NCBI GenBank assembly: GCA_044432805.1
Contig: JAWXUI010000004.1
Span: 1 to 56,011 of the forward strand
Direction: 5' to 3'
DNA from: Mycoplasmatota bacterium
GTDB lineage: Bacteria; Bacillota_I; Bacilli_A; RF39; UBA660
Length of the DNA: 56,011 nucleotides
Made by a program: the position numbers and the translations under genes. The stretch's first letter is position 1, and each line of letters opens with the position of its first letter. Below the pieces are notes generated by a model. That model saw only the letters and a program-made list of their open reading frames with translations. It was not told the DNA's origin and searched no databases. This document shows, piece by piece, positions 1-56,011 of this stretch.

Positions 1-747
1 GAAATAACAGAACTACTTGAACAATACTTAGATGTTAAAAGAGACTTTTCAATTACTAGTTTAGTTCGTTTATTTAGAAGTGTGACTAAAGAATATAGCG
101 AGCAATCATTAAAGGTTAGTATGTCTAATGATGAAATAAAACAAAAAGTCGTTTATGAAAATAACGAATTTAAAAAATATAAATATAAAAAAAGAATAAA
201 TAATAAATTAGATATTAAATATTATTCTATTTATGACGGAAAAAAAGGTTTTTCTTTAGTTGGAAGCGAACAAGAGATAAGATGGTATGATTATTCGAAA
301 TCGGCTTCATTATTATGTGATTTAGATAAAACAACAACTAGATTAAAAAGAATGAGATTATCTTTAGCTCCTAATTGCTATGCTATGATGCAATATTATA
401 AATCATTTTTTCAAAAAGAACTTAATTTAGAAACTTCAGAACAAGAAGTAACATACATGTTGATGATTCTAAGTGCTAATAATATAAATTTAGAAGATGA
501 AATAGAATTTTATAAAGAAAATAATGATTTTAGATCATTTAGAATTAGACAACTATTATCTCAGTTTAGAGAAAGTCATTATTCATTAAATGATCCTAGA
601 TATATACGTATATCTGAAACACAAAAAAAGACAACTGAAAATATAGGTGAAGAAATAATTAACTATATTTCTATTAATAACATTTCATTGAAGGACTTTT
701 GTATTTATTTAGCTGGACAAAATAAAGTAAAAAAATTACAAAAATAA
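1..747 (+). CDS. hypothetical protein, 5' end cut by window edge
   Basis: Frame 1 is open from base 1 (EITELLEQYLDVKRDF...) and runs into the listed 82..747 ORF. Stop TAA at 745-747. No motif recognised. Confidence 0.5.
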   Translation, partial: EITELLEQYLDVKRDFSITSLVRLFRSVTKEYSEQSLKVSMSNDEIKQKVVYENNEFKKYKYKKRINNKLDIKYYSIYDGKKGFSLVGSEQEIRWYDYSKSASLLCDLDKTTTRLKRMRLSLAPNCYAMMQYYKSFFQKELNLETSEQEVTYMLMILSANNINLEDEIEFYKENNDFRSFRIRQLLSQFRESHYSLNDPRYIRISETQKKTTENIGEEIINYISINNISLKDFCIYLAGQNKVKKLQK

Positions 748-790
748 TTGACATAATACATTTTATAATGTAACATTATAGATGTGCGAT

Positions 791-881
791 GGAGTAGTAC
801 TCAAGAGGCTGAAGAGGCGCCCCTGCTAAGGGTGTAGGTCGGGTAACTGGCGCGGAGGTTCAAATCCTCTCTACTCCGCCA
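791..881 (+). tRNA. tRNA-Ser (anticodon GCT), encoded CCA
   Basis: Acceptor GGAGTAG/CTACTCC. Anticodon stem CGCCC/GGGTG with loop CT-GCT-AA. Long variable arm. T arm GGAGG-TTCAAAT-CCTCT. Discriminator G plus CCA. Confidence 0.9.
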
Positions 882-895
882 TTTATAAAATTAAG

Positions 896-926
896 ACTTG
901 TTAAACATTTGTTTGCAAGTTTTTTT
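896..926 (+). terminator. intrinsic terminator after tRNA-Ser
   Basis: ACTTG..AAAC-ATTT-GTTT..CAAGT interrupted hairpin followed by a T7 run. Confidence 0.65.
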
Positions 927-950
927 ATATAAAATAAAAAGGAGTATAAT

Positions 951-1130
951 ATGACCTATACAAAAGAAGAAATAAAATTAATTAGAAAAAAAGTAATGGA
1001 TTTCTATTTATCAGCTATGCCATTTAATTACTTATCTGTAATAGATGTTGAAAGATGCGATAAGATGGATGATAATGAAATCATAGTTGAAGCAATAAAA
1101 TTAAAAATAATAACAAAAAAACCGTATTAA
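951..1130 (+). CDS. small hypothetical protein (59 aa), below ORF-track cutoff
   Basis: ATG at 951 lies 7 nt after AAAGGAG. Translation MTYTKEEIKLIRKKVMDFYLSAMPFNYL...KKPY, stop TAA 1128-1130. No homology recognised. Confidence 0.4.
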   Translation: MTYTKEEIKLIRKKVMDFYLSAMPFNYLSVIDVERCDKMDDNEIIVEAIKLKIITKKPY

Positions 1131-1141
1131 CGGCTTTTTTT
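1114..1141. terminator. weak bidirectional terminator between convergent genes
   Basis: A-run, CCG-TATTAA-CGG, T-run. Short GC core flanked by complementary A/T tracts. Overlaps the stop of the 59-aa ORF. Confidence 0.45.
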
Positions 1142-1994
1142 ATTGATACAATTCTAATCTAAGTAATTCAATATTTTCATTCATTATAGTAATATAAGTA
1201 TCTTTATTATTTCTTTGTGTTTCAGTTAAATTTGTTAATGTATTAAATTCAGCAATCTCTCCAATACCGTCATCTATTAACGATGCTACCGTATCACTTA
1301 AATCTTCATTTTTCTTTGTAAATATATAAGTTACTTCTCCAGAGTTAAGTAAAGTAGTCGCATCATATAATATTTTATCAGTAATGCTATCTTCATCTAG
1401 TGATATAACATTAAATCCATATTTTTCTAAATATTTAAATAAATCATCTGATGCAATAATAGTATTTCTACTTGATTCACTAACTAATAATTTTAATTTT
1501 GCATCTAAATTAGACATTTCTAATTTTAAAGTTTCATAATTTTCTTCAATTTCATTTTTTAAATAAGTATTTTCAATATATTCGTCAAATCCATTTCTTA
1601 TATTTTGAGCAATCATTAAGAAATTAGAAGGCTCCAACCATAACTCTTCAACAGAATAATTTATTTCCATACTTTCTCCAACATTAATGATTTTTAGATT
1701 TCCATTATAACTAAACATATCAGCAACATAATCTTTTTCTTCACTTAAACCATTAAATATAAATAAAGAAGAACTACTATAATCAGCAATTTGTTTATCT
1801 GTAAGTGAATAATCAAATATATTAACGCCATCTGGATAAATACTATAAACATTGCTATGTTCACCATATAACACACTAGTTATATACTCAATAGGGTATG
1901 CAGTTGTATATATATCAATATCCTCCATATTATCTCTTTTTAAACATCCCGTAAAAATAAGCGAGCATACTAGTAATAAAATTACCTTTTTCAT
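1140..1994 (-). CDS. lipoprotein with ZnuA/TroA-type (cluster A-I) solute-binding fold
   Basis: Lipobox signal MKKVILLLVCSLIFTGC. Segments YPIEYITSVLYG..V.SIYPDG....Y.LTDKQIADYSSSSLFIFNGLS and ASDDLFKYLEKYGF resemble metal-SBP blocks, but the usual His ligands are not seen. Confidence 0.6.
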   Translation of the reverse strand: MKKVILLLVCSLIFTGCLKRDNMEDIDIYTTAYPIEYITSVLYGEHSNVYSIYPDGVNIFDYSLTDKQIADYSSSSLFIFNGLSEEKDYVADMFSYNGNLKIINVGESMEINYSVEELWLEPSNFLMIAQNIRNGFDEYIENTYLKNEIEENYETLKLEMSNLDAKLKLLVSESSRNTIIASDDLFKYLEKYGFNVISLDEDSITDKILYDATTLLNSGEVTYIFTKKNEDLSDTVASLIDDGIGEIAEFNTLTNLTETQRNNKDTYITIMNENIELLRLELYQ

Positions 1995-2209
1995 TTTTTC
2001 CTTTCTGGCACAGGATCATATCCGCTTGTACCTAGTGGGTTACACTTTATTATTCTTTTAATTGTTAAATAACTTCCCTTAATACATCCGTATTCATCAA
2101 TAGCTTGGATTCCATAATTTGAACAAGTTGGAATATGTCTACAATAATTATGAAAGTCACCTGGAATAATTTGATAAAATTTAATTAGTTTTATTAAATA
2201 TCTTTTCAT
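1991..2209 (-). CDS. yidD: membrane protein insertion efficiency factor YidD
   Basis: 72 aa with FYQ..IPG.....CRH.PTCS.YG..AI...G..KG..L...RI.KCNP, the full-length YidD signature. Confidence 0.9.
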   Translation of the reverse strand: MKRYLIKLIKFYQIIPGDFHNYCRHIPTCSNYGIQAIDEYGCIKGSYLTIKRIIKCNPLGTSGYDPVPERKK

Positions 2210-2303
2210 ATTAACACCATACTAATTATACTAAAAAGTATAAAAAAAGTAAAATAAAATGAAAAACCATGAAAAATATAGTATAATGAGTAAGGTGATA
2301 CAA

Positions 2304-2966
2304 ATGGATTTATTAAATCAACTACAAATAGAAACAGAAAATAAAAAAATTTATGAAAAAGCTGTTACGCATACATCTTATGCAAATGAGAATGATACAG
2401 TTAGCTATGAGCGATTAGAATATTTAGGTGATGCTGTTTTAGAATTAATAATGACAGAATACTTATATAAGAATACTGAATTGCCAGAAGGTAAAATGAC
2501 TAAATTAAGAGCACATTATGTATGTGAAAATGCCCTTTATCAATATTCGTTAAAATTAAAATTAAATGAATATATTTTATTAGGTCATGGTGAAGAAGAA
2601 AACGGTGGACGATTGAGAAAAGCAATTGTCGCTGATATATTTGAAGCTGTTATAGGCGCAATGTTTTTAGATAAGGGAATAGACTTTGTTAAAAAGTTTA
2701 TGTATGATAATATAATTCCTTTAATTGAAAAAAATGAATTAAGTGCATTTGATGATTATAAATCCATTTTACAAGAATTAGTGCAAACTGATAAAAAAAG
2801 TTTAAAATATGAAATAATAGATGAAATTGGACCTTCACATAATAAAACATTTAGTGTTATAGTAAAAATAGATGAAGTTGTTTATGGTAAAGGTATGGCA
2901 CATAGTAAAAAAGAAGCAGAGCAAGAAGCTGCAAAAGATGTATTAAAAAAAGGAATTTTTGAATAG
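2304..2966 (+). CDS. rnc: ribonuclease III
   Basis: ERLEYLGDAVLEL signature plus C-terminal dsRBD (KKEAEQEAAKDVL). I prefer ATG 2304 (AAGGTG 6 nt upstream) over the track start 2259. Confidence 0.9.
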   Translation: MDLLNQLQIETENKKIYEKAVTHTSYANENDTVSYERLEYLGDAVLELIMTEYLYKNTELPEGKMTKLRAHYVCENALYQYSLKLKLNEYILLGHGEEENGGRLRKAIVADIFEAVIGAMFLDKGIDFVKKFMYDNIIPLIEKNELSAFDDYKSILQELVQTDKKSLKYEIIDEIGPSHNKTFSVIVKIDEVVYGKGMAHSKKEAEQEAAKDVLKKGIFE

Positions 2967-2976
2967 GAGATAAGTT

Positions 2977-3687
2977 ATGGGAAGAGCATATGAAGTAAGA
3001 AAAGCAAGTATAATGAAAACAGGGGCAGCGAAAGCGAAATTATATTCGACATACGCAAAAGAGATATATCAAGCTGCTAAATCTAGTACTGATATAGAAG
3101 CAAATCCAACTTTAAAAAGATTAGTTGAAAGAGCAAAAAAAGAACAAGTTCCAGGAGATGTTATAAAAAGAGCTATTGATAAAGTAAATAGTGGAGTAGA
3201 TGAAAATTATAGTCAAGTAACATATGAATTATTTGGACCTCATCAATCTACTTTATTAGTTGATTGTCTAACTGATAATATAAATAGAACAATAAGTTCT
3301 GTTCGTACAGTAATAAACAAATGTAATATTAAAATGGGAGCACTTGGAAGTATTAATTACATGTATGATCACGTGTGCATAGTTGGAGTAATGGATTCTA
3401 TAGATTCAGTTATGGATGTAATGATTGAAAATGATATTGATGTTATTGATATTGATCAAGAAGATGATTTGGTTGTTATAACAGCCGCACCTAATTTACT
3501 TTTTGCAATAAAAAACAGTTTGTTAAATTATAAAAAAGACATTGTTTTTGAACTAGATGAAATTACTAAATTGCCAAAAGATAAAATAACTTTAGATGAA
3601 ATACAAATGGTAGATTTTAACAAATTACTAAATATGTTAGAAGAAATAGAAGATGTTAGCAATGTATATCATAATGTAGAAATTTAA
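2977..3687 (+). CDS. yebC: YebC/PmpR family DNA-binding regulator
   Basis: N-terminus MGRAYEVRKASIMKTGAAKAKLYS..AKEI..AAK is characteristic of YebC. Length 236 aa. Confidence 0.9.
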   Translation: MGRAYEVRKASIMKTGAAKAKLYSTYAKEIYQAAKSSTDIEANPTLKRLVERAKKEQVPGDVIKRAIDKVNSGVDENYSQVTYELFGPHQSTLLVDCLTDNINRTISSVRTVINKCNIKMGALGSINYMYDHVCIVGVMDSIDSVMDVMIENDIDVIDIDQEDDLVVITAAPNLLFAIKNSLLNYKKDIVFELDEITKLPKDKITLDEIQMVDFNKLLNMLEEIEDVSNVYHNVEI

Positions 3688-3762
3688 AAACTAATTTGTT
3701 AGTTTTTTCTTTTGTATATAACAAAAATATGCTATACTTTAATTAAATGGGATGGTGATTAC

Positions 3763-5031
3763 ATGGATTTAGAACAACTCTTTTTAGCAGATACTTTCAT
3801 AGTAATCAACAATACTATAATTGATAGTAAAAGTGAAGATATTTTAATAAAATTATACCAACCAATCATCGGAGTAAATGCAATAGGTTTATATAAAACA
3901 CTAATTTCATATTTAGATATCCAACAAATTATGTCAAACGAAAATACTCATCAAGTTTTAGTGCTTTCAACTAAATTAAAATTAGAAAGTATTTTAAAAT
4001 ACAGAAAAATATTAGAAGCAATAGGTCTATTAAAAACTTATTTAAAAAAAGATGCAATTAATAGTTATGTTTATGAATTGCATGCACCGCTATCAGCAAG
4101 TGAATTTTTAAAACATCCTATATTAAACGCTATGTTTATAAACAATACTGATCAAAGAGAATATAAAAGAATAGTTAATTATTTTAAACAACCTAAAATG
4201 AGTCTAGCTAGTTATAATAATATAAGTGAAAAATTTAATAATATTTTTACTGTAAATCAAGTTTATGAAACTGAAAATATTGAAATAAAGAAAAAGAATA
4301 CTTTGAATATTGATATAAATTATACTTTGGATATTGTTAGTATATTAAATTTATTTCCAGATGAATTATTAAATAAAAAAACGATAACAAAAGAAACATT
4401 AGAATTAATAAACAGACTTTCTTTTTTATACGCCTTTAGTGACTCTTGCTTAGAACAAATAATTAGAAGTTCTTTAACACAAAATAAAACAATAGATAAA
4501 AAAAGTTTTGAAACTAATTGTCTTAATTTTTATAAATTTGAAAATAAAGGAAAACTACCAAATGTTATATTTAAAAATCAACCTGAAAATTTAAGAAAAG
4601 AAAATAAAAAAGATACTATGGTTGATAAAGTAATTCATACATATGAAGTAACAAGTCCTTATATATTTTTAAAAAGCAAGTTAAAAGGTGCTAAGTTAAG
4701 TCAAAATGATTTAGAAATATTAATATATCTTTCTGAGGATATGAAATTAAATGCTGGTGTTATAAATGTTTTAATTGACTATGTCCTTAGGGTTAATAAT
4801 AATAAGTTAATCAAAAAATTTGTTGGTATGGTTGCAACACAATGGAAATTAAGTGATATTAAAACTGTTGAAGAGGCAATGGAATTGTCTAAAAGGGAAA
4901 TTAAACAAAAGAAAAAAGTTGTTAAAAAAGAGAAAAAAGAACAACCTGCGTGGTTAGATAAAAAGATAGATGAAAAAAATGATCCTTTAAAACAAAAAGA
5001 ATTGGAAGATATGTTAAGTAAGTATAGTTAG
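3763..5031 (+). CDS. dnaB: replication initiation/membrane attachment protein (Bacillus DnaB-type, DnaD-like domains)
   Basis: Sits directly upstream of dnaI as in Bacilli. Size about 420 aa, Lys-rich tail. I prefer ATG 3763 (GGTGA upstream) over TTG 3712. Confidence 0.7.
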   Translation: MDLEQLFLADTFIVINNTIIDSKSEDILIKLYQPIIGVNAIGLYKTLISYLDIQQIMSNENTHQVLVLSTKLKLESILKYRKILEAIGLLKTYLKKDAINSYVYELHAPLSASEFLKHPILNAMFINNTDQREYKRIVNYFKQPKMSLASYNNISEKFNNIFTVNQVYETENIEIKKKNTLNIDINYTLDIVSILNLFPDELLNKKTITKETLELINRLSFLYAFSDSCLEQIIRSSLTQNKTIDKKSFETNCLNFYKFENKGKLPNVIFKNQPENLRKENKKDTMVDKVIHTYEVTSPYIFLKSKLKGAKLSQNDLEILIYLSEDMKLNAGVINVLIDYVLRVNNNKLIKKFVGMVATQWKLSDIKTVEEAMELSKREIKQKKKVVKKEKKEQPAWLDKKIDEKNDPLKQKELEDMLSKYS

Positions 5032-5041
5032 GAGGTATTTT

Positions 5042-5959
5042 ATGGATATTGAAAAAATGTATGGTGGCAAAATAAAAAAAACTGATTTAAAAAAAGAATA
5101 TTTAAAATCTCTTGAAGATGAAAATTTTAAAAAATTTGTTAGTAAAATTAATTTGCCAATGGAAGAAATGATGAAATATACTACTAGATTAGAGGAAAGT
5201 TGTTGTGAATATTCTAATTGTATGAATTGTACTTCTAAGCTAGATTGTAAAAATAAAATAAGTGGATATGCTCTGTTACCTACTATAAATAATAATCATT
5301 TAGTTTTTAATTATAAAGCTTGCAAATTTGAAAAAAAACAAATTAAAGAAGATAATTATAAAAAAAATGTTTTTACGTATGATATGCCTTCTAAAATATT
5401 AGATGCAAGTTTAAACAATATTTATAAAAAAGATACTACAAGAATAGAAGTAATAAAATATTTAATTGATTTTTTAGAGCAATATAAGTTAAATAAAAAT
5501 CCTAAAGGATTATATTTACATGGTAGTTTTGGAAGTGGTAAAAGTTTTTTAATTGCTGCTATTTTTAATGAATTAGCGAAAATAAATTATAAAAGTGCTA
5601 TTATCTTTTGGCCTGAATATTTATCTAATTTAAAATCTTCGTTTAATAGTGATTTTAAAGAAAAAAACTATTTTAAAGAAAAGTTAGAATATGTAAAAAA
5701 AGTTCCTTTGTTATTAATTGATGATATCGGAGCAGAAAATATAACAGCATGGAGCAGGGATGAAATTTTTTGTCCAATTGTTCAATATAGAATGGATAAT
5801 AATTTACCTACATTTTTCACTTCTAATTTAACATTAGATGAATTAGAAAGTCATATGAGAGGTAATACAAACGAAGTTGTTAAATCTAAAAGAATAATTG
5901 AAAGAATTAAACAACTTACTGAAAGTATGGAATTAGTTAGTAAAAATTTGAGAAAATAG
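5042..5959 (+). CDS. dnaI: primosomal helicase loader DnaI
   Basis: N-terminal Cys-rich zinc region (CCEYSNCMNCTSKLDC). Walker A GLYLHGSFGSGKSF. Walker B LLLIDDIGAE. Confidence 0.85.
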   Translation: MDIEKMYGGKIKKTDLKKEYLKSLEDENFKKFVSKINLPMEEMMKYTTRLEESCCEYSNCMNCTSKLDCKNKISGYALLPTINNNHLVFNYKACKFEKKQIKEDNYKKNVFTYDMPSKILDASLNNIYKKDTTRIEVIKYLIDFLEQYKLNKNPKGLYLHGSFGSGKSFLIAAIFNELAKINYKSAIIFWPEYLSNLKSSFNSDFKEKNYFKEKLEYVKKVPLLLIDDIGAENITAWSRDEIFCPIVQYRMDNNLPTFFTSNLTLDELESHMRGNTNEVVKSKRIIERIKQLTESMELVSKNLRK

Positions 5960-6053
5960 ATTTACATATATTTACATATTATAAAAATAATGGGTTAAGT
6001 ATAATTGCTTTTACATATATGATATTATATAATTATATTGTAAGGAGAAAAAT

Positions 6054-7484
6054 ATGGGGAATATAAAAAAAATATTATTTATTTTATTGTTATCTACTTT
6101 GCCAATCAGTGTAAATGCTGCAAGTGTTGAAGTAAATGACGAAACTGAATTGTATGAAGCGATAAAAGTAACAGAAAATGAGGTCATTTTAAAAGATGAT
6201 ATATCAGCTGATGTAATTATTGAAGAAGATACAAACATTACTATAGACTTAAATGGATTTACATTAACAAATGTTGTAAGTCATACTATCGTGAACAATG
6301 GTACATTAACTATAGAAGATAGCAGTACTTTAAAAACAGGTACAGTGGATAATGTAACAAACGCTAAAGCAGCGATTTATAATCAAAATGGTGGAGTTAT
6401 AACTTTAAATGGTGGAACATACACTCGTAGCTTAGAAAATGGAATTAATACAACAAATAATGGTGGTAATTCATTTTACAATATTGATAACTATAATGGT
6501 ACAATAACTATAAATGATGGTGTAACTGTATATCAAGATGGTAATTTTTCAAGTATGATTAGAAATAGTGGTAATTATAATGTATCTACTTTCAAAGGAA
6601 GTACTTTAATAATTAATGGCGGATCATTTACAGGTGGATTAAATACTGTAAAAAATGATGAACTTGGAGTTTTAACTATAAATGGTGGGGAGTTTACTAA
6701 TTCAACGCAAGGGACTATTTTAAATTGGTATATAACAACTATAAATGATGGAGTATTTAATAATGAAGGATATTCTGTTTTGATAAATGGTTATTATGAA
6801 CAAGATAGTTATAAAGGAACAATAATTGTTAATGGTGGAATTTTTAACGGAAGTATAATATTTGATCAAGTAACTAATTATTCTACAGGAACAATTTGGA
6901 ATATTAATGGTGGAACTTTTAATGCTACAAGCAGTTTGTTCTCAGCTGATGAGTTCCCAACTTTTGTTATAAAAGGTGGAAATTTTGGTTCAACAACAGA
7001 AGAAGTAAAAGTTGATACAACTGTAGATGAAATGACAGAAGTAGATGACGAAATAGAAGATGTTGTATTAGACGTTCTACCCGATACTGGAATATTATTA
7101 TCTTATTATGATATACAAGCAATTATGAATGTTGGTGATAGTGATTATTCTGTATCAGAACTTGACGAGGAAGTAACAATTCAATTGGACTATCCAACTG
7201 ATTTAGAAGATGTTAGTGAAGGATATGAAAGAACATTTTATCTTGTAAGAGTTCATGAAGGTGTAGCGACACTAATAGAAGGTAGTGTAAATGCAGAAGA
7301 TAAATTAGAATTTTCTAGTAACCAATTTTCTACTTATGCACTTACATATGTAGATAATTTAATAGAATCAAATCCACAAACTGGATTAAATCATCAAATG
7401 TATGCTATGTTATTATTAGCAGGAGTTGCGTTAACAACAGTAACTTTGTATACAATCAAAAAAACAAAAGAAATAAATAATTAA
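6054..7484 (+). CDS. cell-wall-anchored surface protein: beta-helix-like repeats plus NPQTG sorting signal
   Basis: Signal peptide MGNIKKILFILLLSTLPISVNA. Recurring (L/I/V)NGG.(F/Y)T units. C-terminal NPQTG (7371-7385), then a hydrophobic stretch, then KKTKE. Confidence 0.8.
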   Translation: MGNIKKILFILLLSTLPISVNAASVEVNDETELYEAIKVTENEVILKDDISADVIIEEDTNITIDLNGFTLTNVVSHTIVNNGTLTIEDSSTLKTGTVDNVTNAKAAIYNQNGGVITLNGGTYTRSLENGINTTNNGGNSFYNIDNYNGTITINDGVTVYQDGNFSSMIRNSGNYNVSTFKGSTLIINGGSFTGGLNTVKNDELGVLTINGGEFTNSTQGTILNWYITTINDGVFNNEGYSVLINGYYEQDSYKGTIIVNGGIFNGSIIFDQVTNYSTGTIWNINGGTFNATSSLFSADEFPTFVIKGGNFGSTTEEVKVDTTVDEMTEVDDEIEDVVLDVLPDTGILLSYYDIQAIMNVGDSDYSVSELDEEVTIQLDYPTDLEDVSEGYERTFYLVRVHEGVATLIEGSVNAEDKLEFSSNQFSTYALTYVDNLIESNPQTGLNHQMYAMLLLAGVALTTVTLYTIKKTKEINN

Positions 7485-7512
7485 ACTAATTAATAACTAT
7501 TAATTAGTTTTT
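7483..7512 (+). terminator. AT-rich hairpin terminator after surface-protein gene
   Basis: AAACTAATTAAT-aact-ATTAATTAGTTT (12 bp stem) running into a T tract. Confidence 0.5.
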
Positions 7513-7537
7513 CTATTATATTAGTTTAGGAGAAGAA

Positions 7538-8353
7538 ATGAGAACAAAAAGAAGAATTAAAAAAAAGATTATTACAATGCTTATTCTCATAGTAGAAATT
7601 AGTATAATAAGTTTTGCATCAGTTAAATTAATAGTTTTATATAAAGACTCTTATTCTATAAAAAAAATAGAACAAATAATAGATTCTTCAATAGTAGAAG
7701 AAGTAATAGAAGATGAGGAGTCGACAATTATAGTGGAAAATAGCGAACCAGAAGAGTCTTTATTTTTTCAATATGTACAAACACCATTAATAGATGTAAA
7801 TTTAGAAGAACTAATTGATCTAAATGATGAAACAGTTGGTTGGATAAAAGTGGGAGGTACAAGTGTAAATGCCCCATTTGTCCAAACAAATGATAATTCA
7901 TATTATCTTACTTATGATTTTTTAAATGAAAAAAATGTAAATGGTTGGATATTTGCAGACTATAGAAATAGTGTTGATTTGACAGATAAAAATTTAATAT
8001 TATATGGACATAATACAATTGATTCTTCAATCTTTGGTACACTAAAAACTGTTTTAGAGCAAAGCTGGTTTGATGATACTCAAAATCATATTATAAATAT
8101 GTCACTATCAAATGCTAATGCTTTATGGCAAGTTGTAAGTGTTTATAAGGTTGAAAGTACAATTGATTACATAGAAACTAATTTTACCGATGAATCATTT
8201 ATAGATTTTCTCGATTTAATATCGAATAGATCTATTTTTGACTTCAATACTACGTTATCAACAACAGATAAAATATTAACATTATCAACATGTTCAAGCA
8301 ACAATACAAGAGTAGTGCTACATGCAAAATTAATAAAATATACATTAAAGTAG
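7538..8353 (+). CDS. srtB: class B sortase
   Basis: N-terminal TM segment. LYGHN His motif, TLSTCS catalytic Cys motif, C-terminal RVVLHA Arg. Adjacent to the NPQTG substrate. Confidence 0.85.
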   Translation: MRTKRRIKKKIITMLILIVEISIISFASVKLIVLYKDSYSIKKIEQIIDSSIVEEVIEDEESTIIVENSEPEESLFFQYVQTPLIDVNLEELIDLNDETVGWIKVGGTSVNAPFVQTNDNSYYLTYDFLNEKNVNGWIFADYRNSVDLTDKNLILYGHNTIDSSIFGTLKTVLEQSWFDDTQNHIINMSLSNANALWQVVSVYKVESTIDYIETNFTDESFIDFLDLISNRSIFDFNTTLSTTDKILTLSTCSSNNTRVVLHAKLIKYTLK

Positions 8354-8416
8354 ACAATTAAATATATAATTATAAATGATATAATTTAAATAATAATCTT
8401 TAAGGAGGTATAAATT

Positions 8417-9025
8417 ATGAATTTAATAAAAGATACAACTGAAAACGAAATGATTTTGGAATTTTTAAAAGGAGAACTTAATTCTGTTAGATTTAATAGT
8501 AATCTGCTGAATGTATTAAAACAAAATAATATTTCTAGAAATATCATTGAAAATGGAGATATAAATAATAGTATACAAAATAATCAAAGATTAGAAGTGA
8601 TGAGCAAATATAGAGGTTATCCTAATAAAGATATATTTAATAATTTTCCTAATAATATAAATTGGAAATTCGTTCAGTTTGAAAAAGATGATATTAATAA
8701 AATAAATTATATTGATTATGATTCTTGGAATGAATTATCAAATAATACGTCTTTAGCTACAGAGGCAGCTAAAACTATAAATAAAGGAATAGAAATTTAT
8801 CAAGTATCAAATAAATCATTTCTTGATGGAATAAAATATTTAGAAAGTAATTTATTTCCTCCTATTATTTTAATTACTTGTAATGATAAAAAGTTTTTAA
8901 TAATCGAAGGTCATTCTAGAATGACGGTATACGGATTAACTCCAGACAAATTTAATAATAGTTATGGATTTATTGGATACTGTTCTATAGAAGAAATGAA
9001 AAAATATGATAGTAGAATGATATGA
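8417..9025 (+). CDS. hypothetical protein (202 aa)
   Basis: Strong RBS AAGGAGG. The only hint is LIIEGHSRMT, reminiscent of the ParB/Srx DGHHR motif. Very weak. Confidence 0.5.
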   Translation: MNLIKDTTENEMILEFLKGELNSVRFNSNLLNVLKQNNISRNIIENGDINNSIQNNQRLEVMSKYRGYPNKDIFNNFPNNINWKFVQFEKDDINKINYIDYDSWNELSNNTSLATEAAKTINKGIEIYQVSNKSFLDGIKYLESNLFPPIILITCNDKKFLIIEGHSRMTVYGLTPDKFNNSYGFIGYCSIEEMKKYDSRMI

Positions 9026-9042
9026 TAAAAGAGGTATAACTG

Positions 9043-9903
9043 ATGAAATATAAATTAATCGCTCATAGACTTGGATTTAAAATGGGAGAATATGAAGAGA
9101 ATTCTAAAAAAGCATTGGAAGATATATTTGATAATTACGATAAATTAAATATTTGTGATGGTTTTGAGTTTGATATTAGATTTACAAAAGATAGTATTCC
9201 AATTTTATTTCATGACAAGAACACTAGAGATTTTTCAGAAGAATTGCGAAATATTAAAAATATGAACTTAATTGAACTGAAAAAATTAAAATTAAACTAT
9301 CGAAATCAAGAAAGAGAAAATGTCGAAAAGATATGTACTCTTGAAGATATTCTTGATTTTTTTCATGTTAATGAACACAAACTAAATAATAAAATAATAA
9401 AAATAGAAACAAAAAATAAATACTTATCAAAAAAAGAAGTTTCTATATTATGTAAAATATTAAATAAACATAAAAATATTCAAAAAAATATTATAAATCT
9501 ATCTTTTTACCCAAATAACTTAGTCAAGATTAACAAATTTCAGGGAAAAAACAATTTATATATTAATAAAACAGATTTATTATGTGATTATAAGTTCGTA
9601 TATTATACAACTAAATTTATCAAATGCATAGATACTGTGTCATTAAGATTTACTGATAATAATAAATTAGGAATTAAATATTACATATCTTCTAAGTTTA
9701 AAAACAAAAAAGTTTCCTTCAAAAAAATTATTCGTATAAAATTAAATAAAAAATTAATTTTAAACGTCAATAAAAAATATGATGAAGTAAATATTTATAC
9801 AATTAATAGTAAAGAAGATTGTATAAAATTATTAAAATTATGCAGTAATTTGAATTTATATGTTACAACTGATAATCCTCTTGAACTAAGAAACGATATA
9901 TAA
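9043..9903 (+). CDS. glycerophosphodiester phosphodiesterase (GDPD) family protein
   Basis: IAHRLG...EENSKKALE...GFEFDIRFTKDSIPILFHD and KIETK match the GDPD HR..EN..E.D..HD..E.K pattern. Confidence 0.7.
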   Translation: MKYKLIAHRLGFKMGEYEENSKKALEDIFDNYDKLNICDGFEFDIRFTKDSIPILFHDKNTRDFSEELRNIKNMNLIELKKLKLNYRNQERENVEKICTLEDILDFFHVNEHKLNNKIIKIETKNKYLSKKEVSILCKILNKHKNIQKNIINLSFYPNNLVKINKFQGKNNLYINKTDLLCDYKFVYYTTKFIKCIDTVSLRFTDNNKLGIKYYISSKFKNKKVSFKKIIRIKLNKKLILNVNKKYDEVNIYTINSKEDCIKLLKLCSNLNLYVTTDNPLELRNDI

Positions 9904-9915
9904 AATTTTATAAGT

Positions 9916-9944
9916 AATACAGTCATTGACTGTATTCTTTTTTC
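9916..9944 (+). terminator. intrinsic terminator after GDPD gene
   Basis: AATACAGTCA/TGACTGTATT inverted repeat followed by CTTTTTT. Confidence 0.75.
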
Positions 9945-9980
9945 ATGTTATTATAACCTAACTAAAAAAGGGAGAATTTT

Positions 9981-10715
9981 ATGAAAGTACAAGTTGATGT
10001 TTTATTAATGGAAACAACAAGAAGATGTAATATGCAATGCGCTCATTGTATGAGAGGACCAAAAGAAAACGTAGATATGTCATTTGATATAATAGATGAA
10101 TTATTAGAGAATATAGATTATATTTATATCGCTAACTTTGTAGGTGCTGAGCCAAGTTTATACATTGATTTAATCGAATATTTCTTTAAAAGAGTTAAAG
10201 AAAAAAATATTGGACTAGGTGGGTTTTGGATATCTACTAATGGAAAAGAAAATCAAGAAATATTAATTAATGTTTTAAATCGTGCTTATCCGGATATGTT
10301 AATACCAAGTATTTGTGGATTATCAGTTAGCTCGACACCATTTCATGAAAAAGTAAACAGAGATATATTTAAAGATGTAGTTTTTTTAGATAATTCAAGA
10401 GATAAATCAAATGATTCTACAGATTGGATTGCAGACATTGGATTTGCAAAAGAAAATAATGTTGGCAACAGGGTACCTAATAAAACAGAATATTATTATA
10501 CAAAGATTGATAATATTCCAGATGGTGAACCAATCGTACACACTAATTTTTATGTAAGTGCCAAAGGTGGAATTATGCCTATATCAGAATGTACATTTAA
10601 AGATATCGACGAATCAACAGATCCAATAGAAGAATTTTTTAGCGGACTAAAAGAATATGTAAAATTGGAACAAGAAACTAAAAACGGATATATTTTAAAA
10701 AATCAAAAAATTTAA
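9981..10715 (+). CDS. radical SAM protein, small, no recognisable auxiliary-cluster domain
   Basis: CNMQCAHC (CX3CX2C, codons 10026-10049). GAEPSL (GGEP-like). ISTNG. Confidence 0.75.
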   Translation: MKVQVDVLLMETTRRCNMQCAHCMRGPKENVDMSFDIIDELLENIDYIYIANFVGAEPSLYIDLIEYFFKRVKEKNIGLGGFWISTNGKENQEILINVLNRAYPDMLIPSICGLSVSSTPFHEKVNRDIFKDVVFLDNSRDKSNDSTDWIADIGFAKENNVGNRVPNKTEYYYTKIDNIPDGEPIVHTNFYVSAKGGIMPISECTFKDIDESTDPIEEFFSGLKEYVKLEQETKNGYILKNQKI

Positions 10716-10749
10716 AAATATTAATAAAATTTATGAAAGAGGTGGAAGT

Positions 10750-11634
10750 ATGGATGTTATTCATTTAGACAAACAATATATAATATCGGGATGTGAACTA
10801 AAAAAAGCACAGATGGATTCTTTTGTTTTTAAAAGCAAAGATGGATTTATAATAAAAACATTTAATAAAAAACTAATAGAAAAATCAAGCAAATCCGGAA
10901 TTGATTTAGAATCTAAAATTTTATACACTCCAGATATGATTTGTTCATCCCAAATAAATAAACCAACATCAATTTTATACGATTGCAATTCTGAATTTTA
11001 CGGGTATATGTGCAAAGTTGTAGACGGAGAATATGACACAACAGGACAATATCTAGAAACACTAAGACAATCTCTTGATATTTATAAAATGAATGAATTA
11101 TATAAAAAAATAGGAGAAATTGTAAAAAAAGAAGAACAAGTTGTTTTTCCTGACTTATGTAATGTAGATAATATAGTAATTGGTGAAGGATTAAATATAA
11201 GTTTAATAGATTATGATGGAATGCAAATTGGAAAATATCGTTCATCCTCAATATCTAGTAATATTTCATGTCCTTTAATTAATACTGATGCAAAATATAT
11301 AAGAGATAATTTATATACTAAAAATTTAGATAAAAAAAGTTTAATATTTTTATACTTTCAAATTGTTTTTAATATTAATTTAAATATATTTGAAGGCTGT
11401 GATGAAAAAAAATTAGAAGAAATGATTTTTTATATATTTAAAATACTAAACGTAGAAGATCAATCTATTATGAATAAAGTTTGGAAACTTTTTAAAAAAG
11501 GAATTGATAACGATTATTTATCAGATGAAGAAATAGATAAAATAGCCTCTTATTTTTCTTTAGAAGAATTTCCAATTAAAAGCCCAGGCAGTGAAACACT
11601 ATATACATTAAGAAAAAAATATAAAAATAATTGA
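10750..11634 (+). CDS. protein-kinase-like fold protein
   Basis: FIIKTF (beta3 Lys), FPDLCNVDNIV (D..xxN catalytic-loop-like), LIDYDG (DFG-like) with kinase-like spacing. Motif-level only. Confidence 0.5.
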   Translation: MDVIHLDKQYIISGCELKKAQMDSFVFKSKDGFIIKTFNKKLIEKSSKSGIDLESKILYTPDMICSSQINKPTSILYDCNSEFYGYMCKVVDGEYDTTGQYLETLRQSLDIYKMNELYKKIGEIVKKEEQVVFPDLCNVDNIVIGEGLNISLIDYDGMQIGKYRSSSISSNISCPLINTDAKYIRDNLYTKNLDKKSLIFLYFQIVFNINLNIFEGCDEKKLEEMIFYIFKILNVEDQSIMNKVWKLFKKGIDNDYLSDEEIDKIASYFSLEEFPIKSPGSETLYTLRKKYKNN

Positions 11635-11659
11635 CAAATAAACAAATAAAAACTATAAT
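11631..11659 (+). promoter_or_regulatory. sigma-A type promoter of thrS leader
   Basis: TTGACA (11631-36), 17 nt spacer, TATAAT (11654-59). The -35 overlaps the TGA stop of the upstream gene. Confidence 0.7.
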
Positions 11660-11665
11660 TATATT

Positions 11666-11866
11666 TATAAATGCAGTGATTAAGACACGATTATTAAAAA
11701 AACAGAAAGTTTGTAAATGATGAAAGCAAACACTTAATAATTACTACTTATGAGCAGACCTTGAAAAAGGACTCCGGTAAAAGCCGTTATTTTAATTAAG
11801 TTAAACAAAGGATGGTACCGTGCGTCTGCACTCCTTAACCATTCTTTTTTTTGTTAGGAGGAAAAA
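11666..11866 (+). promoter_or_regulatory. T-box riboswitch leader (Thr specifier)
   Basis: AGAAAG GA-motif near the 5' end. ACU codons at 11743-11748 in the expected specifier region. T-box core AAAGGATGGTACCGTGCG (about 11806-11824). Terminator helix plus T8 before the RBS. Confidence 0.85.
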
Positions 11867-11869
11867 ATT

Positions 11870-13597
11870 ATGAAAAATATAAAAGAAGAACAAAACTTAA
11901 ACATTTTAAACCACAGCTGTGCACATCTTTTAGCGCAAGCAGTAAAACATTTGTATCCAAACGCATTATTTTGGGTTGGACCAGTAATTGAAGAAGGATT
12001 TTATTATGATATCGACTTAGGTGATGAAGTAATCAAAGAAGAAGATTTAGTTAAAATCGAAAAAGAAATGAAAAAAATATCAAAAGATGGAAAAAGAATA
12101 TTTAAAGAAGAATTAAGTAAAGAACAAGCCTTAGAAAAATTTAGTCATGACCCATATAAAATTGACTTAATTAATAATTTAGAAGGTCAAATAACTTGTT
12201 ACACACAAGGAGATTTTACAGACCTTTGTCGTGGACCACACGTTGAAACAGTGAAAGTAATTAAACATTTTAAACTATTAAAAATTAGTGGAGCATACTT
12301 TAAAGGTGATGCTAAAAATAAAATGTTACAAAGAATATATGGTGTATGTTTTGAAAATAGTGAAGATTTAGAGCAACACTTATATCTATTAGAAGAAGCA
12401 AAAAAAAGAGACCATAAAAAATTAGGAAAAGAATTAGACTTATTTATGATGTCTGAATATGGTCCAGGATTTCCATTTTTCTTAAACAACGGAATGATAT
12501 TAAGAAATGAATTAGAAAATTTTTGGTATGAAGAACATAGAAAAGAAGAGTATGAATTTATTAAAACTCCAATTATGTTAAACAAAGAACTTTGGGAATT
12601 GTCAGGACACTGGTTTAACTATAAAGAAAATATGTACACATCAGTTATTGACGAAAAAGAATTTGCCATAAAACCAATGAATTGCCCAGGTGGAATGTTA
12701 GCGTTTAAAAATTCTTTGCACTCATATAAAGAATTACCACTTAGAGTAGGTGAATTAGGTCTTGTTCATAGACATGAAGCAAGTGGGGCATTAAATGGAT
12801 TATTTAGAGTAAGAACATTTACTCAAGATGATGCACATATATTTATGACAGAAAACCAAATAGAAGAAGAAGTAATAAGATTAATTAACTTTATTGATAG
12901 AATATATAAAATATTTAATTTAACTTATAAAATCAAACTATCTACTAGACCAGAAAATAAATATATTGGTGATATAAAAGTTTGGGATATAGCCGAAACA
13001 GCATTAGAAAATGCTTGTAAAAAAGCAGGACATGAATGCACTATAAATGCCGGAGATGGAGCTTTTTATGGACCTAAATTAGACTTTGACATAAGAGATT
13101 CACTGGGAAGAACTTGGCAATGTGGAACAATTCAATTAGATATGAACTTACCAGAACGCTTTGATTTAACTTATATTGATAGTGATGGTAGTAAAAAAAG
13201 ACCAATTATGTTACACAGAGTAATATATGGTTCAATCGAAAGATTTATTGGTATTTTAATAGAACATTATGCCGGAGCTTTTCCAACTTGGTTAGCACCT
13301 GTACAAGTTTATAATATTCCAGTAAACAACAGTTATCATCTTGAATACGCTAATTACATAAATGATTTATTAAAAGAAAATAACATTCGTGTTAAATTAG
13401 ACGATAGAGAAGAAAAATTATCTTATAGAATGCGTGAAGCACAAACTAAAAAAGTTCCATTTACACTTATATTAGGTGATAGTGAACGTGATAATAAAAC
13501 AATTAGTTTTAGAAAATTTGGACAAAAAGAAACAACAACTCTCCCAATTTTAGAATTTGTTGAATTATTAAAAGATGTAATATCTAAAAAAATATAA
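11870..13597 (+). CDS. thrS: threonine--tRNA ligase (lacks N-terminal TGS domain)
   Basis: HSCAHLLAQAVK, CRGPHV, KRDHKKLGKELDLF, PMNCPG, FTQDDAHIF and WQCGTIQLD all align with ThrRS. 575 aa. Confidence 0.95.
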   Translation: MKNIKEEQNLNILNHSCAHLLAQAVKHLYPNALFWVGPVIEEGFYYDIDLGDEVIKEEDLVKIEKEMKKISKDGKRIFKEELSKEQALEKFSHDPYKIDLINNLEGQITCYTQGDFTDLCRGPHVETVKVIKHFKLLKISGAYFKGDAKNKMLQRIYGVCFENSEDLEQHLYLLEEAKKRDHKKLGKELDLFMMSEYGPGFPFFLNNGMILRNELENFWYEEHRKEEYEFIKTPIMLNKELWELSGHWFNYKENMYTSVIDEKEFAIKPMNCPGGMLAFKNSLHSYKELPLRVGELGLVHRHEASGALNGLFRVRTFTQDDAHIFMTENQIEEEVIRLINFIDRIYKIFNLTYKIKLSTRPENKYIGDIKVWDIAETALENACKKAGHECTINAGDGAFYGPKLDFDIRDSLGRTWQCGTIQLDMNLPERFDLTYIDSDGSKKRPIMLHRVIYGSIERFIGILIEHYAGAFPTWLAPVQVYNIPVNNSYHLEYANYINDLLKENNIRVKLDDREEKLSYRMREAQTKKVPFTLILGDSERDNKTISFRKFGQKETTTLPILEFVELLKDVISKKI

Positions 13598-13603
13598 ATT
13601 TAA

Positions 13604-13629
13604 GTCTACATGAAAATGTAGATTTTTTT
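13604..13629 (+). terminator. thrS terminator
   Basis: TCTACAT-gaaa-ATGTAGA followed by T7. Confidence 0.8.
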
Positions 13630-13681
13630 GTTATAATTTAAAAAACAATTAATATACTTTAATAAGTCTAGGAGGATAAAA

Positions 13682-14170
13682 ATGGTAAATAAAAAAAGTT
13701 TGTGGTTTTTAACTTTGTTTAGTTTGATTTTAGTATTAAGTGTATATTATATAACAATGCCAAATGAATTGTTATTAACTAATAACTCAATAGATTCAGA
13801 AATAGGAGAAGTTGTTTTTAGTGAAACGACTATTTTAACAGCCCTAAGAGTTGAATCGGATGCGCAAGTAGAATTAGAAATAGAAGAATTAACTAGTATA
13901 TTAACATCAAATGAAACGGATGTTGATGAAAAAAACAGTGCATATGAGCAAATAAAAGATTTAAATTTAACTAAAAGTGAAGAAGAATCTTTAGAAAAAT
14001 CAATAAAAGAAGAATTTGAATTAGATTCATATGTAAAAATAGATTATGATCAAGTAAGAGTAGTAGTGACAAAATCAGATTTATCAGAAGAAGAAGCAAA
14101 TTTAATTATGCGTCATATTCAAGAACAATATGATACGAAAATGTATATATCAGTAACGTATAGTAGTTAA
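13682..14170 (+). CDS. SpoIIIAH-like membrane protein
   Basis: N-terminus KKSLWFLTLFSLILVLSVYYI closely parallels B. subtilis SpoIIIAH (KQTVWLLTMLSLVVVLSVYYI, recalled from memory). Acidic linker and C-terminal YscJ-like size. Confidence 0.65.
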   Translation: MVNKKSLWFLTLFSLILVLSVYYITMPNELLLTNNSIDSEIGEVVFSETTILTALRVESDAQVELEIEELTSILTSNETDVDEKNSAYEQIKDLNLTKSEEESLEKSIKEEFELDSYVKIDYDQVRVVVTKSDLSEEEANLIMRHIQEQYDTKMYISVTYSS

Positions 14171-14242
14171 AATATTATCACGCTTTTTTGTTTTGCACAT
14201 AAAATACTATGAAGAGATACCATCTTAGGAAGAGTGAGCAAA

Positions 14243-14449
14243 ATGAATAAAGGTATATTAACAAAAAGAGAAAAAGAAGTTTTTGAACTACTTATCAAAA
14301 ACAATGCAACAAAAGAAATAGCAAATAATTTAAACATAAGTGAAAAAACAGTTCGTAATCATATTTCTAATGTCATGCAAAAACTTGGCGTTAAAGGAAG
14401 AGCATGCGCTGTTGTTGAATTAATTAAATTAAATGAATTATCAATTTAA
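14243..14449 (+). CDS. GerE/LuxR-type standalone HTH regulator
   Basis: LTKREKEVFELL....T.KEIA..L.ISEKTVRNH.SN.M.KLGV..R is the LuxR C-terminal HTH. ATG 14243 is preferred over GTG 14234 on RBS spacing. Confidence 0.8.
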   Translation: MNKGILTKREKEVFELLIKNNATKEIANNLNISEKTVRNHISNVMQKLGVKGRACAVVELIKLNELSI

Positions 14450-14472
14450 ATCACATAATATGTGATTTTTTT
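14450..14472 (+). terminator. terminator after gerE-like gene
   Basis: ATCACATA/TATGTGAT palindrome followed by T7. Confidence 0.7.
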
Positions 14473-14495
14473 CATATTATTTATAGAGGTGAACT

Positions 14496-15434
14496 ATGTT
14501 AAAAAGAATATCAATAAAAAAATTTACTATTTCTTTTTCCATTTTATTTGCATTATTATTAATTTATTTAATTCCAAAAGAAGAAGCCTTAGAAACGACT
14601 CAAGTTTTAGAATATACCGATCTAGGATATGTAAGTAATACAATATATTTATCAAATGCTGAAAGTTATTTAGGAAAAACATCTGTCTTGCTAAGTGATT
14701 CTAATATAGATACTACTATAAAAGAATTAATCGAATCATTAATTATAAATGGTAAAAATGAATCTAAAATACCAAACGGATTTACTCCAGTAATTGCATC
14801 TGATACAACTGTTTTATCATTAGATATAGAAGATGATTTAGTTAAAATAAATTTTTCAAAAGAATTTTTAGAAGGTGATGTTGAAAAATCTATAGAATCA
14901 CTTATATATACTTTAACCGAACTAGAAGAAATAAATAATTTAATGATTTATATAGAAGGTGAGATTTTAACTAATATTGGAGATATTACCTTGCCACCAA
15001 TTTTAAATAGGGATTACGGAATAAATAAAGAATATGAAATAACCAGTTTAAATAACATAGAAAAAGTAACGGTTTATTATATAGATAAAGTAAATGATGA
15101 AACATATTATATTCCTGTAACCAAATATATGAATACCCAAACAGAAAAAATAGATATTATAATTGATCAATTAACTAGTTATAATATTAACTCTAGTAAT
15201 TTAATGAGTTATCTATCTAGCAATGCTAAAGTTGAATCAGTAGATAACAGTGATGATACATTAATCCTAAATTTTAATGAATATTTGTTTAGTGATATAG
15301 ATGAACAAAGTATATTAGAAGAAGTATTATATACCATTTCTTATTCTATTTTTGATAGTTTAGACGTAAATGAGTTAGTATTTCAAGTAAATGGTGAAGA
15401 AATTTGCAAAACTGTATCAAAAACTATTGATTAA
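14496..15434 (+). CDS. GerM-domain lipoprotein-like/membrane-anchored protein
   Basis: N-terminal TM segment. Two modules of GerMN-like character (LVKINFSKEFL.., TLILNFNEYLF..). Context next to other sporulation-type genes. Confidence 0.55.
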   Translation: MLKRISIKKFTISFSILFALLLIYLIPKEEALETTQVLEYTDLGYVSNTIYLSNAESYLGKTSVLLSDSNIDTTIKELIESLIINGKNESKIPNGFTPVIASDTTVLSLDIEDDLVKINFSKEFLEGDVEKSIESLIYTLTELEEINNLMIYIEGEILTNIGDITLPPILNRDYGINKEYEITSLNNIEKVTVYYIDKVNDETYYIPVTKYMNTQTEKIDIIIDQLTSYNINSSNLMSYLSSNAKVESVDNSDDTLILNFNEYLFSDIDEQSILEEVLYTISYSIFDSLDVNELVFQVNGEEICKTVSKTID

Positions 15435-15455
15435 AGTTTGTATTTATTATATAAT
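15427..15455 (+). promoter_or_regulatory. promoter for tRNA-Arg
   Basis: TTGATT (15427-32), 17 nt spacer, TATAAT (15450-55), about 25 nt upstream of the tRNA. Confidence 0.55.
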
Positions 15456-15480
15456 TTATTTGTCTTAAAAAAAGACAAAT

Positions 15481-15557
<77 letters not shown>

Positions 15558-15567
15558 TTTAAAAATT

Positions 15568-15591
15568 AACTTCCTTTAAGGAAGTTTTTTT
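15568..15591 (+). terminator. terminator after tRNA-Arg
   Basis: AACTTCC-tttaa-GGAAGTT followed by T7. Confidence 0.85.
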
Positions 15592-15642
15592 ATTGACAAA
15601 AAGACAAAAAAATATACGCTATATAAAAAAGGGGATGAATTT

Positions 15643-16200
15643 ATGAAATTATTATTTATAATCGGAAATAGTTCAGTTGGAAAAATGACAGTTGGACAAG
15701 AAATAGCGAAAATAACAGATTTAAAACTTTTTCATAATCATATGGTAATAGAGCCAGTATTAGATGTTTTTGGAGATTTTAATTCTAAAGCAGTATCAAG
15801 GATTAGAAGTATTTACTTTGAAGAATTTAGTAAAACTAATAATTATGGAATGATGTTTACTTTTATGTGGGCATTTGATAGAAAAGAAGATTGGGATTAT
15901 ATAGAAAGCGTAAAAAATATATTTTTAAGCCAAAATAAAGATACACAATTTTATTATGTTGAACTAGTTACATCTCAACAAATTCGTCTAGAACGTAATA
16001 GAACAGAAAATAGATTGAAAAATAAAGCCTCTAAAAATGATCTAGAAGCTTCTAAAAGCCGTTTATTAGAAGGAGATATACAATATAGATTAGAAAGCAA
16101 TGAAGGTGAAATAAAGTTTGATAATTATCTAAAAGTAGATAATAGTAACTTAGAACCATCGGATTTAGCAAAGATAATAAAAGCAAAATTTGATTTATAA
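15643..16200 (+). CDS. P-loop kinase-like ATPase (shikimate/chloramphenicol-kinase-like family)
   Basis: Walker A IIGNSSVGKMT at the extreme N-terminus. 185 aa single domain. Confidence 0.55.
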   Translation: MKLLFIIGNSSVGKMTVGQEIAKITDLKLFHNHMVIEPVLDVFGDFNSKAVSRIRSIYFEEFSKTNNYGMMFTFMWAFDRKEDWDYIESVKNIFLSQNKDTQFYYVELVTSQQIRLERNRTENRLKNKASKNDLEASKSRLLEGDIQYRLESNEGEIKFDNYLKVDNSNLEPSDLAKIIKAKFDL

Positions 16201-16223
16201 ACTTCGTTGTAGAAGTTTTTTTA
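16200..16223 (+). terminator. terminator
   Basis: AACTTC-gttgta-GAAGTT followed by T7. Confidence 0.8.
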
Positions 16224-16278
16224 TTTTGTTATTATAGATTTTTCAGATGAATTTTGTTATAATATTTTTGGTGATAAT

Positions 16279-17193
16279 ATGAAAAGTTGTTTAATAATAT
16301 ATAATCCGCATAGTGGCAAAGGAATAAAGGAAGAACAATTAAAACAGTTTTTAAAAATACTAGAAAAAAACAAATATGAATATGTCTTAAAAAAGACAAA
16401 ATATGAAAAACATGCTTATGAAATAATAAAAGAAGCAAGTCATTTTGACCTTGTAATTTCGCTTGGCGGTGATGGAACTTTTAACGAAGTTTTAAGTGGT
16501 AACTTAGAACGAAGTGAGCAACTAGTTTTATCACATATTCCTCTTGGTACAACTAATGACATAGGTGCTATGTTTGGACTTAATAAAAACTTATTAAACA
16601 ACCTTAAACTTATATTAAACGGAACAGTAAAAAAAATAGATGTTTGTTCTATAAATAATGTTCCTTTTATGTATGTCGCTGGATGTGGTAAATTTATGAA
16701 TATACCATATGAGACACCAAGAAATTTAAAGAAAAAATTTGGTTATTTAGCATATCTTTATGAAGGTGTTAAAAACGCATTTAATCAAACAAAATTATTT
16801 GATATAAGCTATACAATTGATGGAGTTACTTATAACGGTCTTTATTCTTTTATATTAATTTCAAATGCCAGTAGAATAGCCGGCGTAAATGATGTATATA
16901 AAGATGTATTATTAGATGATGATAAATTCGAAGTATTGTTATGTAATATAACAACAAAAAAAGATATTATCAAAAGTTTATATTATTTAAAAACAAGTTC
17001 AGATATTTCTAAAGTTCCAGGGTTATATATATTAAAGACGGATAATTTAAAAATTAGATTTAAAGGAAATGTTCCTGATTGGTGTATTGATGGAGAAAAA
17101 TTAGAAAATGAAAGAAAAGTATATGAAATAGATATTAATAAAAGAATTGATATGTTAATACCTTATTCTAAAATAAAAAAACTATTTAAATAA
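16279..17193 (+). CDS. dagK: diacylglycerol/lipid kinase (DagK/YegS family)
   Basis: IYNPHSGKG, GGDGTFNEV and PLGTTND motifs. Confidence 0.85.
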   Translation: MKSCLIIYNPHSGKGIKEEQLKQFLKILEKNKYEYVLKKTKYEKHAYEIIKEASHFDLVISLGGDGTFNEVLSGNLERSEQLVLSHIPLGTTNDIGAMFGLNKNLLNNLKLILNGTVKKIDVCSINNVPFMYVAGCGKFMNIPYETPRNLKKKFGYLAYLYEGVKNAFNQTKLFDISYTIDGVTYNGLYSFILISNASRIAGVNDVYKDVLLDDDKFEVLLCNITTKKDIIKSLYYLKTSSDISKVPGLYILKTDNLKIRFKGNVPDWCIDGEKLENERKVYEIDINKRIDMLIPYSKIKKLFK

Positions 17194-17197
17194 TAAT

Positions 17198-17239
17198 AGA
17201 CTAATTAGTTATTTTGTTGTATAATTAATTAGTCTTTTT
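17198..17239 (+). terminator. terminator (large loop)
   Basis: AGACTAATTA ... TAATTAGTCT 10-bp stem, 18-nt loop, T5 tail. Confidence 0.5.
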
Positions 17240-17260
17240 AATTAAAAGAAGGGAGAACAA

Positions 17261-18907
17261 ATGAGTAAAATAAAAATATTTGGTCTAGGTGGACTAAATG
17301 AAAATGGAAAAAACATGTATATTGTTGAAGTAGATCAAGATATATTTGTATTTGATGCGGGATTAAAATATGCAGATGATAAAATGTTAGGAGTAGATTA
17401 TATAATACCTAACTTTGATTATCTAAAAAACAATAAAGAAAGAATAAAAGGAATCTTTATAACACACGGGCATGATAATCAAATGGGGGCAATACCAGAT
17501 ATAATAGGTAGCTTACCGGATGTAAAAATATATGGAATGGCGTTTACTATCGAATTATTAAAAACAGAACTTGAACAAGATAATATTGTTTCAAATAATT
17601 TAATAGAAATAAAAGCACATAAAAAAATATCTTTTGGAAAAAATAGTATTTTTCCAATATCTTTAACACACTCAGTGCCAGACAATGTAGGATTCGTTTT
17701 AAATACGGAAAATGGAGCAATCTTTTATACGGGTAACTTTGTATTCGATCCAACTTTAGTTGGAGCTTATAGTACTGATATAGGTAAATTAGCGTATGTT
17801 GGAAAACAAGGTGTTTTATGTTTGTTAAGTGAATCACTATATGCTGATAAATCAGGGTATACATCTCCAAAACATAGAGTAACACCTATCATAAGGGAAA
17901 CAATATTAAAAGCAGAAAACAGAATAATTTTTAACATTGTTCAAGCACAATTAACACGTATACAAGAGTTATTTGATTGTTTAAAAAATACTGATAGAAA
18001 AGTAGTTATTATAGGTAAGAGATTACAAACAACTGTATTAAAAGCAATAGATATCGGATATTTGAATTTTGATAAATCAAGAATTGTCGGACTTAATCAT
18101 GTAAATGATGAAAAAATAGTAATAATGTTATCAGATGAAAGAGAAAAACCTTTTTCAAGATTAAATAGAATAGTAAGAGGTATTGATAAATTTGTAAAAA
18201 TAAACAATACTGATACAGTTTTATTTGCATCACCAACTTATGATGGTATGGAAAAAAGTGCAACTAAAATATATGATAAATTAGCTAAAATTGGAGCACA
18301 AGTAATAATTGCATCATCAAAAAAATTCTTAGGGAATCACGCATCTTCTCAAGATTTAATGATGATGATAAATCTTATGAATCCAAAATATTATTTTCCT
18401 GTTATCGGAGAATATAGACATCAAATAGAAAATGCTAAAGCTGCAAGTGCTGTTGGAATAAAAGAAGAAAATATTTTATTAAAAACAAATGGACAAGTAG
18501 TTGAATTTGTTGATGGTAATTTAACTAATACAAATGAAATAATAAAAGTTGATGAAATATTAATAGACGGAAAAACTATTGGTGATATTGGAGAATTAGT
18601 ATTAAAAGATAGAGAATTGTTAAGTGATAATGGAATAGTAATAGTAAGCGTTACTCTAGATAGATCTACAAAAAAAATATTAGCTGGACCAGAAATTTTA
18701 ACACGTGGATTTATCTATGTAAAAGACAATGCTGAAATAATTCATAAATCACAAAGTATTTCTTTAGAAGTTGTAAAAGAATTTACTAAAACAAATTACA
18801 TTGATTTTAATAAAATAAAATCTGGTGTAAGAGATAAACTAGGAAAATATTTATATAGTGAAACTGAATGTAAACCAATGATTTTAATAGTAATAAATGA
18901 AGTATAA
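17261..18907 (+). CDS. rnj: ribonuclease J
   Basis: GGLNENGKNMY, ITHGHDNQMGAIP (HxHxDH), beta-CASP length, C-terminal domain. 548 aa. Confidence 0.9.
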   Translation: MSKIKIFGLGGLNENGKNMYIVEVDQDIFVFDAGLKYADDKMLGVDYIIPNFDYLKNNKERIKGIFITHGHDNQMGAIPDIIGSLPDVKIYGMAFTIELLKTELEQDNIVSNNLIEIKAHKKISFGKNSIFPISLTHSVPDNVGFVLNTENGAIFYTGNFVFDPTLVGAYSTDIGKLAYVGKQGVLCLLSESLYADKSGYTSPKHRVTPIIRETILKAENRIIFNIVQAQLTRIQELFDCLKNTDRKVVIIGKRLQTTVLKAIDIGYLNFDKSRIVGLNHVNDEKIVIMLSDEREKPFSRLNRIVRGIDKFVKINNTDTVLFASPTYDGMEKSATKIYDKLAKIGAQVIIASSKKFLGNHASSQDLMMMINLMNPKYYFPVIGEYRHQIENAKAASAVGIKEENILLKTNGQVVEFVDGNLTNTNEIIKVDEILIDGKTIGDIGELVLKDRELLSDNGIVIVSVTLDRSTKKILAGPEILTRGFIYVKDNAEIIHKSQSISLEVVKEFTKTNYIDFNKIKSGVRDKLGKYLYSETECKPMILIVINEV

Positions 18908-18908
18908 G

Positions 18909-18931
18909 ACAACAATTTTGTTGTTTTTTTT
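18909..18931 (+). terminator. terminator after rnj
   Basis: ACAACAA/TTGTTGT stem followed by T8. Confidence 0.65.
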
Positions 18932-18987
18932 CATAGACAAAATAATAAAATAAAAGTATAATATATTTATACTTAAGGAGGTATTTT

Positions 18988-20520
18988 ATGAATAAAATTT
19001 TATATATCTTCATTTCTAGAGGCTTTGTTGTAATTGCCTCATTGGTTATTCAAATTCTATTTTGGATTGGTTTATTTTCTTTGTTTAGTGACTACAGTGC
19101 ACTTATCATAAGTTTACTTGGATTATTAAGCCTTATATGTGTTATTTATATAATAATTCAAGATATATATACAGAACATAAAATAGCCTGGTTAATCTTT
19201 TTAGTTATATTTCCAATAGCTGGAGGAATATTTTATGTTATCTTTGGAAGAAAAAAGGTAAATAAGAAAACAAAAAAGCTACATAATGATATATTAAAGC
19301 AAATAGAAATTTCAAATGAGATAGTTCCTAAGATTTCTTATGAAGATAAATTAGTAGAAAATCATTTATTTAGACAAATCCGTTATTTATCCAGCAATGC
19401 TAATTCAAAGCCATATTTAAATACATTTGTAAAATATTTAAAAATAGGTGAAGAAAATTTTGAATGTTTAGTAGAAGAATTAAAAAAAGCAAAAAAATTT
19501 ATTTTTCTTGAATATTTTATAATTGAAAAAGGAATTATGTGGGATACAATAGAAAAAATATTAATAGAAAAAGCAAATGAAAATGTTGATGTCAGAGTAT
19601 TATTTGATGACTTGGGATGTATATTAACACTTCCACCAGACTTTATAAAAAATTTAAATAAAAAAGGTATTAAATGTCATAGTTTTAATAAACTTAATAC
19701 TATTACTAATTCTAATTTTAATAACAGAGACCATAGAAAAATATGCGTAATAGATGGGAATGTTGGATTTACAGGTGGAATTAATTTGGCAGATGAATAT
19801 ATTAATGAAAAGGTAAAACATGGTCACTGGAAAGATACTGGTGTTATGTTAAAAGGAGAGGCAGTATATAGTCTTACTTTAATGTTTTTATCAATGTGGA
19901 GTTTAGAAACTAAAACTATAGAAAATTATCTTAATTATAAAACTGATTATAAAGAAACAACTGATGGTATTGTTCAACCTTACGGAGATAATCCATTAGA
20001 TAATAATCCTGTAGGAGAAACTGTTTATATGAATATTTTAAATTCTGCAAAAGATTATGTTTATATAACAACTCCATATTTAATAATATCAAGAGAAATG
20101 AGTATTTCTTTAAAAAATGCTGCAAAGTCTGGTGTGGATGTAAGAATAGTATTGCCAGGAATTCCAGATAAAAAGTTTGTTTATTTTCTATCTAGATCTT
20201 ATTATGCACCACTTATTAAAGCAGGTGTTAAAATATATGAATATACACCAGGTTTTGTTCATTCAAAAATGTTTTTATCAGATGATGAAACTGGAGTTGT
20301 TGGGACAATTAATCTAGATTATAGAAGTTTAGATTTGCACTATGAGTGTGGAGTTATTATGTATAAATCAAGTTGTTTAAAAGATATAAAAGAAGATTTT
20401 TTAGATATGTTTAATAAAAGTGAAGAAGTTACATTAAAAACTTTAAAATCAAAATATAGACTAAATTTATTTAATTTCTTTTTCTTAGGTATTTTAAGAA
20501 CTTTTTCTCCATTGTTTTAA
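18988..20520 (+). CDS. cls: cardiolipin synthase
   Basis: Two N-terminal TM helices. Two HKD motifs (NNRDHRKICVIDG, FVHSKMFLSDD). Confidence 0.9.
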   Translation: MNKILYIFISRGFVVIASLVIQILFWIGLFSLFSDYSALIISLLGLLSLICVIYIIIQDIYTEHKIAWLIFLVIFPIAGGIFYVIFGRKKVNKKTKKLHNDILKQIEISNEIVPKISYEDKLVENHLFRQIRYLSSNANSKPYLNTFVKYLKIGEENFECLVEELKKAKKFIFLEYFIIEKGIMWDTIEKILIEKANENVDVRVLFDDLGCILTLPPDFIKNLNKKGIKCHSFNKLNTITNSNFNNRDHRKICVIDGNVGFTGGINLADEYINEKVKHGHWKDTGVMLKGEAVYSLTLMFLSMWSLETKTIENYLNYKTDYKETTDGIVQPYGDNPLDNNPVGETVYMNILNSAKDYVYITTPYLIISREMSISLKNAAKSGVDVRIVLPGIPDKKFVYFLSRSYYAPLIKAGVKIYEYTPGFVHSKMFLSDDETGVVGTINLDYRSLDLHYECGVIMYKSSCLKDIKEDFLDMFNKSEEVTLKTLKSKYRLNLFNFFFLGILRTFSPLF

Positions 20521-20548
20521 AAAAAGATGAAATTATTCATCTTTTTTG
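20519..20548. terminator. bidirectional terminator between convergent cls and transglutaminase-like gene
   Basis: A6-AGATGAA-atta-TTCATCT-T6. The loop contains the stop of the minus-strand gene. Confidence 0.8.
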
Positions 20549-21696
20549 TATGGAGTAAATCTAGTTTTATAAGCTAAAACTTTTGGATAAATAATTTCTT
20601 GTTCTTCTTTTAAATTATAGTAAGGAACTTCTAAAAAATCTTTTGGATAGTCACTTTTTGATAAAGGAGCACTAAACATAGATATAGATTTTGGAATATG
20701 TCCATCTTCTTGTGCAGTTTGACTACCAAATAAAATATAATCATAGCTAAATTGAGTAGCTTTTAATGCGTTTTTAACTTGATGGGTGTTTCTTGTTATA
20801 TTCCATGTGTTATCTAGATAATAAATACATCCGTCAATATCAACTTCGTTCCATAAATGATTATTTCCATTTGCTATTCTACAATTTATATTGAATTTAG
20901 GATTATTTAATAAAAGATTAGTAGCGAAGGATATATTACCGCATAATCCATAATTATTATAAATAATTGTTTCAAGTGTACTATGTGTATCAGGTAGACA
21001 ACCGCTTTTTTTATACGGACTATTTTCAGCAGTATAAATTCCTTTTCTTGCTTCTGATTCATATCCAGAAATATATTGTATTTTTCTTTGTAAATAATTA
21101 GAAACCAATAATAAATTGAATAATTGATTATCACTGGAATTTTCATAAATTGCTTGTGATACCTTTTTATAATCTTCTATTGTTGATTTTTTAGTTTTAT
21201 TAACGTTATTAGATGAACAACATTGTATAATTGAAAGTCCATCTAAATGATCATTAAAATTTGTTATATAATCATAAAAATACACCTCATCATTAAATTT
21301 AATATCCCACATTAAATAGGAAATAGGAACATGTAAATTAAACTTATCGATAGCGGTTAAATCTATATAACTTCTATCCATATTTTTACCATCATCAGCT
21401 AAAGATACCCTAAAATCATATTTTTGGGGTAATAGTTTATTGAATAATATTGCAGATTCATAATCTAAAAATGTAATTTCAAGATTATCAAGTCTTTTTA
21501 AATCAAGAGTATTTATAAACTCTATTAGTATATCCCCATGTTCTTTTAGAGATTGTATATCTATATTTAGAATTCTAATTTTTTTAATTTCGTCCTCATT
21601 ATATTTACCTAAATTACTAAGTGATGAACTATATGGAATAAAAATTTTTTCACTTGTAATTGTTCTTGGTGAAGGTGGTGGGGTTTGATTTTTCAT
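20533..21696 (-). CDS. transglutaminase-like cysteine protease domain protein
   Basis: YGLCGNISFATNLLL...NHLWNEVDIDG..YYLDNTW fits the transglutaminase-core Cys...His...Asp arrangement. No signal peptide. Confidence 0.6.
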   Translation of the reverse strand: MKNQTPPPSPRTITSEKIFIPYSSSLSNLGKYNEDEIKKIRILNIDIQSLKEHGDILIEFINTLDLKRLDNLEITFLDYESAILFNKLLPQKYDFRVSLADDGKNMDRSYIDLTAIDKFNLHVPISYLMWDIKFNDEVYFYDYITNFNDHLDGLSIIQCCSSNNVNKTKKSTIEDYKKVSQAIYENSSDNQLFNLLLVSNYLQRKIQYISGYESEARKGIYTAENSPYKKSGCLPDTHSTLETIIYNNYGLCGNISFATNLLLNNPKFNINCRIANGNNHLWNEVDIDGCIYYLDNTWNITRNTHQVKNALKATQFSYDYILFGSQTAQEDGHIPKSISMFSAPLSKSDYPKDFLEVPYYNLKEEQEIIYPKVLAYKTRFTPYKKDE

Positions 21697-21819
21697 AAAA
21701 ATTGTCTCCTTTTTTCTTAATACTATAACATAAATAAAAAAAATATCAACCTATATAATTCTAAAAATGTTAAATTTTTGTCTTTATATGATAAAATAAT
21801 TATGAAGTTGGTGAAGTGT

Positions 21820-22581
21820 ATGAAAAAAGAAAAATTTAATCTAATAAAATATTTAAAAACTAATATTTTAATTATTATAGGCGCGATTATAATTTTATTG
21901 TTAGGAACTATAATTGGTCTTATGCTAAATAATAATTTTAACAGTTCAAATGTATCTAATAATGAAATTCAAAATTCATATGAAGAAGAACAAGATGATA
22001 ATGACGAAATAGAAAATAATACAACTAATGAAACTAATAACTCACAAGAAACAAATAATACAGAAGAAGACATAACAGTTAGTTCAAAAGATGAAATAAT
22101 TAATACTTATTTTTTGAATTATGAAGAAGAAGTAACCTCATCTTTTAGTGAAAGTGTAAGTGCTGGTTTAGAAAAGTCAAAAGAATTTTTTATTGTAGTT
22201 GTAGATTTTTTATTCTATGATAGCCAAATTAACGGGATAACATTTGATGAGTTAAGCGATTCTGCTAAGCAAAAAGTTTTAACCATTGTTAGCCGTGTAG
22301 ATGTTTTTATAACTAATTATTATCCTTATTATAAAGAAGATGTTTTAAATTTATATGATGGTGCCAGTGATGTATTCTTTGAACTTATTGAAAAAGGAAG
22401 TACGAATATAAATGACTTTGTAACTGAAAATATCCCAAGTGATACTTTAACTAGTATAAAAAGTTATAGTACATCATTTTATAATACGATAAAAGATACA
22501 ATAAATTCGATTCCAATAGAAGAAACAGTGACTGATACATTGGATAAATTGGATGAATGGTATAATGATTTTAAATCTTAG
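21820..22581 (+). CDS. membrane-anchored hypothetical protein with acidic N/E/T-rich linker
   Basis: MKKEKFNLIKYLKTNILIIIGAIIILLLGTIIGL TM segment. Start uncertain (TTG 21778, ATG 21802 or ATG 21820). Confidence 0.5.
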   Translation: MKKEKFNLIKYLKTNILIIIGAIIILLLGTIIGLMLNNNFNSSNVSNNEIQNSYEEEQDDNDEIENNTTNETNNSQETNNTEEDITVSSKDEIINTYFLNYEEEVTSSFSESVSAGLEKSKEFFIVVVDFLFYDSQINGITFDELSDSAKQKVLTIVSRVDVFITNYYPYYKEDVLNLYDGASDVFFELIEKGSTNINDFVTENIPSDTLTSIKSYSTSFYNTIKDTINSIPIEETVTDTLDKLDEWYNDFKS

Positions 22582-22592
22582 AGGAGAAAAAA

Positions 22593-22847
22593 ATGAATAT
22601 TGAAAAAGAAATAAAAAAAATAAAAAAAAGAAATAAAAAAGTTGAAAGTGATAAATTATGGGAAACTAGCTGGACTAGAAAAATTAGTATAATGATTTTA
22701 ACTTATTTTATAGTAGTTATATATTCTTATATGATTCAAAAAACTAGCAATGTTTTTTTAACATCTTTAGTTCCTGTAATAGGTTTTACACTATCAACAT
22801 TATCTTTAAATATTGTTAGAAAGCGTTGGGAAAAAAATGGAAATTAA
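22593..22847 (+). CDS. small two-TM membrane protein
   Basis: RBS GAGGAG. Lys-rich N-terminus then two hydrophobic helices. 84 aa. Confidence 0.5.
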   Translation: MNIEKEIKKIKKRNKKVESDKLWETSWTRKISIMILTYFIVVIYSYMIQKTSNVFLTSLVPVIGFTLSTLSLNIVRKRWEKNGN

Positions 22848-23490
22848 GGTAAAAATATGTGCGACTAAAAATAGTTGTCAAGCTCAAAATATAATAGAGT
22901 CAAAAGCTGATATCATTGGTTTGCTAGTTGGACAAAAACACACAAGTGATGATTTTATAACAAAAGAAGAAGCAAAAGAAATAGTAAAATTTGTTGATAA
23001 TAGATGTGATACTTCTTTAGTAACGCATTTATTAGATTCAAAAACAATAATCGAATTAACTAACTATATAGGAAACAATATAATACAACTTCATTCAAAT
23101 ATAGAAGAAACAGAAGTTGAAATTATAAGAAGAGCATTGCCATTAGTAAAATTAGTAAGATTAATTCATGTTGACGTAAATGGTCAAATTATAACTAATT
23201 ATAAAAAGATGAAAAATGCTGATTTTTATTTACTAGATTCTTTTAATTTAGCGACTGGTCAAGTAGGTGGAACAGGGTTAACTTATGATTGGGTGCAAGT
23301 TAAGGGAATAGTTAAGAAATTAGATAAACCTACATTTATAGCTGGGGGATTAAATCCAAATAATGTAAAAGAAGCAATTGACATAATTAAACCATATGGT
23401 GTAGATGTAAACAGTGGTTGTAAAAATGAATTAGGACAAAAAGATAATAAAAAAGTTTTAGAGTTTGTAAAAAACGCTAAAAACATCTAA
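22837..23490 (+). CDS. trpF: phosphoribosylanthranilate isomerase
   Basis: MEIKVKICA.....A......AD..GL, LDS....GGTG..YDW and AGGLNPNNV.EAI....PYGVDVNSG match PRAI. ATG 22837 overlaps the preceding ORF end. Confidence 0.8.
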   Translation: MEIKVKICATKNSCQAQNIIESKADIIGLLVGQKHTSDDFITKEEAKEIVKFVDNRCDTSLVTHLLDSKTIIELTNYIGNNIIQLHSNIEETEVEIIRRALPLVKLVRLIHVDVNGQIITNYKKMKNADFYLLDSFNLATGQVGGTGLTYDWVQVKGIVKKLDKPTFIAGGLNPNNVKEAIDIIKPYGVDVNSGCKNELGQKDNKKVLEFVKNAKNI

Positions 23491-23516
23491 AAAAGAAGCA
23501 ATATTAGCTTCTTTTA
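23491..23516. terminator. bidirectional terminator (trpF / convergent gene)
   Basis: AAAAGAAGC-loop-GCTTCTTTT. Confidence 0.7.
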
Positions 23517-24038
23517 TTCATGTGTAATAATTTTGTATGTATCTAAAAAGTCTCTTTTTGAAATACCATAAATATCATTTAAATCTGTAACATTTAAGTA
23601 ACCACCATTTGATATTTTCATCTCTGTTCCACCTTGTAAAAAAACAATGCTTTCAAATAGTTCTACAAAAAACTGTGCACTTTCAATTGGCTTATAAATA
23701 TTGTTTTTTTCATCTAATAGCGCATATTTATTTGAAAATATTTTATCATCAATAGTACTTTGATTTAAATTACCATGTTCATCTATTATAGGTGATCCAG
23801 ACTCATCGGCTTTAGTAATTATCCAAAAAACTTTATTTTTATTAAATTCATTATTTGGATCAAAGACTTTTTCTTGAATTGGATTTCCAAATTCATCAAC
23901 ACTCATTGTTATAATTTTATTATTTATATTTTTAACAGCAATTACATTTGATACTTTTATAGCTTTAAATAAAACAAAATTACCATTTTTTATATTTTTA
24001 TTTATATAGGATAAAATAGATATATTTTTATAATTCAT
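23514..24038 (-). CDS. hypothetical protein (174 aa)
   Basis: Clean ORF with RBS AAGGAG upstream of the ATG on the minus strand. No motif recognised. Confidence 0.5.
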   Translation of the reverse strand: MNYKNISILSYINKNIKNGNFVLFKAIKVSNVIAVKNINNKIITMSVDEFGNPIQEKVFDPNNEFNKNKVFWIITKADESGSPIIDEHGNLNQSTIDDKIFSNKYALLDEKNNIYKPIESAQFFVELFESIVFLQGGTEMKISNGGYLNVTDLNDIYGISKRDFLDTYKIITHE

Positions 24039-24149
24039 AAATACTCCTTAAAAAAATTATATAATAATGTTTGCAATTAATCAATAAATATAAAATTCAT
24101 TTACAATTGTTTCTAAAAACATTGTATAATATAAAAAAGGAAGTGATTT

Positions 24150-25166
24150 ATGGAAGAAACTTTAAAAAAACTATTTTTAGATTACAATTTAGGAAACGTA
24201 ATATCAGTAAAACAAATATTTGGTGGATTTATGAACAAAATGTATAAAGTTGTAACAAATGAAAAAACATTTGTTGTGAAAAAAATGAATCCAGAATTAA
24301 TGAAAAAAGAAGAAGTGAAAAATAATTTAATAACTTCTGAAAAGATATCTAATTTTGCAAATAAAAACAATATTCCCGTTTGTAGCGCTATGAGATTAGA
24401 AGAAAAATTTTTATTAGATTTTAATGATGGACACTATATGATTTTTAACTTTATCGAAGGAAAGACTTTAACAGATGAAGAAATAAAAATAGAACATTGT
24501 AAAAAGATAGGTATTGTTTTAGGACAAATACATTCTCTTGATTATAAATCACTAGGTTTAGAGCAAAGAGTAGTTACTTATAAAAGATTATATGAATGGG
24601 ATAAATATATACAACACGAAAATTTTAAACAAATGAAATATAGATCATTGTATTTAGAAAATTATGAAAAATTAAATATCATATTAGATAAAGCAAATAA
24701 ATGTTTTAATAGTACGAATAAAGATTTTGTTTTATGTCATAAAGATATGGATTCTAAAAATGTAATGTGGGAAAATAATAATCCCATAATTATAGATTGG
24801 GAATGTGCTGGTGTAGCTAGCCAATATAGAGATTTAATAGAAACAGCAATTAATTGGTCTGGATTTTTATCAAATAATTTTGATATAGAAAAATATGAAG
24901 CTGTGATAAATGGTTACAGAGAAGTAAAAGATATCGATGATATTAATTGGTATGATGTGGTTTATGGAAACTTAGTCGGGCGTATTGGATGGTTAAAATT
25001 CAATGTTGAACGTAGTTTAGGCATTGTATCAGATGATAAAGAAGAAATGGCTTTAGCGGAAAATGAAGTTGAAAAAACAATAATTGAAATAAATAATTAT
25101 ATTAAATTAATAGATACATTTAAAAATATAGATTTTGGAGGAGATTATGTCAGTAAAACAATTTAA
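24150..25166 (+). CDS. phosphotransferase (APH/CotS/homoserine-kinase-II fold)
   Basis: FVVKKM (Lys), VLCHKDMDSKNVMW (Brenner-like HxDxxxxN), IIIDWECAG...YRDL. Confidence 0.75.
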   Translation: MEETLKKLFLDYNLGNVISVKQIFGGFMNKMYKVVTNEKTFVVKKMNPELMKKEEVKNNLITSEKISNFANKNNIPVCSAMRLEEKFLLDFNDGHYMIFNFIEGKTLTDEEIKIEHCKKIGIVLGQIHSLDYKSLGLEQRVVTYKRLYEWDKYIQHENFKQMKYRSLYLENYEKLNIILDKANKCFNSTNKDFVLCHKDMDSKNVMWENNNPIIIDWECAGVASQYRDLIETAINWSGFLSNNFDIEKYEAVINGYREVKDIDDINWYDVVYGNLVGRIGWLKFNVERSLGIVSDDKEEMALAENEVEKTIIEINNYIKLIDTFKNIDFGGDYVSKTI

Positions 25167-25590
25167 AAAAGAAGATATAAAAATATTAGATAAAATAGAA
25201 TTAAACGATTATAAAAATTTAATAAAAAATGCTTCATGGAAAATATTGAGTGATGAACAACATCTAGGTTCTTTACAAAATTCTATGTATATATCAGCAA
25301 TAGAAGTAAATAACAAAGTAGTCGGACTTGCTAGATTAGTTGGTGATAATTCAGTTCATGGATTATTATGTGATGTTGTTGTTTTAGATGATTATCAAAA
25401 CAATGGTTTTGGTACCATTTTAGTAAATAATATTATGGAAAAAGTAAAAAATAGTTTAAAATACGAAGAACAATTTTTAATAGAATTATGTCCAAGTTAT
25501 GGAAAAAGAAATTTTTATTTAAAATGTGGATTTAAATATAAACCGGAAAATATGGATGGTATGTATCTTTGGATAAAAAAGGAAAAATAA
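25147..25590 (+). CDS. GNAT family N-acetyltransferase
   Basis: VVVLDDYQNNGFGTILVNNIM is the Q/RxxGxG/A acetyl-CoA motif. ATG 25147 follows GGAGGA and overlaps the upstream gene end. Confidence 0.8.
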   Translation: MSVKQFKKEDIKILDKIELNDYKNLIKNASWKILSDEQHLGSLQNSMYISAIEVNNKVVGLARLVGDNSVHGLLCDVVVLDDYQNNGFGTILVNNIMEKVKNSLKYEEQFLIELCPSYGKRNFYLKCGFKYKPENMDGMYLWIKKEK

Positions 25591-25620
25591 TCTAATAAGT
25601 TAAAATTTTAGGAGAAGTAT

Positions 25621-25970
25621 ATGAATCAAAATAGTAAAATAGTTGTCACTACAGTATGTGATAACATGCAAATAGCAAAAACAATAATCGATGTTTTATT
25701 AAATAAAAAGTTAGTTGCTGGTTCGCAAATAACTGAAATAAAATCAAAATATTGGTGGCAAAATAAAATAGAAGAAAGCATTGAATATATAAAATAGACT
25801 TTAGAACAAATTTATCTTTGTATAAAAAAATAGAAGATGAGATTTTGAAAATTCACGATTATGATGTTTGTGAAATATCGTATTACGAAATTTTAGGGAA
25901 TACTAAGTTTTTAAACTGGATAGAACAAGAAACATCTGAAAGAAGTGGAAATAATGGAAATAGTATTTGA
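25621..25970 (+). pseudogene. cutA: cutA (divalent-cation tolerance protein) interrupted by a 1-nt frame change
   Basis: Frame A gives MNQNSKIVVTTVCDN...KSKYWWQNKIEESIEYIK then TAG (25795-97). The -1 frame continues IDFRTNLSLYKKIEDEILKIHDYDVCEISYYEILGNTKFLNWIEQE, matching the CutA C-terminal half. The shift maps to the AAAA at 25791-94. Confidence 0.7.
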
Positions 25971-26769
25971 TATTAACTTTATAAAAGAGGTTGCTAAAAC
26001 AATAGATGTTACATATATAAAACATAAACAATTTAGTGATGGTACAGATAGCAAAGTATTTTTATTAAACGATAAATACTTAATAAAAAGTAACTCTTTA
26101 GAACAGTTAAAAGCAGAAGTTGAATTTTTCAATATAAATACAAATGAAATTTTTCAACAAATAATTTATATAGAACCAAATTATCAATATGTTGTTTATC
26201 AATTTATTGATGGGGAAGTTATGAAAAAAGTTAAAAATCCAAAAGAAGTAATTAAAAAATTAATAGAAATAGTTTCTAATTATAAAATATATGAACATGA
26301 AAAGTTTGGTTATTTAGATGATTTAAAAGATACATGGGAAGACTTTTTATTAGATGAAGTGGAATATAGTAAGGATAATATAACTTCATATATTCCTAAT
26401 AATAGTATAGTAATTGAAGCAATTAACAAATTAAAAAATAAAAAATTTAACAAAAAATTATTACATGGTGATTTTGGAACACATAATTTTATTCAAACAG
26501 ATGAATTTGTTGGCGTTATTGATCCACAAAGTGTAATTGGGGATGAATTGTATGATTTGTTTTTTGCGATTGTGAGTAATACGGATTTATTAAATAGTTT
26601 AACAATTGATGAATTAATTAATATTGTTCCAAATAAAGAAGATAAAAATATTAATATTCTATTAATTGTCCTATATTCAAGAATATCAAGATGTTTAAAA
26701 TATCATCCGCAAGATATAAACATATATATGAAATATTATAATAATTTAATAAAAAAAATAGAAAAGTAA
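25954..26769 (+). CDS. aminoglycoside-phosphotransferase-fold kinase
   Basis: LLHGDFGTHNFI ... GVIDPQSVIGDELYDL is the canonical APH HGDxxxxN / IDxxxxxxGDxxxDL pattern. Confidence 0.7.
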   Translation: MEIVFDINFIKEVAKTIDVTYIKHKQFSDGTDSKVFLLNDKYLIKSNSLEQLKAEVEFFNINTNEIFQQIIYIEPNYQYVVYQFIDGEVMKKVKNPKEVIKKLIEIVSNYKIYEHEKFGYLDDLKDTWEDFLLDEVEYSKDNITSYIPNNSIVIEAINKLKNKKFNKKLLHGDFGTHNFIQTDEFVGVIDPQSVIGDELYDLFFAIVSNTDLLNSLTIDELINIVPNKEDKNINILLIVLYSRISRCLKYHPQDINIYMKYYNNLIKKIEK

Positions 26770-26847
26770 TCAATTGGTTGCTTTTTATTTTATCTAAGTT
26801 GTAAATACATATGGTATAATAACATTAAGTAATAAAGGAGATAATTT

Positions 26848-27561
26848 ATGAAAATTAATGTAATTGGTTCAGGCACTATGGATAGCAGTGAAAGAAATAA
26901 TAGTAGTTTTTTATTAGATGATATATTAATTGATTGCGGAATGGGCACTATAAAAAGTTTTGAAAGACAAAATAATAAAGTAAAAGATATAAAATATGTT
27001 TTAATAACCCATTATCATGCTGATCATTTCTTTGATTTACCTAATTTAATAATCGCAAGAAAAGGAAGAAAAGAAACAAATGAAATTCTATATATAATAG
27101 GACCAAGTGATATTAAAGAAAAAACAGAACAATTAATGTATTTTTCTTTTAATAAAAATTATTCATTAAAAGAATACGCGAATATAGAGTTTATTGCATT
27201 AGAAGATAAAGAAACATTTAAATTTAACACTTTCGATATTCAATCTTATAATTTATTGCATGGAACTTGCAATCCTAATAATGGATATATGATTAAAAAA
27301 CAAAATAAAGTAATATCCTTTACAGGAGATACTACATTGTGTGAAAATTTATATCAAATGTGTGAAAAATCAGATATCATTTTTATAGATGCAACAAAAA
27401 AAGAAGAAACAACCAAAGGACATTTGAGCTATTCTGCAATTAAAGATTTATCAAAAAAATACAATAATTGTATATTTTATCCTGTTCATAGAAGTGATTA
27501 CGAAATTGAGTCAACAGATAACATTATTATTTTAAATGATGGAGACAATTTAGAAATTTAA
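26848..27561 (+). CDS. MBL-fold metallo-hydrolase
   Basis: ITHYHADHFFDL (HxHxDH), later TGDT and H near the C-terminus. 237 aa. Confidence 0.8.
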   Translation: MKINVIGSGTMDSSERNNSSFLLDDILIDCGMGTIKSFERQNNKVKDIKYVLITHYHADHFFDLPNLIIARKGRKETNEILYIIGPSDIKEKTEQLMYFSFNKNYSLKEYANIEFIALEDKETFKFNTFDIQSYNLLHGTCNPNNGYMIKKQNKVISFTGDTTLCENLYQMCEKSDIIFIDATKKEETTKGHLSYSAIKDLSKKYNNCIFYPVHRSDYEIESTDNIIILNDGDNLEI

Positions 27562-27580
27562 ATATTATAGGAGGTTATAT

Positions 27581-27742
27581 ATGGAAGTGGTAATAGGAAT
27601 TCTTTTCTTTATATGTTGTTTTAGTTTATTGATTGCTGTAGGGTCATGTACAAATCAACAGCAAAAAAAGAAAAATAGAACTAGAAAAACAACAATGACA
27701 GCTGAAAAGTTTGGGATGCTTAATGATTTAAATAAACATTAA
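27581..27742 (+). CDS. tiny putative lipoprotein/membrane peptide (53 aa), below ORF-track cutoff
   Basis: ATG 27581 lies 8 nt after TAGGAGG. MEVVIGILFFICCFSLLIAVGSC lipobox-like sequence followed by a basic tail. Stop TAA 27740-42. Confidence 0.4.
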   Translation: MEVVIGILFFICCFSLLIAVGSCTNQQQKKKNRTRKTTMTAEKFGMLNDLNKH

Positions 27743-27763
27743 TATAAAAAAGAGGTGCTATAC

Positions 27764-29035
27764 ATGCAAAAAATGAGTTTTAATAAGAATAACGATTATC
27801 GAATTAATATGGCAATAAAGGGGATTAAAAGAGCTGAATTATTTTTATATGGAGATGAAATTCCTTTAATTAAAGAAAAACGAATCTTGTTATTTGATAA
27901 TGATAAAGAGGCTTGTGTAATTGAAATAGAAGATGTTATAGTAACTGAATTTAAAGATATAACTAAATCTTTAGTAATTTTAGACGGAACAGAAGATTTA
28001 GAATTATGGAAAGTTAATAGTTTAAAATATTTAAAAAGTATTGATAAGTCGTTTAATGAGTCTAGTAAAGTTGTTTTTGTTATTTTTAACGTAGTAGAAA
28101 ATTTAATTGAAAAAAGACATTTAATAGGTAAAAAAATAACTGAAACAAATAAAAAAATATTTGGACAAGTAAATACATTAAGCGAAATTAATTCTGGTTT
28201 TAATAACACATTATTTAATGTTAATGAAAAATTTATTATTAAAGTTTGTACAGATGAAAAGAATAAAGATTTGTTTTTAAAAGAGTATAATTTTTATTTG
28301 AAAAACAAAAACAATAAAAATATTCCAAAATTTTATAAATTTGATAATTCTAATTCAAAAGTACCTTATACTTATGAAATAATAGAAAAAGTAAATGGAA
28401 AGACATTATATTATTATTGGTATAAGATGAGTGAATTTGAAAGAAGAGAAATCATTAAAAAATTAATTTCTATTTTAAAAGAAATACATATGGAAAAAAC
28501 CATTAAAACTAATTGGAAGAATGAAATTAAAAATGATGTTTTAGAAAAAATAGAAGTTTGTAAAAAATATTTTTCTAGTGATGAATATGAAATAGTAATA
28601 TCTGCTATTAAAGTATATGATAAATATTTATTAGATGAAAATATTTATTCTGTAATTCACAATGATTTACATTTTGATAATATAATGTATGATGGAGAAA
28701 AATTAACTTTAATAGATTTTAATGATTATAAAAATGCCCCAATTGATTTTGAATTTAGATTATTATATATGTGTAAATATGAACCTTGGAAATGGGCGGA
28801 TATAGAAATGGATCCATTGCAAAAACCAATTGATTATCAAAACATATTTGATTATATAAAAGAATTTTATAGTGAATTAAATGAAATAAAATTTTTAGAA
28901 GAAAGAATGATTATATATAGAATATGGGAAAATACAAGAAATTTAGAAGATTATCACTCTTCCAAATTTATTAAAAAAATAGTTGATGATTCAATTTATT
29001 TATTGGAAGGAAGGTTTGAAAATGAAAAGATTTAA
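27764..29035 (+). CDS. ASCH-domain / APH-fold kinase fusion protein
   Basis: The N-terminal ~110 aa (ELFLYGDE..LIKEKR....ACVIEIEDVIVTEFKDIT.....DGTEDLELWK......VVFVIFNVVE) looks like ASCH/PF04266. The C-terminal part has VIHNDLHFDNIMYD ... LIDFND. Confidence 0.65.
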   Translation: MQKMSFNKNNDYRINMAIKGIKRAELFLYGDEIPLIKEKRILLFDNDKEACVIEIEDVIVTEFKDITKSLVILDGTEDLELWKVNSLKYLKSIDKSFNESSKVVFVIFNVVENLIEKRHLIGKKITETNKKIFGQVNTLSEINSGFNNTLFNVNEKFIIKVCTDEKNKDLFLKEYNFYLKNKNNKNIPKFYKFDNSNSKVPYTYEIIEKVNGKTLYYYWYKMSEFERREIIKKLISILKEIHMEKTIKTNWKNEIKNDVLEKIEVCKKYFSSDEYEIVISAIKVYDKYLLDENIYSVIHNDLHFDNIMYDGEKLTLIDFNDYKNAPIDFEFRLLYMCKYEPWKWADIEMDPLQKPIDYQNIFDYIKEFYSELNEIKFLEERMIIYRIWENTRNLEDYHSSKFIKKIVDDSIYLLEGRFENEKI

Positions 29036-29369
29036 ATTTTGTTTAATAGCATTATTGATAATATTTATAATTATAATATTTATTCCTAGAAATCAAAGTT
29101 CTAAAATAACAATAGAAGAAATGTATGAAATCATTGATGATGGAATAATTATAGATGTAAGAACATCTTCGGAATATGAGAGTTATAATTTATCAGATAG
29201 TATAAATATACCTTTAGATGATATTTATTCAGTAGAAGATATAATTATTGATAAAGATACACAAATATTTGTTTATTGCGCAACTGGTAATAGAAGTAGT
29301 CAAGCATATAATATCTTAATAAATTTAGAATATACAAATGTCTATGATATAGGTGGGATTTATAACTGA
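29022..29369 (+). CDS. membrane-anchored rhodanese-domain protein
   Basis: TM segment FCLIALLIIFIIIIFI. IIDVRTSSEYES and active-site loop CATGNRS. ATG 29022 follows GGAAGG. Confidence 0.8.
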   Translation: MKRFKFCLIALLIIFIIIIFIPRNQSSKITIEEMYEIIDDGIIIDVRTSSEYESYNLSDSINIPLDDIYSVEDIIIDKDTQIFVYCATGNRSSQAYNILINLEYTNVYDIGGIYN

Positions 29370-29374
29370 AGAAC

Positions 29375-29396
29375 AACAACATAAGTTGTTTTTTTG
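29375..29396 (+). terminator. terminator after rhodanese gene
   Basis: AACAAC-ataa-GTTGTT followed by T7. Confidence 0.8.
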
Positions 29397-29401
29397 TTGT
29401 T

Positions 29402-29429
29402 TTGTAAAAGACATTAAATATGATATAAT
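29402..29429 (+). promoter_or_regulatory. candidate promoter of the six-gene operon
   Basis: TTGTAA (29402-07), 16 nt spacer, TGaTATAAT extended -10 (TATAAT 29424-29). Confidence 0.5.
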
Positions 29430-29488
29430 TCAACCATGAAACCAAATAAAAAAGTATGAAAGAGGTGAAAGTCTAACTTGACTGTAAT

Positions 29489-30622
29489 ATGAAAACGATA
29501 GAAGAATATGTAGAAATGAGTAAAACAAAAGAAAATATAAGTGATGGTGGTAGTCCTGCCTATATCGTAAATGATAATTTAGTATTAGTAAAATATAGAG
29601 GTGAATCAAAGTATGGAATAGCTAGAGAATCAGCCGAAGCCGTAATGATAGCTGCAAATAATAAAAACAAACAAGGTGTAAGAACTCCTATTCATCATGA
29701 AGTGTACAGAACAATAGAAGGTAAATATAATGTATGTTATGTTTTGCAAGAAAGAGCCAAGGGAAGAAATTTAGATACTTATAGATGTAGTGAAAATGAC
29801 GTTGTAACACAAGAAACATTAATGCAAGAATTTCTCAATATGCCAAATTCTCATTTAGACAAATGTATATTAGATATTTGCTGTATTTTTAATATGGGAC
29901 TTGAACTGAAACCAAAAAATGTATTTTATGATAATAATATAGATAATGGTGGTTTTATATTTATTGATTTTTTAGAAGGTAATGAAAAGGAACTTGATTT
30001 TACCAAACCAAAAGATATAAATTTACTATTGTTATATTTGTTTTTTTTAAAAACCCCTGCTATTCCAAATTTTGGGAAGTTATATACCGAGGAACAAAAA
30101 CTAAATGGTGAACAATTTTCTCTTTCAATGAATACAAGAATCTTTAAAAGTTTAGAAAGAGTTATTCCTAATTTTGAAATTTATAAACGAGATATTTTAA
30201 GAACATATGATCAATTTAAGTTAAATAACTTAATTAGTAATAATGTTGTTTTTGAAAATCTGTCTTTAACAGAAGAAGAAATAATTCTTTTTGGAAAAAA
30301 ATGTAAAGATATAGCTATACTTTTAATTAAAGGATATCTTGATGGGACTATGTCTTTAGGGGACATATATGTAAATAAAATTAGGATTGATTCACATTTT
30401 AATTTTTTAGATACCAATTGGACTTTTAACAGATTAAATATTTTAAAAACAGAAGATTTTGAAGATTATTATGATTATAAATATAAAAACAATTCGATGT
30501 TAGAGGCTACTATTAAATTAATGATTGATGAAGCTCTAGAAACAAAGGACTATAATCTTACTAATATAAACTTTTATGATTTTTATAAAAAGATTTGTCA
30601 ATCTATGAAAAAGAAAAAATAA
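29489..30622 (+). CDS. hypothetical protein with atypical protein-kinase-like motifs
   Basis: VLVKY, GLELKPKNVFYD (29900-29920 region; Glu where HRD Asp is expected), GGFIFIDFLEG. Poor RBS at the listed ATG. Confidence 0.45.
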   Translation: MKTIEEYVEMSKTKENISDGGSPAYIVNDNLVLVKYRGESKYGIARESAEAVMIAANNKNKQGVRTPIHHEVYRTIEGKYNVCYVLQERAKGRNLDTYRCSENDVVTQETLMQEFLNMPNSHLDKCILDICCIFNMGLELKPKNVFYDNNIDNGGFIFIDFLEGNEKELDFTKPKDINLLLLYLFFLKTPAIPNFGKLYTEEQKLNGEQFSLSMNTRIFKSLERVIPNFEIYKRDILRTYDQFKLNNLISNNVVFENLSLTEEEIILFGKKCKDIAILLIKGYLDGTMSLGDIYVNKIRIDSHFNFLDTNWTFNRLNILKTEDFEDYYDYKYKNNSMLEATIKLMIDEALETKDYNLTNINFYDFYKKICQSMKKKK

Positions 30623-30656
30623 TAAATTATATATAAATAAGAAGGGTGAAAAAAAT

Positions 30657-31721
30657 ATGGAAAAAATAAAACCACAAGTATTACAAAAAGGAGATAAAGT
30701 TGCAATAGTTAGTTTATCTTCTGGATCATTGGGTGAAGAAAAAAGAATTCACAAATATATAATAGCAAAGAAAAGATTAGAAGATGAATTTGGATTAGAA
30801 GTTGTAACAACGCAAAACGCCTTGAAAGGTAAGCAATATATATATGAACATCCTGAAAAAAGGGCAGAAGATTTAATGGACGCCTTTAAAGATAAGAGTA
30901 TAAAAGCAATCATATGTGCTGCAGGCGGAGATGATACAATCAGATTATTACCGTATATAGATTATGATATCATTAAAAATAATCCTAAAATTTTTATGGG
31001 ATATTCAGATAGTACAGTTAACCATTTTATGATGAATAAAGCAAATTTAGTTTCTTTTTATGGACCATGTATAACTGTTGAATTTGGCGAATATGTCAAA
31101 ATGTTTGACTATACAAAAGAGGCAATATTTAATATCTTATTTCAGTGTAGTGATGAACTTGAAATAAAATCAAGTGAATATTGGACAGATGATCATGTTT
31201 CATGGGAAGAATCAAATATAAATATAGGAAAACAATTAAAAAAAGAAAAATACGGTTATGAAGTTATTCAAGGAAGAGGATATATAGAAGGAGAAATATT
31301 AGGTGGATGTATAGATGTTTTTCCTATGATGGTTGGAACAGGAATATGGCCAACACTAGATGAATGGAAGAATAAAATATTATTTATAGAAACAAGCGAA
31401 GAAAAAATTTCACCTACTTTATTATTATATTATTTAAGAAATTTAGGGGCCCAAGGGATTTTTAATGTCGTTAATGGTATAGTCGTAGGAAAACCAGAAG
31501 ATGAAGCTTATTATCATGAATATAAAGATATATATTTAAAAGTATTAAAAGAATTTAATTGTGAACAGTTGCCTATATTATATAATATTAATGTTGGGCA
31601 TGCTAAACCAACTGGAATACTACCTTTAGGTATAAAAGTATCAATCGATTTTGACAATAAAAAATTAATGTTAATTGAATCACCAGTTAAAAATGTTGAT
31701 TATAATAAAACAAAAAAATAA
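30657..31721 (+). CDS. S66 family LD-carboxypeptidase / MccF-like serine peptidase
   Basis: GDKVAIVSLSSG, AAGGDDT, GYSDSTV (nucleophile Ser) and C-terminal NVGHAKP His. 354 aa. Confidence 0.8.
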   Translation: MEKIKPQVLQKGDKVAIVSLSSGSLGEEKRIHKYIIAKKRLEDEFGLEVVTTQNALKGKQYIYEHPEKRAEDLMDAFKDKSIKAIICAAGGDDTIRLLPYIDYDIIKNNPKIFMGYSDSTVNHFMMNKANLVSFYGPCITVEFGEYVKMFDYTKEAIFNILFQCSDELEIKSSEYWTDDHVSWEESNINIGKQLKKEKYGYEVIQGRGYIEGEILGGCIDVFPMMVGTGIWPTLDEWKNKILFIETSEEKISPTLLLYYLRNLGAQGIFNVVNGIVVGKPEDEAYYHEYKDIYLKVLKEFNCEQLPILYNINVGHAKPTGILPLGIKVSIDFDNKKLMLIESPVKNVDYNKTKK

Positions 31722-31756
31722 ATTAATTGCATTTGCTAATTAAATGAGGTGATAAA

Positions 31757-32881
31757 ATGAATAATAGAAAAGTAAATAATAATCCTTGCGATATGATAAA
31801 ATTTACTAGGAAAAATCTAGTTATAAAAATAAATAATGCGCAAAAGAAAAATAAAAATTTAGAAGACATTAATATAGATGAAATCATAAATGATATAGTA
31901 TCTTTATGGGGGGATATTTTAAAACGAGATTTTAATGATTATCCTTCGCTAGTTGAAAATATGACTATCTGGACTAAACAATATCTTATAGGAGCTATTA
32001 ATAAAGGTTATATAAATGATGCTAATTTATATATAATGTTAAATGAATTTGCAAAAGGTATAGAAAATTTTGAGATAATACCTAGTGGTCCATTTTTTGG
32101 GTTACACAATATGGCAACAAAGACAATTAAATTACAAGCTAGCCTAGATGAATCACTTATTAGACATTGTTTTTTTCATGAAATATCTCATATGCTGACA
32201 ACTGAAATAGGAGTAGATGTAAATAGTGAATTAGAGAAAAACAGAATATCGTTAAAAATTCCATCAGAACAGTCTAAAAAACCAGGTGCTATGGTAATTC
32301 ATGATGGTAATATAATGTGTGATACTAGATATTTTATGCAGTATAAATCTTTTTTAAGAGAATGTATAGCAGAGCATATGGCTTGTGACATTGGAGAAAA
32401 TTTTAAAGAAAAAAGAACAGTAGTTCCTCAAAGTTGTTTAACATCAGATTGGGTAACTCCTTTTAACAGAACATATCAAGAAATTTGTGAAAATTTTATT
32501 ACAACATTAGATTTTTTAAGCGCCGATAATTGTAGAAGCAAGATGAAGGAACTTTCAATATTATCTACAGACCCTGAAAATATTATACTTTCACAGATAT
32601 ATAATTCATTTAAATCAAAAAAACCTAATTCCAGTAGTGATCTAGAATTGCGAAAAGATTTAAAATATATAGGAGACCAAATTTTTGTAAAATATCAGGA
32701 CAATATAAATGTTCCATCAACAACTGAATTAAAAAAATATAGGGAAATTGTAGAAAAATATAAGGGCATAGAAAAAGTAACTATCAATTCTCGTAGCGAT
32801 ATTAACTCGAGAATAAGAATATTTAAGCGTAGTGTCATACAAATTATTCCTAGAAAAAAACATAATAAAAAAATAAAATAA
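31757..32881 (+). CDS. hypothetical protein with HExxH (HEISH) motif
   Basis: CFFHEISHM followed about 55 aa later by ECIAEHM. Basic C-terminal tail. No family recognised. Confidence 0.45.
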   Translation: MNNRKVNNNPCDMIKFTRKNLVIKINNAQKKNKNLEDINIDEIINDIVSLWGDILKRDFNDYPSLVENMTIWTKQYLIGAINKGYINDANLYIMLNEFAKGIENFEIIPSGPFFGLHNMATKTIKLQASLDESLIRHCFFHEISHMLTTEIGVDVNSELEKNRISLKIPSEQSKKPGAMVIHDGNIMCDTRYFMQYKSFLRECIAEHMACDIGENFKEKRTVVPQSCLTSDWVTPFNRTYQEICENFITTLDFLSADNCRSKMKELSILSTDPENIILSQIYNSFKSKKPNSSSDLELRKDLKYIGDQIFVKYQDNINVPSTTELKKYREIVEKYKGIEKVTINSRSDINSRIRIFKRSVIQIIPRKKHNKKIK

Positions 32882-32912
32882 AAATAGTAATAAAATAGAT
32901 AGGTGGCAACAT

Positions 32913-33611
32913 ATGGAACATAGTATTTTAATATTGTTTTCAGGAGGAAAAGATTCATTTCTAACCACACTAAAATATTTAGATAAAGGTTATAAAGTTT
33001 TTTTAATTAATTATGATAATGGTTGTTCCTTAGAATCAAAAAACGTAACATATAATATTAATAAAATAATAAAAAAATATGGAACTGATAAAGTAGTTAA
33101 TTTAGGAATAATAAATACGTCTTTTATTTGGAGAGAATTTATAGAAAAATATTACAATTATACTCCTAAATATATAATTGAAACTTTTGGTAATGTTCCA
33201 ATATCACAATTTAATTGTTTATCTTGTAGAGTAGCGATGTATGTGGCAACTATAATTATTTGTAATCAAAAAAAGATAAAATTTGTAGCAGATGGAGCGA
33301 GAAAAAGTCAGTCGTTTGCTATTGAACAAGATATATTAATAAATCAATTTGAATCGTTTTTTAAACAATATAGCATCAAAATTGAGTATCCATTGTTAAA
33401 TGCAATAAGTGATTTTGATATAAAAAATGAAATTTTAGCTAGAGGTTTTGTTCCGAAAACATTAGAATCACAATGTTTATTAGGTATTCCAATTGGTGAG
33501 CAAAAGTTATCAGAAGAAGTTATTTTTTCTATTTCAAAAGTTTTTGATTTGTATATAAAACAAAAAGCTCAATATATTATAATTAAATATAAAAAATTAA
33601 AATTTGATTGA
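32913..33611 (+). CDS. PP-loop (adenine nucleotide alpha-hydrolase superfamily) ATPase
   Basis: ILILFSGGKDSFLT PP-loop at the N-terminus. Internal CLSCR pair. 232 aa. Confidence 0.65.
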   Translation: MEHSILILFSGGKDSFLTTLKYLDKGYKVFLINYDNGCSLESKNVTYNINKIIKKYGTDKVVNLGIINTSFIWREFIEKYYNYTPKYIIETFGNVPISQFNCLSCRVAMYVATIIICNQKKIKFVADGARKSQSFAIEQDILINQFESFFKQYSIKIEYPLLNAISDFDIKNEILARGFVPKTLESQCLLGIPIGEQKLSEEVIFSISKVFDLYIKQKAQYIIIKYKKLKFD

Positions 33612-33661
33612 AATTTAGTATAAGAAAATATTTACAATAAAGTAAAGGAGTTTAATGACTT

Positions 33662-34555
33662 ATGGATAATATATTAAAAAGCATTTTACATGTTCAAAAA
33701 AATAGCAAACATGTAACTATTAAAGAAGAAAAACTTAATGAAATAATAAAACAAATAAATGTTGTAAATTGTAAACATTGGCTCGAAAGTAATCCATTTG
33801 ATATACTATCACTTGATATAAAGGATTTAGTTCAAGTGTTACTTATTTATCATTCAGTTGGTTTTTGCTATTGGAAAGAGCCTAAATGGGTAGTTGAAAT
33901 AGATAAAGTCAAATATGATGGTGGATTTGCCATGCTTGGATTGCTAGTAAATAGATTTAAAAAAGATACTTCAAAAATTAGTGATACTGAGTTTTTAAAA
34001 ATGGTAAAAGCTGATAACGATATTCCTTTATTAGAAGATAGATTAAATAATTTGAGCAAAATAGAAGATGATTTTTATCAAGAAATTAAAAATATAAAAA
34101 ATGACATAGAATTATTTAATTACATTATAAACAAATATAAATATTTTAAAGATGAATCTGTTTATAATAATGAAAAGATATATTTTTATAAATTAGCGCA
34201 ATTGCTTGTTTCTGATATTCTACATATCAGAGAAATAAAAGAAAACATTATTGTTGATTACACGAATTTAATTGGATGTGCTGATTATAAAATTCCACAA
34301 GTGTTAAATTGTTATGGAATATTAGCATATAGTAAAGAACTAAATAAAATTATAGAAAATAAACAAGAAATTGAATCAAACTCTATTTATGAAATAGAAA
34401 TTAGGGCCAATACTTTAGCGGTTATTAATGAAATTTATATTAAGACTAATAAAATTATGCCAAGGATACAAATAAACGATTTTATTTGGTTGATGGGGCA
34501 AGATAAAACAAAAATGACTAAGTTATATCATCGTACTTATACAAAATGCTATTAA
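33662..34555 (+). CDS. DUF2419 / Qng1-like queuosine-salvage family protein (tentative)
   Basis: YHSVGFCYW and CADYKIPQVL..YGIL.YS resemble the conserved blocks I recall for DUF2419 (..NFCFW.., FADYRVPQVL). About 300 aa as expected. Confidence 0.55.
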   Translation: MDNILKSILHVQKNSKHVTIKEEKLNEIIKQINVVNCKHWLESNPFDILSLDIKDLVQVLLIYHSVGFCYWKEPKWVVEIDKVKYDGGFAMLGLLVNRFKKDTSKISDTEFLKMVKADNDIPLLEDRLNNLSKIEDDFYQEIKNIKNDIELFNYIINKYKYFKDESVYNNEKIYFYKLAQLLVSDILHIREIKENIIVDYTNLIGCADYKIPQVLNCYGILAYSKELNKIIENKQEIESNSIYEIEIRANTLAVINEIYIKTNKIMPRIQINDFIWLMGQDKTKMTKLYHRTYTKCY

Positions 34556-34602
34556 TCAAAATGTATAAATGCAGTTAATTAAATAGTCAAGAGGTAAAAT
34601 AA

Positions 34603-35094
34603 ATGAAAGAAAAAAGAGATTTATATAATAATCAATTAGAATTAAGTGGGAAAACATACTTTAAAGGAGACAAAATTCCAAAAAATTATTATCCAATGGT
34701 CGTAATGGTCGCAATTCAAAATTCAAATGGAGAATTTTTAATGCAAAAAAGAGTTGAGGCTAAAGGAGGAGACTGGGGTATTACTGGTGGACATCCAAAA
34801 CACGGAGAAACTCCCAAACAAGGAATTATTACTGAAGTAAAAGAGGAATTAGGTATAGACATTAGCAATCATAAAATTATCGAATTTCAAAGAGGATGCG
34901 ATGGAAAAGATTGTTATATAATGTATTATACAAAAATAGATTTAGATGTAAATGAATTAGTAATTCAATTAGATGAACTAACAGAGGTTAAATGGTTTAG
35001 TATTGAAAGGTTGCAACAAATGGTTGATACTGGAGAGTTGAATAACGATCAAGTAGAGTTTTTTATTAAATGTATTGAATATTTAAATAATTAA
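34603..35094 (+). CDS. Nudix hydrolase
   Basis: Nudix box GGHPKHGETPKQGIITEVKEELGI (Gx5Ex7REUxEExGU-like). Confidence 0.85.
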   Translation: MKEKRDLYNNQLELSGKTYFKGDKIPKNYYPMVVMVAIQNSNGEFLMQKRVEAKGGDWGITGGHPKHGETPKQGIITEVKEELGIDISNHKIIEFQRGCDGKDCYIMYYTKIDLDVNELVIQLDELTEVKWFSIERLQQMVDTGELNNDQVEFFIKCIEYLNN

Positions 35095-35291
35095 AAAGTG
35101 ATGTGAGAAAATTAATCACAGATGTTAATTTAAAAAATAATTGGTTAAAATTTCAAAATAAAAAACACATATAAAAAGCTTATAGAAAAAAGAGGTTAGT
35201 TAAAAAGAAATTGCTGTTTTTGTAAAAAAACTAAATGCAATTTTTAGTTTAGATTTATTGTGTACAATCAATTATTTTCTGTTTTGTTATT

Positions 35292-35705
35292 TTACTTAAG
35301 TATCTTGTAACTTAAGCTAACTTCATCTTCTTTTATGTATTTGAGATGGAGTTTTTTTGTTATTTCTATTCCACCTTTTTGCCAAGAAGAATATGGAACA
35401 CAATAAAAGATGTTTGAAATTTTTTCTTTTGTTTTTAAATCCAGTTTAATATCAGAAGGTTTTGAAAATTCCCACCCATTATCTGTTAATATAATTTTAA
35501 ATAACAATTTAAAATTTTCTACCCCTAATTCTTTTTTTTTATTAAATATTCTTACTACAGAATCTGGTTTGTATTTATCTACAATGAATAATAACATTAA
35601 TTTAGTTTCTCTAAAATATAAAGTTAAAGAACAGTTTTTATCTTCGAATTTACCAATCACAGTATCCATTTCTACTATACCGTTGCTGGACTTTAAAAAA
35701 TAGGT
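35292..35705 (-). mobile_element. IS30-family transposase remnant (N-terminally truncated, degenerate)
   Basis: DTVIGK...LTL..RETK, ILTDNGWEF and FYCVPYSSWQKGGIE match the IS30 DDE core (D.V.G / TDNG.EF / PY..W.RG..EN). The HTH half is missing and stops lie upstream. Confidence 0.7.
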
Positions 35706-36034
35706 AAAATATGCTATAATTATATATGAGATTTAATTTGGATTATACTAATTAAAAAACTAAATAAAAGAAGACAGTAAATAATTATGGATATGAAACA
35801 AAAATTTGAAATGCGTAAGAAAAAAGAGAAGAAATAGAAACTGGATAAAGTTGTAACAAAACGAATATCAATTGGCAAATGGGGAATAAAGGATGAATTG
35901 CTATAAACCCAGTATTTATAAGGTGATGTTCAAAAAAGTTTTTACATCTTTGAGTTAGAAAATGAGCTGAATTGCAAATTAGAGCTTTGATCAAATAAAA
36001 CGCAAATGTGTACATCTTGTTTGATGAATAATGA

Positions 36035-36236
36035 TATTTATCTTGCAAAAATTTAATAGCAGAGTTATTTGATGTGACAAGAAGTACAATAACTGGACAT
36101 ATTAGTTATATATTTAAGGAGGGTGAATCGCATTAGCAAAAGCACCATCGAAAAAACCAATATTGCTTTTTCAGATAAGCCAGTAAAAATATATAATTTA
36201 GATATTATATTAGTCTTAATCCATTGTAAGCACTAG
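36035..36236 (+). pseudogene. RhuM-family gene remnant (multiple frame breaks)
   Basis: YLSCKNLIAELFDVTRSTITGHISYIFKEGE then a stop. A second frame gives SDKPVKIYNLDIILV. Both resemble conserved RhuM N-terminal blocks (..AELF.V...TI..H..NIF.EGEL, ..YNLD.II.VGYRV). Confidence 0.55.
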
Positions 36237-36294
36237 TGTTGGTAAAATAAAAATTTTTATAAAATTATAATAATATTTGTTGGAGGTAGGTAAA

Positions 36295-37140
36295 ATGAAT
36301 AAAGTAAAAAAATATGGTGAAATATTGATGATTTGGCCATGTAATTTGAATTGCTATTATTGTCTGAAAAACGAAATTAAAGATAAAAATGAAGATAGCT
36401 ATGTAAATACACATTTTTTAAAATGGAAAAATTTCGAAAAATTTATCAATACCTTAAAAGAACAAGATATTGATACAATATATTTATCAAGTATAAATAC
36501 AGAACCTATGTTATATAAATATTTAAAAGAGTTAATATTATATCTAAAAAATCAAAAATTAAAAGTTGGAATCAGAACAAATGGAGTATTACTTAGTCAG
36601 GAAAAAAATATAAATATATTAAGACTATTAGATGAAAAAATTTCAATTTCTTTGCAGGGAATACATTATGATACATTTGTAAATATAACAGGAACTAATT
36701 TATTTTTTGATGTAGAAAAATTGTTAATTAAATTAAGAGAAAAAAATTTGAAGGTACGATTTACTTTTGTTGTAAATGTAGAAAATTATCGAGAATTAGA
36801 TAGTTTAATTCAATTATTAGAAAAATATAGTGAAAATATTAAGTATTTGCAAATTAGAAAAATATATAAATATTATGAAGCAAATCAAAAAGATTTTTGC
36901 GATGATATGAATAAATACTTTGATGTTAAAGAGTTATTAGAAAAAAAATATAAAAAAATTGAAGGATTTTATGAAAGTGTAGGTGTACAGACTAGTAAAA
37001 AATTAAAAATATATTTTTGGGATGATGTGTTCAAAAAAGAAAGTGTACAATCACTGAACTATTTTGTAGATGGGACTATATCTGACAATACATTGTTACT
37101 ACAATGTTATAATGAAGAAAGAAAAAAGGAGAATTTTTAA
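36295..37140 (+). CDS. radical SAM protein
   Basis: WPCNLNCYYC (CX3CX2C, 36340-36363), NTEPML (GGEP-like), IRTNG. ATG 36295 follows GGAGGTAGG. Confidence 0.75.
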   Translation: MNKVKKYGEILMIWPCNLNCYYCLKNEIKDKNEDSYVNTHFLKWKNFEKFINTLKEQDIDTIYLSSINTEPMLYKYLKELILYLKNQKLKVGIRTNGVLLSQEKNINILRLLDEKISISLQGIHYDTFVNITGTNLFFDVEKLLIKLREKNLKVRFTFVVNVENYRELDSLIQLLEKYSENIKYLQIRKIYKYYEANQKDFCDDMNKYFDVKELLEKKYKKIEGFYESVGVQTSKKLKIYFWDDVFKKESVQSLNYFVDGTISDNTLLLQCYNEERKKENF

Positions 37141-37141
37141 G

Positions 37142-37930
37142 ATGGAAAAAGAGTTGGCAATAAAAAATTATTATAATAATGAATACAATGAAGAAGATAG
37201 GTTGAAAAATGGCTGCGATAATAGACACAAAATAGAATTTGAATATAAGAAAAAAGTCATATGTGAAGAGGTATTAAAGAAAAATAAGCCTTGTAATATA
37301 TTAGATTTAAGTTGTGGTACGGGAATATATGCAATAGAATTAGCGAAGTTAGGTCATTATGTAGAAGCTAGTGATTTAGTAGAAGAGCATATAGAAATAT
37401 TGAATAAAAAAGTATTAGATTTTAATTTGAGAGAACACATTAGTACATCTTCAAGTAATATTTTGAATATAGATTATGGAAAAAAACAATTTGATGTAGT
37501 TTTACTTGGTGGCGCAATTTATCATTTGCATTCATATGAAGATAAAAAAAAGGCAGTAAACAATGCTAAAAAATATTTGAAAAAAGATGGCATATTGATT
37601 ATTGATTTTTTGCCGAAATTGCACGGAAAGATTCAAAATATTATTTTAGATAGCGGTATATTAGATAATGAAGAAGAACCAACAATAGAAATTCATAATG
37701 ATATATTCAGTTATAATACTGTAGAAGAAATGAAATCAATTATAGTAGAAAAAGAATATGATATGAAATTTTTAACAACAGATTTTATATCAAAATTTAT
37801 CAAGGATGATATAAATAATTTGAGCGATGAACAATTGAATAAATGGATTCAACTGTTAGAAAAGGTCAATGAAAACTTTAATTTAGTTGATATTGGTGAA
37901 CATGCATTGGTAATTTGCACAAAAATATGA
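37142..37930 (+). CDS. class I SAM-dependent methyltransferase
   Basis: ILDLSCGTGIYAIELAKLGH (motif I), VEASDL (motif II acidic), DVVLLGGAIYHL. ATG lies 1 nt after the upstream stop with an AAGGAG RBS. Confidence 0.8.
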   Translation: MEKELAIKNYYNNEYNEEDRLKNGCDNRHKIEFEYKKKVICEEVLKKNKPCNILDLSCGTGIYAIELAKLGHYVEASDLVEEHIEILNKKVLDFNLREHISTSSSNILNIDYGKKQFDVVLLGGAIYHLHSYEDKKKAVNNAKKYLKKDGILIIDFLPKLHGKIQNIILDSGILDNEEEPTIEIHNDIFSYNTVEEMKSIIVEKEYDMKFLTTDFISKFIKDDINNLSDEQLNKWIQLLEKVNENFNLVDIGEHALVICTKI

Positions 37931-38047
37931 GTTGAAAAATACATGGAATTATAAAGTAAATAAGTTAATAAAATTGTATTAAAAAATAAAAATAAAATAT
38001 AATTGGGTGGCAAATAGATAATAAAGTAAAACAGGAGGTAAATAATT

Positions 38048-38980
38048 ATGGACATGTATCAAAAAAGAAAATTACGTAAAGAAAAAAAAGAAAATGTTGT
38101 AGTTGATAAAATAGAAGAAAGAAAAACAAATATTAACTGGTATCCTGGTCATATGGCGAAAACTAAAAGGTTGATAAGCGAAATGCGTGACTTAATAGAC
38201 GTTGTTTATGAAGTAGTAGATGCTAGAATACCTTATTCATCAAAATTAAAAGAAATAGATGAACTTATTTATAATAAACCTAAAATTATAGTAATGACTA
38301 AAATGGATTTATGTGATAAATATGAAACAAAAAAATGGATGAATTATTATGAAAAACAAGGAAGTAAAGTTATAGGTGTAGATTTAGAAAATAACTTTAA
38401 TATGAATGGATTAATTAATTTAACAAAAGAATTAATGAATGAAAGAAATGAAAAAAGAACAAACAAAGGATTGAGTATTAGAAAAACAAGAGTTTTAATT
38501 ATAGGCGTTCCAAATGCAGGAAAATCAACTTTAATAAATCGTTTAGTTGGTAAAAAAACAGTTAATACAGGTAATAAACCAGGGGTTACAAAAAGTTTAA
38601 GTTGGATTAGAATATCATCAGACTTAGAATTATTAGATTCACCAGGTATATTATGGCCTAAATTAGATGAAGGAAACATTGGTTTTAATTTAGCGTCTTT
38701 TACAGCAATAAAAGAAGAAATTTTACCTCTTGATCATGTCGCGGCATATATATTAAAAAATCTTTCACTATACTATCCAAACATTTTAAAAGAAAGATTT
38801 GGAATAGAAGAATATGATGAAGAAGAAATAATAGAAGCATATGATATTATTGGTAAAAAAAGAGGCTGCTTAATTAAAGGCGGGGAAGTAGATTACGATA
38901 AAGTAATAAATATAATAATAAATGATGTAAAAAATGGAGCAATAAAAAATATAACATTTGACAGGTTTTTAAATGACTAA
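38048..38980 (+). CDS. rbgA: ribosome biogenesis GTPase A (YlqF/RbgA)
   Basis: NWYPGHMAKTKR. Circularly permuted GTPase order (MTKMDL ... GVPNAGKST ... DSPG). Confidence 0.9.
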   Translation: MDMYQKRKLRKEKKENVVVDKIEERKTNINWYPGHMAKTKRLISEMRDLIDVVYEVVDARIPYSSKLKEIDELIYNKPKIIVMTKMDLCDKYETKKWMNYYEKQGSKVIGVDLENNFNMNGLINLTKELMNERNEKRTNKGLSIRKTRVLIIGVPNAGKSTLINRLVGKKTVNTGNKPGVTKSLSWIRISSDLELLDSPGILWPKLDEGNIGFNLASFTAIKEEILPLDHVAAYILKNLSLYYPNILKERFGIEEYDEEEIIEAYDIIGKKRGCLIKGGEVDYDKVINIIINDVKNGAIKNITFDRFLND

Positions 38981-39916
38981 TTTAAAATCTCTAGAGCAAC
39001 AAGTAAATGACTATATAGTAGATGGTAATTTTCATAAACATGATTTTTTTGAAAAAATACAATACTATCATGAAGTTAATAATTTGTTATATCAAAAATC
39101 TTATGATTTTGTAATGAAAAAAAAGATGTATGCCCACAAACTAAAGTATCTATAAAAGAAAAATTAAAAATTATTACTGATTTTTATAAAAAACTTGATT
39201 ATGATATTGATGTTGAAGAATTAATAAACAAAGGTATAATAGAATTTTCTTTTATAGAAGATGAAGATATAAAAGGGAAATCATATCAGGTAAACGAAAA
39301 ATATTTAATTGATTTAACAGAAACTGGATTCCTAATAGATGCCTGTATTTTAGTTCATGAAATATCCCATCATAAAAATGCACCTACTGGACAAAGGTCT
39401 ATAACTAATGACATGATTACAGAAGGAATTGCTTATTGTGAAGAATTATTATTCATTGATTATTTAGAAGAAATAGGTTATCAATCAGATGTTCAAGTAA
39501 GAAAAGTTGGTTTGATAAATGGTATTTTTGAAATAACAGATGATAGTTATTCAATTTTAAAAATGTTTAATCTATATTCACAATTAGGTAGTTTATCAAA
39601 AGATAGTTACTCAATGCTTTATACTGATGATAATTATGAAATGTGTATAGAAGAATTAGAAGAAAAGTTTTTCAAAAAAGATATAAAATTATACTTTAGA
39701 ATGTTTTATACATTTGGTTATTTTATAGCTATTTATTTATATGAAAATTATTTAATTAATAAAAATTATGATAAAATAAGAGAACTACATACATTAATTA
39801 ATGAATTAAGTTTACCGGATTTATTAGAGCATATAAAATTATATAGCATAAAAGATAATGAAAAAACAATAAAAAAATTTATGAGTAGAGGCGAAGGAGT
39901 AAATAAAAATGGATAG
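38973..39916 (+). pseudogene. HExxH metallopeptidase-like gene split by a -1 frame change at an A8 tract (pseudogene, assembly indel or recoding)
   Basis: Frame 0 (38973-39155) stops 10 codons after A8 (39117-39124). The -1 frame is open 39107-39916 and contains VHEISHH (39356-39370) plus TEGIAYCEE. It has no ATG/GTG/TTG before 39413. Confidence 0.6.
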
Positions 39917-40319
39917 AGAACAATTAATTCAATTAATAGAAACAATAAAAATAGATAAGGATAAATTTTGGATTTTATCTTCTTCAGCATTAGTATTAAG
40001 AAAACTTTATGATAAAGCAAACGATTTGGATATAGCAGTAACAAGAGAAGGACTAGAACAATTAAAAAAGCAGTATGATTTATTGGAAAAAGAAAATGGA
40101 TGGTTTAAAGTTAATGATAAAATTGAATGCTGCGTAGATGAATATGAAGACTATAAAGTCGAAAAAACAAAAGAATATAATTTAGAAAGTTTAGAAAAAT
40201 ATTTTGAATACTTAAAAAGTAGTAAAAGAGAAAAGGATATTATAAAATACAAAATAGTCAAAGAAGAATTATTAAAAAGAAATATTATAATTAATGATGC
40301 ATATAACGAAAAAGTATGA
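39909..40319 (+). CDS. hypothetical protein (136 aa), possible nucleotidyltransferase-fold
   Basis: ATG overlaps the upstream stop. ILSSSALVLRKLYDKANDLDIAV weakly resembles the GS...D.D minimal nucleotidyltransferase pattern. Confidence 0.45.
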   Translation: MDREQLIQLIETIKIDKDKFWILSSSALVLRKLYDKANDLDIAVTREGLEQLKKQYDLLEKENGWFKVNDKIECCVDEYEDYKVEKTKEYNLESLEKYFEYLKSSKREKDIIKYKIVKEELLKRNIIINDAYNEKV

Positions 40320-40349
40320 TAAAAAAATTTATGAGTAAGGGAGAATGAA

Positions 40350-40709
40350 ATGAATAGTTTAACACTCGCATATTTAGGCGATAATATTTATGAAACTTAT
40401 GTAAGAAAACATTTAGTAGATAAAGGAATAGTAAAGGTTAGTTTACTTCAAAAAGAAGCAAGCAAGTATTCATCTGCTAAAGGACAAGCATCTTTCGTAA
40501 AAATATTAATAGAAAAAAATTTCTTTATTCAAGAAGAATTAGATGTATACTATAGAGGAAGAAATGCTAAAAGTCACACAAAACCAAAGAACACAGACAT
40601 CGTAACGTATAAAATAGCAACCGGTTTAGAAGCATTGATAGGTTATCTTTATATAAACGATCAGCATGATAGAATCAAAAAAATAATGGAAGAAATATTA
40701 GGAGAATAA
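40350..40709 (+). CDS. mrnC: mini-ribonuclease 3
   Basis: LAYLGDNIYETYVR, about 120 aa, conserved position upstream of rlmB-sigH. Confidence 0.9.
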   Translation: MNSLTLAYLGDNIYETYVRKHLVDKGIVKVSLLQKEASKYSSAKGQASFVKILIEKNFFIQEELDVYYRGRNAKSHTKPKNTDIVTYKIATGLEALIGYLYINDQHDRIKKIMEEILGE

Positions 40710-40711
40710 TT

Positions 40712-41398
40712 ATGTATATATATGGAAAAAATAGTGTTGAAGAAATATTAAAAAAAGAGAAAAAAATAAAGAAAGCATATATTTATAAAAAATTTAGTGA
40801 CAAATTTATAATATCTGCTATAGAAAAATTGAATATTCCAACTTTTTACGTTGAAAAATATGAATTAGATAAACTTGCATCTGGAAATCATCAAGGTATA
40901 ATAGTATCTGTTCCTGATTTTGAATATTGCGATTATACAGAATTTACTAATAATGAAAATTCTTTAATTGTTATTTTAGATCATATAGAAGATCCTCATA
41001 ATTTTGGAGCAATAATAAGAACTTGTGAAGCTGCTGGAGTAGATGGAATTATAATACCAAAAGATAGAAGCGTAGAAGTAAATTCAACTGTTGCTAAAGT
41101 AAGTGTTGGAACACTAGAAAACGTAAAAATTTCAAAAGTGACTAATATTAACGAAACAATCAAAAGACTAAAAAAATTAGGATATTGGATAGTTGGAACA
41201 GATATGGACGGACAAAACTATCGAACAATAGATTATAAAGGAAAAACAGCAATAGTTATTGGTAATGAAGGAAAAGGAATGTCGAGATTAACAACAGAAT
41301 CTTGTGACTTTATAGCTACAATACCAATGCAAGGAACAGTTAATAGCTTAAATGCAAGTGTCGCTGCTGCAATAGTAATATTTGAAGCAATAAAATAA
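40712..41398 (+). CDS. rlmB: 23S rRNA (Gm2251) 2'-O-methyltransferase, SpoU/TrmH family
   Basis: IYGKNSVEEIL, LDHIEDPHNFGAIIRT, IVIGNEGKGMS, IPM.G.V.SLNASVAAAI. Confidence 0.85.
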   Translation: MYIYGKNSVEEILKKEKKIKKAYIYKKFSDKFIISAIEKLNIPTFYVEKYELDKLASGNHQGIIVSVPDFEYCDYTEFTNNENSLIVILDHIEDPHNFGAIIRTCEAAGVDGIIIPKDRSVEVNSTVAKVSVGTLENVKISKVTNINETIKRLKKLGYWIVGTDMDGQNYRTIDYKGKTAIVIGNEGKGMSRLTTESCDFIATIPMQGTVNSLNASVAAAIVIFEAIK

Positions 41399-41409
41399 AG
41401 GGTGGTTAT

Positions 41410-42012
41410 ATGGATTATAAAGAATTTAATGATTTTGAACTTTTATCTTATATAGGAGAACAAAATGAAGAAGCAAATGAAATTATGTACAAAAAATATC
41501 AACCTCTTATTAAAAGTTTAGCAAGACAACTATTTGATAGAAACTTTAGTAATTCATTTGAACTAAATGATTTGATTCAAGAAGGTATGATTGGACTAAA
41601 TAAAGCAATAGTTGAATTTAACGACTCAAAAGAAACTATATTTTATACATTTGCATATACCTGTATTAAAACTACAATGATTAGTTATATCGTAAAACAT
41701 AATAGACAAAAAAATAAAATATTAAACGAATCAATTTCCTTAGAAATCGAAGAAGATGATTATAAAAAAAATGAGTTTATGTTAGAAGATAACAGTTTAA
41801 ATCCAGAAGTTGTTTTAATAAACAATGAATTTAAAAAAGAATTAATGCAAATTGCAAAAAATAATTTAACTAGTTTTGAACTAGAAGTATTTGAACTTAA
41901 ATTAAAAAACTTTAATTATAAAGAAATTGCTGAAATACTAAAAAAAGACTCTAAATCCATAGATAATGCACTACAAAGAATAAAAAGCAAAATGAAATAT
42001 AAAATTAATTAA
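41410..42012 (+). CDS. sigH: sigma-70 family sigma factor, SigH-type by position
   Basis: Region 2 LIQEGMIGLNKAI..F. Region 4 LT..E..VF.L.....Y.EIAE.L. Sits between rlmB and secE as in Bacilli. Confidence 0.75.
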   Translation: MDYKEFNDFELLSYIGEQNEEANEIMYKKYQPLIKSLARQLFDRNFSNSFELNDLIQEGMIGLNKAIVEFNDSKETIFYTFAYTCIKTTMISYIVKHNRQKNKILNESISLEIEEDDYKKNEFMLEDNSLNPEVVLINNEFKKELMQIAKNNLTSFELEVFELKLKNFNYKEIAEILKKDSKSIDNALQRIKSKMKYKIN

Positions 42013-42030
42013 TAAAAGATATAATACTTA

Positions 42031-42059
42031 TTGACTGAGATATAATACTATGGTATTAT
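42031..42059 (+). promoter_or_regulatory. promoter for secE-nusG
   Basis: TTGACT (42031-36), 17 nt spacer, TGgTATTAT extended -10 (TATTAT 42054-59). Confidence 0.6.
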
Positions 42060-42105
42060 TTATTTAAGGCACATAGGTGTTTTTATTTTGGAAAAAGGAG
42101 TCATT

Positions 42106-42513
42106 ATGGAAGAAAAAACAAAAAAACCAAAAACACAAAGTAAAAAAACAACAACTAAAAAAACAGCAAAGAAAACAACTAAAAAACCAGTTGTAAAAGT
42201 AGAAAAACAAGAAGAAAAAAAAGTAGAAGTAAAAAAGGAAACTTCTAAAAAACAAAAAGTAGAAGTTAAAAAAGAAACTTCTAAAAAAACCAAAGTTGAT
42301 AAAAAAAAGAAAGCAACAAAAAAACAATCATTTTTTAAAAAAGGTATTTCATTTTTAAAAGATGTAAAAAAAGAATTAGGGAAAGTGAATTGGCCTAACA
42401 AAAAAAATATGACAACAAATACGATTGCAACAATCACGTTTATAATTGTATTCGCATTATATTTTTCATTAGCAGATTTAATAATCGCTGGGCTTAAGAT
42501 GTTGGTGGCGTAA
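42106..42513 (+). CDS. secE: preprotein translocase subunit SecE with long Lys-rich N-terminal extension
   Basis: C-terminal ~55 aa (FFKKGISFLKDVKKELGKVNWPNKK......TIATITFIIVFALYFSLADLII) is canonical SecE. ATG 42106 follows AAAGGAG. About 80 preceding residues are K/T/E-rich. Confidence 0.8.
   Translation: MEEKTKKPKTQSKKTTTKKTAKKTTKKPVVKVEKQEEKKVEVKKETSKKQKVEVKKETSKKTKVDKKKKATKKQSFFKKGISFLKDVKKELGKVNWPNKKNMTTNTIATITFIIVFALYFSLADLIIAGLKMLVA
42220..42291 (+). repeat. 2 x 36-bp in-frame tandem repeat inside secE extension
   Basis: AAAGTAGAAGT(A/T)AAAAA(G/A)GAAACTTCTAAAAAA(CAA/ACC) encodes KVEVKKETSKK(Q/T) twice. Confidence 0.85.
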
Positions 42514-43047
42514 ATGAATAAAGAATGGTATGTAGTAAACACTTACTCAGGACATGAAAATAAAGTAAAAGAAAAATTAGAAATGCGTGCTAATTCTATG
42601 GGAATGGAAGATTTTATTCATAGAATAGTTGTTCCAGAACAAGAAGAAGTAGAAATAAAAGAAGGAAAAGAAGTAAAAAAAGTAAAAAAAATGTTTCCTG
42701 GTTATATTCTAGTTGAAATGGTAATGAATGATGATGCATGGTTTATTGTAAGAAATACTCCGGGTGTTACAGGATTTATCGGTTCATCTGGTAAAGGAGC
42801 AAAACCATTTCCATTAACTCCAATGGAAGTAGACAAAATATTAGGAACTATGGGTATATCTAGATTACAATTAGGAAATGAATTAGAAATAGATTCAACT
42901 GTTAAAGTAATCAATGGACCATTTACAAATATGTTTGGTAAAGTAAGAAATGTTTTGTCAGAAGAATCAAAAGTAGAAGTAGCGTTAGATTTATTTGGAC
43001 AAGAAACTATTGTTGAATTAGGGCTTACTGAAATAGAAAAAGCATAA
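42514..43047 (+). CDS. nusG: transcription termination/antitermination factor NusG
   Basis: WYVV.TYSGHENKVK, FPGYILVEM, KOW motif. Starts 1 nt after the secE stop. Confidence 0.95.
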   Translation: MNKEWYVVNTYSGHENKVKEKLEMRANSMGMEDFIHRIVVPEQEEVEIKEGKEVKKVKKMFPGYILVEMVMNDDAWFIVRNTPGVTGFIGSSGKGAKPFPLTPMEVDKILGTMGISRLQLGNELEIDSTVKVINGPFTNMFGKVRNVLSEESKVEVALDLFGQETIVELGLTEIEKA

Positions 43048-43072
43048 AAATAGATTAATATCTATTTTTTTT
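43046..43072 (+). terminator. terminator after nusG
   Basis: AAATAGAT-taat-ATCTATTT followed by T8. Confidence 0.8.
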
Positions 43073-43092
43073 AATAAAACAAATGAAAATCC

Positions 43093-43122
43093 TTTACAAA
43101 TCAAAGTGTTTTGTGGTATTAT
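43093..43122 (+). promoter_or_regulatory. promoter for rplK-rplA
   Basis: TTTACA (43093-98), 18 nt spacer, TGgTATTAT extended -10 (43117-22). Followed by a ~140-nt leader. Confidence 0.55.
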
Positions 43123-43266
43123 TAACTCGCTATATTTTATATATGGCATTTTAAGTGGGAGCTTTATATCTTTTAGTTTTGGTATTTAACCAAATGAAAA
43201 GCGGAGAACTAGAAGCATTTGAACCACTCATGAAAAGCGAAAATTAAATATTAGGAGGTGTTTTTC

Positions 43267-43692
43267 GTGGCAAAAAACGTAACAAGAGAAATTAAATTAC
43301 AAATCCCAGCGGGAAAAGCAACACCAGCTCCACCAGTAGGAACAGTGTTAGGGCCAGCAGGAATTAACTTACAAGAATTTTGTACTAAATATAACGACGC
43401 AACTAAAGACAAAATGGGAGATATTTTACCAGTTGAAATTAAAGTTTATGACGATAGAAGTTTTGACTTTGTAATTAAAACTCCACCAGCATCATTCTTG
43501 TTAAAAAAATATACAAAAATTAAATCAGGTTCAGCTAAAGGATCTAAAGAAGTTGTAGCAACAATTTCAAAAGATGAAATAAAAGAAATCGCTGAAACAA
43601 AATTAGTTGATTTAAACGCATATGATGTAGATGCAGCTATCAAAATTATAGCTGGAACTGCAAAAAATATGGGAATTGAAATCAAAGATTAA
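43267..43692 (+). CDS. rplK: 50S ribosomal protein L11
   Basis: (M)[36 protein letters not shown] 43267 lies 7 nt after AGGAGGTG. The track start 43258 is inside the RBS. Confidence 0.95.
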
Positions 43693-43716
43693 AATAGAGA
43701 TTATATTATAATCCTA

Positions 43717-43752
43717 GTGGGAGGATCCGCATCCCTAAATACCACAAGGAGG
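43717..43752 (+). promoter_or_regulatory. candidate L1-binding autoregulatory hairpin overlapping rplA RBS
   Basis: GUGG-GA-GGAU-ccgc-AUCC-CUAAAUA-CCAC immediately 5' of AAGGAGG. The GGGAG-containing asymmetric helix resembles L1 stalk mimics. Confidence 0.35.
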
Positions 43753-43761
43753 TTAGGAAAA

Positions 43762-44457
43762 ATGAAAAAAAGCAAAAAATACGTTGAAGCTTCAAAATTA
43801 GTTGAAAAAAACAATTTATATTCTAAAGAAGAAGCAATTAAATTAGTAAAAGAAACATCTACTACTAAATTTGATAGTACAGTTGAACTTGTATTACATT
43901 TAAACTTAGATACAAAAAAAGCTGATCAACAATTAAGAGGAGCTATTGTATTACCAAATGGTACTGGTAAAACTAAAAAAGTTTTAGTTATTGCAAAAGG
44001 TGAACAAGCAAAAGCAGCAACACTAGCTGGTGCAGATTTTGTTGGGGATATCGATATGTTAACTAAAATCGAAAAAGAAAACTGGTTTGGATTCGATACA
44101 ATGGTAGCAACTCCAGACATGATGCCAGCTTTAGGTAAACTTGGTAAAATTTTAGGTCCAAAAGGTCTAATGCCAAATCCAAAAACTGGAACAGTTACAG
44201 TTGATGTAAAAAAAGCAGTTGAAGATGTTAAAAAAGGTAAAGTAGAATACCGTACAGATTCTTATGGAAATGTAGCAGTATCTATTGGTAAAGTATCTTT
44301 TAATGAAGATAAATTATTAGAAAACCTAAACGCTTTCGTATCATTAATTTTAAAAACAAAACCAGCAGTAGTTAAAGGTAAATACGTTAAAAACGTATCA
44401 GTATCTTCTACAATGGGTCCTGGAATTAAAATTGATGCAAATAGCTTTGACAACTAA
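43762..44457 (+). CDS. rplA: 50S ribosomal protein L1
   Basis: [33 protein letters not shown] and [13 protein letters not shown] 43762 follows AAGGAGG. The GTG 43717 extension is spurious. Confidence 0.95.
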
Positions 44458-44475
44458 TACTTAGTATGTTATAAT
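44447..44475 (+). promoter_or_regulatory. promoter for rplJ-rplL
   Basis: TTGACA (44447-52, overlapping the rplA end), 17 nt spacer, TGtTATAAT (TATAAT 44470-75). Confidence 0.7.
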
Positions 44476-44482
44476 CTAGGTG

Positions 44483-44640
44483 TTTGAAAAAATCAAATAT
44501 TTACCGTAGACAGTAGGGACTAGTTAGTTTAATAATCCTACCGAGGAACTTTAAAAAGATTTTACTTTTAAAAAGTTTATTCCCTACGGTTTTATCGTAG
44601 GGAATTTTTATTTACGGTATTACACGAAATAAGGAGGTGT
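44483..44640 (+). promoter_or_regulatory. L10 (rplJ) leader, ribosomal-protein autoregulatory attenuator
   Basis: Structured 5' UTR: CCGTAGACAGTAGGGAC...CCTACCGAGG. Terminator-like ATTCCCTACG-gttttat-CGTAGGGAAT plus T-run (44579-44610) just before the RBS, as in Firmicute L10 leaders. Confidence 0.65.
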
Positions 44641-44643
44641 AAT

Positions 44644-45138
44644 ATGGCAAGCAAAAAAATATTGAACGCAAAACAAGACGTAATTAATGAAATTAGCGAA
44701 AAAGTAAAAGGAGCAGCAACAGTTGTATTCTTTGAATATCATAATTTAACAGTTACTGAAATGACAGAACTAAGAAGAAAACTAAGAGAAACTGGTTCTG
44801 AATTAAAAGTATATAAAAATACTTTGACACAAAGAGCTTTAGCGGACTTAAATTTTGATTTAGGAAATGACTTAGTTGGACCAAAAGCAGTAGCATTTGG
44901 AACAGATACAATCTTACCAATCAAAACAGTAAGCGAATTTGCAAAAGCACACCCAGCTTTAGAAATGAAAGTTGGAATCGTTGATGGTGAAATTACTACA
45001 CTTGATACATTAGAAAAATTAGCATCTATCCCTTCAAGAGATACATTGTTAACAATGTTAGCATCTGGACTTATGGGAGTTGTTAAAGATTTATCAATCG
45101 GTTTAGACTTATATGCTAAACAATTAGAAGAAAAATAA
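44644..45138 (+). CDS. rplJ: 50S ribosomal protein L10
   Basis: K...V.EI.EK.K.A...VF.EY.NLTV.EMTELRRKLRE.G.ELKVYKNTL. Confidence 0.95.
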   Translation: MASKKILNAKQDVINEISEKVKGAATVVFFEYHNLTVTEMTELRRKLRETGSELKVYKNTLTQRALADLNFDLGNDLVGPKAVAFGTDTILPIKTVSEFAKAHPALEMKVGIVDGEITTLDTLEKLASIPSRDTLLTMLASGLMGVVKDLSIGLDLYAKQLEEK

Positions 45139-45157
45139 GAAATAGGAGGAATTTATA

Positions 45158-45520
45158 ATGGCAAAATTTACAAAAGATGAATTTATTAATGGTTTAAAAG
45201 AAATGACTATTCTTGAAGTTAAAGAATTAGTTGACGCAATGAAAGAAGAATTTGGTGTTGATCCAAGTGCAGTAGCAGTAGCAGCAGCACCTGTAGCAGC
45301 TGAAGAAGCAAACACAACAGTAACAGTTACATTAACTGCAGCTGGAGCAAATAAAATTGCTGTAATTAAATTAGTTCGTGAAATCACTGGACTAGGATTA
45401 AAAGAAGCAAAAGACGTTGCAGATAACGGTGGAGCTATCAAAGAAAACATTTCTAAAGAAGACGCTGAAGAATTAAAAGCTAAATTTACTGAAGCTGGAG
45501 CAACAGTAGAAGTTAAATAA
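45158..45520 (+). CDS. rplL: 50S ribosomal protein L7/L12
   Basis: Ala-rich hinge [14 protein letters not shown]-terminal [21 protein letters not shown].....[21 protein letters not shown]. Confidence 0.95.
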
Positions 45521-45528
45521 TTAAAATG

Positions 45529-45551
45529 ACTGTATTTAATACAGTTTTTTT
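45529..45551 (+). terminator. terminator after rplL
   Basis: ACTGTAT-tta-ATACAGT followed by T7. Confidence 0.85.
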
Positions 45552-45586
45552 ATTACAAAATTATGATAAAAAAATCATAAAAATAC

Positions 45587-45615
45587 TTTACATTAATATT
45601 ATTATTTGTTATAAT
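45587..45615 (+). promoter_or_regulatory. promoter for methyltransferase-rpoB-rpoC
   Basis: TTTACA (45587-92), 17 nt spacer, TGtTATAAT (TATAAT 45610-15). Confidence 0.65.
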
Positions 45616-45740
45616 CAATTTTGTAGCAATATTTCTTGGAATTAGGAGCTGGTCCTATGGTAATAATTAATTTTTAAAAGAAACATTTTAAACCTGTACT
45701 TTTTAGTATGGGTTTTAATCGTCTAAAAAGAAGGTGTATT

Positions 45741-46328
45741 ATGAGCTATTATTTTTCAAATGATGAAAACCTAAAAAGCGAAGAAAAACAATACGATACT
45801 ATGATTAATGGTATTAAATTTTCTTTCATAACAGACAATGGAGTTTTTTCTAAAAATAAATTAGACTTTGGGACAAGATCCTTGTTAGAAAATATTGATG
45901 ATATAAAAGGAGACGTCCTTGATATCGGATGTGGATATGGTCCTATAGGAATCTATATTGCTAAAAAATTCAATCTAATACCAGACATGATTGATATTAA
46001 TAAAAGAGGGCTTAAACTTGCAAAAAAAAATGCCGAACTTAATAAAGTTGAGGTAAATATTTTTGAAAGTGATATTTATGAAGCTGTTAAAAAAAGATAC
46101 GACTTTATAATCAGCAACCCACCAATTAGGGTAGGAAAAAGGGTGTTATATCAATTATTATTTGAAGCGAAAAACCATTTAAAAGAAAATGGACAGCTAA
46201 TAATAGTAATTAACAAAGACCAAGGAGCTAAATCATTAATTAAAGATTTAGAAAAAGACTACAAAATTGCTAGCATAAACAAAAACAAAGGATTTTTTGT
46301 TATATGCGCCGTAAATAATTTTCAATAA
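45741..46328 (+). CDS. class I SAM-dependent methyltransferase (RsmC/YbxB-type, small-domain)
   Basis: FGTR.LLE, VLDIGCGYGPIG and ISNPPI. Position between rplL and rpoB as B. subtilis ybxB. ATG 45741 follows AAGGTG. Confidence 0.8.
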   Translation: MSYYFSNDENLKSEEKQYDTMINGIKFSFITDNGVFSKNKLDFGTRSLLENIDDIKGDVLDIGCGYGPIGIYIAKKFNLIPDMIDINKRGLKLAKKNAELNKVEVNIFESDIYEAVKKRYDFIISNPPIRVGKRVLYQLLFEAKNHLKENGQLIIVINKDQGAKSLIKDLEKDYKIASINKNKGFFVICAVNNFQ

Positions 46329-46405
46329 AATTGATAATTATTAATCTAACTTATTTTAAAAATGCCAAAATAAGTATAAGTAAAATAGTGTACAGGGGTG
46401 AATGA

Positions 46406-49400
46406 ATGGCTTATAAAGAAATAAAATATGGTGATCACCGTAATCGTAGAAGTTATGCAAAATCGGATAACGCAATTGAATTATCTAACCTTTTAGAAGT
46501 TCAAAAAAAATCTTATGATTGGTTTATAACAGAAGGTATGAAAGATGTTTTAACTGATATTTTTCCAGTAGAAAGCTTTACAGGGAATTTAACATTAGAA
46601 TTCGGAGAATACTTCTTTGATCAACCAAGATACTCAATTAAAGAGTGTAAAGAAAGAGACTCTACTTTTGCATCTCCAATTAAAGTAGCCGCAAGATTAT
46701 TTAATGGGGAAACAGGAGAAGTAAAAGAACAAGAAATTTATTTAGGTGACATGCCTATAATGACAGACTCAGGAACATTTGTAATAAATGGTGCTGAACG
46801 TGTAATCGTATCGCAATTAGTGCGTTCTCCTTCTGCTTATTATGCAAGAGAAAACGATAAAAACGGAAGAAAAGTTGTAACAGCGCAAATAATTCCAACA
46901 AGAGGAACATGGTTAGAATATGAAACTGACGCAAGAGATGTAATATATGTAAGAATTGATAGAACTCGTAAAGTTCCAATTACTACATTACTTCGTGCCA
47001 TTGGATTATCAAACGATGAAGATATCGTTGAATTATTTGGAGAAAGTTTAAACTTATCTAAAACAATAGAAAAAGATGTTAATAAAAATACAGATGAAGC
47101 ATTAATTGATATTCACTCTAAATTAAGACCAGGTGAACCTTCAACTTTAGATAGTGCTAAAAACCAATTGATTTCTAGATTTTTTGACGCATTTAAATAT
47201 GACTTAGCAAGAGTAGGACGTTATAAATATAATAAAAAATTAAATGTAGCGGACCGTTTACTAAACTCTAAAATAGCTGAAGATATAATTTTAAATGACA
47301 AAATTATAGTTGAAAAAGGTAATACAGTAACAAAAGAAAATATTGAAGCAGTAAAAGAAGCGTTAGCAGCTGGATTTGGTGTTAAAGAAGTTTTAATTAA
47401 TGAAGATTTAGATACTTATAATAAAGTACAAATTGTTAAAATATACTCAAATATTGATCCTGAAAAAGTTATTAATGTAATTGGTAATGATCAAAGTATA
47501 GAAGAAAAAAGATTAACTATTTCTGATATATATGCATCAGTATCATATTATTTAAACTTAATTGAAAATGTTGGTAATGTTGATGAAATAGACCACTTAT
47601 CAAACCGTCGTGTTCGTCAAGTTGGTGAATTATTACAAAACCAATTTAGAATTGGTATTAGCAGAATTGAACGTGTTATTAGAGATAGAATGAGTACTCA
47701 AGAAATAACTGAAGTAACTCCAAAAACTCTAATAAATATCAGACCATTAACAGCAGCTATTAAAGAATTCTTTGGTAGTAGCCAATTATCACAATTCATG
47801 GATCAAACTAACCCAATCGCCGAACTTGCTCATAAAAGAAGATTATCAAGTTTAGGTTCTGGTGGATTATCAAGAGACAGAGCTGGTATGGAAGTACGTG
47901 ACGTTAACGCATCACACTATGGAAGACTTTGCCCAATCGAATCTCCAGAAGGACAAAATATCGGACTTATCACTTCTTTAGCATCTTATGCAAGAGTAAA
48001 TGAATATGGATTTATTATGACTCCATATAGAAAAGTTAACGATACAAAATTATCAGAAGAAATTATTTATATGACTGCTGATGAAGAATTAGATTATTAC
48101 ATTTCACAAGCAACAGTAAATTTAACTGAAGATGAATGTATAAAAGACGAACGTGTTCCTGTTAGATATCGTGGAGAAACTATTCTTGTAAATAAAGAAC
48201 AAGTTGACTTTATTGATGTATCAGCGCAACAAGTTGTATCTATTACAACATCAGGAATTCCATTCCTAGAACACGATGATGGAAAAAGAGCATTGATGGG
48301 TGCCAACATGCAACGTCAAGCAATACCTTTATTAAAAGCAGAAGCACCATTAGTAGGTACTGGTATCGAAGCAATTGCTGCAAGAGACTCAGGAGCTGTA
48401 ATTATGGCCAAAGCTGATGGAATTGTTGACTATGTTGACTCTAAAAAAATAATTATAAAAACTAAAGGTGGAAAAGATGTATATCATTTAAATTCATTTG
48501 AAAGATCAAATGCCGGAACATGTTATCATCAACGACCAATCGTAAAAGTAAATGATAAAATAGCTAGAGGTGTAGTTATTGCTGATGGACCATCAACTGA
48601 ATTAGGTGAAATGGCATTAGGAAGAAACGTAACTGTAGCATTCATGAACTATAATGGATATAATTATGAAGATGCCATCATTTTAAATGAAACTTTAGTA
48701 AGAGATGATGTTTATACATCAATTCATATAGAAGATTATCAAATAGAATGTCGTGACACTAAATTAGGACCAGAAGAATTTACAAGAGATATCCCAAATG
48801 TGGGAGAAGAAGCTCGTAAAAACTTAGATGAAAACGGAATCGTTAGAATCGGTACTGAAGTTGGAGACGACGATATATTAGTAGGGAAAGTAACACCTAA
48901 AGGTATGGCTGAACTTACTAGTGAAGAAAAATTATTACACGCTATCTTTGGTGAAAAAACTAGAGAAGTAAGAGATACTTCATTACGTGTATCACACGGT
49001 GGAGGCGGAATCGTTCACGATGTTAAAATATTTACAAAAGAAAATTGTGACGAATTAAGCGCCGGTGTATCTATGAGAGTAAGAGTTTATATAGCTCAAA
49101 AACGTAAAATTACTGTTGGAGATAAAATGGCTGGACGTCATGGTAATAAAGGTGTTATTTCATTAGTATTACCAAGTGAAGATATGCCTTACATGGCTGA
49201 TGGTAGACAAGTAGATATATTATTAAATCCACTTGGAGTTCCATCGCGTATGAATATTGGACAAATATTAGAAATGCATTTAGGTGCAGCAGCAAAAGAA
49301 TTAAACATACATGTAGCTACTCCAGTATTTAGTGGTGCTAATAGAACTGAAATCATTGATGCATTAAAAGAAGCAAACTTAGATGAAGATGGAAAAACTG

Positions 49401-50002
49401 TTCTTTATGATGGAAGAACTGGTGAACCATTTGAAAATAGAATATCTGTTGGTGTAATGTATATGATTAAACTGCATCACATGGTTGATGACAAATTACA
49501 TGCACGTGCAACTGGACCTTATAGTTTAGTAACACAACAACCACTAGGTGGTAAAGCTCAATTTGGTGGACAAAGATTTGGAGAAATGGAAGTTTGGGCA
49601 CTTTATGCTTATGGAGCTGCGCATATTTTACAAGAAATGATGACTATTAAGTCAGATGACGTTGTAGGACGTGTAAAAGTATATGAAGCATTAGTAAAAG
49701 GTGAACCAATACCAACATCTGGAATCCCAGAATCATTTAGAGTATTAGTAAAAGAATTCCAAGCATTAGGATTAGATATTACAGTACTAGATGGTGAAGG
49801 TAATTATCAAGAACTAAAAGACTTAGAAGAAGAAGAAAAAGATTTTGTAATTGGTGATTTACCTCCGGTTGAACCACCATTAGAAAAAGCAATTGAAAAA
49901 GAAATAGAACAAGAAATAGAAGAAATTGTTGAAAGTGAATCTGAAGAATTAGAAGATTTAGAGCCAACAGAAGAAGAACTTATGAAAGGGGATGAATTTT
50001 AA
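46406..50002 (+). CDS. rpoB: DNA-directed RNA polymerase subunit beta
   Basis: Full-length match to RpoB blocks ([52 protein letters not shown]). Acidic C-terminal tail. Confidence 0.98.
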
Positions 50003-53000
50003 TGGATGTTAATAACTTTGAAGGGTTAAAAATAGCCATCGCATCGCCAGAAAAAATAAGAGCTTGGTCGTATGGTGAGGTTAAAAAAGCCGAAACAATT
50101 AACTATCGTACTTTAAAACCAGAACGTGACGGATTATTTTGTGAAAAAATATTTGGACCTACAAAAGACTACGAATGTTCTTGTGGAAAGTATAAAAGAT
50201 TAAGATATAAAAATATCGTATGTGATAGATGTGGAGTAGAAGTAACACGTGCAAAAGTACGTCGTGAAAGAATGGGACATATTGAACTAGCTACTCCTTG
50301 TTCTCATATTTGGTTTTTTAAAGGAATTCCATCTCGTATGGGTTTAGTGCTTGATATGTCTCCAAGAGACTTAGAAGAAGTACTATACTTCGTATCTTAC
50401 GTAGTATTAGATCCAGGAGCTGCGCCTTTAGAAAAAAAACAAACTATAAGTGATAAAGAATACCGTACATACTATGAAAAATATGGAAACACATTTAGAG
50501 TAGGTATGGGAGCAGAAGCAATCAAAGAATTACTTGAACAAGTAACTGTTGAAGAAGATATTGAAAAAATAACAAAAGAAATAGAAGATATCAAAGATGC
50601 AAACAGTCAAAAAAGAATTCGTTTAGTAAAACGTTTAGATGTATTATCAGCAATTCAAACTTCTGGAAATAAACCAGAATGGATGATCTTAACGGCATTG
50701 CCAGTTATTCCTCCGGAATTAAGACCGATGATTCAATTAGATGGTGGAAGATTTGCTACATCTGATTTAAATGATTTATACAGAAGAGTAATAAACAGAA
50801 ATAATAGATTAAAAAAATTAATGGAATTAGGAGCGCCTTCAATTATCATTCAAAATGAAAAACGTATGTTGCAAGAAGCAGTAGACGCTTTAATTGATAA
50901 TGGTAGAAGAGGTAGAAATATCACAGGTGCTGGAAACAGACCATTAAAATCTTTATCTAGTATGTTAAAAGGTAAACAAGGTCGTTTTAGACAAAACTTA
51001 CTTGGTAAACGTGTTGACTATTCTGGACGTTCAGTAATCGTTGTTGGACCAAATTTAAAAATGTATGAATGTGGTATTCCAAAAGAAATGGCTTTAGAAT
51101 TATTTAAACCACATGTAATAAACGGACTTGTTTCAAAAGATATAGCATCAAATATTAAAGCTGCTAAAAAAATGATTGAAAATCAAGATCCTAGAGTTTG
51201 GAACATAGTTGAAGAAAAAATAAAAGAACACCCAGTAATGCTTAACAGAGCACCAACTCTACATAGATTAGGTATTCAAGCATTCGAACCAAAATTAATA
51301 GACGGAAGAAGTATTAGACTTCATCCACTTGTATGTGCTGCATTTAATGCTGACTTTGATGGAGACCAAATGGCTATCCACGTTCCAATTTCACAAGAAG
51401 CGCAAGCAGAAGCAAGAATATTAATGCTTGGGGCAAACAATATCTTGAAACCTTCAGATGGTAAACCAATCGTTACTCCAGGTCAAGATATGGTGCTTGG
51501 TAACTACTATATAACTATGGAAGTTCCAGGAGCTAATGGTGAAGGTAGAGTATTTAAAGATGAAAATGAAGCATTAATGGCTTATGAGAGAAAAGAATTA
51601 ACACTTCACACTCGTATAGCACTTCCTGTATCATCATTTAAATATAAAATATTCCCAGATAGCTATTTAGATAAATATTTAGTAACAACAGTAGGTAAAA
51701 TTAAATTTAATGAAATCTTCCCTGATTCATTCCAATATATCAATGATTCAAGTGTTGAAAATATCGAACGTGTTACACCAACAAAATATTTATTAGAAAA
51801 AGGTACTAATATACCAGAAGCAATTGCTTTAATGCCAATAGTAGATGCATTTAACAAAGGTATTTTATCTAAATTTATTGCACAAATCTATAAAAGATAT
51901 CATATTACTGAAACTTCAGTAATGCTTGATAAACTAAAAGATTTAGGATTTAAATATTCAACAATTGCAGGTATTTCTATATCTATTTCTGATATAAAAG
52001 AATCTGTTAAAAAACCAGTTATATTAGCTGAAGCTCAAGATTTAGTTGACTCTGTTAATAAACAATTTAAAAGAGGTTTAATAACTGATCAAGAAAGATA
52101 TGAAAAAGTTGTAAGTGTTTGGTCTGATGCCAAAAAAGAAGTTCAAAAAGAATTAGAAGAAATGGTAGTAGAAGACAGATACAATCCTATATCTATCATG
52201 ATGATGTCTAAAGCTCGTGGTGATATTAGTTCACATACACAATTAGTTGGTATGAGAGGTTTATTCTCAAAACCAAATGGTCAATCAGGTGAAATTCCAG
52301 TTAAATCTTCATTTAGTGAAGGTGTTACAATTACAGAATTCTTCTCATCTACGCATGGAGCTCGTAAAGGAGCAGTTGATACTGCCTTAAAAACAGCCAA
52401 TGCCGGGTACTTAACTCGTCGTTTAGTTGATGTAGTACAAGATGTTATTGTAAAAACAGATGATTGCCACACTGATCAAGGTGTAGTTGTTGAAGCATTT
52501 ATTAATGATAGAGATAACACAACAATCGTGTCTTTAGAAGATAGAATTATCGGAAGATACGCTAATAAAAATGTTATTGATCCAACTACAAAAGAAATTA
52601 TTGTAGCAAAAGACGAATATATAACTGAAAACATTGCAAATAAAATAGTAAAAGCAGGAATCACTAAGGTGCCTATAAGAACTGTTTTAACTTGTAAAGT
52701 TGAAAATGGTGTTTGTCAAAAATGTTATGGACGTAACTTAGCGACTGGTCAAGTTGTTGAAGTTGGAGAAGCAGTAGGTATAATGGCTGCCCAATCAATT
52801 GGGGAACCAGGAACACAACTTACAATGCGTAACTTTAACACAGGTGGAGTTGCAGGTGGAGATGATATTACTCAAGGGTTACCTCGTATCGAAGAATTAT
52901 TCGAAGCAAGAAATCCAAAAGGTAAATCAACAATTGCCGAAATAACAGGTGTTGTTACAAAAATAGAAGAAGAAAATTCAAAATATACTATTTTTGTTAA

Positions 53001-53640
53001 AAACGATGCTGAAACTCGTGAACATGTAACAAATTATGGTGTTAAATTAGCAGTAAGTGAAAATGAAGAAGTAGTTGCCGGACAAAAATTAAGTCATGGT
53101 GCTATATCTCCAAAAGAATTACTTGTAGTTACAGACCCAGTTACAGTTCAAAATTATATTTTATCTGAAACTCAAAAAGTATATAGAACACAAGGTGTTG
53201 ATATTTCTGATAAACACGTTGAAATCATTGCAAAACGTATGATATCAAAAATTAGAATTGTTAATACTGGTGATTCATATTTCTTCCCAGGGACAATGGT
53301 AAATATAAATAAATTTACAGAAATAAACAAAGAATTAATTCTAGAAGGAAAAAGACCAGCTACTGGAAGACCAGTCTTGTTAGGTATTACAAAATCTTCA
53401 CTAGAAACAGATTCATTCTTATCTGCTGCTTCATTCCAAGAAACAACACGTATCTTAACAGATGCTGCAATTCATGGAAGAGTAGATCATTTAAATGGAC
53501 TAAAAGAAAATGTTATAATTGGTAAACTTATTCCAGCTGGAACAGGTGCTAAAAAATACAAAAAAGCAGATTTCACTTTAGAAAATCCAATTTTAAGTGA
53601 TGATCCACTTGAAGCATTAGAACAAGAATTAATGGATTAA
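50002..53640 (+). CDS. rpoC: DNA-directed RNA polymerase subunit beta'
   Basis: Zn finger CSCGKY..........[20 protein letters not shown] catalytic motif. TAATG overlap with rpoB. Confidence 0.98.
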
Positions 53641-53654
53641 TTATATAAAATTAA

Positions 53655-53684
53655 GAAAGAAGAATAAATATTCTTCTTTTTTTT
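53655..53684 (+). terminator. rpoC terminator
   Basis: AGAAGAATA-aa-TATTCTTCT with A/T extensions and a T8 tail. Confidence 0.85.
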
Positions 53685-53711
53685 GACAAAAATTATTATT
53701 TTTTTTATAAT
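53683..53711 (+). promoter_or_regulatory. promoter for Nudix/NrtR-like gene
   Basis: TTGACA (53683-88), 17 nt spacer, TATAAT (53706-11). Confidence 0.65.
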
Positions 53712-53743
53712 GAAAATGTATTTAATACACTAAAGGAGTTACT

Positions 53744-54400
53744 ATGGATGAATATAATAATATAATAGAAACAATAGTTTCAATATTTGCTTATAAAAAC
53801 AATAAAATAGAAGTTCTTTTAATAAATAAAAAAAACGACCCATATAAAGGATATTGGGTTTTACCAAATAATTTAGTAAGTGCAAAAGAAACAATAGAAA
53901 ATAATGCATTAGAAATAATTTATCAATTAACAAACATAAAAGATATAGATTTGTATCAAAATAAAGTTTATTCTGATATATCAAGAGATAGAGACGCAAG
54001 AGTAATTGGTATGTCATTAACTGGCTTTATAAAGGAAGAAACTTTACATAAAATGATAAATATTAAAAATCTTGAAATAAAATGGTTTGATATTAATGAA
54101 ATACCGAAACTTGGATATGATCATTCAATTATTATTGCGGAAAATATTGAGCAATTAAAAACAAAGGCAAATAATATAAATACATTAAAAAATATTTTTC
54201 CATCGCTTTTTACATTGCCTGAATTATTAAATTTTTATGAAATATTATTTAATAAAAAAATAGATAGAAGAAATTTTAGTAAAAAAATGAAAAAGTTAAA
54301 TTTGGTAGTTGAAATTGGAGAAAAAAGTATTAATAAAATTGGACGCCCAGCTAATCTATATGAGTTTAATAAAGATTTGAAAGAAAATTCGATATTTTAA
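53744..54400 (+). CDS. NrtR-like protein (degenerate Nudix domain plus C-terminal winged-helix)
   Basis: GYWVLPNNLVSAKETIENNALEIIYQLTNI is a Nudix-like box lacking the full REx2EE. C-terminal FTLPELLNFYEILFNKKIDRRNFSKKM...GRPANLYEF matches the NrtR wHTH pattern. Confidence 0.6.
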   Translation: MDEYNNIIETIVSIFAYKNNKIEVLLINKKNDPYKGYWVLPNNLVSAKETIENNALEIIYQLTNIKDIDLYQNKVYSDISRDRDARVIGMSLTGFIKEETLHKMINIKNLEIKWFDINEIPKLGYDHSIIIAENIEQLKTKANNINTLKNIFPSLFTLPELLNFYEILFNKKIDRRNFSKKMKKLNLVVEIGEKSINKIGRPANLYEFNKDLKENSIF

Positions 54401-54441
54401 TAAAGTTTAATATTAGTATAAATAGAAAAGAAAAAAATTTA

Positions 54442-54470
54442 TTGATTTTTTCTTTTTTATATGGTATATT
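54442..54470 (+). promoter_or_regulatory. candidate promoter of the last gene
   Basis: TTGATT (54442-47), 17 nt spacer, TGgTATATT extended -10 (54465-70). Confidence 0.5.
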
Positions 54471-54497
54471 TATAGTAGCAGTAAGGGGGTAATATAA

Positions 54498-56011
54498 ATG
54501 AATGATGACAAATCATTTAATGCTGCCGGTATTAATGTTAATCCAACACCAAATCAAAATGTAAATCCAGTAAATGAGTTTGTTCAAACGAATTCAACAC
54601 CAAATCAAAATGTAAATCCAGCAAATGAATTTGTTCAAACGAATCCAACACCAAGTCAAAATACAAACCCAGTAAATGAGTTTGTTCAAACGAATACATT
54701 TACTAATACAAAGAATGAAAATCAAAATGTCCAAAAAGAAACAAAACAAAAAAAAGAAATAAATTTAAAATTAATAGTATTGATTTTAATTGCTATAGTA
54801 GCATCGTATTTTATTTTTATCTTTGTAAAAAACACTTTTTTCCAAAATGAAGATGTAGTTGAGTTAAATAACTTTCTTATAAGTAATGGAGAAATGTCAG
54901 CACTTTTTAGTCCGGAAGGGGAGCAACTAACAGATTTTATTTATACAGAAAATTATTCTAGTGATGTTTATAAAAACGGTAATTTGTTAGTGGAAAGAGA
55001 TGGAGTTAATGTTTTATTAAATAAAGAAGGTGTTGAAATATTTGTCCAACACGAAAGTTCTTATTTAAGTTCTTATGACTTTTTACTAAAATATACAACT
55101 ATAGGCGAGGAAGACCCTATGCAATCCGGACTATATTCAACTGATGGTAAATTAATTTATTCAGATAATTATGAAATTTTTAAATTTAATTCCTTTGTGT
55201 CTTATTATTATGGCGATGAATATATAATAATAACTGATGAATCCGATATTATAGTTTTAAATTCAAAATACACAGAAATTTTAACTTTACCACAACCAGA
55301 AGACACATTCTCGGCTTCAGAATCTGGTGATTTTCTACATTTAAAAGTAGACGGTCATTATTATATGATTGATTTAATCAAAGAAAAGATAGTATTCGAA
55401 TCAGATGATGATGAAAGCTATAAAGTTTATGTTGATAGTTATGATAATACATTACTAACATATGGAGACATTACTAAACTATATGATAGCAATTATAATG
55501 AAATTAAGTATGACAGTAATTGTCTAGAAATTTCATATGATGACGGAATATTTTATTGTAAAGAAGATTCATCATCTGAAAAAAATTATTTTAACGAAAA
55601 TTTTCAATTAATGAATTTTGATTATGATGAACTAGAAGCTATGTATTCTTATAATCATTATATATACGAGAAAGAAAATATTTATTATATCTATAAAGAT
55701 GACAAAACAATAGAGATGGATGTAACTGGAAGTTTTGACCTTGTAGGAACAAACTATATCAAAGTTGAAGTTAGTGGCGAAGATATAATAAACGTTTATA
55801 ATAATGATGGAACTTTTGTCACTTCAATAATCGATGAACAAATAAGTAGTTTCAATTATTCTAATGGTTATTTCTACACTGGTTACTGTGGTTCTTACTC
55901 AAGTGAATGTATTTATAAATTATTTTCATTAGATGGTGAGGAATTAGTTTATACTTTTGATTCTTTAACACCAACCACTAATAATTTGATTATAGCATAT
56001 ATAAAAAATAC
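54498..56011 (+). CDS. single-pass membrane protein with N-terminal Asn/Pro/Gln repeats, 3' end beyond window (not in ORF track)
   Basis: ATG 54498 follows AAGGGGG. I translated the frame by hand and it stays open to base 56011. TM segment LKLIVLILIAIVASYFIFIFV. Long Y/D/N-rich ectodomain. Confidence 0.7.
   Translation, partial: MNDDKSFNAAGINVNPTPNQNVNPVNEFVQTNSTPNQNVNPANEFVQTNPTPSQNTNPVNEFVQTNTFTNTKNENQNVQKETKQKKEINLKLIVLILIAIVASYFIFIFVKNTFFQNEDVVELNNFLISNGEMSALFSPEGEQLTDFIYTENYSSDVYKNGNLLVERDGVNVLLNKEGVEIFVQHESSYLSSYDFLLKYTTIGEEDPMQSGLYSTDGKLIYSDNYEIFKFNSFVSYYYGDEYIIITDESDIIVLNSKYTEILTLPQPEDTFSASESGDFLHLKVDGHYYMIDLIKEKIVFESDDDESYKVYVDSYDNTLLTYGDITKLYDSNYNEIKYDSNCLEISYDDGIFYCKEDSSSEKNYFNENFQLMNFDYDELEAMYSYNHYIYEKENIYYIYKDDKTIEMDVTGSFDLVGTNYIKVEVSGEDIINVYNNDGTFVTSIIDEQISSFNYSNGYFYTGYCGSYSSECIYKLFSLDGEELVYTFDSLTPTTNNLIIAYIKN
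54540..54692 (+). repeat. 3 x 51-bp in-frame tandem repeat
   Basis: Units 54540-54590, 54591-54641 and 54642-54692 encode N(P/S)TP(N/S)QN(V/T)NP(V/A)NEFVQT with a few substitutions. Confidence 0.9.

Follow-up and report, generated by a model that had tools for sequence, protein, structure and literature searches.

A closely packed six-gene array with nucleotide-related families in a variable island of an uncultured Bacillota bacterium

Layout and setting of the array

The window, a 56,011-nt stretch from the gene-dense, strand-biased genome (24% GC) of an uncultured low-GC, gut-type spore-forming Bacillota bacterium, contains an array of six open reading frames on the plus strand, g1–g6 (Table 1). 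A first-pass annotation of this DNA had described a tight operon encoding a single pathway for a modified nucleoside or peptidyl-nucleotide. Its coordinates and spacing were reproduced: the array is real and closely packed, with gaps of 34, 35, 31, 50 and 47 bp between successive genes. The array is not a chimera, since its gene order recurs at 99.99–100% identity in assemblies of three further sequencing runs. As a sign of an operon, however, the packing is ordinary for the window, where the plus strand carries 49 of 53 genes and same-strand gaps have a median of 65 bp, with 45% of them no longer than 50 bp.

Table 1. Positions of the array genes and flanking features in the window
Feature	Position	Strand	Basis
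Possible terminator, weak AT-rich hairpin and U-run after rhodanese gene	29365..29405	+	−8.6 kcal/mol, z = −1.1
Promoter-like TTGTAA-16-(TG)TATAAT	29402..29429	+	10/12 match, extended −10
g1, 377 aa, atypical protein-kinase-like, helical C-terminal half	29489..30622	+	no Pfam family
g2, 354 aa, S66 serine peptidase, MccF clade	30657..31721	+	Pfam S66 N and C domains
g3, 374 aa, putative zincin, tiny uncharacterised family	31757..32881	+	HEISH 141–145, ExxAE 202–206
g4, 232 aa, PP-loop ATP pyrophosphatase, YcfA-like, three family-invariant Cys	32913..33611	+	PDB YcfA 9kq6
g5, 297 aa, DUF2419/Qng1 (queuosine-5′-monophosphate N-glycosylase family)	33662..34555	+	Pfam Q_salvage 1e-31
g6, 163 aa, Nudix hydrolase	34603..35094	+	Pfam NUDIX 1.5e-16
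Truncated IS30 transposase fragment, array boundary	35292..35669	−	NCBIfam transpos_IS30 1.4e-12

The proposed sequence signals fared unevenly. What had been called a clean terminator is an AT-rich hairpin (~29369–29396) that does not rise above chance, with 21 of 200 shuffles folding equally well, and a terminator scan of 28500–36500 returned none. The promoter hexamers and their TG extension exist, but promoter-like sites are not enriched in this AT-rich region (66 found versus 71 expected from shuffles), and equally good ones occur just 5′ of g2 (30595) and within its 3′ end (31559). Folding of all five intergenic gaps gave no stable hairpin, as the annotation had stated, which makes co-transcription plausible, and a single promoter may well drive all six genes. 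The reported ribosome-binding sites were also seen, as Shine–Dalgarno-like AGGTG/GGAG motifs 5′ of each of g2–g6; g1 lacks a well-spaced one, its AGAGGTG motif lying 21 nt upstream of the ATG. No Rfam elements or riboswitches were found in 29000–36400.

At the 3′ side, the decayed IS30 copy is borne out by a 125-aa ORF that matches model positions 138–240 of 267, with tblastn matches to annotated IS30 transposases on plasmids. The array sits inside a variable island of about 21.7–38 kb flanked by housekeeping blocks. This island also carries three APH-type kinases, a GNAT, an MBL-fold hydrolase, a rhodanese, IS30/RhuM debris and a radical-SAM/methyltransferase pair; the radical-SAM gene at 36277–37140 has generic radical-SAM matches only. 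The neighbours of the array are a grab-bag of small-molecule-modifying enzymes and mobile-element debris, and accessory genes lie just 5′ of a YlqF-like GTPase gene in two other genomes too.

Family membership of the six products

The first and third products belong to families without a database name. For g1, searches of Pfam, NCBIfam and PDB sequences gave no match. Its AF2 model (pLDDT 94.9) matches kinase domains of MK2, GCN2 and lanthipeptide synthetases in Foldseek (E about 1e-4, probability 1.0), and on this model g1 has a protein-kinase fold. The Glu noted earlier in place of the catalytic Asp is invariant among its homologues (37 clusters), as part of E139-x-K141-x-x-N144 ... D160, and the β3 Lys is not conserved; g1 would be an atypical kinase-fold protein. 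As anticipated, g3 falls into no recognised family, matching nothing in Pfam or the PDB, and its AF2 model is unusable (pLDDT 39). Its relatives are very few, 2 clusters in 5.8e9 proteins and 35 representatives in 1.8e9, and some have weak SprT-like, YgjP or M78 matches only. H141, E142, H145, E202, E206, N237, Y240 and Q241 are invariant across this family, and g3 is a putative zinc hydrolase.

By contrast with LdcA-type chains, which match g2 at only 7e-12 to 3e-4, the MccF-type structures match it strongly (BA3275 ‘MccC family’, 1e-100; Escherichia coli MccF, 1e-39). By sequence, g2 belongs to the MccF clade of S66 peptidases, as the annotation had proposed from its size, and the possibility that it is a housekeeping LdcA was rejected. 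Both S66 domains are present (N, 8e-35; C, 7e-26), with Ser117 (GYSDST), Glu245 and His315 (GHAKP) and a 74-aa inter-domain segment, long as in MccF of microcin C7 self-immunity and its Bacillus anthracis homologues. Its closest solved relative, however, is the uncharacterised BA3275 protein rather than a validated MccF, and its substrate specificity is putative. Like MccF-type serine peptidases, g2 would cleave aminoacyl-nucleotide-like amides.

These features raise an immunity or detoxification function against a peptidyl- or aminoacyl-nucleotide antibiotic of the microcin C kind, with g2 at the centre, the g3 zincin and kinase-like g1 as auxiliary inactivators, and g4–g6 clearing nucleotide debris. 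The MccF-like positions of the Ser/Glu/His motifs and the resistance-type families of the island (the APH, GNAT and MBL genes) fit such a role. We regard it as very improbable, given that MccF-like paralogues are widespread among Firmicutes that carry no McC cluster (g2 matches several structures from B. anthracis and Listeria), that mccA/B-like genes are missing from the window and no McC-type biosynthetic genes lie near g2, that PADLOC calls no defence system and that no S66 gene adjoins any of the examined g1, g3, g4 or g5 homologue loci.

The PP-loop assignment of g4 was confirmed and sharpened. Pfam PP-loop matches are weak and other PP-loop enzymes match the N terminus only, whereas YcfA (9kq6) matches residues 4–185, at 8e-7 with the single sequence and 3e-12 with a profile. 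In sequence, g4 is closest to this guanine-nucleotide-adenylating enzyme of 6-thioguanine biosynthesis, described in Erwinia amylovora (YcfA–YcfC; PMC12494993) and in the tgs operon of staphylococci (PMC7994395). It shares the size, the PP-loop and seven YcfA residues (D19, Q129, E134, Q135, K169, K180 and E183), but identity is ~26%, R18 is Lys, Y128 is Ser and the g4 family has three invariant cysteines (C102, C105 and C188; CxxC...C) that YcfA lacks. By homology, g4 would adenylate a free purine or pyrimidine nucleotide at a carbonyl, whose oxygen it would exchange, probably for sulfur.

The call of g5 as DUF2419, on which the annotation had leaned, held on profile search, and StQng1 aligns over residues 56–296 (2e-26). 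Judged by these matches, g5 is a true DUF2419/Qng1 protein. It keeps the Qng1 catalytic residues D231, K233, K199, W302 and the C-terminal Tyr, with R80 replaced by Lys, and differs from Qng1 of Sphaerobacter thermophilus and human QNG1 (PMC9881137) in the cyclopentenediol pocket (Y93 to Gly, W94 to Phe, W299 to Asp) and at the guanine face, where Asp298 aligns to Asn and an Asp follows one position later. The same pocket motifs occur in one representative stand-alone gut-Bacilli relative. A queuine-freeing hydrolase also marks another Firmicute cluster, queK–qrtT–queL of Clostridioides difficile (queuine/preQ1 salvage; PMC11477304, PMC11130926), although the hydrolase there, QueK, is of another family, a nucleoside hydrolase; no ECF S-component, TGT or Q transporter is encoded in the window, and no preQ1 riboswitch was found in 29000–36400. 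The last product, g6, is a Nudix hydrolase as annotated, its box (G62-x5-E-x7-(T)-E-V-x-E-E-x-G-I) intact but for an Arg-to-Thr change. Its similarity is to generic MutT/NADH-pyrophosphatase proteins only, and it is a candidate nucleoside-diphosphate-X pyrophosphatase.

Neighbourhoods of homologues in other genomes

We surveyed the neighbourhoods of g1, g3, g4 and g5 homologues. None of the g1 homologue loci, in five unrelated contexts, lies beside the other five families. Homologues of g3 have no common neighbours, and the sole one on a long contig lies amid housekeeping genes with the other families absent. The other five families are likewise not near g4 homologues at 18 loci. More than 553 g5 homologues were found in GTDB genomes, and hundreds of MAGs of gut Bacilli carry the gene standing alone; in the best 80 loci, no neighbour family recurs at more than 12, g1 and g3 are absent, five S66 genes lie 6–8 kb off and one fragmented g4-like stretch lies 3.5 kb from DUF2419 (L082). 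The only recurrent array family there is Nudix, within 5 kb in 8 of the 80 and directly downstream in 3. Since the surveyed relatives are otherwise never neighbours in other genomes, there is no comparative evidence for one pathway, and the earlier claim of a single pathway rather than six unrelated genes did not stand, with Nudix near g5 as the exception.

The g4 family does have a regular partner. In 16 of 18 loci, including that of a 74%-identical relative from a sister MAG, the g4 relative is followed by a translationally coupled TudS-type gene in which the CPE and SPSC motifs are intact. The normal partner of g4 would thus be a TudS-type [4Fe-4S] protein, as in a TudS (DUF523) thiouracil/4-thio-UMP desulfidase module, rather than YcfC; the window has no TudS-like gene, and DUF2419 comes after g4 instead.

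This context bears on whether the array makes a free modified purine antimetabolite, a 6-thioguanine analogue. On that reading, g4 would turn GTP into a 6-substituted GTP (an adduct with a thio group or an amino acid), g6 would strip off pyrophosphate to leave the monophosphate, g5 would free the base as an NMP N-glycosidase, and g2, g3 and g1 would serve processing or self-protection. Consistent with it, g4 retains ATP- and GTP-binding and catalytic residues of YcfA, and Nudix hydrolases accompany a YcfA-type enzyme in both known 6-thioguanine clusters, ycf and tgs (PMC7994395). The tgs pathway itself still awaits enzymatic confirmation of its steps (PMC7994395). Several observations make this very improbable: the residue replaced by Ser in g4 is the L-Cys-positioning Tyr128; close g4 relatives sit in the different, TudS-containing module; g5 shares its motifs with a representative DUF2419 protein that stands alone in related MAGs, and is no diverged paralogue; and the combination occurs in no other genome examined. 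In addition, the array lacks the PLP C–S lyase (YcfC/TgsA), efflux pump and HAD phosphatase of ycf/tgs, and no PLP-dependent C–S lyase, desulfurase or efflux gene was found among the profile-scanned ORFs of at least 100 aa in the window up to the downstream ribosomal-protein/rpoBC block.

A probable lineage-specific juxtaposition

A partial unit that recycles modified nucleotides from RNA turnover, with g1–g3 as bystanders, is a less far-fetched idea, though still an unlikely one. Here g6 would break down conjugates or di- or triphosphates of modified nucleosides to 5′-monophosphates, g5 would set free the modified base, be it queuine or a related purine, and the substrates of g4 would be thio- or oxo-nucleotides of the same pool. 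The retained Qng1 catalytic set suits a nucleoside-5′-monophosphate substrate (PMC9881137), TudS, the usual g4-family partner, recycles 4-thio-UMP (PMC10611767), and among the best 80 g5 loci a same-strand Nudix cluster recurs in 8 and a histidine-phosphatase cluster in 7, with Nudix directly 3′ of DUF2419 in L016, L033 and L080. Yet the Nudix association covers only about 10% of g5 loci, with proteins 29–38% identical to g6, TudS is missing from the window, and nowhere else does g4 adjoin DUF2419, the L082 copy being the nearest approach.

On balance, we favour, with some confidence, a juxtaposition particular to this lineage, in which accessory genes of independent distribution have come together in a variable island, rather than a conserved pathway. 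Counting against this, four of the six products belong to nucleotide or nucleotide-conjugate families, a stronger shared theme than one would expect of genes drawn at random. Biosynthetic and immunity clusters can be restricted to one lineage, so missing synteny is no proof of missing function. Of the nucleotide theme in the first-pass annotation, the family calls hold, and what survives of a shared function is a possible link in modified-nucleotide handling between g5 and g6, perhaps with g4. Within the favoured juxtaposition, g5 would be the organism's Qng1, hydrolysing queuosine-5′-monophosphate to queuine and ribose-5-phosphate in queuosine salvage, and g6 may trim nucleotides to the 5′-monophosphate that g5 uses.

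Layout of the array and of the region around it

The six open reading frames (g1–g6) that the first-pass annotation had described as one operon lie, as stated there, on the same strand over 29489–35094, with intergenic gaps of 34, 35, 31, 50 and 47 bp, Shine–Dalgarno-like motifs 5′ of g2–g6 and, on folding, no stable hairpin in any of the five gaps. The array also ends as described at an IS30 copy, here a 125-aa minus-strand ORF for a truncated IS30 transposase. Assemblies of three further sequencing runs show this gene order at 99.99–100% identity, which rules out misassembly as its source. The features thought to set it apart proved less distinctive. The gaps are indeed small, but 45% of all same-strand gaps in the window are 50 bp or shorter (median 65 bp). 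The supposed clean terminator exists as a hairpin after the rhodanese gene, but a weak one (−8.6 kcal/mol, z = −1.1), and a terminator scan of 28500–36500 returned no sites. The promoter (TTGTAA-16-TG-TATAAT) is likewise present, but promoter-like sites number 66 against 71 expected from shuffled sequences, and sites of comparable quality also lie 5′ of g2 and g3. The window has a GC content of 24%, and 49 of its 53 ORFs of at least 100 aa are on the plus strand; in a genome that is small, AT-rich and strand-biased, close packing on one strand and a common biochemical theme are poor grounds for inferring a pathway.

The array sits inside a stretch of about 16 kb (21.7–38 kb) of miscellaneous small-molecule enzymes, bordered on one side by RNase III, ThrRS, sporulation genes, RNase J and cardiolipin synthase and on the other by the mrnC-rlmB-sigH-nusG-rpl-rpoBC block. 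This island also encodes three APH-type kinases (one an ASCH fusion), a GNAT, an MBL-fold hydrolase, a lone PRAI and a membrane-anchored rhodanese, and beyond the six genes it continues with IS30 and RhuM-like debris and a radical-SAM/methyltransferase pair. The three APH-type genes (24150–29035) are interleaved with the GNAT and MBL-fold hydrolase genes, giving four kinase-fold genes within 7 kb when g1 is included. As for the rhodanese as a possible sulfur donor for g4, a hairpin and a promoter-like site stand between the two. The radical-SAM protein, considered as a candidate for the queuine lyase QueL, has only generic matches (MoaA/W-cofactor maturase at 1e-18 in NCBIfam, PADLOC pVip at 8e-15), far under the curated cut-offs. 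A short plus-strand frame at about 36040–36110, LFDVTRSTITGHISYIFKEGES, resembles by eye the N-terminal motif of the RhuM family and would be a second mobile-element remnant beside the IS30 fragment.

Just 5′ of the YlqF-like GTPase gene, each of three genomes carries different accessory genes: besides those of the window, a g4 homologue paired with a TudS gene at homologue locus L005, and a g1 homologue with Bro-N and a serine recombinase at L108. The site may be an insertion hot spot, and the accessory genes found there in the two other genomes are what a variable region, not a dedicated operon, would be expected to hold. An Rfam scan of the whole window found nothing besides a ribosomal protein L10 leader and one tRNA, and riboswitch control (preQ1 or purine) was set aside, there being no Rfam match within 29000–36400 even at E ≤ 1.

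Coordinates of the array, of neighbouring features and of homologue loci (L-numbers) in other genomes
Feature	Location	Remark
tRNA	window 15481–15554	Rfam
APH-type phosphotransferase	window 24150–25166	
APH-type phosphotransferase	window 25945–26769	
ASCH-APH fusion	window 27755–29035	
Rhodanese	window 28983–29369	N-terminal hydrophobic anchor
g1, kinase-like	window 29489–30622	
g2, S66 peptidase	window 30657–31721	
g3, HExxH protein	window 31757–32881	
g4, PP-loop protein	window 32913–33611	
g5, DUF2419/Qng1	window 33662–34555	
g6, Nudix	window 34603–35094	
Radical-SAM protein and overlapping class-I methyltransferase gene	window 36277–37930	CxxxCxxC in the radical-SAM protein
YlqF/RbgA-like GTPase orthologues	window 38048–38980; L005 11658–12572; L108 9101–9982	49–55% identity
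Ribosomal protein L10 leader	window 44486–44619	Rfam, 85 bits
g4 homologue and next gene	L005 8001–9235; L007–L009 8001–9223; L093–L097, L099–L104	

The six protein families

Most of the family calls made from the sequence alone were borne out. The g5 protein is a DUF2419 protein (Pfam Q_salvage, 111 bits for a gathering score of 25, E 1e-31; StQng1, 2e-26). Qng1 is recognized by Asp231 of its HhH motif, the phosphate-binding Lys233 and Arg80, Lys199 and the C-terminal Tyr323 (PMC9881137). Aligned to 7u07, g5 shows CADYK (D208, K210), FYK (K177), EPKW (Lys for Arg80) and, at the C-terminus, Tyr297; it retains the catalytic Asp and a basic residue at each phosphate-binding position, as well as Lys199 and the C-terminal Tyr. 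The queuine-specific pocket of Qng1 (W48, Y93, W94 and W299, with Asp298 on the guanine face; PMC9881137) differs in g5, where Y93 is replaced by G, W94 by F, W299 by D and D298 by N with an Asp one position on, the region of W48 lying outside the alignment; one representative relative carries the same motifs. No TGT was detected among the profile-scanned ORFs of the window, which covers 56 kb of the genome. To the Qng1 family as already described, g5 adds a new member.

The PP-loop protein g4 has SGGKDS at residues 10–15 and keeps Asp19 of YcfA, its only substantial PDB match (3e-12 for the family profile over residues 4–185); QueC, ThiI, TtuA and MnmA align to this profile through the PP-loop N-terminus alone. 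YcfA acts in the 6-thioguanine pathway, adenylating C6 of GTP and adding L-cysteine; Gln129, Glu134 and Gln135 serve catalysis and guanine activation, Tyr128 positions the L-cysteine, Lys169 and Lys180 contact the GTP phosphates and Glu183 the ATP/Mg (PMC12494993). Across YcfA and 31 family members, g4 included, YcfA residues D19, Q129, E134, K169, K180 and E183 are invariant and Q135 nearly so (beyond D19, these are g4 Q133, E138, K171, K182, E185 and, for the last, Q139), and Tyr128 is replaced by Ser132 in g4. The family further has three invariant cysteines that YcfA is without (C102, C105 and C188, CxxC...C), a pattern that may correspond, by resemblance, to the [4Fe-4S] site of TtuA-type thiolases. 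This uncharacterised family comprises more than 200 sequence clusters; its weak Pfam match is to DUF7411, a name for which a literature search found no publication.

Both S66 domains are present in g2 (Pfam 8e-35 and 7e-26), with the motifs Ser117 (GYS117D), E245 and GH315. By its size it had been placed nearer to MccF than to LdcA, and database-search scores agree: BA3275 matches at 1e-100 and Escherichia coli MccF at 1e-39, against 7e-12 to 3e-4 for LdcA chains, and g2 reaches 54 bits with the NCBIfam LdcA model, whose cut-off is 378. Members of the MccF clade hydrolyse the amide bond of aminoacyl-nucleotides and have a nucleotide-stacking Trp in a catalytic loop; two Trp residues, W176 and W183, can be read in the inter-domain segment of g2. 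These comparisons place g2, as a new member, in the MccF-like branch of S66. Microcin-C-type immunity, as an explanation of the array, we consider very improbable. The g6 product matches Nudix in Pfam at 1.5e-16, and its Nudix box (consensus GX5EX7REUXEEXGU) begins at G62 and is intact apart from an Arg-to-Thr change; it is a new, generic hydrolase of this superfamily.

The remaining two genes belong to small families. The g1 protein has no match in Pfam, NCBIfam or the PDB sequences, and its homologues form 37 clusters. An AlphaFold2 model built from the homologue alignment (pLDDT 94.9) has a bilobal kinase fold, and its N-terminal half retrieves eukaryotic-type protein kinases and lanthipeptide-synthetase kinase domains in Foldseek (E about 1e-4, probability 1.0); the TM score to kinases is just 0.3–0.4 because the C-terminal half is extra. 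This agrees with the motif LELKPKN...IDF, which mimics HRDLKPEN...DFG, and the Glu noted in place of the catalytic HRD Asp (Glu139 of LELKPKN, mapped by motif) is invariant in the family. Neither the catalytic-loop Asp nor a conserved β3 Lys is found, Lys35 of VLVKY being substituted in several members, and the lack of a conserved β3 Lys makes phosphotransfer activity uncertain. In the 37 homologues a helical extension, about 200 aa long, carries a conserved PNF..RRWILR motif. g1 is a member of a small uncharacterised kinase-fold family.

For g3, described earlier as a HExxH protein of no recognised family, similarity to SprT-like, YgjP and M78 proteins is sub-threshold and seen in some members only, and a PDB profile search with g3 gave no relatives. 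Zincin metallopeptidases have HExxH followed further on by a Glu ligand, and g3 is a candidate for this class. It is a member of a tiny uncharacterised HExxH family, with two clusters in 5.8 billion proteins and 35 representatives in 1.8 billion, in which HExxH, ExxAE and NxxYQ are invariant (the first two across 25 members). An AF2 model of g3 from a two-sequence alignment was unusable (pLDDT 39).

Gene partners in other genomes and readings of the array

Several lines of evidence speak against the proposal that the six genes form one pathway for salvage or detoxification of a modified nucleoside or peptidyl-nucleotide, since their families do not co-localise in other genomes at the loci of g1, g3, g4 or g5 homologues, the outcome that the first-pass annotation itself had listed first as a refutation. 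First, homologues of g1 occupy five unrelated neighbourhoods, including sites after DNA-repair genes, in between DUF4186 and a LysR regulator, in between dUTPase and YkuD, and with Bro-N and a recombinase; the other five families are absent from all of them. The ORF 3′ of a g1 homologue at a contig end (L010), tried as the start of an S66 gene, encodes a signal-peptide protein instead. Second, the sole g3 homologue on a long contig has housekeeping genes around it, and two others on short contigs are uninformative for neighbourhood. A 488-aa gene 5′ of a g3 homologue, considered as a hidden g1 relative, has no similarity to g1.

Third, relatives of g5 occur at no fewer than 553 loci in GTDB species representatives. 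The bacterial neighbourhoods of Qng1 have already been surveyed for transporters (PMC11130926). Around the best 80 of our loci, nearly all from gut MAGs labelled Bacilli, Tenericutes, Erysipelotrichaceae or Clostridia, neither g1 nor g3 was found, and the other families amounted to five S66 genes at a distance of 6–8 kb, eight Nudix genes and a single g4-like stretch in fragments. De novo clustering of the neighbours of these 80 loci placed every family in at most 12 of them, and the closest g5 relative among the matches listed (65% identity) is flanked by a dCMP deaminase and an unrelated HExxH protein. Stand-alone Qng1 genes are widespread among MAGs of gut Bacilli.

A partial unit for modified-nucleotide salvage, joining g5 to g6 and possibly to g4, draws on the Nudix genes: three of the eight lie directly 3′ of DUF2419. 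On the same strand and within 5 kb 3′ of DUF2419, a Nudix cluster occurs at 8 and a histidine-phosphatase cluster at 7 of the best 80 loci, so that roughly 15 of the 80 have one or the other; a phosphohydrolase that makes or uses the 5′-monophosphate substrate of Qng1 is chemically sensible. We nevertheless hold such a unit to be unlikely.

Fourth, g4 relatives have a different partner. A TudS/DUF523-type desulfidase gene with intact CPE and SPSC motifs comes next 3′ at 16 of 18 loci, 12–144 bp away or overlapping, including that of a 74%-identical homologue in a sister MAG; none of the 18 has a Nudix, DUF2419, S66, g1 or g3 gene nearby. The YcfA-like PP-loop and TudS/DUF523 genes are a conserved two-gene module. 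Its hallmark is missing for the g4 of the window, where no TudS-like sequence or remnant was found (best tblastn E 0.38). A metagenome scan for g4 relatives, one of whose search patterns was a generic PP-loop, gave 13 loci. The TudS/RudS publications examined do not mention a PP-loop neighbour. At L007–L009 (5592–13964), three loci of one Clostridia-type lineage, the pair lies between the epoxyqueuosine reductase gene QueH and TGT, with RhuM/ParB fragments in the same interval. This setting, the only other link of the PP-loop family to queuosine genes, is probably a coincidence.

The YcfA-like residues of g4 bring in a further reading, in which the array would yield an antimetabolite by a route not described before. 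g4, perhaps dependent on a [4Fe-4S] cluster, would exchange O6 of GTP for another group; the g6 Nudix enzyme would trim the 6-substituted GTP to the monophosphate; g5, an N-glycosidase of the Qng1 family taken over from queuine salvage, would free the modified purine base; and processing or self-protection would fall to the MccF-type peptidase, the putative zincin and the Glu-type kinase-like protein. In its favour, both known 6-thioguanine clusters, ycf and tgs, join a YcfA-type enzyme to Nudix hydrolases (PMC7994395). Those clusters, however, combine an AANH enzyme, a PLP sulfur enzyme and Nudix, with or without efflux, whereas the array has the AANH-like enzyme and Nudix but not the full set: no PLP enzyme, C-S lyase or efflux gene was found among the profile-scanned window ORFs upstream of the ribosomal-protein/rpoBC block. 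Compared with the YcfA–YcfC system, g4 is related but not a member, its array having no detected counterpart of the PLP-dependent C-S lyase YcfC/TgsA and g4 itself differing at one defining residue, Tyr128. The g5 motifs, moreover, match those of a representative stand-alone copy in related MAGs, and the relatives of g4 belong to the TudS module. We regard this route as a long shot.

These same four points, the missing PLP and efflux genes, the loss of Tyr128, the g5 motifs shared with a stand-alone copy and the g4–TudS module, favour a juxtaposition of independent accessory genes, possibly co-transcribed, which is the reading that we think somewhat better than even; the six families were not seen together in other genomes, and the array is confined to this lineage. 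Two other origins were considered and rejected. For a defence system, PADLOC offered only a weak QatC/QueC match on the PP-loop protein and a generic Nudix; for a phage or prophage, tblastn of g1 and g3 against 50,697 phage records gave no match, and the PHROGs matches were generic (S66, Nudix and QueC-like).

Significance

A novel six-gene pathway is not supported, and the rest of the array is ordinary apart from side observations, the chief useful product being the conserved PP-loop/TudS module. Should the antimetabolite route nonetheless be true, antimetabolite biosynthesis would gain in g5 its first Qng1-family enzyme, one that would provide a dedicated base-release step of a kind unassigned in 6-thioguanine biosynthesis. 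Queuine-salvage enzymology would then be tied to the production of thiopurine-type antimetabolites in gut bacteria.
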